Part shown: in pieces, positions 1 to 41,197 of the stretch
Layout: every line of letters starts with the position of its first letter
How positions within the stretch are numbered: the first letter of the stretch is position 1
Origin: Atractiella rhizophila
Lineage: Eukaryota
DNA: 41,197 nucleotides
Assembly: GCA_021432655.1 (NCBI GenBank)
Contig: MU271417.1
Location: 27,849-69,045 of the forward strand
Direction of reading: 5' to 3'
Made by a program: the position numbers and the translations under genes
The notes under the pieces: model-generated
Seen by the model: the letters and a program-made list of their open reading frames with translations, nothing else
What the model was told of the DNA's origin: nothing
Database searches by the model: none

Positions 1-798
1 GCTCTACGCAGTCTTTGTAGCCGAGGACGATTTTGGAAGGATCAAAGAGTTCTGGCAGCATACGGGGGAAGGGATCAGCAGTCGGTTCGCTGCCAGGTGC
101 CTCAAACTTCTGAAGGACAAGGAGGAGGCGACGGGCAAAGAACGGAGAAGATCCCAAGACGCGCCTTCGTCCCCAACGTCGACCGCTTCCCGCTCTTGGA
201 GGAGCAGATACCAGAATAAAGCGATTTCGCCCATTTTCACGCCTTCACCACCAACATCACCCACGACCTCGTCTCCCATCCTTCAATCCAAATCAACTCA
301 GGAGGAACTGGACGAAGATGCAGATTTTTATGTGGAGGAGCGATACGGAAGGAATTTACCCACGAACCTAGGCGAGGAGGCGAAGCTCACGGTGCGCAAG
401 CGGATCGCAGGTGTATTGGGTGATCAGCTCGAAGAAACGAGCCTTCGGAATGGTTTAACCGAGGACGATGTATACTTGTATCCGACGGGCATGACAGCTA
501 TCTTCAGAGCCCACGTCATGGTGAGAGAAGAACGGAGGGCGAAGGGGAAAGAGGACGCAAAGAGTGTAGTTTTCGGGTACGGGTTTCTCACATTGTCAAT
601 TAAACGAACAGTCCTCATGTGTCCTGTCTTCCTTCCCAGGTTCGTCTACGGCGATACTCTAAAGCTTATGGAAAAGTTTGGACCTGGATGTCACTTCTTC
701 CCGTCGGGCCAGGAGGAAGACCTCAATGCTCTCGAGAGGTTATGCGAGAAGGAAGAAATTGTCGCTCTCTATTGCGAATTCCCATCGAATCCTCTACT
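1..798 (+). CDS. Partial near-identical second copy of the cystathionine gamma-synthase gene (internal exons; cut by the window edge and the N-gap)
   Basis: Aligns by eye to 10517-11321 with mostly synonymous changes, a few amino-acid changes (A/T, R/K, I/V) and a slightly different intron. Encodes [13 protein letters not shown]...[11 protein letters not shown] and ends at the 25-N gap. Confidence 0.9.
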
Positions 799-823
799 NN
801 NNNNNNNNNNNNNNNNNNNNNNN
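799..823. other. Assembly gap (25 N)
   Basis: Run of 25 N. Confidence 1.
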
Positions 824-882
824 ATCAGAAAGTGCGAGGATAGAAAAATACCTGATTGAAATATCGTAAATGACCAGTTGTC

Positions 883-1397
883 TAGAGACGGTGTTGTTCT
901 TTGCGTTTACGGTAGACGGAGGCCCTCACGTTGGTTTGTGCCCGTAACGTACGCAGTGGACACGCCGCAGGTTCTTCTTCGTGTTCACATCGAAACTTGG
1001 GCTTCAGTGACATAGGTACGTAAGACAAGTTGTCTTAGTCTCACGATAGAGTCTGGAACACGGCAATCGTTGACGGTGTTTTTTTTGGTCGAGTCCCAGT
1101 TCAAGTTTTCACTATAAACTGCTGCGTTGTAACCTAGATTAAAAACCTAGATATGGTGGACACTTGTGGTGCTGACGCTGTCGATCGCTGTCGTAATGCT
1201 ACGAGCTATGTTTGTTGAAGTCAGGTAGCTTTCGAGGCCTAGACCTGCAGAGTATAGACCTATGTCATCTTTCAAGCGGTACCGGGCTTTGAAGAGCGCG
1301 TAGACGTCGGAGGAGTTGGGTTTGCCAACCATTACTTTGAACCCTCCTCGACAACCTCTTGAAAGGACAGTGGGTTGTCCTTCTCCTACCTTTCACT
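883..1397. CDS. Last exon (third Zn2Cys6 cluster) of the triple-cluster gene at 6584-7389; read as the complement, left-to-right
   Basis: Complement reads ...ggactaac...caacag|AT CTC TGC, giving (C)DLCHNKKRKCHLPPGVQPNTGIACVTCAASKKKHKCSFEPEV...EEDGK*, about 171 codons without a stop. Confidence 0.9.
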
Positions 1398-2031
1398 CCT
1401 ATGCGGAGACCCATAGTTAATGGCACCGCGAGACGACAGCGCATCTCTGCACCCCGGGTGGGATGAATGTGGCCAGAAACAATATAGAGACATCGTTCCG
1501 GTGTTTGTATCTCAACCTCCTATCCGACTAAGTATAACGTTCATATCAAGTATCATACACTCCATTTATGACCTGTTTGGTCTCACGAGGCGTTGAGACA
1601 GGGACGTTTATCTTTTCAATCGAAGTTAACTAGTGTAGAGGTCCTATTTGCTTACCTTTCTAGTCTATTTATTGCGTCCTATTTAAATTGTAGAGACGAG
1701 CGCCAGCTCGAGACTTTAGAGTTCATCTTTCTTCGAAAAAGTAGTGTGGAAGGCGAGATTATTGACCTTATTTTGTTTACGAATGGTCTAATAGGATAGT
1801 AAGTGAAGGTCGTGGACGGACGCATAAGAGGAACGAAGCTGCAACACTGTCTCAAAAGCTAACTACGTGTAACTACTTGTACCGCGTTAGACCAGTGCAC
1901 TTGTTCTTCTCGAGAATCCTGCAAAACTATTTAACCAGTTTACATGATGTCTGTCTACTTACATTTGTTCGAGTTTTCTGTTTCCATAGTTGAATATGTC
2001 TCTCTATTCACCTTATAAACTGTCGCCGGGT

Positions 2032-5000
2032 AGTGAAAGAAGAGGTGCCGTTGGTAGGAGAAGAACCGACACTCCAATCACATCCCTCCCTGCTACCGCG
2101 TCAAGGACGAAGTAGTGAAAGGTGTTAAAAAACACCGAGAACTTCACAACCTAGATGTTACCGAAGGAATTCAAGGAACTGACTGCAGCCTAACAGCACC
2201 TCGTTCACTTGTAGTCCAAGGGGGAAGCAACATAGGAGCCTCTGGTAAAAGAACAGACATCTCTGTTTCCATAACTCTCCCCTACACGAAGCTGCTGGCT
2301 GTCTACTGACGCAAACCCACCAGGGATTTAGCAAGTCCAGGGACCTTAGAACCACCTTCAATAGGCGCAGCGGACGACTACCGCTATCGCTCCCAACGCA
2401 GTTTTGACCCCTAAGCGGTCAGTCTAAACTCCTACCGTCTACTTACAGCCATAACTCTCGCCTTGGTAGGTGGACCAGACACTATCTCTGCATCTGCAGA
2501 AACAGAAGGCAACCACTACCGTAGCGTTGAAGTCGAAGAAGGGTGTACTATCCGGGTTCCAACCGACTCACGCGGAAGAGCTCTAGCCGCCCTCGCTGAC
2601 TCTGCAGCAAGAGTTTGCCTCAGGGTAGTTAGCAGAGTCCGCCTCCGTTGTGGACGTTCGCGCCATTCGTGCTACTCCGACTGCGACCTCCTTCGTAGTT
2701 TGGAGTTAGAAAGGAAGGGAGGTATACAGGTAAGGGTGTTAAAAGAAGTCTTGACGCTCATGAAGTAGAAGGTGGGTCGAGAGGTCGGTCAGGAGAAGGG
2801 GTGGTTCGGGTTGTCGCAAGGGAGGAGGCAGAGTAAGCGGCCGGGTTCGAGGAAATGTACTTTAGGGACATGATCAAGTAGTTGTAAGTGTTCCCTTGTA
2901 GCTCCTTGATTCTTATTCATTCCTCCTGCTAGTCCCAATTAAGAACTCCCTTAGCGCTAAAACTGCATCTTCGTCACCCTAGACCATTAAGCGTACAAAC
3001 CAAGCATGGCTTACTATTGAACGAGCCTTGAGCCGCCGACCTGTTGACGAACAAACTATACGAGTAGGAGGACTAAGACTGCACTACGAGGTAGAAGCCG
3101 CTCATTTGGCAATCTTCACCGGACCGCTGAGTCGTGACCTCGAAGGCTTCCTCACACGTGCTGAAGTTAGTCACCTCATCAATGACCACGACGTCCCCGT
3201 CTTCGCGGCACCACTACGTTCGCCCCAGCATACTTCGACCTCTGGCTAAACTGCTCACATCCTTTCGATCCGGAAAGACCCTCACCTGCGCGGTTGAGCG
3301 AACGATCTCGGAGAGGTAGCCATCACAAGAGAAATCTGTCGTTAAATCGGCGTCACCTTCACAAAGGGGCGAACTTGAAACCGGCAAACGCACCAGCCCA
3401 TAGAAGTAGTAACTGACTTAGGCTTAGAAGAAGACGAACCCAGCCAAAGGTGCATAGTAGAGGGAAGCGAAAAGCAGCGGAAAAGGGGGATCGTAACTGA
3501 TAAAATAGGAGATGTCCATCGAGCAGATGAAAAAACTCAAAAAAGCAAAACCGACGAGCACGGAGGAGACGAAGTAGGCAGCTCGAGAGGAGAGGTCGAA
3601 GTCCAGCTATACAATCTAGGACGGAAAATCCAGCTGGAAACGCAAACTGGACGCCAGGGAATAAACTTGGACCCCTACTACGAAGATATCGGCTAAGAAG
3701 GACAAGTGGAACGGCTCCAACCCTATGCGATCTCAATCTCCTCCTTCGAAAGCTGCCACCTTGCAGTCGCGCCGATCGTCTTCCACAACCACTTCCATGC
3801 AATAAACTAACCAGGAGGAGCCAGAAGCGAAAGTGCCTAAAAGAAGGTACTACTCCTTGTCGAGACGAGAAAGCTGGAGAGCTTCGAGCACGATTTGTAG
3901 TTAGTCTTGATAGAAGCAGTCGTGCTCGTTTGTGTATGTGCACGATCGGCAAAAAGAGAAATTGCTATAGACTCGGAGCGGGCAAAGTAGCAGCTGGTTC
4001 AGTCGTTAGACAGGAAAGAACGGAGCTGAACCATAAAAGCAGTGGCGGCGCCGTTGACACCTCCACCTCCTACACCTACCTCTCGGTCCCCGTTGTAGAT
4101 GTTCGTTTCTGCCGACACCGCACCTTCCTAACGAGCGCAGAAAAAAACGGACTCTGGAGCAGTATGCTGGTCCTGACTGGCCTTCCTCAAGCAATACGCA
4201 CAGTACTTTTTGTGAAAAAGCTCTCGCAGACCTCCAGAAGCGACATCCTGAATCACGTAAGCATCATTGACTCCACTACCTAAGGTCACTAGAAAGGTGT
4301 TACTGTCTACACAAACAACTTGGTCCATTTCCAACCTGACTTCTGTTTAGGAGGAAGCCTTGAAGGAGGTGCCGAAGTCCTCAGCTTCCTCGAAGTTGCT
4401 GGTTGACTTGAAGGCCGTCGAGTTGCGTACTTCCTCATCCTAGGAATTACTGCCAGCTAGCACCCCTAAACCATCGGCCGTCTAAACTACCCCGCTCACG
4501 TCCAAGTCGCGGACGTCGTTGTTGATGGTGTCCTACGCCATCTAGTGGGCACTAACGACCGAGCTTTAGCTGTAGGTAGCGATTTGGTCTTGGGCATGAT
4601 CAACTCTAAAGTTGCTGACCATTCCCGTTGAGTAGCCAGCACACAGCTCTCCTCAAGAGGCGGCGGAGACGAAGACGTCGTTAGCCCTCTGGTCTACTTC
4701 GACCCTGAAGCTGTTACCCAGCTCCATGTAGGAGGCACCAGTTTTCTCCACAGGCCTCAGGGACCAGTCGTAGGTTGGGTCTACCTTCCCGTTGGAGTTT
4801 TTTCCAACTCGACATAGTACTCAGCACTCAAAGCTTCTATCAAGAAGGAGAGGTCGCGGTCCATCAGGGCAAGATTGACGAGAGCGGCGTCCATGGAGAG
4901 GACGGAGATGAAGCGGTAACCGGGGAAGAAGTATGAGATGATGTCGACTAACACTTGACTATTCGAGCTGTTGTCCAACTCCTTGAAGGAGGCATTACTG

Positions 5001-6540
5001 TCTATGATACCAAAGTAGCCCGACACAACAGCTTAGTCGCCATCTCCCGCATCAGTTTCCAAGTACGTTGGGCGAAAGTTGTAGAACAACTTACCTAACA
5101 AGCTACCGTCCGCATCCAACAAAGTCTAATGGCAAGCGCGGCCGCTAAGGAAGAAGCGACCGACTTATGACCAACCCGCGAACCAGAAGGAAGGGAAGGA
5201 CCTGGTTTCCTTGTAGAACCCTAGAGAGGCAACGGAGTCCCCGGCTGTCTCAACCTCATGCGTTGACAAGTCCATCGTTTAGACCGCACTCCAGCTGTAA
5301 ACTTGGCAGTCGTTATCAGCTCCGTGCGAGAAATAGGGGAGGGAGGCGAAGTAGAGGTTGGAGAAGGTGGTGCAGAACTTGTTATTGTCAAAGTAGGACA
5401 AGGAGAACTTGTCCCGCCTGCCAGAAGCTTTCTTCCACTCTCACTCTATGCAGCATCTAGCCATGACGCAAACTGTCCTCTTCCCCACCAGCCAAGTAGG
5501 TGGAGGTCGAGGTTCACACTCACACTCTGAAACTGACCCCACCAGCCAAGGAGGAGTCCACGTTCCACTCTGCCGCACTGCTTACGAAGGAGAAGGTTAT
5601 CGACGTTTCCTGGCCTCTAAGCAAGAAGGTGAAAGGGGTAGAGGTGTAGAGGGAGAAGGGGAGGGCTGAGATGTAAGCCGGACTTGGGAAGAGATCGTAG
5701 GCATAGACGCGGCTACGGTCGACTTCGTAGTTACAGGCGCTTGACCGGCATCCAGTAGGGAGGGCTGCACACGTGGTTTCTCTTCAGGAGTTGGAGGTGA
5801 CTTTTAAGTCGGTAAGGTCGACATAGCTCCCTTAAATACATTAGGAGGTGGAGAACTAATTTGGCCGATCATAGGTAGTGTAGTATGGAACGACAACGTC
5901 ACTGTCACAGCAGCCATCCAGCTTGAAGCCTCCTCCGAACCAAAGGGTCCGACAGTTATTAGAAGACCTATAGCCGTCCCGAGTACGGCAACGGCCTAGC
6001 AGTTTGCTCCTCCCTTCGCTTAGTTACTTGAGCAGGTTTAAGCCATGTACCTCGTACAGGTCTAGGACCTCTAAGCAGAGGTAGGGGAGCAATGGGAGGA
6101 CAATATACATTAATCGGAGAAAAAGAAGTTTATTTTAGTTAACTACGTACACCTTTCTGCTTGGACGCGCCGAACTTCTTCGTTGACGTAGGGCAGTGAA
6201 GAAGAGGTCGGAGATAAGCGCAGAGGAGTTGGAGGTAGAGAGGGAGAGCGGATGAGGAGCAGCAGGGAGGATAAGAAGAGAGAGAGATTGAGGAGGTTGA
6301 GGGAGAGGTTGACGAGGTAGGGGAGGAGGTTTGAGTTGAGGAGGGTGATCACGAGGAGGTGGATTAGGGTAACTAGAAAGTGAGAGCTAGGTAGGAGAGG
6401 GAGCAGGGTTAGGAGGTTAAGCAGGAGGAGGGGTGAGAGTGGCCGTAGAAGAGGAGGAAGTTGTCGTCGAGAGCGGGAAGAGAGTTTAAGGAGATTTTAG
6501 TTTGCAACCGGCTAGGTATAGGAGGTATAGGAGGTAGCAC
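2032..6540. CDS. Large acidic, low-complexity hypothetical protein (5' end missing); read right-to-left without complementing
   Basis: Reverse reading gives long open stretches such as SGNGMSPADIQKIIDSLGNQ..., ...IIRYEPNMRITRSHCFYVKIAIPSRINPDRPPYLFLVPRCSL... and the C-terminus ...QPRRGWLPWRRK* (stop 2034-2032). Canonical introns near 6163-6099 and 2702-2653. Several apparent single-base frameshifts. Not every segment was translated. Confidence 0.75.
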
Positions 6541-6583
6541 TTGACTGATGAAACAGGTACGCATCTTATGGAGTGATCCGCAC

Positions 6584-7389
6584 CACAAGCTGTCCTTCTT
6601 TTCGATTTTGTTTCCAAGGTTGGATTTGCAAAAGCATGGCTGGTGGATGCGACGATAGGGATGGGCACGTTCACGTATGGATCCACCGAAAGCGATGGTT
6701 GGGACGGAGATGGTAATGCCGACGCTGTCTCAAAACTGCAGTGTTGCTGGCGATCAACGCATCTATTGCAAGGCGTACCATCGTTGATTTGTTTGCCGGG
6801 AGGCAGAGCGCACTTAACTCTGCGTTTGTTGCAGTAGTCTGTTGTACATTAGCTCATTGATTTCTGGGAGGGAAGAACGTACAACATGTCCTCTGCGGCA
6901 TGACTCTTCTCTTTATTTCTTGAGTTGAGCTTTGTGGTATGGGGGGAGGCACAAAGTATGTCATCGCCGTCACGTATGTCAAAGCATCACCGCTTGGCAC
7001 TCCTTCTTCCACTCGTGACGACGATAGATAAGTTGCCGTGTTAACCATGTTGTCCAGTCTATCCAAAGCTGCAGCAGTAGGAAAGCTGAACGGGCTGTGG
7101 CTTGATGAAGAGGGCCAAGTGCCTTCATCGATGGCAGAGACATCAACGCTTCTACCGCTGTATGTGCATTGCAGACCCCTGCTTGTGCACCTCACGCATT
7201 TTGGAGAGCCTTTAGAGTCAAAGCAGCGGGTCGTGTCAACCTTGCATTGATCTTTCTCAACGGTGGTCAGCAAGGACAATATACATGAATCTAGGACTTG
7301 CCACATCGGCGATTGTCGCTTGGATTAGGAGGGTTTCTCTCTCTCCTCTTCCGATTCCTGTGTCGCCCTCGCTGCGAAGACCGTCCCAT
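6584..7389 (-). CDS. Zn(II)2Cys6 protein with three tandem binuclear clusters (exons 1-3; exon 4 lies in block A); about 408 aa
   Basis: Exons 7389-7302, 7251-6883, 6838-6584, then complement of 883-1397. Clusters: CDQCKVDTTRC-x8-CVRCTSRGLQC; CYYCNKRRVKC-x13-CNRCVDRQQHC; CDLCHNKKRKC-x13-CVTC-x8-C. Each intron is phase 1 just after the first Cys; the first is GC-AG. Confidence 0.88.
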
Positions 7390-9205
7390 AGCGAGCAGAA
7401 GGGAGCGAACCCCTCAACCCTTAGAGCGTGGAAGTGCAACAACACTGAAAAAAAGTGTCTCAATGGATCGCGTTTCGAGCGATTCCGTCGTATTGACTTT
7501 TTTCCTTAATGGAGGGAGACGAGTGCTTTGCAGCAGAGCTTGTTAATAGCGACCATTCCTGAAAGCCCTTGACATAAAGGACAACGCATTTTCTTTTGCG
7601 CCAAAATGCGGATCGCGTTCCCTTTCACAAAGGAATGAAGGCCAATATCCATACCCTTGTTTAAAGTAAACAAGGGCTGTATATCGTCCCTTTGTTGGAG
7701 AACAATATTATGTGGGTGGAAACACGTTCTCGAATGTCTTACGCTGGACACCAATGTGCACGCGAAGTTGTAATCGAGAGAGAAAACATGAGATAATGGT
7801 CGCAGCCAATGAGGAAAAGATTTCGGGAAAGTTAAGCATCCCAACGGTCGTCGTCATCATCATAGTTGTTGGGGACGGTATACTTGAATTCGACCAGTAG
7901 TGCATTCTTTGCTAGCCCCAGGAACAGTCAACAATCAGTGTTCGTACCTAGATAAAGACATGATCCTTCCGATTATTCACCAGTTGTTGCAGAACTTTGA
8001 CAAGTAGTAGAACCAAATGTCATGTCGCCATCTCCACTCTTTTCTTCCTGGTCCGTAGTCGTGGATCTCAGTAGAGATTGAGTGAAGTGACAAAGGAAAA
8101 GTAATGAATCAGCAGCCCGAACCCTTAATTGGAACATTCTTCTCAACCCCGACGAATCTTTCATAGAAGTTGGCGGAAGAGAACTGGGACAGTAGCTTTT
8201 CGAAGGGCTGACAATTCGACGGAGAGGTCGTTTAAAGTCGACGGTCCCCATATGATCTCGTTACCACGCATTCCACGAAACGAGTCTACTGTTCGAGTGT
8301 TCGAATTGGACGCAGATGAGCGTCCATTCTTGCGGACAGGTGCCACTGTTGCCTCGTCAGGTTTCCGAGAAGGGATCTGCAAGGGACCTGGTGAGGAATT
8401 TCAGTGAGTACCAATAATTACGTGGCAGTTGTAACAACGAGAGACAGACCAAACGTATTTGGTGAGCGTTTTGAACGATGTAGCTCGTATGTTAGAAGCC
8501 GAAAGGAGACTGGGTTCTTGATCAAATATTGACATAGCTCCAACCACAACCTGCGAGAATTGCTCGATTCTTCCTCTAACATCCGCTAAACAAGTCTTAC
8601 TTGCACGTAGTCCTGTAAACTTCTATTTGCCCCAATGCATCGCTTTGTCCACAAAGATAAGCCACGTATGATTTAACCTCATTGAAGGACGCCAAGGTTG
8701 CTCTGTGCAACTTTGCGTAAGAACCGAAGTCATGAAAAGGCTCTTAATGTCCTTCGTGTCCTTCCTTAAATACTACGCGTCCTACAGCTACGCTCAGCTT
8801 GGCGCAGACGTACTTTCACGCAAAGGAAGCCTCATTTGAAGCTCCACCCCACAACTTCACTCGCGTGAGCATGCATATGAAAAACAGCCATCCAACCAAG
8901 AGAGAATTCGAGCGTCAGTCTACCCACGTCGTTGAGCTCGCTAGCGCTCCTTATGAACCGGGCAGGAATGAGACTTCAACGCGCTTTAGCAGATTATATC
9001 ATTTAAATTGGCAAAAGAAGCCTCGAAAGACTCTCAAGAGCTTCTTCCTTGGGGTTATGCGGAATTGGGAGTTCAAAAGGAAAGTAGTCAACGCCAGCGC
9101 ACAATGAAATCGGAACCAGCCGAAGAGTCACTCACGTCGACTCGATCATTTTCTCTTCTTATGAGATCCTGCTTGAAATCTCGCTAACAGGACGGCCAAT
9201 ATACC

Positions 9206-12144
9206 ATGTCAGAGGCGCTAGGGTCTACAATACCCGCTCTCGAACGACACGCTGTGTCCGTGAGCTTGCCAACATGGAAAGATGTGGTTGACTATGAGCT
9301 GGGGGAGAAGAGGGTGATCGGGAGCATGAACAGTGGGTATCCGAGGTTTTTTTGGCATCAGGATGTTCAAAAGGTGTGTCTTTCTTGTTGTGAGGAGAAT
9401 AAGTGGATTGGGAAGTGTAATGAGCCTCTGTATTCTGTGTCGGCGGAGTCACAATGCTGCATGCTTTATTTGTGTTGCCAGGTTCCTTGAGGTTGCAAAT
9501 ATTGAATACGTGTCGATATATATTTATTTGGATCAAAAACGGTTGAAAGAGGCTCTTTAGGAGTCCCTTCCTCCGTCAATCCTGCAAACTTAGTCCGTGA
9601 GCTATGTTTTGGGCATATTTCTATACTCATGTTTTAAATCAGGGGGGAAATGTGGTAACATGACTTATTTTAACCGCGAATAAGCGTATCCCTTTCTTAC
9701 ACTAAGCTAGGAAATGGCACAACTTCTTTATCGTATTTCGACGTTTAGATCAAAAGGGGTTGTACGTAGTTGACAATGATTCAGTTATCTATCCCGTCTT
9801 TTGACCATCGTGCTCGGATTATTTCACTTGTAGCGTATCGATTTGAGATTCCTTCGTTGGTTCTCACTATCATTTAGTTCCCATGCAATCATCTCATCCA
9901 AGAATAATGTGGTTATCTTGCATCTGCTCTCGAAAAATCAGTGGTTGTGATGACTTTTCGTGTCCTTAAGTAAGGCTATCAATGTAGCTTTTCTCCATCC
10001 GTGAGATTCTTTGTCGCCATTTTAGTGCGCTGGCCAGGCCAGATAAGGCGATTAGCGCATCCCATTATTTGCTGCCAACTTCGCACGAGTTTTCTCTGAA
10101 ATTGAGGGCCACCGAATGTGTTACCAATCGTCGTAACTTTCGTGACATGAAGTTCTGCTAGCGGGTTTGTTTTTTGGTACATTTTCTCCCGACACTATCC
10201 CTCAATACCTCATACTGTTCGTGCTGTCCAGTCATTTGCGCTGCCACAAGAAAAGCTTCGGATCTTCGCTATGATTCGCAATCGCATTCTGCCACCACCC
10301 TGTTATATGGGACACAAAAACTGACTTACTCCTCTCACGTTTGGGTTGATAGTTATGCCGCATCATCGAAACCGAATACGGTTCTCAAAATCATTCAGAA
10401 CGCTGTATATTATTCCCAATTGGCTCCTCAGTGGAAGAATGTCTCAACTTCCTCTCCTCCCGCACTCCTCCCGTCAAAAGTCGATCGCTCCCAATCGACA
10501 TCGAGAAACGCATCCGGCTCTACGCAGTCTTTGTAGCCGAGGACGATTTTGGAAGGATCAAAGAGTTCTGGCAGCACACTGGGGAAGGGATCAGCAGTCG
10601 GTTCGCTGCCAGGTGCCTCAAACTTCTGAAGGACAAGGAGGAGGCGACGGGCAAAGAACGGAGAAGATCCCAAGACACGCCTTCGTCCCCAACGTCGACC
10701 GCGTCCCGCTCTTGGAAGAGCAGATACCAGAATAAAGCGATTTCGCCAATCTTCACCCCTTCACCCCCAACCTCTCCCACGACCTCGTCTCCCGTCCTTC
10801 AATCCAAATCAACACAGGAGGAACTAGACGAAGATGCGGATTTTTATGTGGAGGAGCGATACGGAAGGAATCTACCCACGAATCTAGGGGAGGAGGCGAA
10901 GCTCACGGTGCGCAAGCGGATAGCAGGTGTATTGGGTGATCAGCTTGAAGAAACGAGCCTTCGGAATGGTTTGACCGAGGACGATGTATACTTGTATCCG
11001 ACGGGCATGACTGCTATCTTCAGAGCCCACGTCATGGTGAGAGAAGAACGGAGGGCGAAAGGGAAAGAGGACGCAAAGAGTGTAGTTTTCGGGTACGGGT
11101 TTCTCACATTTGTCACTTAAGCGAACAGTCCTCATTGTGCCTTGTCTTCCTTCCTTCCCCAGGTTCGTCTACGGTGATACTCTAAAGCTTATGGAAAAGT
11201 TTGGACCCGGATGTCACTTTTTCCCATCGGGCCAGGAGGAAGACCTCAATGCTCTCGAGAGGTTATGCGAGAAGGAAGAAATTGTCGCTCTCTATTGCGA
11301 ATTCCCATCGAATCCTCTACTCAAGTCATCTGATCTGCGGCGCCTAAGGGAGCTGGCGGATCGGTTCGGATTTGCCCTCGTCGTCGATGATACCGTCGGC
11401 AACTTTTGGAACATCGATGTCCTGTCGATGGCGGACGTCGTTGTTAGTTCCCTCACAAAGATCTTTAGTGGAGACTGCAACGTCATGGGTGGAAGGTGCG
11501 ATTAACCTACCTCACTGAATGTGCAGTCGACGCTGACTCCATTACACAACAGCCTGATATTGAATCCAACCTCACAACTGTACGGCACGCTGAAGAGGAG
11601 TATCGAGGCCACATATACTGATGCCTATTTCTCCGAGGATGCTATATATATGGAACGCAACTCACGGGACTTCATCAAACGAATCAAGAAGATCAATAGG
11701 AACGCCGAGATGTTATGCGACTTCTTTGAGTCCTCCCGCCTTCATCCTCGCACCCAAAAGCAGGTGATCAAACTAGTCTCCTACCCAAAATTCGCCACGC
11801 CACAAAACTATGCGCGTTGTCTACGTAATCAATCTACAAGCGAGGAAAACTCGACGGTGGACAAGCCTGGATACGGTGGCCTCTTCTCGCTTACTTTCAT
11901 GTCAGTGAACGCGGCAGCGGCATTCTACGACAACATGCCATTCTCAAAGGGACCGTCGCTCGGAACCAACTTCACTCTCGCCTGTCCTTATACGGTTTTG
12001 GTACACTTCAACGAGCTGGAATGGGCAAAGAACTACGGAGTCGAGCTGGCGTTGGTCAGGGTTAGTGTGGGGATGGAAGATGAGGCGACACTTAGAAATG
12101 GCTTTGAGAAGGCTCTGAAAGCCGCAGAGGAAGCAGCGGAATAG
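9206..12144 (+). CDS. STR2: Cystathionine gamma-synthase (fungal Str2/Met-7 type, PLP-dependent)
   Basis: Exons 9206-9373, 10353-11092, 11163-11495, 11553-12144. Motifs: [55 protein letters not shown]-lysine [32 protein letters not shown]. Confidence 0.93.
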
Positions 12145-12536
12145 AGGGAAGACAATAGTTTGCTTCAAATTATATATCTGTATTTCTCATGACCACACAG
12201 TATCAATACTTGCAACATAGTAGCAACACCAGCACCACAATATCAAGGTCATGTGATTTCTTAACTTTGTTTGTGCCTTCTGTGCAAACAAGATCCATTT
12301 TCCGCAGCACCACCTAACCAACTTCAAGAAGCCTGAAGTCTTGACGCTCATCGTTTCCCTTTTCTCTAGCGAAGAAATCGATAGACTCCCCTGAAACACA
12401 CGAATCACAAACGTTCGCCAGCAACTTCACAACTTATAATTACCTCGGTTTGTCCATTCGCTGGTGGGAAAGAGTGCTGACAGTGCGGTAAGCGTGAGCG
12501 GTAACGAAATACAATACTTAAAGTTGTATCGCCGCT

Positions 12537-14662
12537 ATGGCGAACGATTCAACACAAATATTAGATGAACCTGGAAAGGATGTTCTGGATCCAACACCGC
12601 TGGATCCGCTTCTGGGAGGAGCAGCGGTGGCCTCTCCTCCACCTGAAATTCCCTGTGGTGTGCCTTTTCTGAATCCCCTAACAGAGCTGGAGTATTAACC
12701 TACATAACGCAGATGAATGTAAACTGCAAAACGTGCGCCACCTTTGTTCCTGGTTCCTTCTTTCTTCACACAACTACAGAAACCGTGCCGCTCGGTGGAA
12801 GGAATCTGCGAACTCTGTGCATCCTATAATCAAGCATGCACGTATGCCTGAGTCTGCTACTACTAGTTCCGCTTCGTACTTATGAGACACAGATTTAGTG
12901 CTGAATCGGTTGACCCAGCAGCCGCTGATGTTGGTCCTCCAGCTGAAGCCGAAGCAGAGATAGCGCCTTCATCTTTGAAAGGAACCAACACACGCTGTGG
13001 TATGCTTTTCGTTTCCAATTCGTTACCTAGAGCTGAAGAGACAATTTATTTACAAATAGTGCACTGCAAGAACTTTGGCGTGCGTGGTCGCCACCCTCCT
13101 GCTATATTGCCAATATTGGTGTTGAGAGAGGGCTCCAGGCGAAATGCAAGCCTAACGATCCGGCAAATCCTAACGGGCAATGTCGACGGTGTACGCAGCA
13201 AAAATTGGAATGCTTGTAAGCACGTTGCCATTTGGGTTGATTGACCATTGATGGATATGTAGGAGAGCCCCAAAAGATGGTCGGTATTACCGTTGGCACC
13301 CTGATGCGAACGCCATACCGCAAGAGTCGTGCGCTATTTTGCTCTTCTATTTTTGAAAGTAATGATGACGATGTGTTGGATGGTACAGGTTGGAGAGCGG
13401 AGGAAAGAGGATCCGATCTTCTGTGGCCTGCAGTAAGCCTCTAACTTGCTTTTCCGAAGGACATGAACTCAAAGCTTCTTTAGCACACTGCAAAACAGCT
13501 AAGGTCGGAAACCCCTAGTCGACCGAGCTGAATATAACTGACTGATTGATCAGCGAAAATGCGAAATGGTACCAGAGCAAGGAGCTTGCACGAATTGCCT
13601 CCGTACGGGAGCTGAATGCGTGTTGGTCCTCTCCTTTTTAACGTTGCTCCGAGTGATGTGCCGTTTAGTGTTGCCCCTACCTTTGGGCGATGGAAACGCT
13701 GGCATCCTGGTAGTCCGCCGCCCGGGGCGAAGAGGGTTAGAAATGGCGAAGCCGTTGCAAACTCGCCCGACGTGGTCATGGCTTTAGCTTCGGTGCTGGG
13801 CACCGGCCCAGGAAGCGAGACAGAAGGCAACGCGTCAAATTCAAACCATTATCCCGACTTCGAAGCCTCACACCTCCATCCATCTGGAGTAGAGGCTGAG
13901 ACTGAGGGCGTTTCCCTTCCTCGCGCGGATGAAAAGCCGGTTCATGCAGCACAACAAGAAAGTCAGGAAGATCCGAAAAATCATGATGAAGAAGACTTCT
14001 CGTTTGTGTATCAACGACAATCTTACACCCAACCGGAACTCCATCCTCAACCGCAGCATTCGGCAGCGCAGGGAGATAATGTTCCCATGAAGAGTCCACA
14101 TCCTCCTCCCACTCAGGTATCATTCGTCAATTATACCGCCAATCTCGCAATGGGGAAACCGATGTTCAGATCTATCTCCGCCGGCGCAAAGAACGCCTAT
14201 TCCACAAACTGTGGTTTGTCTCCGCCCTTCATTCCTTGTGGTTACGATTGCTGAACATGATGCTCATTGAGTAGACTACTGCAAGCGTCGAAAGGTTGGT
14301 TGCTTGTTCATTTTCTGCAGAGGGTTTAAGGCTCGAACGGAAAACAGAAAAAATGCGATCGATCCCCTGAATTGAATGGAGGTTGCGAAGGATGTCGAAA
14401 GGCAGGCTTGGTCTGCATGTGCGTCGTTTGGTTTCTCTACCCATCTTTGCTCAACGAATGGTGGGAGAGCAGAACAACTCCAAAGACCACAAGGAAACAG
14501 CTCGTCGCACAGATGCAGAAGAGGGAAGTAGCCCCCCAGCAGATGCCTATGGCGCCTGATCCAGAAGAGGTGGATGTCAGTAACGTCCCTATCCAAGACG
14601 ACTTAGACATCCCAGTCGATCCGATATTCTCTGCTTCATTGGCTATGACTTCCGCTGAATAG
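12537..14662 (+). CDS. Zn(II)2Cys6 protein with four tandem binuclear clusters (14 exons, four 20-nt micro-exons)
   Basis: Exons 12537-12657, 12713-12732, 12780-12841, 12893-12999, 13060-13079, 13139-13215, 13263-13328, 13389-13432, 13484-13503, 13554-13621, 13669-14213, 14275-14294, 14348-14418, 14473-14662; all introns GT-AG. Splicing yields four Cx2Cx6Cx6-11Cx2Cx6C motifs. Confidence 0.88.
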
Positions 14663-15549
14663 TGAGTCGCTTGAGAGCTGTGTGATTGATGTTGGACTGA
14701 ATGACCACTCAGATATCTCCTAATCTTCCATGTTCTGAACCTTTTTTGATCGCTGGAAGTATCACTTTGCAATTTTTTGAGTTTTTAGTTCTCTCAAATC
14801 TGTCAAATATCGAAAATATTCAATTGTGACCATGACTTGCTTTCTTTCATTGAGATATTAATTCAACATCAAAGGGATTTGAAACTATCAATGAGACCGT
14901 ACGTATCGCTCTGAAGGAATCACTTGATTTTGTAGACCGTCCGCAAGATTGGACAAAGCAATATCTTCTCCTCTTGACTCCCGGTAGATTATTCCTTTAG
15001 AACCCTGACTCAAAATTTCAAAATAATCGTCCTAGTCTAACGCTGAAGCTCTATCTTGCGACATATTTAGCGAATATATGCGATCTGTGAGCAATACCCT
15101 ACGAGATGGGTCAGTACACATGCTTGCAGGCCATAAACAATGGCTTTTTCTGAAGATATCGGACGCTCAATTAAATCTCCTCTCCTGTTTCCTTGTTTTG
15201 CGTTGTTGGGATTGCCCAAGAGCTTGACATGACTCAACAAAGTGGACAGTTTGCGTTCGGACCTTTATTTTAGGTTAAATTGTTGCAAACAAAGACAACA
15301 GCTTTCTTCCCTTCTTTCCCTTCAACGCCTCTCCGATTAGCATCTCGAACCTCCCTGACCAAGCGGATCATAGCAAACCGCTTCACTTCGCGATATTCTA
15401 ATATCTACATCATCTGTAAATCCCTTGACGATTTGATCTGCGTAATTCTTTTCGCATTTTGCAGTTGACAATATTCCCACCAGTACGTATTCCTCTCACC
15501 TTGTTGCAGTAGTATAGACATCTTGCGAACTCAGTTTGAACCAGGTACT

Positions 15550-17283
15550 ATGGCTACTCCAACCGCTGCAACATCAACAGCAGCAGTATCAGAGGAGATA
15601 CCTGCCTCTGTCCACGACACGCCTCCGACGAGCGAGAGGGATGCAGACGCCACCTATCTTACATACAGCGTATCAGAAAGCGCTTCGACCTATCCTCGTA
15701 ACCCAGGACCGACGAAGAGAAAATACAAAGCTAGAAACTCGACTCGAAAGAGCTGTGGTTTGTCTCTTTGTCATGCATCGCTCTCGTCGCTTCCTGATTC
15801 CTTGTTCCATGTGACATTAGAATCTTGCTTCGAAAGCAGGAAGAAGTGTGTCCTAGGAGTTCACAATCCCATTTGTGATTCTTGTTTCCGTCACAAGCGG
15901 ACTTGCATCTTCTCTCGCCCACCGCCATCGCTCCATCTCGAGCCTGGAAACCCTCGGCCTGTTGAAGGGACAACTTTCGGACTCGCGCTTGTCTACTTTC
16001 TCATCCAATTTCACCTTCAGCGTCCTGATAGAGAGGTCGTCATACAATCCCTCCAACAGGTGGCGGAGGAGCACAATTTCGGTTGGAGAGTTCCAGAAGG
16101 AGTGAATGAGAAAGTGCTTATAGACAACCTTCCGTTACTGTTGCATGAGGGGAAGGTCATCGATGTTTGGAAGCTATTGAACGTAGAGGATTTGGCATCT
16201 GCTAAGACGATCGAAGGTCGTGAAAGGCGGGAAGAAGGGATGGAAGGATTGAACGAACAAGTTAAATCACAGGACGACTTCAACAGCACTCAAGAATCGC
16301 AGAATGAGGACGTGCAGGTGGAAGTCGACCCTGAGCTTGTCGATCAGACGCCATCTATACCAGTGGATCCTCATTCTTATTCATCTGGAAACGGTAGTCG
16401 TTCTCACTCCTCTTCTTCATCAAGGCACCAACGTCACATACAGGACTCCCTTCTCCTGCAGCCGCATCTGAACCCATACTCGATCCCTCCCACTCCATCG
16501 GCACCAGTTCTCTCTCCGAACGAAAGGCCCGAAAACGATCATCTGCTCCCCGCAACGAAAAGCGTATCAATTCACCCCCAAGGCAAAAGCGGCGTCGTAT
16601 CTCCCCACAGCACCCATCTCCCGATGGGGACAGGTACATTGCAACATCCCCGCCCACAGTCAGCAATCCGAAACCAAAGTCATCCTCAAGCACGACTGCA
16701 ACCGCCCCACGCGAATCCTTCGCTCGTACCCACGACCACAATCACTCGAGGGAGGGCTCCTAGCCTTCCGCAGTCGCTTTCCTCCACCTCTCTTTCCACA
16801 GATCCACCCTCACTTCCACAACATGTCTCTCAAGGTGACGCTTCTCCATCGACCACCATGTTCGAGGCACCTCATCCACTTTCTCCTCCCCCATCGGAGG
16901 TCTTCGGGCTCAAATTCACCCCTCCAAAAACCGAGACTTTTCAACGCACACATTACCCTTCTTTTCAGTCCGAATTCATGCCTCACCCCAATGACGACAA
17001 GAAGGATGGTCGACCTTCTAAACGCCTCAAAGTGGATTCTGCTCATGGCCGCGAGACGTACCAGCAGGGTCCTGACCATCACCCACTTCCTCCTCCTTCT
17101 CCTCGGCAGCGCACTAATCATCTCCACCTGTCTCCCATATCTCACCAACTGCAGAGCGCAATCAGAGATCACGGGTCTTACTCACATACCGAAGAAACAG
17201 GAAATGATATTCCTGTACAATTGCCCCCGCTCGGAGATGTCGAAGAAGGTGGGAGGAAGAGACGGTGGAATGAAGATAGATGA
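15550..17283 (+). CDS. Zn(II)2Cys6 protein with a single cluster and a long Pro/Ser/His-rich C-terminus
   Basis: ATG at 15550. Removing the 63-nt in-frame intron 15758-15820 (gtttgt...gtgacattag) gives RKSCESCFESRKKCVLGVHNPICDSCFRHKRTC. Confidence 0.85.
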   Translation: MATPTAATSTAAVSEEIPASVHDTPPTSERDADATYLTYSVSESASTYPRNPGPTKRKYKARNSTRKSCGLSLCHASLSSLPDSLFHVTLESCFESRKKCVLGVHNPICDSCFRHKRTCIFSRPPPSLHLEPGNPRPVEGTTFGLALVYFLIQFHLQRPDREVVIQSLQQVAEEHNFGWRVPEGVNEKVLIDNLPLLLHEGKVIDVWKLLNVEDLASAKTIEGRERREEGMEGLNEQVKSQDDFNSTQESQNEDVQVEVDPELVDQTPSIPVDPHSYSSGNGSRSHSSSSSRHQRHIQDSLLLQPHLNPYSIPPTPSAPVLSPNERPENDHLLPATKSVSIHPQGKSGVVSPHSTHLPMGTGTLQHPRPQSAIRNQSHPQARLQPPHANPSLVPTTTITRGRAPSLPQSLSSTSLSTDPPSLPQHVSQGDASPSTTMFEAPHPLSPPPSEVFGLKFTPPKTETFQRTHYPSFQSEFMPHPNDDKKDGRPSKRLKVDSAHGRETYQQGPDHHPLPPPSPRQRTNHLHLSPISHQLQSAIRDHGSYSHTEETGNDIPVQLPPLGDVEEGGRKRRWNEDR

Positions 17284-17574
17284 CTTCCTTGGCTCACACT
17301 TCTAGAGATTGTTTTAAGTTCGATTATCAAATATTGGCGAGATCAGACGAGGAAAGAAAATGTAACTAGCTTTTGGGCTTCATCTTCGAATTTCAATGCT
17401 AATATGTTGACTTTGTGTTTGATGGCAATGGAGAGTTAGCTGGGAGTTGTCACCCTGGACGATTACGATGACGGGACGTCTAGATTGATACGGAGATGAA
17501 TCCATTATTAGAGATGCATAACATTTTCGTATATAATATCAAGGATAATGCCTTAATCCGTCATAGAACCAACT

Positions 17575-18335
17575 TCATTCTAGCCTCTCCAGAAACGCCA
17601 ACCGGTCCAGAATTACCGTCTTTGACGTTTCCTGTATTTCTCCTGCGAGGAAGATTTCGTCGAGGATAGCGTACACCTTTCAGGAAGAATATGTACATCA
17701 GGCAAAACGAGAAGCAATAAAGATACGACCATCAGAGGCAAGGTACGTACTCGGTAGAAATTGAATACTAGATCGAGCTCGTTGACGTTTTCGAAGAATG
17801 CGTCTACGCGCGAGCATTATACCGGCAAGTCATAATGAAGACAATGCAGACGAACCAAGGACCTCAACGAAGAGATGGATGGCCTCCAAATATGCTAGTT
17901 CGTTGTCCTGCGCGTCGACACATACACAAAAAAAGAGGCCGGCATATCGCCTGTAAACAATCTTGAAGGTCCTATACTAACCATCAAGGATAATAAGCAG
18001 TAAACAGAAAGAGGGAAGAATAGGGCAAACTTCGACGAAGTTCGACTGGTACTTCTGGTCTCGAGGAGCAACGAGGCGCTGAACTTCGCCTCTTATTCGC
18101 ACCTGAATTGTCCTCATGATCAATATCTCATTTCAAAGACCTACAGGACCTTTACCTTTTCCTCATCATCGTAAGGCGTGTACCATTTCGACAACCTAGT
18201 CTGTCTCGGTGTCAACATGTCCACCCACCTAGGCGAAGTAAGGCACGCACTTTGCCCTGCCGGTTCTGCATCTCTCTTAGATGCAGCACATGCTGGAACA
18301 GAGAGACTGACCTGTACAAGGATGAAATTGATCAT
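17575..18335 (-). CDS. APS2: AP-2 adaptor complex sigma subunit
   Basis: Multi-exon: [127 protein letters not shown]. Confidence 0.92.
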
Positions 18336-19055
18336 TTCTCACTCTGGAAGTGGAAGGGATAGAATATACAGCACGTGCAAAGGATTGTTCACACTAAGCA
18401 TTCTTTCCCCCTTAGTTACGTTTAACTCTGATCCGAATGGCAACCATGTCCTCTTTGATTGATGACTGTGGATCTGCTAGCTAACACGAGATGATTTAAG
18501 GATAAAAAGGATCCAGTCGATGTTAGTCAATGTTACCCGTCTGATTCACTCGATGGCGTGGCGCTACCTTTCCATGGGAACGTCCACAGCTGTCCATCCT
18601 CAACGCCATTTAACTCAGCCGGTTTCTGTCTATATACAAATGAGCATGAAAGCTCATACAGAAAAGGGGTTTACTCTGTTGCCTAACACCAGGCGGGAAA
18701 TGACAGCCGAAAGTAATTTGCACCCTGTAATGCTCACGCTCTTGTTTCCTTGATCACGTTTAGCCTTGCCCCTTCAGTACTGCACGGATAACCCTTCGAT
18801 GTCGATCATCGCGATTGACAAGGAAGCAAAGTCCTGGTTGACAACGACTCACTGTTCCCTCAAAAGCTTTGTCCTCAATGAGATGAGAACCCCTCCCAAC
18901 CAGTGGTTGTTTGATTCTGAGTGGCGTTCTGTGACACGTCCCTTACCTTTTCCAGCTTTACGTTTTCAGGCTCAGTTGCGTTCGAGGTTGAACCTCTCAG
19001 TTTCGCTCCTTCCGCTCACACACCGATACCAAAACAGATAGAATAAAAAATTGAA

Positions 19056-20874
19056 ATGCTTCTTCTCTCCGTCGCTCTCACCCTCCTGCCATTCTCACTC
19101 TCTCTTCCCATCCCTGTGCCCAAACATGGGCACGTAAAGAGGATCGCACAGGTTATTTCGGATGCGACGAAAGATTGGGAACAGGCTTGTGTACGTCTTG
19201 CTCAGTGTTCCGTGAAAATTGTTATGTGCCACTGACGGTGGTGAGGGACAGTTAACAGCAGGCGGAGGACAACAATGTAATCCTCTCTCTCAAACCGCGT
19301 TCAGCTCGCTCCTAGCTGCTGGGGACAAGTGCGCGCAACAAAATGCCGGTTCGTTTTTACCTCTCCTCTCATCTACATTTACTGATATCACTGGACAGCC
19401 GACGACATGGTCTCACTTGCAAAGACGCTCAATAACGACAGTGAGATGATCCGTCTTGCCCAACTCTTCGTACAGCAACCACGTAACGCTCCCGATTCGC
19501 TTCAAGTACCCTACTGCAACAAAGCGCCGGAAAATGTTGAGCTCGACGGTCTATTCCATTGCCAATTCGCTGGTAGCGACTTCACCAAGTTTTCTGGAGA
19601 TCAGACTGCCAATGTCCCATTGGGAGTGAGCACCGTGAACCCACCTGGAAGCTGTCCTGCAAATCTAGATGATCCCGTGAGTCCCTCGTTCCATTCTGTT
19701 CGGTAACAGGAGGAAGAGCCGGTCTTGATGGGCAATTTTGTTGTGTGCCTGCAGGTTCCTGATGGCGTTCAGCTTAATACGATTACATCCGATCCTGGAG
19801 TCGCTAACGCGAGTACCAGTGGCACAGTCGCTGATACTGGCGTTGGGAAAGCCGATACCAGTGCTTCTGATGCCGGAGACGATGACGAGGACTGCGTCGA
19901 CAAAGATGAGGGCAACGGAACGGCATGTTACCTCCACTTTCTATTAGTGATGATGCTAATTTATTGGCGTAGGATACCGATACCTCCGCCACAACATCGT
20001 CCACCCCCGCTCCAGTTTCCACTTCGGCTACATCCACGGGAGCCGTAGCGTCTGGCGGATCAGTCCAAGCTCGTGCGTTCCTATCCCCTTCTGCTTCACA
20101 CTCAGTCTTATTCTCCTCCCAGAAAATGCGGCTGATGCTCAGAAGCTGAACGTCCAATTTGCCACTTTAACCAGTGCTTCCACTTGTGATCCTAATGTAC
20201 AAGCGGCCGCGTGCGTAAACGGAGCCTTCGCCCAATGTGTCGGCTCTTCATTCGTCGTTTCCTCAGCTTGCTCAGCTGGAACGGAATGCTTCGCGCTTCC
20301 CCTTGTGAACTCGAGGGGAACTAGTGTAACTTGTACTACCCAAGGGGATGCCCAGCGGAGATTTGACGCTGCTGGAGTTACTGGTGGTCCCCTGGGACAG
20401 GGATCCACGACTTCTACCGGTATAAAAGTGGCTGACGAGAGTAATACTGCTGCAGCCAACTCCTCGCCTCCCCCTACGACAGCAGGGAGCACTGCCACGC
20501 CCGCTGTCACCTCTGAAGGAGAAGCATCCACCACGACAGGGTCCCCCAGCGGCACACCATTCCAAGCGCGTATGTTGCTCCTCCATCGTTCATCGATAGC
20601 ACCTGAAAAGTATGATGTGGCAGAAAACAAGCTCGATGCTCAGGCCCTCAACACTAAATTCGCTTCTCTTACCACTTCCTCAACCTGCGACACTGCAACT
20701 CTCGCCAACGCCTGTGTAGGTGGCGCTTTCGCCCAATGTGTCGGAACCAATTTCGTCACGACACCTTGCACAGGTGGGACTTCCTGCTTCGCCTTGCCTC
20801 TTGTCAACAAGGCCGGAACGAGCGTAACTTGCACCACGGAGACAGATGCGAGGAGTAGGGGAGGGCTCGCTTAA
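19056..20874 (+). CDS. Secreted Cys-rich protein with Ser/Thr-rich linkers and two C-terminal CBM19-like repeats
   Basis: Hydrophobic N-terminus MLLLSVALTLLPFSLSLP and a KR dibasic site, then a Cys-rich domain (WEQAC..QCNP..DKCAQQNA..QQPRNAPDSLQVPYC..LFHCQF). Two repeats of the form DAQxLNxxFAxLT..C..ACVxGAFAQCVGxxFV..C..GTxCFALPLVNxxGTSVTCTT at about 20123-20370 and 20624-20850. The CBM19 label is from recalled family resemblance. Confidence 0.8.
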
Positions 20875-21120
20875 GGTGGTATGTAGAGGTGTGTACAGAT
20901 AAAGGGAACAAGAAAAATGAGTACAATTGCATCGAGATGTGAAACTCAGGACACATTTTGCGAGATATTAAACATGTTGCTTTCTCGACATCTCACCATG
21001 CACCTACATCGCAAATAGGTATCAACTGTGACATTGGCAACACTGAAGTAAAGACAACAGAGATTCTTATCATCACTTCTCCTTCACAAAAAAATACGGA
21101 AATGTGTATCATTCAATGAT

Positions 21121-22685
21121 TTAATGAAAGCCTGGAGGTCGAGAACGATCGAGATAGGTCACGTGCTCGCATTCAGAAACGACAATTTTCCTGCCTTGAT
21201 CTCTCAGCAGCTCGATCCTTTTCAGAAGATCTGCGCCAGACTCGATAATTCCAATTCGTATCCCTTTGCAACATTCGCGCAAGGTGAATTCGTGAGAACG
21301 AAACAAGGATGGTAAGAAGGACCCACCAAAGTAATCACTTTGCTTCCATACGAATGTTAGTCTTGTTTCTACGACTTTGACATCAGCAACGGCTCTGTTG
21401 GTAGCCAAATATGGAACGTACTCAACGTATCCGTATCACAAGGGAGCATCCAAACTTCCCCTGCCGCCGCTCTCTTGTTCTCCAATGGAAAGTCCAGGGC
21501 AACGGATTCCGAAGGTGGGAGATCGATCCAGAAATCGCTGCAATTCGCATCACTACCGCACTCTTTCGTGCTTGGAACAATAGCTCACCAACCAACCAAC
21601 ATTTGGATGGCCGGCACACCCAACAGTCGGTTTAAGCGGATGAGTCCTCGGATATGTTTCTGCATCAAGTACTCAGATGAACTTCAGGAGGATTAGATGA
21701 AGCAAACCATAATTGCTGGACCGTTGTCATCCTGCTACTGCATCAGTCTTTTTAACACCGAAACAAATAAACTTGCAAGTTTGACAATCATATCTCCAAT
21801 TGGCATTTTCTCCACAGCAGTGTCGAAACCAAACCTGATCCTCGATCCAGGGCCAATGATGGATCCCATGTATTGTGCCGGGCGAGAGAAACTCGACGTC
21901 CTGCCTGGACGTTCTCCGTAAGTTCCATGGGGAGCAGCTTTTTGACTGTTCAATCGTTCCTCTTCTTGGCCTCCAGGATAGGGTCGAGTAGAAGCAGAGC
22001 GAGGTGGCACGGATCCGTTGCCCGCTCGATTGGGGTAAAAGGACGTAAGAGGAGGGCTCGGAGGATAGTCGTATGCCCCGGTGGTCGGGCTTGGTCGGGA
22101 AACGGACGGTCGACGAGGATTTTCGAGCAGGAACTGGATCGATGAAAGAGTGGATTTGAGATCTCCTACGTCTGAATGAACTGATTCCAGTGTTTTACGC
22201 AAAGAATGGATCTCTTCTCCTTGCGCTCCTAGCTTCGTCTCAAGAGCTTCGATGCGCCTCGCAAAGTCCACAGTCGGCAACTTCACCGAGGAAGCTGCTG
22301 CCTCCTTTTTCGCCAGTGTGTCCAACTTCTTCAAGGAGTCCCCCTGCTTCTCGTGAATATCCTTCTGCCAAGCTTGGATAGCCTTCAGCTCCTCTCCCGC
22401 TTCATCGAATCGGTAGGCGACCTTGTTATCTAAATTCTCCATTTCGCGATCTAGCAAGTTCTCCAATTCACCAAACTTGTGCTCTATTGTCTGCTCCATC
22501 CTAGACAGTTGCGCATGCGTGAATTCGGATAGAGCAGTAGCTAGATCCACCTCTTGTTGCATCCCTTCACTCGTCCCTTGTTGATAGGTCTCCTCATATT
22601 GTGCCGTCATGTATCGACCGCCACCACCTGTATCGTTGTATCTTGGATCCCACTGTGTCTGACCCATCGACGACGGAATCGACAT
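21121..22685 (-). CDS. Hypothetical protein with N-terminal coiled-coil region (complete copy)
   Basis: 316-aa ORF 22685-21735 with a heptad-like charged helical region. Downstream exon-like segments (MQKHIRGLIRLNRLLG, DFWIDLPPSE, ..GGSFLPSLF..PPGFH*) end at TAA 21123-21121. The 3' exon boundaries are approximate. Confidence 0.65.
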
Positions 22686-23038
22686 GGATTACGAACAAAT
22701 ATCAATGAAACAAAACAAACTTGACTGGTTAACGTCGAATTGAGAAATAGAAATGATCGGGGCAGACACGCGGACAAAAGCCCAAAACGAAGCTGTACGT
22801 ACTTCCTCCGCCTATTCACGATTCTCAGGATGAAATCCCTTTAATTTGTTGTTTAAACATTGTCAACTTTTTGTGGTTAGACACTCAGTAAAGAGAAAAG
22901 TAGCGATTATTTTCTAGACGATGCGAGAGCTAATTTCTAAATGCCATCATTTGCTACATGTGGTAAAGTGTTTCTACGTGCAGTTTATGATTTTTAAGCC
23001 AGTATTCCCTTAAATCAAAATCCAGATCCCAGATCCTC

Positions 23039-23837
<799 letters not shown>

Positions 23838-23977
23838 CGGGAGAGCAGCGGAGCGTCGTGGATAGCAGGTCGATGAAGATCACGTGAACCGGTTTGGCGG
23901 AGTTGTTGACCCCTGTTGTGACTTGACACAAGCACCAATCTGCAAGGAGTGAGTAGAGTAGAGTAGGGTAGTGGGAA

Positions 23978-24266
23978 ATGGGAGTATGTAGACCTGTCTG
24001 TGTGCAGTAAAGAATGAACTGACTTGAAAATAGGTCAAAGGGCTGTGGCCGTACATTGATTCTAGCTTTAGTTATGAAACAGACAATTTGAGGCTTTCTG
24101 ATATCGCGTCGTCAGAGTATAAGAAGAGTGGTACAAAGCTAAGGATTGGATTTGGTACAGCTCTCATGTAAATATTCTGTGAGATGAGCTCAAATCTTTC
24201 TGGAGATAGACGCCAGCGTCCTGCTCATCGCCTACCGATATGTCAAGGCTTCCCAGAAAGAGTGAG
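23978..24266 (+). pseudogene. 5' fragment of the XPG-family gene, truncated at the duplication junction
   Basis: ATG GGA|intron|VKGLWPYID...LRIGF|DASVLL, the same structure as 26384-26672. It breaks at the next splice donor (24262-24266). Confidence 0.8.
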
Positions 24267-25092
24267 AGGATCCCATGTATTGTGCCGGGCGAGAGAAACT
24301 CGACGTCCTGGCTGGACGTTCTCCGTAAGTTCCATGGGGAGCAGCTTTTTGACTGTTCAATCGTTCCTCTTCTTGGCCTCCAGGATAGGGTCGAGTAGAA
24401 GCAGAGCGAGGTGGCACGGATCCGTTGCCCGCTCGATTGGGGTAAAAGGACGTAAGAGGAGGGCTCGGAGGATAGTCGTATGCCCCGGTGGTCGGGCTTG
24501 GTCGGGAAACGGACGGTCGGCGAGGATTTTCGAGCAGGAACTGGATCGATGAAAGAGTGGATTTGAGATCTCCTACGTCTGAATGAACTGATTCCAGTGT
24601 TTTACGCAAAGAATGGATCTCTTCTCCTTGCGCTCCTAGCTTCGTCTCAAGAGCTTCGATGCGCCTCGCAAAGTCCACAGTCGGCAACTTCACCGAGGAA
24701 GCTGCTGCCTCCTTTTTCGCCAGTGTGTCCAACTTCTTCAAGGAGTCCCCCTGCTTCTCGTGAATATCCTTCTGCCAAGCTTGGATAGCCTTCAGCTCCT
24801 CTCCCGCTTCATCGAATCGGTAGGCGACCTTGTTATCTAAATTCTCCATTTCGCGATCTAGCAAGTTCTCCAATTCACCAAACTTGTGCTCTATTGTCTG
24901 CTCCATCCTAGACAGTTGCGCATGCGTGAATTCGGATAGAGCAGTAGCTAGATCCACCTCTTGTTGCATCCCTTCACTCGTCCCTTGTTGATAGGTCTCC
25001 TCATATTGTGCCGTCATGTATCGACCGCCACCACCTGTATCGTTGTATCTTGGATCCCACTGTGTCTGACCCATCGACGACGGAATCGACAT
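24232..25092 (-). pseudogene. 3'-truncated second copy of the coiled-coil hypothetical gene
   Basis: Near-identical to 22685-21861 up to ...PAQYMGS, then reads through the junction into unrelated sequence and stops at 24232. Confidence 0.8.
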
Positions 25093-25445
25093 GGATTACG
25101 AACAAATATCAATGAAACAAAACAAACTTGACTGGTTAACGTCGAATTGAGAAATAGAAATGATCGGGGCAGACACGCGGACAAAAGCCCAAAACGAAGC
25201 TGTACGTACTTCCTCTCCCTATTCACGATTCTCAGGATGAAATCCCTTTAATTTGTTGTTTAAGCATTGCCAACTTTTTGTGGTTAGACACTCAGTAAAG
25301 AGAAAAGTGGCGATTATTTCTAGACGATGCGAGAGATAATTTCTAAATGCCATCATTTGCTACATGTGGTAAAGTGTTTCTAAGTGCAATTTATGATTTT
25401 TTAGGCCAGTATTCCCTTAAATCAAAATCCAGATCCCAGATCCTC

Positions 25446-26244
<799 letters not shown>

Positions 26245-26383
26245 CGGGAGAGCAGCAGAGCGTCGTGGATCGCAGGTCGATGAAGATCACGTGAACCGGT
26301 TTGGCGGAGTTGTTGACCCTGTTGTGACTTAACACAAGCACCAATCTGCAAGGAGTGAGTATAGTAGAGTAGAGTAGTGGGAA

Positions 26384-28090
26384 ATGGGAGTATGTAGACC
26401 TGTCTGTGTGCATTAAAGAATGGGCTGACTTGACAATAGGTCAAAGGGCTGTGGCCGTACATTGATTCTCGCTTCAGTTATGAAACAGACAATTCGAAGC
26501 TTTCCGATATCGCGTCGTCAGAGTATAAGAAGAGTGGTACAAAGCTAAGGATTGGATTTGGTACAGTTCTCTTGTACATATTCTGTGAGATGAGCTCAAA
26601 TCTTTCTGGAGATAGACGCCAGCGTCCTGCTCATCGCCTACCGATATGTCAAGGCTTCCCAGAAAGAGTGAGTGTGCTTCTGAATCAGGTCTATGATAAG
26701 TACTTATCAGGTCAAAAGTGCAGTGTATTTCCACTCTCCCTCGAGCTACGCTCCAGCTGCTTAACCTGGCAACAGTATCTCAGTTCCTTCCATCCCACAC
26801 CTCGTCTACATTCTCGCTTCCATAGGTGCACAAGCTATCCTTCCACTCATAGTGTTTGACGGACCTAAGAGACCGTCAAACAAACGGGGGAAGACTGTGT
26901 ATCGCGGTTTCTTCGAGAATGTTCGTTGTCACTTATGATAGGCGTATTGTATGGTGATCGCTTGTGCAGCAAAAGGAGCTGAAGAATTGGCTCGACCTCT
27001 TGCGCATCCCTCATCTGACTGCCGCAGGAGAGGCAGAAGTCGAACTGGTAAATTGCATTCGGCACGAAATCATAGACGCAATATGGACACCAGATTCTGA
27101 TACTTTGTGTGTATATTTTCGACTTTCTATCGCGACTGAATTTCCTGTGCTTTCTTTAGCATACACTTTGCCAACTTTTCTTCACACAAATCCTCTGGAT
27201 CCGCCCCTAGAGTACCTTCCATCCTCTTACGGGCTCCTCCTGCTTTCACAAAAAGCAAAGACGAGCCGACTGTAGGAGTCTACGATTTTCCTCACGAACC
27301 GCACCGCGTTTACGATCTCGACTTGGAACTCTCCAAGGAAGAGCTGATGTTTGTTGCAATTTGGTCGGGATGTGACTACTACTCGGGGCTGGAACAACAG
27401 CTGCTACCGTACTTCTCGTGCACTGGCAGGACGAGGAAGGTAGAGATGGAGGATTCCGCAACGAAACGAAAACGGATCGCGCGGGCAGTGAAAATCTCTC
27501 GCACACCAGTCTCAAACCTCTGTCCGTGTTGTTCTGAGCAAGTTCAACTGGCTCAAAATTTGTATGACACCTTCAAACAGTGGCGTTTCTCCAGCGACTT
27601 TACGACTTTCACCAATGATGCACTGCCGATTTGGTTGAAAATGCAACTTTTGCCAGTCGTCCTTCCCCTCGTCAAATATCGCTATCAAGACGATGTCAAG
27701 TATTTCTTTGAAGGTCTATTATCTTCCGAGCGCGATTTGGAGGGAATCACAGATGTCCTCTCCTCATTTTGTCATCCCGTTAAGACCAAATTTGAAGAAG
27801 TCGAACTCAAACTTGCGGAGCAAAAGCTGTTTCAAGAGCGACGAGAGGTCAACATCGATGACCTGCTAGAGCGCTACGATAGAGCAGTGGAGATGGAGCT
27901 TCAACGTTCGGCTGCTTCATCAACTCAACTTCCCAGTCGCACAGACCTGGAGGCACTTTTGCAGACTCGCTTCTCGCCGAAAGTCAACAAGCAGGTCAAG
28001 TCGATCAGTTTACAGGATTGGCTGCAGGTCAAGAGGAGTTCGCGTGACGGTCGTTGCGGAAGAGAGAAAAGGCCACGTGTGAAGAAGTAG
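26384..28090 (+). CDS. Divergent XPG/Rad2-family (GEN1-like) nuclease
   Basis: MG|VKGLWPYID..LRIGF|DAS; ILPLIVFDGPKRPSNKRGK; AAGEAEVEL..IIDAIWTPDSDT; ELMFVAIWSGCDY; basic C-terminus KRPRVKK*. Confidence 0.82.
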
Positions 28091-28991
28091 ATATATTATC
28101 ATTGTAACATTTGTTATTCTAAAACAAATCAAATGCGTTGGCTCAGCACCAGCACCTCCCAAACTTGTCACTTGCAATCTTTGAAGACTCTGCCTAATAG
28201 AATTAAGGCAGTTGCCAGCTGTGAGGATGCAGAAGTAGACTCCGAGTCAAACATCCCAATCTACTCTATAGACGACGATAATCCTTAGAATGCGGATAAC
28301 AGATCGTGTACCCGGATCGCGCTCTACCACCGAAGTTTGTTCTGAAGAAGCAACAACAAGCTCGATAGCTTGATCATTGATGTACCTTTACTTCTGTCGC
28401 CCGCCCACTCCAACCCTCTTCCTTCTCAGCCCGCTTCGCACAGAGATACCCAGCCGCCACCTTCTGCATCATTCAAACAACCTCCGTTCCCGTTCTATCT
28501 CTCCATCGCAAATTCTCTCCGGATGAAAATCGAAGCCAGGAAGTCGAGATCCGTCGTCAATGCTGCCTCGTACATTGTGTGGCGAAGGAGTTGGCGAGGG
28601 TCGCGGAAGAGGTGGGAAGGGATGGAGCGAGCGTTGGACATTCATCTTCTGGCTGAGGTGGCAACGGATCAGGAGTGACAGGACTGGTACCAGAATCAGT
28701 TCGCAGATTTAGCTTGATTAACATATTTTGTAGGAAGGGAGCCTTGTCAAGAATCCAACCTTGTATAGCTCTGGAGACACAGTTGATAAAGCTATGGAAT
28801 GATCATTGTCTTTCAAGGTTTGATGATTAAACCGTTGGAACCAGCATGGTGAGGAAGATCCACTGTCCTCATCTGGGACAGTTCATTCCTGCAAGTCACA
28901 AAACTTGAGGATCGAGCTACTTCTTCCCTTCTACAAGGACCAACTTCCAATCCACATCAAGGGAAAAGGAGAAAAGGGGAAACCAACGAAC

Positions 28992-29620
28992 CTATCTCCT
29001 CCTCCTCCTCTCACACCTCGTTTCCTCATGGACGGTCTTACACTCCGTCGAACAGTATCTCATCTCGCATCTTCCACAAGCGTAGATCCCGAAATATCCA
29101 CAACTCGCACACGTCCTCCTTCCCTCTTTTCTGTACTTTGGAGGTCTTGCCGCGGCCGTGAGGTAGGACGGAGTAGTGGGAGGTAGGTTCGAAAGACCCT
29201 GTCCGCATACCACCTGAGTTGAGAAGACAAAAGGGCCAAGGGAAAGATACACACGGACTCCTCGACCAGAGTCTTAAAGCCCTTTCTATAAATCAACAAA
29301 TTCCGAACCTCCAAACTCCGGCCCTTAAAGCCCTCTCCCTTCTTCCTCCTCCCCTTCGCAATCTCGCTCGCCACGCCACTCGTCCAATCCCCAAACGCGT
29401 CCGTCTTCCCCCCCTCCCGATTCTCCCCTCCCGTCGAGGGCTCGAGGTAGTTGGACCGTTCGAGGTCCTCGAGATGCCGCTGGACGGACGTGAGCGCTGG
29501 AACGGAGGACTCGTCGAGTGCGGAGGGCTGGGAGGGCCCGGATTGGAAGGATTGGGCGGCCCGCGTGGGCTGGGAGCGGTGGATGGGCTGGGAGGGACGG
29601 AGCGCGCGTTGCCGTTGCAT
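28992..29620 (-). CDS. VPS71: SWR1 complex zinc-finger HIT subunit Vps71/Swc6 (ZNHIT1)
   Basis: RHLEDLERSNY..VRNLLIYRKGFKTLVEES|GLSNLPPTTPSYLTAAARPP..RRTCASCGYFGIYACGRCEMRYCSTECKTVHEETRC; one intron at about 29255-29203. Confidence 0.88.
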
Positions 29621-29948
29621 TTTGCAGACTTCTCCCGTCCAACTTGCACGTTTTCTTTTTCAACTTGTTGTGTCGAAATCTCAAAACTCAAAATCAAACC
29701 GAAAGATGAAGCCTTCTCGCCACATACCCCGCATTTCGATCACGTCTGCAATTTGCCACGAGATTGCGTGCTCACGCGACATTGCTTCACGTTGGGGCAA
29801 GGCTGGGGAAGTGGGAGACGGAGGACCAAGACATAGGCATGACTGGAGTGCAAAAGTTCATCTTTTCATTGGGCTCATTGCCATAGAAATACAATTCTGT
29901 ACTTTCACAGTCCCGCCTTCTGTGCCTTCTTTGGAGGAGGAGAAGGCA

Positions 29949-30367
29949 TCAAGCAGCCGCGGCGGTGGCAGCTTTGACCGTCTCGGGGGCAGGGGCAATG
30001 ATGACCTATCCACACAAACAAACACATCAACCGCCGTGCCTCCCTCCTCGCGTTGGGGGCGAGGGACGCACCTTTTCGTTCTCCTTCGCCCCGGTCTGGG
30101 GCGCAACGGCACCCTCCTCCATCACGGTCTGGATGTGGTCCCTGTCCGTTCCCCACCCGAACTTGCCTGCGCCGCCCTTCTTGAGTGAGACTTTGCGAAG
30201 TGGCGCGTTCGTGTGGTAGGAGTGTTTCGCGTACTGTTCGCAATGGCGGTCAGAACACAATTGGTGGAGAGAGAGGAGCGAAAAGGTACTTGTTTGGGAG
30301 CTTTGAAGGACCTCGTCCTGTTCCTCGACTGTCAGTTGCGACAGAAGAGAAAGGAAGGGCCGTACAT
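29949..30367 (-). CDS. Small Stf2/Tma10-like protein (82 aa) with the start codon split by an intron
   Basis: Exons 30367-30366 (AT), 30317-30290, 30233-30072, 30005-29949 give MTRSFKAPKQYAKHSYHTNAPLRKVSLKKGGAGKFGWGTDRDHIQTVMEEGAVAPQTGAKENEKVIIAPAPETVKAATAAAA*. The MTR start, KKGGAGKxxWG motif and size resemble yeast Stf2/Tma10. Confidence 0.7.
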
Positions 30368-30516
30368 ATTGATTTATGTTTATTGAAGAGTAATGAAATG
30401 AAGAGGAGAACGATAAGTTAACGGAGAGCTTCAATTTGTGGCCTTGTGGAGAACAATATGTACTGAGAAAGAATAAAAAGCTTGTTGTGCTGTCCGTCAT
30501 AGATTGCTCTGCTGGA

Positions 30517-30972
30517 NNNNNNNNNNNNNNNNNNNNNNNNNNNNNNNNNNNNNNNNNNNNNNNNNNNNNNNNNNNNNNNNNNNNNNNNNNNNNNNNNNNN
30601 NNNNNNNNNNNNNNNNNNNNNNNNNNNNNNNNNNNNNNNNNNNNNNNNNNNNNNNNNNNNNNNNNNNNNNNNNNNNNNNNNNNNNNNNNNNNNNNNNNNN
30701 NNNNNNNNNNNNNNNNNNNNNNNNNNNNNNNNNNNNNNNNNNNNNNNNNNNNNNNNNNNNNNNNNNNNNNNNNNNNNNNNNNNNNNNNNNNNNNNNNNNN
30801 NNNNNNNNNNNNNNNNNNNNNNNNNNNNNNNNNNNNNNNNNNNNNNNNNNNNNNNNNNNNNNNNNNNNNNNNNNNNNNNNNNNNNNNNNNNNNNNNNNNN
30901 NNNNNNNNNNNNNNNNNNNNNNNNNNNNNNNNNNNNNNNNNNNNNNNNNNNNNNNNNNNNNNNNNNNNNNNN
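30517..30972. other. Assembly gap (456 N)
   Basis: Run of N. Confidence 1.
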
Positions 30973-33080
30973 AAGTGTGGCGTTTGTAGTTGTTTCGTGT
31001 TTCAGCTACGTCTACGTCTCGTTTCCTCCTGCTTGGTGCTTTTCTTTCGAGGAACACTAAGAAGTGGCACGCAAAGTCTCTGTCCTTCGCGAAGACCTAG
31101 ACTACGCTGCTCTTCTCCAAGGTGAAGAACAGCGCCTCGCTTAGGGTCAGCTAAAGGCTAAGCAGGCGCTGAGACTCAGGAAAGTTGGATGCGTAGCCCC
31201 CTAGTCCCACTCTCTTATAGAACCTCCTTCGCCGCTCGATGAGTGAAGAGTTTGTACATTTTACACAGCAGAACTAGGGTGCCAGAGTAAAGACGGAGAG
31301 GCGCGAGCCGAAAGTGAAGAAAGAGCTGCCTTAGAACGGATGTCACGTTCACGAGTTGTGAGAAGTGTTGGGATGGATGATTTCTTCTATTGCATGGTAA
31401 ATTAGGATGTAACTCGGGAGCAGGAGTGGGTGAGGTAGAAGAGTGACTGTCGGCAGGTTCCCTATAGGCTTATTAGTGGAAAGAAGGAAGGGTTTAAGGA
31501 TGTTTGCGAGAGGTGTCGGAGGAATTCAAAGACTCAGAGGAGGAACGAGGTTCGTGGGGATAAGAACTCGAGAGGTAAGAAGTTTATTAAGGATATGGCT
31601 AGAGATGTCAGGACTCGGTAGGCAAGGTGGGAGCGTCTCTGGAAGAGGGTGAAGCACGGGTTGAGGAGTTGGCGGAGGTTCTCGTAGCGCAGGACAAGCC
31701 GGCAGGTTCGAGGAACTACCGACTCGCCTACTGTGTAGGAGGAGTGTACGACTATGTGGCTTTAGTTGCCGGCGGGGAGGTGTGACAGACGTTAGAGTCT
31801 GGTTTTGCTGCTCGAGCCTAGGCGTAAAGAGCACGCAGGCGATTTCTGGAAGAGAGACTCTGGGAGCTTTAGCTCAGGTACAAAGCTGTACATGCTCAGC
31901 TCCCTGCTGAACTAGAACTCGAGAAGCAGCACGCACTTGAAAGGGAAGAACATATAGAGAGAGGGGGAGAGGAAGGGATACAGGAAGTCGACACGGCACG
32001 ACATGGTGGCTCACCACTCCTAGAGAGCTAGGCTATTGTAGACTTGGCCATGTAGAGAAGGCCACTGGCACTGGCGTAAGAAGAAGAAGCGCAACCGTTC
32101 ACTTCTTCATCGTCCTCCATGCTTCAACCGAGGGAAGCTGTGTGCTCGCCGCCACCTGTCCTACCCCGGTCGTCGCCATCAACGTCCTGCTCGTCTCTAT
32201 AACCGCTATGAGCTGAAGGAGGAGAAGCTGCTTGGTAGCAGGAAGGATCGTCAATTCCGGCTGCGACTCCAGCTACGAGGCAATAACGACTAGGGATGCG
32301 GCCTCCATGGCTACAACCCGTTGCCTCCGCCCGCCGAAAGTTACCGTGACTCCCTCCACCACACCAACGAGGTGTAGGGCGAGACCTACCGTGCCTTCTA
32401 CAGTAGAAGCAAACCACGAGTTCTCTAGCAACCCTAGATGGTACGGAGGAGGCGGAGGGTAAGGGTCCTCTAACCTGACCTGTATAACGACCACCCCGCC
32501 TGCCTCCCTGCCCCTCAATTCCATCGAACTGTCCAGGAGAAGGAGCCAGCATCAGCAGTCTAGTTGCAACGGCAGAGACCGCCCTATCTTACCCAACCTC
32601 CAGTCTCTCAACTTCTTGCGCAAGTTAACCAGGCAGAGGTAAAGCACAAGTACAACTAGTACCACCACTCTCTCCGTTCCCAGTTACCCTCCGACTACCC
32701 GCTTGACCATTAGCAGCTTGTTCAACTCTGATACCAGAGGGAAAGAGGAGAACCTTCTTCTACTTCTCGGGCGTCCAAGTCCTCTCTCCTTCCTTTTCCA
32801 CAACAACGACGACGGACCCACCACCACTACCACCTCAAGCCACACCCACCTCCTGCTTACCAAAGCGAAGGCGAAGAAGAAGAGTGAAGGAGGGAGTCTT
32901 TTCGCTTCCATCCAGCTTCCTGTACCTAACCAGAGGATAGCAGCTGCCTCGCCTGCCTCGCGCCACCCACCTTAACCTCACCACTCTCACTGACCCGTTG
33001 TACCTCCACCTGCGCTTGCCTCACGGTTACCCTCTCACCCCAAGACACGTGGTGTTGTTACTTGGTTACGGGCGGTCTTT
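30973..33080. other. Block B: sequence reversed but not complemented
   Basis: Right-to-left reading without complementing gives a Myb-repeat ORF with canonical introns. Its last donor (31035) splices to the normal + strand exon at 33107. Right boundary is uncertain by about 10 nt. Confidence 0.95.
31036..33043. CDS. Reb1/Nsi1/DMTF1/TTF1-type multi-Myb DNA-binding protein (bulk of gene, read right-to-left uncomplemented; start probably in the gap)
   Basis: YKKGKFTHDEELKIKSSL..SSFWSEIADSVEGRPLISVYQHVRRMCHPLSHQGAWTAEQDAMLLEAVEELGTKWEKVSARVERMAQDCRDRYRNYL..RGAWSKEETQKL..IPWTAVSEKMEWVRTRAQCRIKW|..DESEIDWDSLRDKKWNLFSSHQIQKRF. Two apparent homopolymer frameshifts, near 32900 and 32412. Confidence 0.9.
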
Positions 33081-33106
33081 CATACTATCCTCTGCATGTG
33101 AAACAG

Positions 33107-33231
33107 AAATCATGGATGCCATTCAAGCGGATTTCGATGCGTTTAAGAAGAGCAAGAGGCCGAGGAGGAAGGGAGAGCATCCGAAGAAGAAACAATACGT
33201 TTTCTCTGAGGATGACATGTTTGATGATTGA
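33107..33231 (+). CDS. Terminal exon of the Reb1-like Myb gene in block B
   Basis: aaacag|AA ATC ATG GAT joins ...KNHKELSFR G| in phase 1 to give ...ELSFREIMDAIQADFDAFKKSKRPRRK...DDMFDD*. Confidence 0.85.
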
Positions 33232-33491
33232 TCAGTTCAATTATATTTGCTCGCACTCTCGGTAGTTTTGTTGCGGTGTTTGTAGATGGGTTATCAGGGG
33301 ACTTCGAGTTTCGATTGTATGTTGCGAATCACCTTTTCATCAATGTGAACGACTTTTATCCTCCATTCAAAGGACATGCTCCAAGAATATTCAAACCGAA
33401 GGGAAATGCCATTAATGAGACAACAACACAACTGACCAGAACCAAGAACGAGAAAGGGCTAGATGCAATGCAGAGACAACGAGTGGAGCAG

Positions 33492-36231
33492 CTAATCTGA
33501 ATCCAATGACACAACGACGTTTTTGGTCCTATAAACTTTTTCTGGCGGTCTCGTCGGCTTTCCACCAAAATCTGGTAACTCTTCATCCTCACTCTCTTCC
33601 TTGTGTTTCCCTGGTCTGCTTCGAGGTGACGTGTGGGCTTTCGAGCGTTTCGGGCTCTTTCTGATTTCCTCTTCCGCAGGCTCAATATCGGAGGAAATCT
33701 CGACATAGTCCAGCTTCTTCGTCGTCTTCTTCGGACGACGGGGAGCAGCGTTCGGTTTTGAGGAGGTAAAGAAGTCATTCACTTGTTTCTTCGGGGGAGA
33801 AGACGTGAGGTCTATAGGACCAGCGAGATGCAGTTGGGAAGAGGAAGCCGTGAATGGTGCATGAAAGTTCGACGGATCATTGAGGTCTGAAAGGGGATCG
33901 ATGGCGTGAGATCGTTTCTTGGACGTTTTCTTCGCCGCGTTCTCTTTTTGAGACGGAGATGGGAAACCTGCTTGATCCTGCTGAGGGGAGGATGTGAGAT
34001 CAATTGGGCGAACAGGTGTAAGATGTGAGGAGGAAGCGTTTGCAAATGGGTTGCTATTCGAAGGCCCTAGGTCACCATACCGATTCGCCAGTGGGTTGAG
34101 ATTGCCCAGGCGTTCTCTGGAAGGACCTGCTCCACCGTGTTGGAGCTGCTGCTGGACGTCTTCTTCCTCCTGCAAGGGATCAAGAGTCGGAGTTCGATGC
34201 CTTTTCTGTTTGATCGGGTGTCGCTTTTCCCGGTACTGTTCACCCTCCGCATCGCTAGCTGTGGGTATAACGAGGTCGGAAGATTTCTGCTTTCTCTTTG
34301 CTCTCGGCCTCTCCACTCGATGTTCCCCTTCTCCGTCACTAGTCGTAGGGACAACAAGGTTCGCAGTCTTCTTCCTCCTCGCACCTGTCCCCTTCGTCCC
34401 TCCCACGCTATTGGCTTTCTTCTCCTCCCTCTCCCTCCTCTTGAGTTCTTTCTCCCTTTCTTTATCCTCCTTCGCATGCCGCTTCTCTTCTTCCTCCTCT
34501 TCCTTCGCATCCACCAGTTCGGGACAGACCTCTGCAAGTATGATCCTCGGGAGATACTCGTCGATGGGGACAAACGGGTCTTCGAAGATCACGTTCCTTT
34601 TCTTCGAAGGTGAAGCTGGTTCGCCATCCTCATTGTCAGGTATGGGGCGCTCAAAATCGTGTTCTGCCCTTTCCGGAGGGTAGTGCTTGTTGAGATATCT
34701 TCCAGCTACGCGTGCGTATTCGCTCACATCGATCCCAGTCCGATATTCAAGCAAGTCACCAGTGATCGGTTTCGTGCGTTCCAGATCTATGCCCAAAAAA
34801 TCGAAAGCATTGCCGCTCTTCCCCATTGCGCCACGACAGGCAGAGACAGTATCAAGGAAGAGGTCCAGATCGGCTTGTAGGCGCGGATCCTCTAGTTGAT
34901 ACCCGTCCCTCTTTTTCGCTCGCTTCTCCTTGTTCTTTCTCTCAAACGGTATCTCCTCTCCATCCAAGAGCAAGCGCCTGATCCGACGCAGAACCAAGCC
35001 CTTCCACACTCGACTCCTCAGGAATCCCAAAATCCTAATCCTGGGCCAGTCTGTCAGATATTCGATCATGAGTCGAACGATGTGCTTCAGCTCAGGTTCT
35101 TTTTGCCACTTCGGAGGAGCCGCCTCCCATCCAGGTGTATTGTAGCTGGTGACCGGATGTCGATAATAATCCCAAACTGCCATCGCAGGCCAATCGTCCC
35201 TAAATTTTGCCGCGACGACAGCGTTCCTCCTTCCCAACTTTCCGCTCTTATTCGTGGCCAGCTCTGCCTTCACGTCTTCTCTCAACCGCGCTAATTCTCC
35301 GATATCCGAACCGCGTTGAGAGATAGCCTCCAACCTTTCTGCAAATCCGAATTCGGTTGCTAGAGGCTTGGACAGCTTTGGACCTACGCCGACGACGCCA
35401 GATGTGTCGTAGTCTCCTCCCGAAAGCGTGGCCAGAAAAGCAATACGAACGTCTGTGAGGTTGAGGGTGCGAAAGATGGTGGAAGCGTGGTAGAAGTCGG
35501 GCGAAAAGGGTTGGGCTGCATCTTTGGTTGAGATGGCTTTGGACCAGTCTTTCACAACACTCGCAGCGCCGAAGAGGAGCGTGTCTCCATCGCTCTGTGC
35601 ACCACGCAGCATACGGTCCAATAAAATACATTGGCATCATACCATAAATGACAGGAAGACGAAACGCTTACAGTGAACACAACATCAATCTCCCCACGCC
35701 GATTCATCTCTGCCAATTCCGCTTCCGCCTCTCCAGGTGCTTTCCTGGTCTCGAACCCAAACGCCTCCGCGCACTGCTCAATCCAACGCTCGAATGGATG
35801 ACTATGGCCGACTACCCTCTTGTTCCTCTTAATCTTCGGCCGCTTGGGTCCATCGAAGACGAAAACTGGTAGGATTCCAAGATGAAGCAGGACGTTGCAC
35901 CTGAGGAAAAGATTTCGAAACTCGGGATTCCTTTTCACACCATGCCAATTGGTAAATAAATGTGCTCAGGTTCCCAATGACGGATGAGAGACGAGAAGAG
36001 ACACACGAGCCATCCATATTCGTTCCAGCTTGTACAAACCAAATGGACGCATCTATCCCAGCTCGTAGACCACGAAAACCGTTAGAATTTGAGGAGAGTG
36101 CCTCGTAAGCATGTCGGGCAAGATTGGTAGGTTGTTTGCAGGGAGAGAGTATGTCCCAGAGACCAGGGACTCCCTGTGGAAGAACAAAGTCAGTCCCTTC
36201 CTGCAGAAAGAAACAAAGCAGAACTCACCAT
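33492..36231 (-). CDS. GEN1/Yen1-like Holliday-junction resolvase (XPG/Rad2 family)
   Basis: ATG|intron|GVPGLWDILSP..GLRAGIDASIW..LGILPVFVFDGPKRPKIKR..APGEAEAELAEMNRRGEIDVVFT|SDGDTLLFGA..LSGGDYDTSGVVGVG, followed by a long charged, low-complexity C-terminus. Confidence 0.88.
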
Positions 36232-36774
36232 AACTCCAATCCTTCAGTTAATTTCCTAGCGTTTCCTTTGGATTAAAACTCTTTCTCAGGTGCTTTTCTT
36301 GTACAGGCAAGATGTTAGATGTTTGACTTCGGAGTCCAAGTGGAAGTTCTGTCAACATCCAACTGAACGAACCCGCTTCAACATTAATTGATGGACATCC
36401 ACCAACAGCATTCTGAATTGCATCTTGACAGCAACTATGGAGAATCAGAAGATAAGCCGTGAGAGGGGGCTTTGGCCAGGTGTTTAGCAAATCAATAGTG
36501 CCTCAAGAAGTTGGTGGGAAGGTTAGTCCCATCTTTCATGGGACCAGACTGGATGAGAGATTGGGGCGGATTGGTAGATTGCTTCGCTGCCAACGTCCAC
36601 TCGTGAAACCATAAAAGCGAGCGAACCAGCTGCTATGCCTCCTCTCAGAGTTGTTAGAGTTGTTTTGATGTGACTGTGATCTATGTGATTGCGCGACCCT
36701 TTTTCAGATCGTGCAAAGGAACGTGAGTGATCAGTACTCGATCAGTTCCAGATGCCTCTATCTGGCACTGCAAC

Positions 36775-36950
36775 TAGGGATGGCTATCGTGCCGGCAATA
36801 CCGGCTGGACGGTGTCCGGTGACGGTGCCGGACTCCGTCCGTCCACCAAAACGAAAGACGACCAGTTGGACGATGACGAGGACGAGGTGAGCATCATCCC
36901 GTCCGTCCCAGAATAGCGTGGACGACGGCTTCCGGTAGGACGGTCTGGTT
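36775..36950. repeat. Putative left TIR and subterminal repeats of the hAT element
   Basis: TAGGGATGGCTATCG at 36775. GGACGG or CCGTCC(GTCC) in both orientations at about 36807, 36835-36844, 36899-36908 and 36938. Confidence 0.7.
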
Positions 36951-37356
36951 TATAAGGGGGGGGGAGCGATTTTGGTATGGGTAAATGAACTCGGGCTTGT
37001 TGAGCTGTGTCAGAAGGTACGTGGTCTCTAGTTCCTGCTTCAGGTTCTCGGAGTTTGAGGTGGAATTGCTCCTTGCAGGCCCCGCACACCTTATTCACGG
37101 TGTGCAAGAGCTGTTACGTGCCCTGGAAGGTTGGAAAGTCCCTCTCGTTCTCGCCCGTGTTAGTTTCAAGTCTGACTCCATGTGTGAGCACTTTTTCTTT
37201 CCCTGATCCAAGATATTGACATGCTGATCATGTTCTTTAGATGTATTGTTCATGTAACTACTGCAATGCACCCAAGCCTCGTCCGAGTGCTCTTTGCCTC
37301 ATATAAGCGCCTCTCCTTCCATCTTTGACAACTCCCTCAATCGAAGCTGCCATAAA

Positions 37357-40300
37357 ATGGCTGAACCCAATGGCAGGCCGTCGCGGCAGCGGACTCTCAT
37401 TGATATGGTGAAGAGGAACAATGAGGATAACAATGCTCTCAGTCACAAACTCAAAAGAAAGGAACAAAAGGCCGTGTAAGGATCTTTCATTCGCAGCCTG
37501 AGATGCTCGTACTAATGTGATTGACGAGACAGGCTGTCTAACATTCCTGGCTACGAGCATCTGCAACTTCTTCTTAGCGCCTCTCAGAATATGAAAAAGC
37601 ACCACAACCACGTAAGTTTATCCTTACAATGGCGGATGGCTTTCATTTTACCTTTTCAACCAATGTTATTTGGCACTAACCAAGGTTGGTGGGCTTCAGG
37701 TGGATTCGGCACTCTTTAAGAAGGCAACTTCACTTCTTCACCTCCTTGAATCCACGGCTGAAGACGACGAAGACCCATTCACTCGGCATTCTCCGGTTGG
37801 CGACCAACAGCCGTCGATACCGGTTTCCAACAAGGCATCAAAGCCCTTCGTACTCTGTGGGACGGCTTGCTGAAGCTAAATGCTTCAGAGGTAGTCCCCA
37901 AAGTTCTGCTTGATGCCCGGAAGGGTTATGTCTGTTCCGCTGCACAGCATGTTCATGCGGCTTTAGCTGCCGAAGGTCTGGTGAACCATATCGGAGAAGA
38001 CACCGTCTTTCAGGACGAATCTGAAGACTCAGATGTGGTCATGCTGGACCTTGAAGCAGAACCCCAGGCGAGAGAGATTGATAATGACGAGGTGGCGGAC
38101 AATCTACAAAAGAAACAGGTGCCAAAGCGAAGAAACAAGAAGCGGCGAAAGGTTAGTCCTCGTTCCACTTATTTCCTTCATCCTTACTTACACCATATAG
38201 GTTGCCAGAGGTGTCGAGCAAGGATCGAACGGAGAAGGTGGTGTTGCCATTTCTTCGCTCAAAGCGACAGTGCACCAAGACGTGCCAACAGATACAGTGT
38301 GTTTCTTGCCTTCAAAACCCATTCCTATCCTCTTTTTCTCTCATCATGATATGTGGTTTGGTGTCAGCCGACAATTTCGCGATCATTGATCCTTTATTTC
38401 TACAAGCAGACCACAGTCAACCGTGCAAGTGCAGCAGTTCGAGCACGACATCAAGAGGGCGATAGGTATTATCAATGCAGCCATTGCACCAACATTCTCC
38501 GTGTCTCCAAAGCGAGTAATTCCAACTACAAGGGACTTGTTAAACATCTTCACAATCTCTCCAACCATCGCAAGTCTCTTGTGCAGTTTTATGATCTTCT
38601 CAAAGCCAAAAAGGACAATGACTTGGAGATTACGCAAGAGGATGTTGATAAGGCAGCTGGAAGAATTAAGGTATGTTGTCCTCGCTTTGACGTAGTGTTT
38701 GGGTACTGAGTTGCCTTTTCAGATCACAGACTCGGATGGCAAAACTGCACTACTTCAAACTGAGCGCTTAGATGATATTCTAAAGCGCTTAAAACGGCAG
38801 TACGGGTCACAGGTTGGTTTTTGGTCTGATTCTAAGTGCTCCTGCGATTGAACGGTGTGCGTGTATTTACAGCAGTTTGATCAACGCGTGTTTGACGACC
38901 TCCTTCAAAAGTTTATCGTGTCCACGGACCAAGCTTTCTCTCTGACCGAAAATCCTGAGTTCATAGAGTTGATCTACTATGTTCATTGGACTCGATCAAC
39001 GCTGAAAGATGTTACAACTGATGCGAGTACTCAAAGTCCTGTGGCTTCCGTGGATCAGAAAGGCGTAAAGGAGACGAATAAGTTAGAGTTTCCAAGTCGA
39101 AAGGTTATGAAGGAGAGAATTATGAAGATGTCGGAGCAGAGGATGGATGAGCTTGGAACGAGTTTACGTGTAAGTCAGTTTACCTATTGCTTCTCACATA
39201 TCAGTTAATCAGTTTGAATTCGGGGTAGCATATGAAAACAAAAGTTCACCTGTCGTTGGATGCCTGGACGTCGACTCCTTCCTTCTACTCTTTCCTTGCC
39301 ATTGTTGGTCATTTTATCAATGATGATTGGGAACTGGAAGAAATTTGCCTCGACTTCTCAGAGCTTCTCGGTAGCCACACTGGAGACAACATGGCAGATG
39401 TTGTCCTGAAGTGCTTGGATCGCTATCATATTGCACACATGGTTTGTTCCTTTCCCTGGCTTCCTGTGTCCTGCTGTCACTCAACTTTCCTTCACACTTA
39501 GCTCGGAATCCTGATGACGGATGGTGCGAGTAACAACAAAACGCTTGCGGAAGGCGTCGCAAGTCGTCTTGCCAAGAGAGGGATCTATTTCAGTGCATAC
39601 GAACGCCATCTCAATTGCATGCCACATGTCATTCATCTCGCTGCCATCGCACTCCTTGAAACCCTTGACGTCTGGCCAAAGGAGGCGAAGAGTCCTGGTG
39701 TTATTTATCAAGAGTGTGTTACGACCACAGCAGAGGAAGGGGATGCGAGTCAGCTAGGTGAAGAAGAGTTGACTGGGGAGTCGGATGATGCTGTTATGGT
39801 GAAACTCAAAGGTGCTATACCAAAGGTTCGCCTACTCCTCACTGTCTCAGCCGCAAAGTAATAGAAAATATGGATATTCTAGCTCAGGGCGATCATCAAG
39901 CACCTACGTAGTTCCTCACAACGACGGAAGAGCTGGTTGCAACTACTGGAAGATGCTATTGAGACTATCGAGAACATGTCCGATGAGACGTTGAGAATGC
40001 CGATTCTCGATGTGCGGACTCGATGGGGGTCTACGCATGACATGCTTGATCTGGCTGTTAGGTGCCGGGAAGCTTTGAAGGCATATGTGGATCGTCATGA
40101 CCTTGAGTCGCTTGCCTTGTCGGAAGAGGACTGGAATGGGATTGAACTGGTATGATTAGTTATCTCACAAGTGTTGTATTCCCTGATAATTGCCAACTTG
40201 GAGCAGGCAACCAAGTGGCTCGAGGTTTTCCGCAATGCAACGTACGACATGTCTATGACGAAGAACTCCTGCCTTTCGCAAACTCTCGGTGTGTTCCACG

Positions 40301-41197
40301 GTTCGCTCCAACATCTTGAAACCTCTATACGGGAATTCCCTATCTCCCTTGATACGAAATACCGTGGCGCACTCGTTGACGCTTATGACAAGCTTGCAAC
40401 TTGGCACCTCAAATCAGATGCCTCTCCGTACCCTGTTTATTCTATATGTGAGTCCTCCCTTCTGTCAATAAATCGTTCTTGATGCTCAGATTTGCCTCAT
40501 TGTCAGTTCTAGACCCACGGATGGGTATCAAGTATTTTGAGCTGCCCGTATTCTCCAATGCAGACCGAAAAGAGATTGAGAGGCACAAAGACAACTTTGC
40601 GGCTCTGTTTCGGAGAGAGTATTTCAGAGCACCAACTCCTTCCATTGTCGCATCAGATGCTCAAGATGAACAGCAAGGTTCAACAAACTCAAGGAAGAGG
40701 AAACGTGTCAACCTGGCAGCCGATTTAATGAGGTCTCAAGGCAGCGCCGGTCAACCTGAAGACTTGGCTCAAAAAGAACTCGAATATCTTTTTGAACATA
40801 AGCAACTTGACTGGGCCGTCAATCCGCTTCTATTCTGGAAAGAAGAATCGCACAAGAATCCTCCCAACCTTTCTCGTATGGCACGGGATATCCTTTCCAT
40901 GCCAGGAAAGTAATCTCATGGCAGCTTTGGGTAGCTTGTTGATGCCGAGTATAGGGAGTGCGGTGGCGGTAGAGCGCCTTTTTTCTGGTGCTCGTGATAC
41001 CATTGGAATCCGAAGAGCTCGCTTAGATCCTGAATCTATTCGAGCCCTCATGTTTCTCAAGGTTTCACTGAGGATGGACCGTGAGAAGAGGATTGCTGAG
41101 CTGAAGCGAGAGATGGAAAAGGCATTGGGCATGGGAATACACAGTAAGTTGAGCACATCGGATCTTCAAGGGTATTTACATATTCTGGCTCTCAATC
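37357..41197 (+). CDS. hAT transposase (intron-rich, 3' end possibly incomplete)
   Basis: BED-like YQCSHC..LVKHLHNLSNH; FIVSTDQAFSLTENPEF; LSLDAWTS (D); MTDGASNN (D); CMPHVIHLA (CxxH); LDVRTRWGST; LDPR; dimerisation region LLFWK..LSRMARDILSMP..SAVAVERLFS (E). Ten or more introns; the start codon is approximate. Confidence 0.92.

Follow-up and report, generated by a model that had tools for sequence, protein, structure and literature searches.

Sequence Blocks in Plain Reverse Order beside Assembly Gaps Hide Genes in an Atractiella rhizophila Contig

The question raised by this locus is whether the text between positions 824 and 6540 is the DNA of the organism as it stands, or whether its letters follow each other in the wrong order. 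The window, i.e., the whole stretch of DNA that was analysed, has a length of 41,197 nucleotides and belongs to contig MU271417.1 of Atractiella rhizophila. A sequence-only reading of it had claimed that this block is reversed without complementation, and two public proteins make it possible to check the claim directly.

The Zinc-Cluster-like Gene at the Contig Edge

The following features are located at the left end of the window:

1..798, + strand: second, incomplete copy of a cystathionine gamma-synthase-like gene (Cys_Met_Meta_PP), in normal orientation, truncated by gap 1
799..823: N gap 1 (25 N)
824..6540: mirror block 1, in plain reverse order and not complemented, according to dinucleotide ratios, the 5-mer orientation score and the P0121 alignment
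824..882, − strand: second part of the junction intron (59 nt), with ACTAAC before the CAG acceptor
883..1397, true minus strand, read left to right on the plain complement: last exon and stop codon of the zinc-cluster-like gene, encoding P0121 aa 123–293
2035..6000, true + strand, read leftwards along the written + strand: putative further hidden gene, a series of five open frames
6583–6541, − strand: first part of the junction intron (43 nt), donor GTGCGG
6541..7048, − strand: 5′ part of the zinc-cluster-like gene in normal orientation; its exons encode P0121 aa 1–122, and the last of them ends at 6584

The left flank (1..798) is a duplicate of window positions 10517–11321 with a nucleotide identity of 95.3%, as determined by blastn and alignment, and a tblastn search indicated that its gene copy matches residues 112–356 of protein P0001.

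P0121 is a public protein of 293 aa named as coming from Atractiella rhizophila. When it is compared with both strands of the window as written using tblastn, matches are found to residue 126 only. Once block 1 is re-reversed, residues 57–293 form a single HSP with an E-value of 2.3e-159. The plain complement of positions 882–1394 encodes residues 123–293 exactly (171/171 residues), and the 513 coding bases compared in block 1 are error-free. The alignment and these exact residues confirm the reversal without complementation.

The exons of this gene are joined by an intron that crosses the junction. The minus-strand exon ends with ...KSKRRTAC and a G at position 6584, and coding resumes at position 883 (AT CTC TGC ...); a base-by-base check upheld the earlier proposal that the complement of 883 onward completes this exon. 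The intron is 102 nt long, has GT..AG ends, and runs from 6583 to 6541 and then along the complement of 824 to 882. This intron and the continuity of P0121 place base 824 next to base 6541, as had been claimed from the letters, and base 6540 is the gap-side end of the block.

The six cysteines with the spacing C-x2-C-x6-C-x13-C-x2-C-x7-C, noted by eye, also span the junction. The Zn_clus domain (PF00172) scores 16.9 and 18.9 bits in the window exons and 9.7 bits in P0121, and the gathering score of 21 is not reached; for this reason, the gene is named zinc-cluster-like only. In the normal flank, P0121 and the window differ by two residues, located within aa 26–31. The metagenome scan with P0121 gave 82 pattern matches and no relative.

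Composition, Edges and Open Frames of Block 1

Block 1 starts at position 824, which is the first base past the N run 799–823. Its right edge was determined by change point analysis at 6539 (4-mers), 6538 (5-mers), and 6565 (6-mers), with a 3-nat support range of 6528–6574, in agreement with the earlier estimate of about 6540.

The strand-symmetric dinucleotide ratios of block 1 are swapped relative to the rest of the window, as mirror text predicts. The TA/AT ratio is 1.56 in the block and 0.66 elsewhere; the (GA+TC)/(AG+CT) ratio is 0.88 versus 1.13, and the (CA+TG)/(AC+GT) ratio is 0.84 versus 1.19. In 1-kb bins, the TA/AT ratio ranges from 1.15 to 2.11 in the seven bins wholly within either this block or a second one described below, whereas it ranges from 0.37 to 0.90 in all 31 fully normal bins.

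A cross-validated (leave-out) 5-mer orientation score, which compares the text as written with its plain reverse, was also calculated. The mirror reading, i.e., a negative score, is favoured in 24/24 block bins (mean −22.3) and in 6/107 normal bins, while the mean of the normal bins is +25.7 (Mann–Whitney p = 3.7e-14). The score is positive in the left flank 1..798, which is consequently read as normal.

The six negative normal bins (300 bp each) begin at 8701, 12601, 26101, 29101, 34201, and 36901, and their minimum is −12.0. They were considered as further mirror pieces and rejected; we regard them as tail values of the normal distribution. No copies of the blocks were found elsewhere in the window in either orientation. 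Neither the contig start nor the pre-gap flank shares a duplicated anchor with the blocks (best local scores 8–11).

In the written text of block 1, the two longest open frames reach 250 and 201 aa, compared with 383, 309, 307, 223, 211, 202, and 179 aa in its plain reverse or complement; the long mirror frames reported from the letters are thus real. The accompanying claim that the standard frames hold no credible protein also stands: none of the nine as-written ORFs (six from block 1 and three from block 2) has a Pfam match at E ≤ 0.01. For the longest of them (250 aa), no relative was found at E ≤ 1e-10 among 1.84 billion public representatives; the search in the same set returned a single marginal match (E 6e-4) over a 36-residue stretch and nothing near-identical.

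The earlier reading had placed two genes in block 1. For the zinc-cluster-like gene, the 3′ exon is proven, and frame length and codon usage suggest that the second may be a long + strand gene. Its frames of 202, 309, 307, 383, and 223 aa form a chain of about 4 kb, and their codon-usage score per codon is 0.067–0.097, compared with a training mean of 0.065 and with −0.010 and −0.066 for as-written ORFs. The putative product is rich in Ser, Pro, and Glu.

A Second Block and the Hidden Myb Gene

The present follow-up revealed a second block of the same kind beside the other gap of the window:

30517..30972: N gap 2 (456 N)
30973..~33084: mirror block 2, plain-reversed, directly to the right of N gap 2, according to composition and P0122
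31036..32641, written + strand, read from right to left (32641→31397, 31338→31246, 31187→31036): exons 1–3 of the Myb gene, encoding P0122 aa 1–496
33107..33231, + strand: normally oriented last exon and stop codon of the Myb gene, encoding P0122 aa 497–537 with 100% identity

The right edge of this block lies at about 33066–33103, and its true adjacency is 30973|~33085. P0122 is a public Myb protein of 537 residues. Against the window as written, tblastn on both strands finds only its residues 497–537. After re-reversal of 30973–33084, residues 1–537 are colinear with the window at 89–100% identity; block 2 therefore conceals 496 of the 537 residues. The Myb_DNA-binding domain (PF00249) scores 84.6 bits in P0122 (cut-off 24.4; best stretch, aa 310–353), and it is encoded inside block 2, where P0122 aa 77–415 correspond to window 32412→31396 when the mirror order is read. 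The metagenome scan with P0122 gave 109 pattern matches and no relative.

All three introns of the Myb gene have GT..AG ends. Exons 1–3 are separated by two introns of 58 nt, and an intron of 85 nt ahead of the last exon crosses the junction, running from 31035 to 30973 and then through 33085–33106. Block 2 departs from P0122 at three places in a way that can be taken as altered homopolymer lengths, in one case with a break in the frame. Near 32413, an A-run is longer by one A, which shifts the Myb frame, and a locally shifted stretch corresponds to P0122 aa 45–49.

Three other readings of these blocks can be weighed against a plain reversal. Misoriented contig pieces beside gaps are a common kind of assembly error, and an ordinary inversion, biological or introduced in scaffolding, would likewise leave a gap-side block in the wrong sense and break the genes that cross its edge. 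The present blocks differ in that they are uncomplemented, with genes on neither written strand: tblastn on both strands as written does not recover P0121 aa 127–293 or P0122 aa 1–496. Moreover, a reverse complement keeps the TA/AT ratio and the other symmetric ratios, which are swapped here. An inversion is excluded by these two observations and can be given practically no credence.

Text that was complemented and not reversed, with the order right and the letters wrong, would match reverse-only text in both its hidden genes and its swapped ratios. However, it would leave the exon for P0121 aa 123–293 on the + strand at 882–1394, about 5.2 kb from the 5′ exons (7048–6585) and on the opposite strand to them, whereas the reverse-only order puts this exon after the 5′ exons via the 102-nt GT..AG intron. 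The 85-nt junction intron leads to the same conclusion for P0122. Given the junction introns in both blocks, this reading is excluded too and is just as extremely improbable as an inversion.

It might also be supposed that the written sequence is, letter for letter, the real DNA of the organism. No point in support of this was found, and the mirror encoding of 171 exact and 496 high-identity residues is beyond chance. The entire 5-mer composition is mirrored as well, and to our knowledge, no process of replication or recombination reverses the base order without complementing. This is the least credible reading of all. Judging from gene continuity and composition, the DNA of the organism probably differs from the written text.

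Origin of the Mirror Text and Its Consequences

In both blocks, the text starts immediately after an N run and belongs to the right-hand contig, so that both gaps in the window (2/2) carry the defect. We consider it very probable that blocks 824–6540 and 30973–~33084 are text artefacts of leftward gap extension and not the DNA of the organism as written. On this reading, each block holds the true sequence that precedes a contig edge on its left side (6541 and ~33085). Its letters come from the correct strand, but they are wrongly ordered: the base nearest to the contig comes first, beside the N gap, and the farthest comes last. Most likely, a gap-extension or gap-filling step extended the downstream contig towards the left and wrote down the added bases in the order of their addition. 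An equivalent route would be to work on the opposite strand, complement the result, and omit the reversal. Re-reversal of block 1 restores a continuous zinc-cluster-like gene and a putative long Ser/Pro-rich gene, and that of block 2 a continuous Myb gene.

Gap extension or gap filling is most likely the responsible program step, and the software error proposed earlier fits the position of block 1 right after an N gap and the same defect after the second gap. Its companion, an unpolished long-read fill, holds in part. The homopolymer-type indels of block 2, one of them frame-breaking, fit uncorrected fill reads, so that the fill may have come from such reads; however, "unpolished" would not apply in general, given the error-free coding bases of block 1. 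Errors of gap filling or contig extension from uncorrected reads are likewise adjacent to gaps and show differences of the homopolymer-length type, but the main defect here is the order of the bases rather than base errors. A literature search by phrase found no description of an assembly error of this kind.

Reversed, non-complemented sequences are used as controls in more than one paper. A passage of the Dfam paper states that the inter-bait sequence "was reversed without complementation" (PMC3531169). Such deliberate decoys result from the same text operation, which destroys homology and keeps the base composition; unlike them, the present blocks are unmarked in a genome scaffold, whereas decoys are intended and labelled. 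The mirror artefact could have been made after assembly, by file conversion, record handling, or a deliberate control alteration. Such later handling would fit the existence of P0121 and P0122, through which both hidden genes are public in the correct orientation. It would also fit the lack of a match among public predicted proteins for the longest as-written ORF, so that nothing shows mirrored text to be part of the public annotation. On the other hand, each block starts precisely where an N run stops and extends the right-hand contig, a pattern specific to gap extension, and block 2 contains indel-type differences. In addition, even the normal flank shows differences between P0121 and the window, so the public proteins need not derive from the present locus, and their existence is no proof of a correct locus elsewhere. 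Given these differences and the report of P0122 on a contig of different length, both proteins come from non-identical copies (a duplicate or another haplotype). Later handling is therefore improbable, and leftward gap extension remains the preferred explanation.

The mirror blocks are a data-handling artefact without biological novelty, and their value lies in curation and data quality. About 7.8 kb of the 41-kb window passes for orphan sequence without homologues and can be mistaken for novel DNA. Because the letters are uncomplemented, six-frame and BLAST searches are blind to the genes of the blocks; the defect breaks or hides at least three genes, and one gene model is reduced to its last 41 residues. 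Since both gaps in the window are defective, the remaining assembly is worth scanning, and the swapped dinucleotide ratios or a k-mer orientation score provide a cheap detector of mirror blocks. It is a serious possibility, though one we would hesitate to call probable, that the defect is systematic and that every leftward gap extension in this assembly, possibly also in others from the same pipeline, is mirror-written. If so, public fungal genomes would hold many gap-adjacent blocks with genes invisible to BLAST, gene callers, and novelty screens, and a TA/AT or k-mer orientation scan could locate and repair them.

Composition of the sequence beside the gaps

The window has the look of a fungal scaffold in which the GT..AG introns are short. 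A block of 5.7 kb lies immediately to the right of the first run of N (block 1), and a second block likewise begins at the first base past the other run (block 2).

Runs of N and adjacent blocks
799–823: N run 1
824–6540: block 1
30517–30972: N run 2
30973–~33084: block 2

The sequence-only reading had proposed that 824–6540 holds no credible protein in its standard frames and is reversed without complementation, and both points were borne out. The longest open frames of block 1 as written are 250 and 201 aa, against 383, 309, 307, 223, 211, 202, and 179 aa in its plain reverse and plain complement. None of the nine as-written ORFs (six in block 1, three in block 2) matched any Pfam family at E ≤ 0.01, and the longest, compared with 1.84 billion representative proteins, gave a single marginal match (E 6e-4).

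Plain reversal turns every dinucleotide XY into YX, while reverse complementation keeps TA, AT, CG, GC, and the summed pairs constant. Three ratios in block 1 are approximately the reciprocals of those in the rest of the window.

Dinucleotide ratios (block 1; rest of the window)
TA/AT: 1.56; 0.66
(GA+TC)/(AG+CT): 0.88; 1.13
(CA+TG)/(AC+GT): 0.84; 1.19
CG/GC: 1.02; 0.97 (uninformative)

Composition scans revealed the same signature at 30973–~33084. Orientation was scored in 300-bp bins as the 5-mer log-likelihood ratio of the sequence as written versus plain reversed, with training on the normal parts minus the scored bin and 600 nt on each side; three mixed bins were set aside. The score is negative in all 24 bins fully within the two blocks (mean −22.3), whereas the normal bins average +25.7, with 6 of the 107 below zero (Mann–Whitney p = 3.7e-14). 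By change points, block 1 ends on the right at 6538–6565 (3-nat support 6528–6574) and block 2 at 33084–33085 (support 33066–33103).

Genes broken at the block junctions

Full-length relatives of the normally written flanking exons were aligned to the window both as written and after re-reversal. The minus-strand query 6585–6848 retrieved P0121, a 293-aa hypothetical protein of Atractiella rhizophila. Against the written text, tblastn recovers no more of it than residues 1–55 and 57–126 (7048–6573), whereas with 824–6540 re-reversed a single HSP covers residues 57–293 and runs through the junction (E 2.3e-159). Exact-word mapping showed that the plain complement of 882–1394 encodes residues 123–293, with no differences over 171 residues; the hidden last exon occupies 883–1397. 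The junction proposed earlier, with an exon ending at 6584 and resuming at 883, is thus confirmed to the base by P0121 and by a 102-nt intron that starts with GTGCGG, carries ACTAAC upstream of the final CAG, and is split into 43 nt of normal flank and 59 nt of block 1. The cysteine pattern spanning the junction resembles a Zn(2)-Cys(6) cluster; since the Pfam Zn_clus scores are under the cut-off (16.9 and 18.9 bits versus 21), the gene is named zinc-cluster-like only.

On the minus strand at 6585–7324, this gene has three successive Cys-rich stretches resembling such clusters, two in the normal flank (those with the sub-cut-off scores) and one across the junction. They are not followed by a fungal-specific transcription factor domain, and the public model has just 293 aa. 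A 54-nt stretch (6726–6779, minus strand) is open and in frame but absent from P0121; its 18 residues, GTPCNRCVDRQQHCSFET, complete the second Cys pattern. It has GT..AG ends and may be either a small intron that keeps the frame or a part of the exon that was called wrongly.

The second gene that had been proposed within block 1 stands as a candidate, based on open frames and codon usage. The true plus strand contains five open frames in succession, spanning 6000 to 2035 in descending coordinates, with codon-usage scores of 0.067–0.097 versus a mean of 0.065 for the long normal ORFs of the window; unlike this chain, the as-written ORFs score −0.010 and −0.066. At its right end as written (6140–6540), which is the side that truly faces the gap, block 1 is purine-rich and of low complexity, with a GC skew of about +0.33 and a 21-nt tandem repeat at 6277–6331. 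It is plausible that this end is the reason why the extension stopped and a gap remained.

For block 2, the normally written exon 33085–33228 retrieved P0122, a 537-aa protein under the same species name with a Myb_DNA-binding domain (Pfam, 84.6 bits). Only its residues 497–537 are found in the window as written; block 2 conceals the other 496 of 537 residues (1–496). When 30973–33084 is re-reversed, residues 1–76, 77–415, 410–446, 446–496, and 497–537 align colinearly with 89–100% identity. All three introns are GT..AG (58, 58, and 85 nt), and the 85-nt intron crosses the junction, running from 31035 to 30973 and then through 33085–33106. Compared with P0122, the mirror reading has one surplus A within an A-run, so that the frame shifts between residues 76 and 77, and a five-residue difference (45–49) that resembles two compensating changes in C-run length; the expected bases at these differences were taken from the protein only. 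Nearby, at 33492–35965 on the minus strand, there is a 714-aa ORF with an upstream exon, a putative nuclease that we take by eye, with its GGDY-type motif, to resemble the XPG/Rad2 family.

Origin of the mirror order

An ordinary inversion of the blocks is excluded: tblastn covers both strands without a match in the blocks, and the dinucleotide ratios would stay unchanged. A complement-only error is also excluded: under it the hidden exons would lie kilobases from their partner exons and on the other strand from them, whereas the reverse-only reading links the exons by canonical introns of normal size. Together with the junction introns, these exclusions mean that the true order is the gap, the block in its right-to-left reading, and lastly the contig; each block is part of the contig on its right. 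The sequence-only interpretation is supported overall, and the same defect extends to block 2.

The most likely source of the mirror order, we infer, is leftward gap extension. A gap-extending step would have grown the downstream contig to the left, and the new bases would then have been inserted in order of addition, nearest first; equivalently, the extension could have been built on the opposite strand and then complemented but not reversed. The right-hand contig ends (1–798 and the stretch ending at 30516) have normal orientation scores, which would fit a bug confined to the left-extension path. No duplicated anchor was found at either junction. The suggestion of an unpolished fill with frameshifting indels is partly supported: the block 2 differences fit uncorrected fill reads, but the point is weak, because no errors occur in the 513 coding bases compared in block 1.

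P0121 has two residue differences from the window in the normal flank, and P0122 is reported on a contig whose length differs from that given for P0121 and for P0001 (the cystathionine gamma-synthase-like protein); the public proteins therefore derive from near-identical other copies. Such copies do exist, since 1–798 is a 95.3% nucleotide copy of 10517–11321, and P0121 may derive from the upstream one. Segment 10517–11321 is part of the complete gene for P0001 (9206–12141), while the copy at 1–798 is truncated by the gap; they differ mainly by substitutions and three small intron indels. The pair suggests a tandem duplication of about 10.5 kb or two haplotype versions scaffolded in succession. 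Metagenome scans found no independent DNA.

Phrase searches of the literature found no description of such an assembly error. In the papers found, reversal without complementation serves as an intentional decoy, the Dfam paper (PMC3531169) being one example, whereas here it is an artefact. Whether present in the deposited record or arisen later, the mirror order is not biology; its biological interest is low, and it is useful as a curation flag.

What the first reader, a model, noticed from the sequence alone, without database searches (positions are those of the whole stretch)
12537..14662. Four tandem Zn(II)2Cys6 clusters in one protein, each built from the same three-intron module with a 20-nt micro-exon
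Seen: splicing gives CDECKLQNKPC-x6-CELC-x6-C, CVHCKNFGAKC-x11-CRRC-x6-C, CTHCKTAKRKC-x8-CTNC-x6-C and CDYCKRRKKKC-x9-CEGC-x6-C. Every cluster has a phase-1 intron after Cys1, an exactly 20-nt exon (12713-12732, 13060-13079, 13484-13503, 14275-14294), a phase-0 intron two codons before Cys3, and a phase-2 intron after Cys6. Clusters 2 and 3 are each followed by AP..GR..RWHP. No coiled-coil or fungal TF middle-homology domain is evident. Established: Gal4-family factors usually have one cluster and often bind DNA as dimers. Inference: exon-module duplication produced a poly-cluster reader, analogous to C2H2 finger arrays, with different recognition loops (KLQNKP, KNFGAK, KTAKRK, KRRKKK). Skipping micro-exons or whole modules could alter its activity.
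Basis: partly seen in the sequence, partly recalled or inferred. Interest (0 to 1): 0.8.

Follow-up and report, generated by a model that had tools for sequence, protein, structure and literature searches.

The report
Four-zinc-cluster fungal regulator with micro-exons
A root-associated fungus makes a small protein carrying four Gal4-type zinc clusters instead of the usual one, each cluster encoded by the same exon pattern with a 20-base exon; the gene and its splicing are real, but what the protein does is untested.

Summary
Window 12305-14854 (+) is one transcribed gene of Atractiella rhizophila (NCBI KAH8920486.1, "hypothetical protein"). Transcript contigs list 10 of the 13 coding junctions as GT..AG joints. 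The other 3 follow from contig-length arithmetic and one loose end. The contigs add a 5'UTR intron and an intron inside the stop codon.

The 476-aa product has four CX2CX6CX6-11CX2CX6C clusters, which hold all 24 of its cysteines. Each cluster is cut at the same three places (phases 1, 0, 2), which gives four 20-nt exons.

- Clusters 3 and 4 are solid; clusters 1 and 2 together score below Pfam's cut-off, and cluster 1 is acidic.
- Duplication is shown only for units 2 and 3, through linker similarity (0 of 2000 shuffles).
- The phase-1 intron after Cys1 also occurs in the four other clusters of the window, so it is a family trait.
- No full-length relative was found among 1.84 billion representatives. 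Other hits carry two or three clusters, none four.

Most likely this is an atypical Gal4-family DNA-binding regulator in which clusters joined in one chain replace dimerisation. I class it as a new variant of a known kind, interest 0.45.

The parts
12305..12447 (+). 5'UTR exon (5' end not mapped; the contig starts at 12305)
   Evidence: X7 record 9 covers 12305-12446, and the joint is at 12446/7. The 187 nt of spliced 5'UTR hold no ATG.
12448..12492 (+). 5'UTR intron, 45 nt, GTTTGT..AAG
   Evidence: Joint 12446->12492 (cut +1) in X7; ends checked.
12493..12657 (+). Exon with the start codon (ATG 12537-12539). It ends 1 nt after Cys1 of cluster 1 (TGT 12654-12656).
12658..12712 (+). Intron 1, 55 nt, phase 1, right after Cys1 of cluster 1
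   Evidence: Joint in X7 and X5.
12713..12732 (+). Micro-exon 1, 20 nt (x2, Cys2 and four residues)
12733..12779 (+). Intron 2, 47 nt, phase 0, two codons before Cys3
   Evidence: Joint in X7. It is retained in one X5 contig of depth 2.
12780..12841 (+). Exon 3: Cys3-Cys6 of cluster 1
12842..12892 (+). Intron 3, 51 nt, phase 2, after Cys6
   Evidence: Joint 12841->12893 in X7. The NCBI model uses acceptor 12898 instead.
12893..12999 (+). Exon 4: acidic 35-aa linker and Cys1 of cluster 2
13000..13059 (+). Intron 4, 60 nt, phase 1
   Evidence: Joint in X7 and X1.
13060..13079 (+). Micro-exon 2, 20 nt
13080..13138 (+). Intron 5, 59 nt, phase 0
   Evidence: Joint in X7 and X1.
13139..13215 (+). 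Exon 6: Cys3-Cys6 of cluster 2 (11-residue loop)
13216..13262 (+). Intron 6, 47 nt, phase 2
   Evidence: Joint in X7.
13263..13328 (+). Exon 7: AP..GR..RWHP extension of cluster 2
13329..13388 (+). Intron 7, 60 nt, phase 2, donor GTGCGC; the one intron outside the module pattern
   Evidence: Joint 13328->13389 in X7.
13389..13432 (+). Exon 8: basic GGKRIR..VA lead-in and Cys1 of cluster 3
   Evidence: X1's loose end equals 13418-13432.
13433..13483 (+). Intron 8, 51 nt, phase 1
   Evidence: Not listed as a joint. Shown by X1 record 2 (loose end plus micro-exon) and by the length of X7 record 9.
13484..13503 (+). Micro-exon 3, 20 nt
13504..13553 (+). Intron 9, 50 nt, phase 0
   Evidence: Not listed as a joint. 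Shown by the arithmetic of X1 record 2 and X7 record 9.
13554..13621 (+). Exon 10: Cys3-Cys6 of cluster 3 (best Pfam stretch)
13622..13668 (+). Intron 10, 47 nt, phase 2
   Evidence: Joint in X7 and X1.
13669..14213 (+). Exon 11: AP..GR..RWHP extension of cluster 3, a 181-aa low-complexity slightly acidic linker, and Cys1 of cluster 4
14214..14274 (+). Intron 11, 61 nt, phase 1
   Evidence: Joint in X7, X1 and X6.
14275..14294 (+). Micro-exon 4, 20 nt
   Evidence: X6 record 8 covers 14274-14294.
14295..14347 (+). Intron 12, 53 nt, phase 0
   Evidence: Not listed as a joint. Shown by the arithmetic of X1 record 4 and X7 record 11.
14348..14418 (+). Exon 13: Cys3-Cys6 of cluster 4 (the most Gal4-like)
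14419..14472 (+). Intron 13, 54 nt, phase 2
   Evidence: Joint 14418->14473 in X7 and X1.
14473..14661 (+). Exon 14: Gal4-like linker, short helix, acidic tail, and the first two bases of the stop codon
14662..14712 (+). Intron inside the stop codon, 51 nt, GTGAGT..CAG. Unspliced the codon reads TAG; spliced it reads TAA.
   Evidence: Joint 14661->14713 in X7.
14713..14854 (+). Last exon: third base of the stop codon and the 3'UTR (3' end not mapped)
   Evidence: X7 record 11 covers 14713-14854.

Best explanation
SHOWN.
- This is one expressed gene of Atractiella rhizophila with 16 exons.
- Its 476-aa product carries four Zn(II)2Cys6-pattern clusters (residues 40-67, 103-135, 172-201 and 383-413 of the RNA-supported protein) and no other known domain.
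- Every cluster is encoded the same way. Cys1 ends an exon (phase-1 intron). A 20-nt exon then carries x2-Cys2-x4 (phase-0 intron). A third exon carries x2-Cys3 to Cys6 (phase-2 intron).

INFERRED.
- It is an atypical Gal4-family DNA-binding regulator.
- Clusters 3 and 4, and probably 2, each read a CGG-like triplet on their own. This is the way the monomeric factors Pho7 and AlcR do it.
- The basic GR..RWHP segment behind clusters 2 and 3 gives extra backbone or groove contacts.
- The flexible linkers tie the clusters into one chain. The chain itself then supplies the multivalency that ordinary Gal4-type factors get from a coiled-coil dimer.
- The slightly acidic 181-aa linker and the acidic tail act as activation regions.
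- Cluster 1 is acidic and the weakest match. It is probably not a DNA reader.

ORIGIN (inferred).
- The stretches between successive phase-1 introns are 189, 207 and 633 nt, all multiples of 3.
- Unequal exchange in these introns therefore adds or removes whole clusters in frame.
- This is demonstrable for units 2 and 3. It is older, or unproven, for clusters 1 and 4.
For: Gene and splicing:.

Selection on the frame:
- 8 of 9 distinct coding differences between the window and the transcript contigs of X7, X1 and X6 are synonymous. This includes sites in the 'disordered' linker and the tail.

Family:
- PF00172 scores 52.9 bits against a cut-off of 21, with 3 stretches.
- All 24 Cys lie in the four motifs.
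- A home-made profile from 15 clusters of other proteins scores the four clusters 1.8, 21.2, 40.4 and 26.7 bits.

Fold (AlphaFold2 with a 9-row alignment):
- All four clusters show the same two short helices, starting after Cys1 and after Cys4.
- pLDDT is 58-68 for cluster 1, 76-92 for cluster 2, 95-97 for cluster 3 and 73-87 for cluster 4.
- The best 23 of 28 Foldseek rows are solved Zn2Cys6 DNA-binding domains, with Pho7 first (E 0.05, prob 0.98).
- Cluster 3 superposes on Lac9 at 1.4 A over 33 residues and on Gal4 at 2.4 A over 39.

Base-contact position:
- The residue equivalent to Gal4 Lys18 is the fourth after Cys2. It is Lys, His or Asn in solved factors (PMC6265462, passages read).
- Here it is K in clusters 3 and 4, N in cluster 1 (as in Pho7) and G in cluster 2.

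Charge:
- Clusters 2-4 have pI 8.3-9.1.
- The linker after cluster 2 has pI 10.0.
- The tail has pI 4.3.

Monomeric binding by Zn2Cys6 domains without a coiled coil is established for Pho7 and AlcR (PMC6265462).

Duplication:
- Linker 2 against linker 3 scores 57, with 0 of 2000 shuffles reaching it.
- All three unit lengths are multiples of 3.
- A same-genome paralogue with one cluster carries the same GRWKRWHP motif (P0002).
Against: - There is no DNA-binding, localisation or phenotype evidence of any kind.
- Clusters 1 and 2 alone are below Pfam's cut-off (15.4 against 21 bits).
- Cluster 2 has Gly at the Lys18 position. Cluster 1 and both of its flanks are acidic.
- The four clusters are no more alike than unrelated clusters (2.8 of 16 positions both ways), and there are no DNA repeats. 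For clusters 1 and 4, duplication rests on intron positions only.
- One of those positions, phase 1 after Cys1, is shared by the 4 other clusters read in the window.
- The model's helix 419-430 after cluster 4 aligns with the cluster-plus-dimerisation part of Hap1, Leu3 and Put3. The Z values are low, 3.7-4.0, so a dimer is not excluded.
- All fold matches have Z below 5 and Foldseek E above 0.001. Clusters 1 and 2 were not reached by the fold search.
- No orthologue exists to test conservation of the architecture.
- One X5 contig retains intron 2. One X1 contig lacks one base at 14588, which would shift the tail's frame if real (depth 5).
Confidence: 0.6

Rival explanations
1. It is a conventional dimeric Gal4-type factor with relic clusters. 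Only cluster 4 (perhaps also 3) binds DNA. The short helix after cluster 4 dimerises the protein as in Gal4, Hap1 and Leu3. The N-terminal clusters are degenerate zinc modules with a structural or protein-binding role, or none.
For: - Cluster 4 with its linker aligns to Gal4, including the ..PKT.R.. linker.
- Model residues 371-440 align with cluster, linker and start of the coiled coil of Hap1, Leu3 and Put3 (Z 3.7-4.0).
- The model has helix 419-430 at pLDDT about 70.
- Clusters 1 and 2 are sub-threshold in Pfam. Cluster 1 is acidic, and cluster 2 has Gly at the Lys18 position.
Against: - The helix is only 12 residues long and is followed by Pro.
- Cluster 3 is the best match of all four (40.4 bits; pLDDT 95-97) and has no helix behind it.
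- Clusters 2 and 3 keep a conserved basic extension.
- 8 of 9 coding variants are synonymous, which argues against free decay, although none of the nine lies in clusters 1 or 2.
Confidence: 0.22
2. It is not an activator. It is a small zinc-cluster protein that competes for CGG sites, or binds partner zinc-cluster factors, and so acts as a decoy or repressor. Alternatively it has a zinc-handling role unrelated to DNA.
For: - There is no middle-homology or other effector domain.
- About 58% of the model is below pLDDT 50 (277 of 474 residues).
- The neighbouring Zn-cluster genes also lack further Pfam domains.
Against: - The linker and tail are acidic with hydrophobic residues, as in activation regions. 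This is weak evidence.
- The cysteine spacing is exactly that of DNA-binding clusters, and the Lys18-equivalent is kept in clusters 3 and 4.
- I know of no precedent for a Zn2Cys6 zinc-storage protein (recalled, not searched).
Confidence: 0.13
3. It is an annotation or assembly artefact: several genes merged, or a pseudogene whose 'exons' are chance open stretches.
For: - One X5 contig retains intron 2.
- The NCBI model differs from the RNA at two acceptors.
Against: - Transcript contigs join all exons in one frame, from 12305 to 14854, with overlapping records 9, 10 and 11.
- Spliced pieces occur in 4 runs of 4 laid.
- 0 of 20000 shuffles give a motif.
- Coding variants show a synonymous excess.
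Confidence: 0.02

Closest known systems
Gal4-type Zn(II)2Cys6 transcription factors (Gal4, Lac9, Hap1, Leu3, Put3, Ppr1; Pfam PF00172)
   Same: Six-cysteine spacing; a PF00172 match; the two-helix cluster fold in the model, with superposition on Lac9 and Gal4; Lys at the Lys18-equivalent position in clusters 3 and 4; a Gal4-like linker after cluster 4.
   Different: There are four clusters in one chain instead of one. There is no middle-homology domain. There is no clear coiled coil. Clusters are spread along the chain, not only at the N-terminus. Clusters 1 and 2 are divergent.
Monomeric Zn2Cys6 binders Pho7 (S. pombe) and AlcR (A. nidulans)
   Same: There is no dimerisation coiled coil behind clusters 1-3. 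Pho7 is the top Foldseek row. Cluster 1 has Asn at the Lys18 position, as Pho7 does. In Pho7 a basic Gly/Arg/aromatic segment behind the cluster lies in the minor groove (PMC6265462, passages). The GR..RWHP segment here has a similar make-up.
   Different: No sequence-level match to Pho7 at E<=1. Pho7 and AlcR have one cluster each. The role of GR..RWHP is inferred only.
Two-cluster Zn2Cys6 proteins: Bhr1 of Dichomitus squalens and PoZCP55 of Pleurotus ostreatus
   Same: They have more than one PF00172 domain in one basidiomycete protein, placed away from the N-terminus. Bhr1 is a proven activator (PMC13532241 and PMC7295025, passages read).
   Different: Those proteins have two clusters plus septin-like NTPase domains. 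Here there are four clusters and no PF00735. No sequence relationship was found.
Other multi-cluster proteins found here: P0003 (Calocera viscosa, 2 clusters), P0004 (2), P0009 (Aplanochytrium, 2), P0007/P0011 (metagenome, 3)
   Same: Tandem Zn2Cys6 clusters in one chain.
   Different: At most three clusters. Their clusters are much more alike within one protein (7-12 of 16 positions) than the four here (2.8 of 16). Gene structures are unknown. They are similar to the query only within the clusters.
20-nt micro-exon switch in Trichoderma virens Xlr2
   Same: A 20-nt exon lies inside the Zn2Cys6-coding region of a fungal regulator. Leaving it out destroys the DNA-binding domain (PMC11121469, passages read).
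   Different: The Xlr2 micro-exon encodes the Cys4-Cys5 part. Here the micro-exon encodes Cys2. Xlr2 has one micro-exon and this gene has four. Regulated inclusion is shown for Xlr2 and not tested here.
C2H2 zinc-finger arrays
   Same: Repeated small zinc modules in one chain, possibly grown by duplication.
   Different: C2H2 fingers are joined by short conserved linkers (about 7 residues; recalled) and read contiguous triplets. Here the linkers are 35, 36 and 181 aa, so contiguous reading is unlikely.

Membership tests
Zn(II)2Cys6 binuclear cluster family (PF00172) | Six cysteines spaced CX2CX6CX5-12CX2CX6-8C | tested here: met
   Four matches, at residues 40-67, 101-133, 170-199 and 381-411 of P0001. 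All 24 Cys are used, and 0 of 20000 shuffles match.
Zn(II)2Cys6 binuclear cluster family (PF00172) | Profile match above Pfam's gathering score | tested here: met
   The whole protein scores 52.9 bits against 21, with 3 stretches. Clusters 1 and 2 alone score 15.4 bits, below the cut-off, with 2 stretches. Membership is therefore firm for clusters 3 and 4 and only pattern-level for clusters 1 and 2.
Zn(II)2Cys6 binuclear cluster family (PF00172) | Two-helix cluster fold binding two Zn | tested here: inconclusive
   The AlphaFold2 model shows the two helices in all four clusters. Clusters 3 and 4 align to solved domains at Z 3.2-4.6 and rmsd 1.4-4.0 A. Clusters 1 and 2 were not reached by the fold search. 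Zinc binding cannot be tested here.
Zn(II)2Cys6 binuclear cluster family (PF00172) | Base-contacting residue at the Gal4 Lys18 position (Lys, His or Asn in solved factors) | tested here: met
   K in clusters 3 and 4, N in cluster 1, but G in cluster 2. The rule is taken from PMC6265462.
Canonical Gal4-type factor (cluster + linker + coiled coil + middle-homology region) | Fungal_trans / middle-homology domain (PF04082, PF11951) | tested here: not met
   No Pfam family other than PF00172, even at E<=10.
Canonical Gal4-type factor (cluster + linker + coiled coil + middle-homology region) | Coiled-coil dimerisation element behind the cluster | tested here: inconclusive
   The model has no helix behind clusters 1-3. 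It has a 12-residue helix, 419-430, behind cluster 4. That part aligns with the dimeric domains of Hap1, Leu3 and Put3 at Z of 4.0 or less.
Canonical Gal4-type factor (cluster + linker + coiled coil + middle-homology region) | Sequence-specific binding to CGG triplets | not testable with these tools
   Needs DAP-seq, PBM or EMSA.
Bhr1/PoZCP55-type two-cluster regulators | Septin-like P-loop NTPase domains (PF00735) before the clusters | tested here: not met
   No PF00735 at E<=10.
Micro-exon splicing switch of the Xlr2 type | Exon of 30 nt or less inside the Zn2Cys6-coding region | tested here: met
   Four 20-nt exons, all present in transcript contigs.
Micro-exon splicing switch of the Xlr2 type | Condition-dependent inclusion of the micro-exon | not testable with these tools
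   Only assembled contigs were available, and they drop rare forms. The one irregular form seen is intron-2 retention in one X5 contig.

The most novel reading that the evidence does not exclude
Atractiella has a lineage-specific family of poly-Zn2Cys6 proteins in which the phase-1 intron directly after Cys1 serves as a module joint. Each stretch between two such introns is a whole number of codons. Unequal exchange or exon shuffling there can therefore add, remove or swap complete clusters in frame, each with its downstream extension. The result is single-chain readers with one to four clusters that recognise composite arrays of CGG-like sites without dimerising. The frame-shifting 20-nt exons could give each cluster its own splicing-dependent off switch. 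This 41-kb window alone holds three Zn-cluster genes with 4, up to 3, and 1 clusters. Every one of the eight clusters has that intron.
Probability: 0.15. Interest if true: 0.7.

Novelty: new variant of a known kind. Interest (0 to 1): 0.45.

Why it matters
Zn2Cys6 factors are the largest family of fungal regulators. The textbook picture is one N-terminal cluster, a coiled-coil dimer and two CGG half-sites.

A confirmed, expressed protein with four clusters and nothing else shows that the cluster can be used as a repeatable module. It gives a natural test case for whether tethering in one chain can replace dimerisation, and for how spacing and specificity are set then.

The gene structure is a clean example of symmetric-phase exon units that allow in-frame domain gain. 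It also has four constitutively spliced 20-nt exons in one fungal gene, which most gene finders would miss. The JGI/NCBI model got them right but misplaced two acceptors.

The practical value is modest. The organism is little studied, the protein is an orphan, and no function is known.

Tried and rejected
- Whole genome: none is held for this window. I could not map intron positions in the other Zn2Cys6 genes of Atractiella, nor check the gene structure of paralogue P0002.
- Related DNA in metagenomes: two scans, with P0001 and with exon 11, gave 22 and 118 pattern matches. None was a relative by tblastn.
- Census of many-cluster proteins: a search with the cluster of P0006 among longer proteins collected 1 candidate and scored none. 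I therefore have no systematic count of proteins with three or more clusters.
- ESM Atlas: only generic Zn_clus clusters, at scores 0.81-0.83 (below the 0.9 bar) and TM 0.20-0.22.
- AlphaFold2 without an alignment: mean pLDDT 39.1, unusable.
- Foldseek against the PDB: no row at E<=0.001.
- Complex prediction on two copies of residues 372-474: verdict 'no answer' (score 0.00 against a mark of 0.32). It is neither for nor against dimerisation.
- Direct repeats in 12300-14900: only 14-17-nt chance-like pairs.
- Rfam on 12000-15200: no match, so no known RNA gene sits in the introns.
- Pfam on 34 ORF pieces around the gene: only a Cys/Met PLP enzyme upstream (11086-12144), weak XPG/GEN1, and sub-threshold coiled-coil-type hits. 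No pathway context emerged.
- A fifth cluster-like stretch at 19163-19222 (+) lacks a readable Cys1-Cys2 part. I dropped it as probable chance.
- Earlier notes of this scan: none on this genome or on look-alike sequence.
- Literature: six word searches found no paper on a protein with more than two Zn2Cys6 clusters. Subscription journals and the InterPro architecture tables were not searchable. From memory, InterPro lists multi-copy IPR001138 architectures, so such proteins are probably catalogued though not discussed.
Full report
WHAT IS THERE.

It gives one open frame with 13 GT..AG introns of 47-61 nt. Their phases run 1,0,2 / 1,0,2 / 2 / 1,0,2 / 1,0,2. The four exons 12713-12732, 13060-13079, 13484-13503 and 14275-14294 are each 20 nt.

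The largest exon found its database twin at 100% identity: P0001, 474 aa, NCBI KAH8920486.1, 'hypothetical protein BT69DRAFT_1336374' of Atractiella rhizophila, a basidiomycete of the Pucciniomycotina. The annotated protein has the same 14 coding exons. It differs only at two acceptors, 12898 instead of 12893 and 14473 instead of my first choice 14470.

TRANSCRIPTS.

One search for sequencing runs gave seven coded runs. I laid four of them.

- Run X7 has contigs 99+% identical to the window. It lists as GT..AG joints 10 of the 13 coding introns (1-7, 10, 11, 13). It also lists a 45-nt intron in the 5'UTR (12448-12492) and a 51-nt intron that begins inside the stop codon (14662-14712).
- Five of these joints recur in the root metatranscriptome X1, one in the soil metatranscriptome X5 and one in X6.
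- Introns 8, 9 and 12 flank micro-exons 3 and 4 and are not listed as joints. X7 record 9 has exactly 296 letters between window 12998 and 13669, which equals exons 5-10 plus one ambiguous base. X7 record 11 has exactly 92 letters between 14212 and 14473, which equals 1+20+71.
- X1 record 2 begins with 15 letters that equal window 13418-13432, the end of exon 8. These are followed by micro-exon 3 and exon 10.

So all 13 junctions are supported. Overlapping records 9, 10 and 11 tie the gene together from 12305 to 14854.

The RNA uses acceptors 12893 and 14473, which gives 476 aa. Spliced, the stop codon reads TAA. Unspliced, it reads TAG.

There are two irregularities. One X5 contig (depth 2) has intron 1 removed but intron 2 retained. 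One X1 contig lacks a base at 14588 (depth 5).

Eight of nine distinct coding differences between the window and the contigs are synonymous. This fits a frame under purifying selection.

THE PROTEIN.

All 24 cysteines lie in four CX2CX6CX6-11CX2CX6C motifs. None of 20000 shuffles produces even one motif.

Pfam finds only PF00172 (52.9 bits, cut-off 21), with three stretches rather than four, and no other family at E<=10. The first 169 residues, which hold clusters 1 and 2, reach only 15.4 bits. A profile built from 15 clusters of other proteins scores the four clusters 1.8, 21.2, 40.4 and 26.7 bits.

Cluster 1 and its flanks are acidic (pI 4.9 and 4.1). Clusters 2-4 are basic (pI 8.3-9.1). The linkers are 35, 36 and 181 aa, and the 63-aa tail has pI 4.3.

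The residue that makes the side-chain base contact in Gal4 is Lys18. It is Lys, His or Asn in other solved factors (PMC6265462, passages). Here it is N, G, K and K in clusters 1-4.

AlphaFold2 without an alignment failed. With a 9-row alignment (A1) all four clusters show the same two short helices. pLDDT is 58-68, 76-92, 95-97 and 73-87 for clusters 1-4. A 12-residue helix follows cluster 4.

Foldseek's best 23 of 28 rows are solved Zn2Cys6 DNA-binding domains, with Pho7 first. None reaches E<=0.001. VIA-align places them on cluster 3 (Lac9 1.4 A over 33 residues; Gal4 2.4 A over 39) and on 371-440 (Hap1, Leu3, Put3). All have Z below 5, and clusters 1 and 2 were not reached.

RELATIVES.

HMMER read 1.84 billion representatives and found 10 proteins at E<=0.001, self included. 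No protein resembles P0001 outside the clusters.

The best hit is a same-genome paralogue with one cluster followed by the same GRWKRWHP motif (P0002). Of the nine non-self hits, four carry two or three clusters and none carries four. They are Calocera viscosa, Aplanochytrium and two unnamed sources. This list favours multi-cluster proteins, because scores add up over domains.

ORIGIN.

There are no DNA repeats in the gene. The four clusters share on average 2.8 of 16 non-Cys positions with each other and 2.8 of 16 with clusters of other proteins. The clusters within P0004, P0007 and P0003 share 7-12 of 16. So there is no sequence sign of recent duplication.

The linkers after clusters 2 and 3 are clearly related (AP..GR..RWHP ... 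G-[GA]-KR-[IV]-R). They score 57 against 19.1+-3.9 for shuffles, with 0 of 2000 reaching it. The other five linker pairs are not related.

The stretches between successive phase-1 introns are 189, 207 and 633 nt, all multiples of 3. Exchange within these introns therefore keeps the frame.

THE NEIGHBOURHOOD.

The neighbourhood changes the picture. The window holds two more Zn-cluster genes.

- On the minus strand, from an ATG at 7389 to 6584, lie two full clusters and the Cys1 of a third.
- On the plus strand, 15550-17283 encodes 556 aa with one cluster and no other Pfam domain.

In all four of these clusters a phase-1 intron follows Cys1 directly. Two of these introns are backed by NCBI protein P0013. 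Two are inferred from the frame, one of them with a GC donor.

The three of these clusters that can be assessed lack the phase-0 and phase-2 introns. So the first intron position is a family trait. Only the other two positions are special to the four modules.

The exact 20-nt length follows from the positions and is not a separate coincidence.

HOW IT PROBABLY WORKS.

It is most likely a Gal4-family DNA-binding regulator of unusual build (confidence 0.6). Clusters 3, 4 and probably 2 each read a CGG-like site as monomeric Pho7 and AlcR do. The basic GR..RWHP extension adds contacts. The chain replaces the dimer. The acidic regions activate. Cluster 1 is probably not a reader.

The main rival (0.22) is a conventional dimer through the helix after cluster 4, with the N-terminal clusters as relics. 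A decoy or non-DNA role gets 0.13. An artefact gets 0.02.

Skipping any micro-exon would shift the frame, giving products of 56-390 aa. No skipped form was seen, but contigs cannot show rare forms.

WHAT IS KNOWN.

All of the following rests on passages read, not whole papers.

- Two-cluster proteins are described: Bhr1 of Dichomitus squalens and PoZCP55 of Pleurotus ostreatus, both with septin-like domains (PMC13532241, PMC7295025).
- A regulated 20-nt micro-exon inside a Zn2Cys6 domain is described for Trichoderma virens Xlr2, at another place in the domain (PMC11121469).

Six searches found no paper on more than two clusters. Supplements were not consulted.

Earlier notes of this scan report 2-nt and 6-nt exons inside Zn2Cys6 motifs of Naegleria on other DNA. 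I did not check them.

VERDICT.

This is a new variant of a known kind, interest 0.45.

Noticed in passing
window 7389-6584, minus strand: A second multi-cluster Zn2Cys6 gene. There is an ATG at 7389. Cluster A has Cys1 at 7305-7303, followed by a putative GC-AG phase-1 intron (7301-7252). Cluster B has Cys1 at 6886-6884, with its intron at 6882-6839. The Cys1 of a third cluster is at 6587-6585, followed by GT.

NCBI protein P0013 (BT69DRAFT_1336370, 293 aa) starts only after cluster A. It splices out the Cys4-Cys6 half of cluster B as a 54-nt intron (6778-6725), and it differs from the window at 2 of 55 aligned residues.
   Followed up: partly
window 1-6583: Residues 123-293 of P0013 (the rest of its third cluster and its tail) are encoded nowhere in the window (tblastn). 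Beyond 6584 the minus strand runs into C/T-rich low-complexity sequence; GC skew is 0.35 over 6001-7000. Either the window's copy is a truncated paralogue of the P0013 gene, or the assemblies differ here.
   Followed up: partly
window 15550-17283, plus strand: A third Zn-cluster gene directly downstream. It has two exons and encodes 556 aa with one cluster. A phase-1 intron (15758-15820) follows Cys1, and its donor context (TGTG|GTTTGTCTC) is the same as that of intron 11 of the target gene. Pfam finds no other domain.
   Followed up: partly
window 14660-14713: The stop codon of the target gene is split by an intron. It reads TAG unspliced and TAA spliced, so the protein end is the same either way.
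   Followed up: yes
window 12733-12779: One soil-metatranscriptome contig (X5, depth 2) has intron 1 spliced but intron 2 retained, with a 3-nt deletion in the intron. It could be pre-mRNA or slow splicing next to the micro-exon.
   Followed up: partly
window 21735-26616: A tandem duplication with a period of about 2.4 kb. The ORFs 21735-22685 and 24232-25092 (minus strand) are 274/275 identical over the aligned part. They give only sub-threshold coiled-coil-type Pfam hits.
   Followed up: partly
window 30001-31000: A sharp drop in G+C to 0.28, against about 0.5 elsewhere. Not examined.
   Followed up: no
window 11086-12144, plus strand: The upstream neighbour is a Cys/Met-metabolism PLP-dependent enzyme gene (PF01053), ending 393 nt before the target's start codon.
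   Followed up: partly
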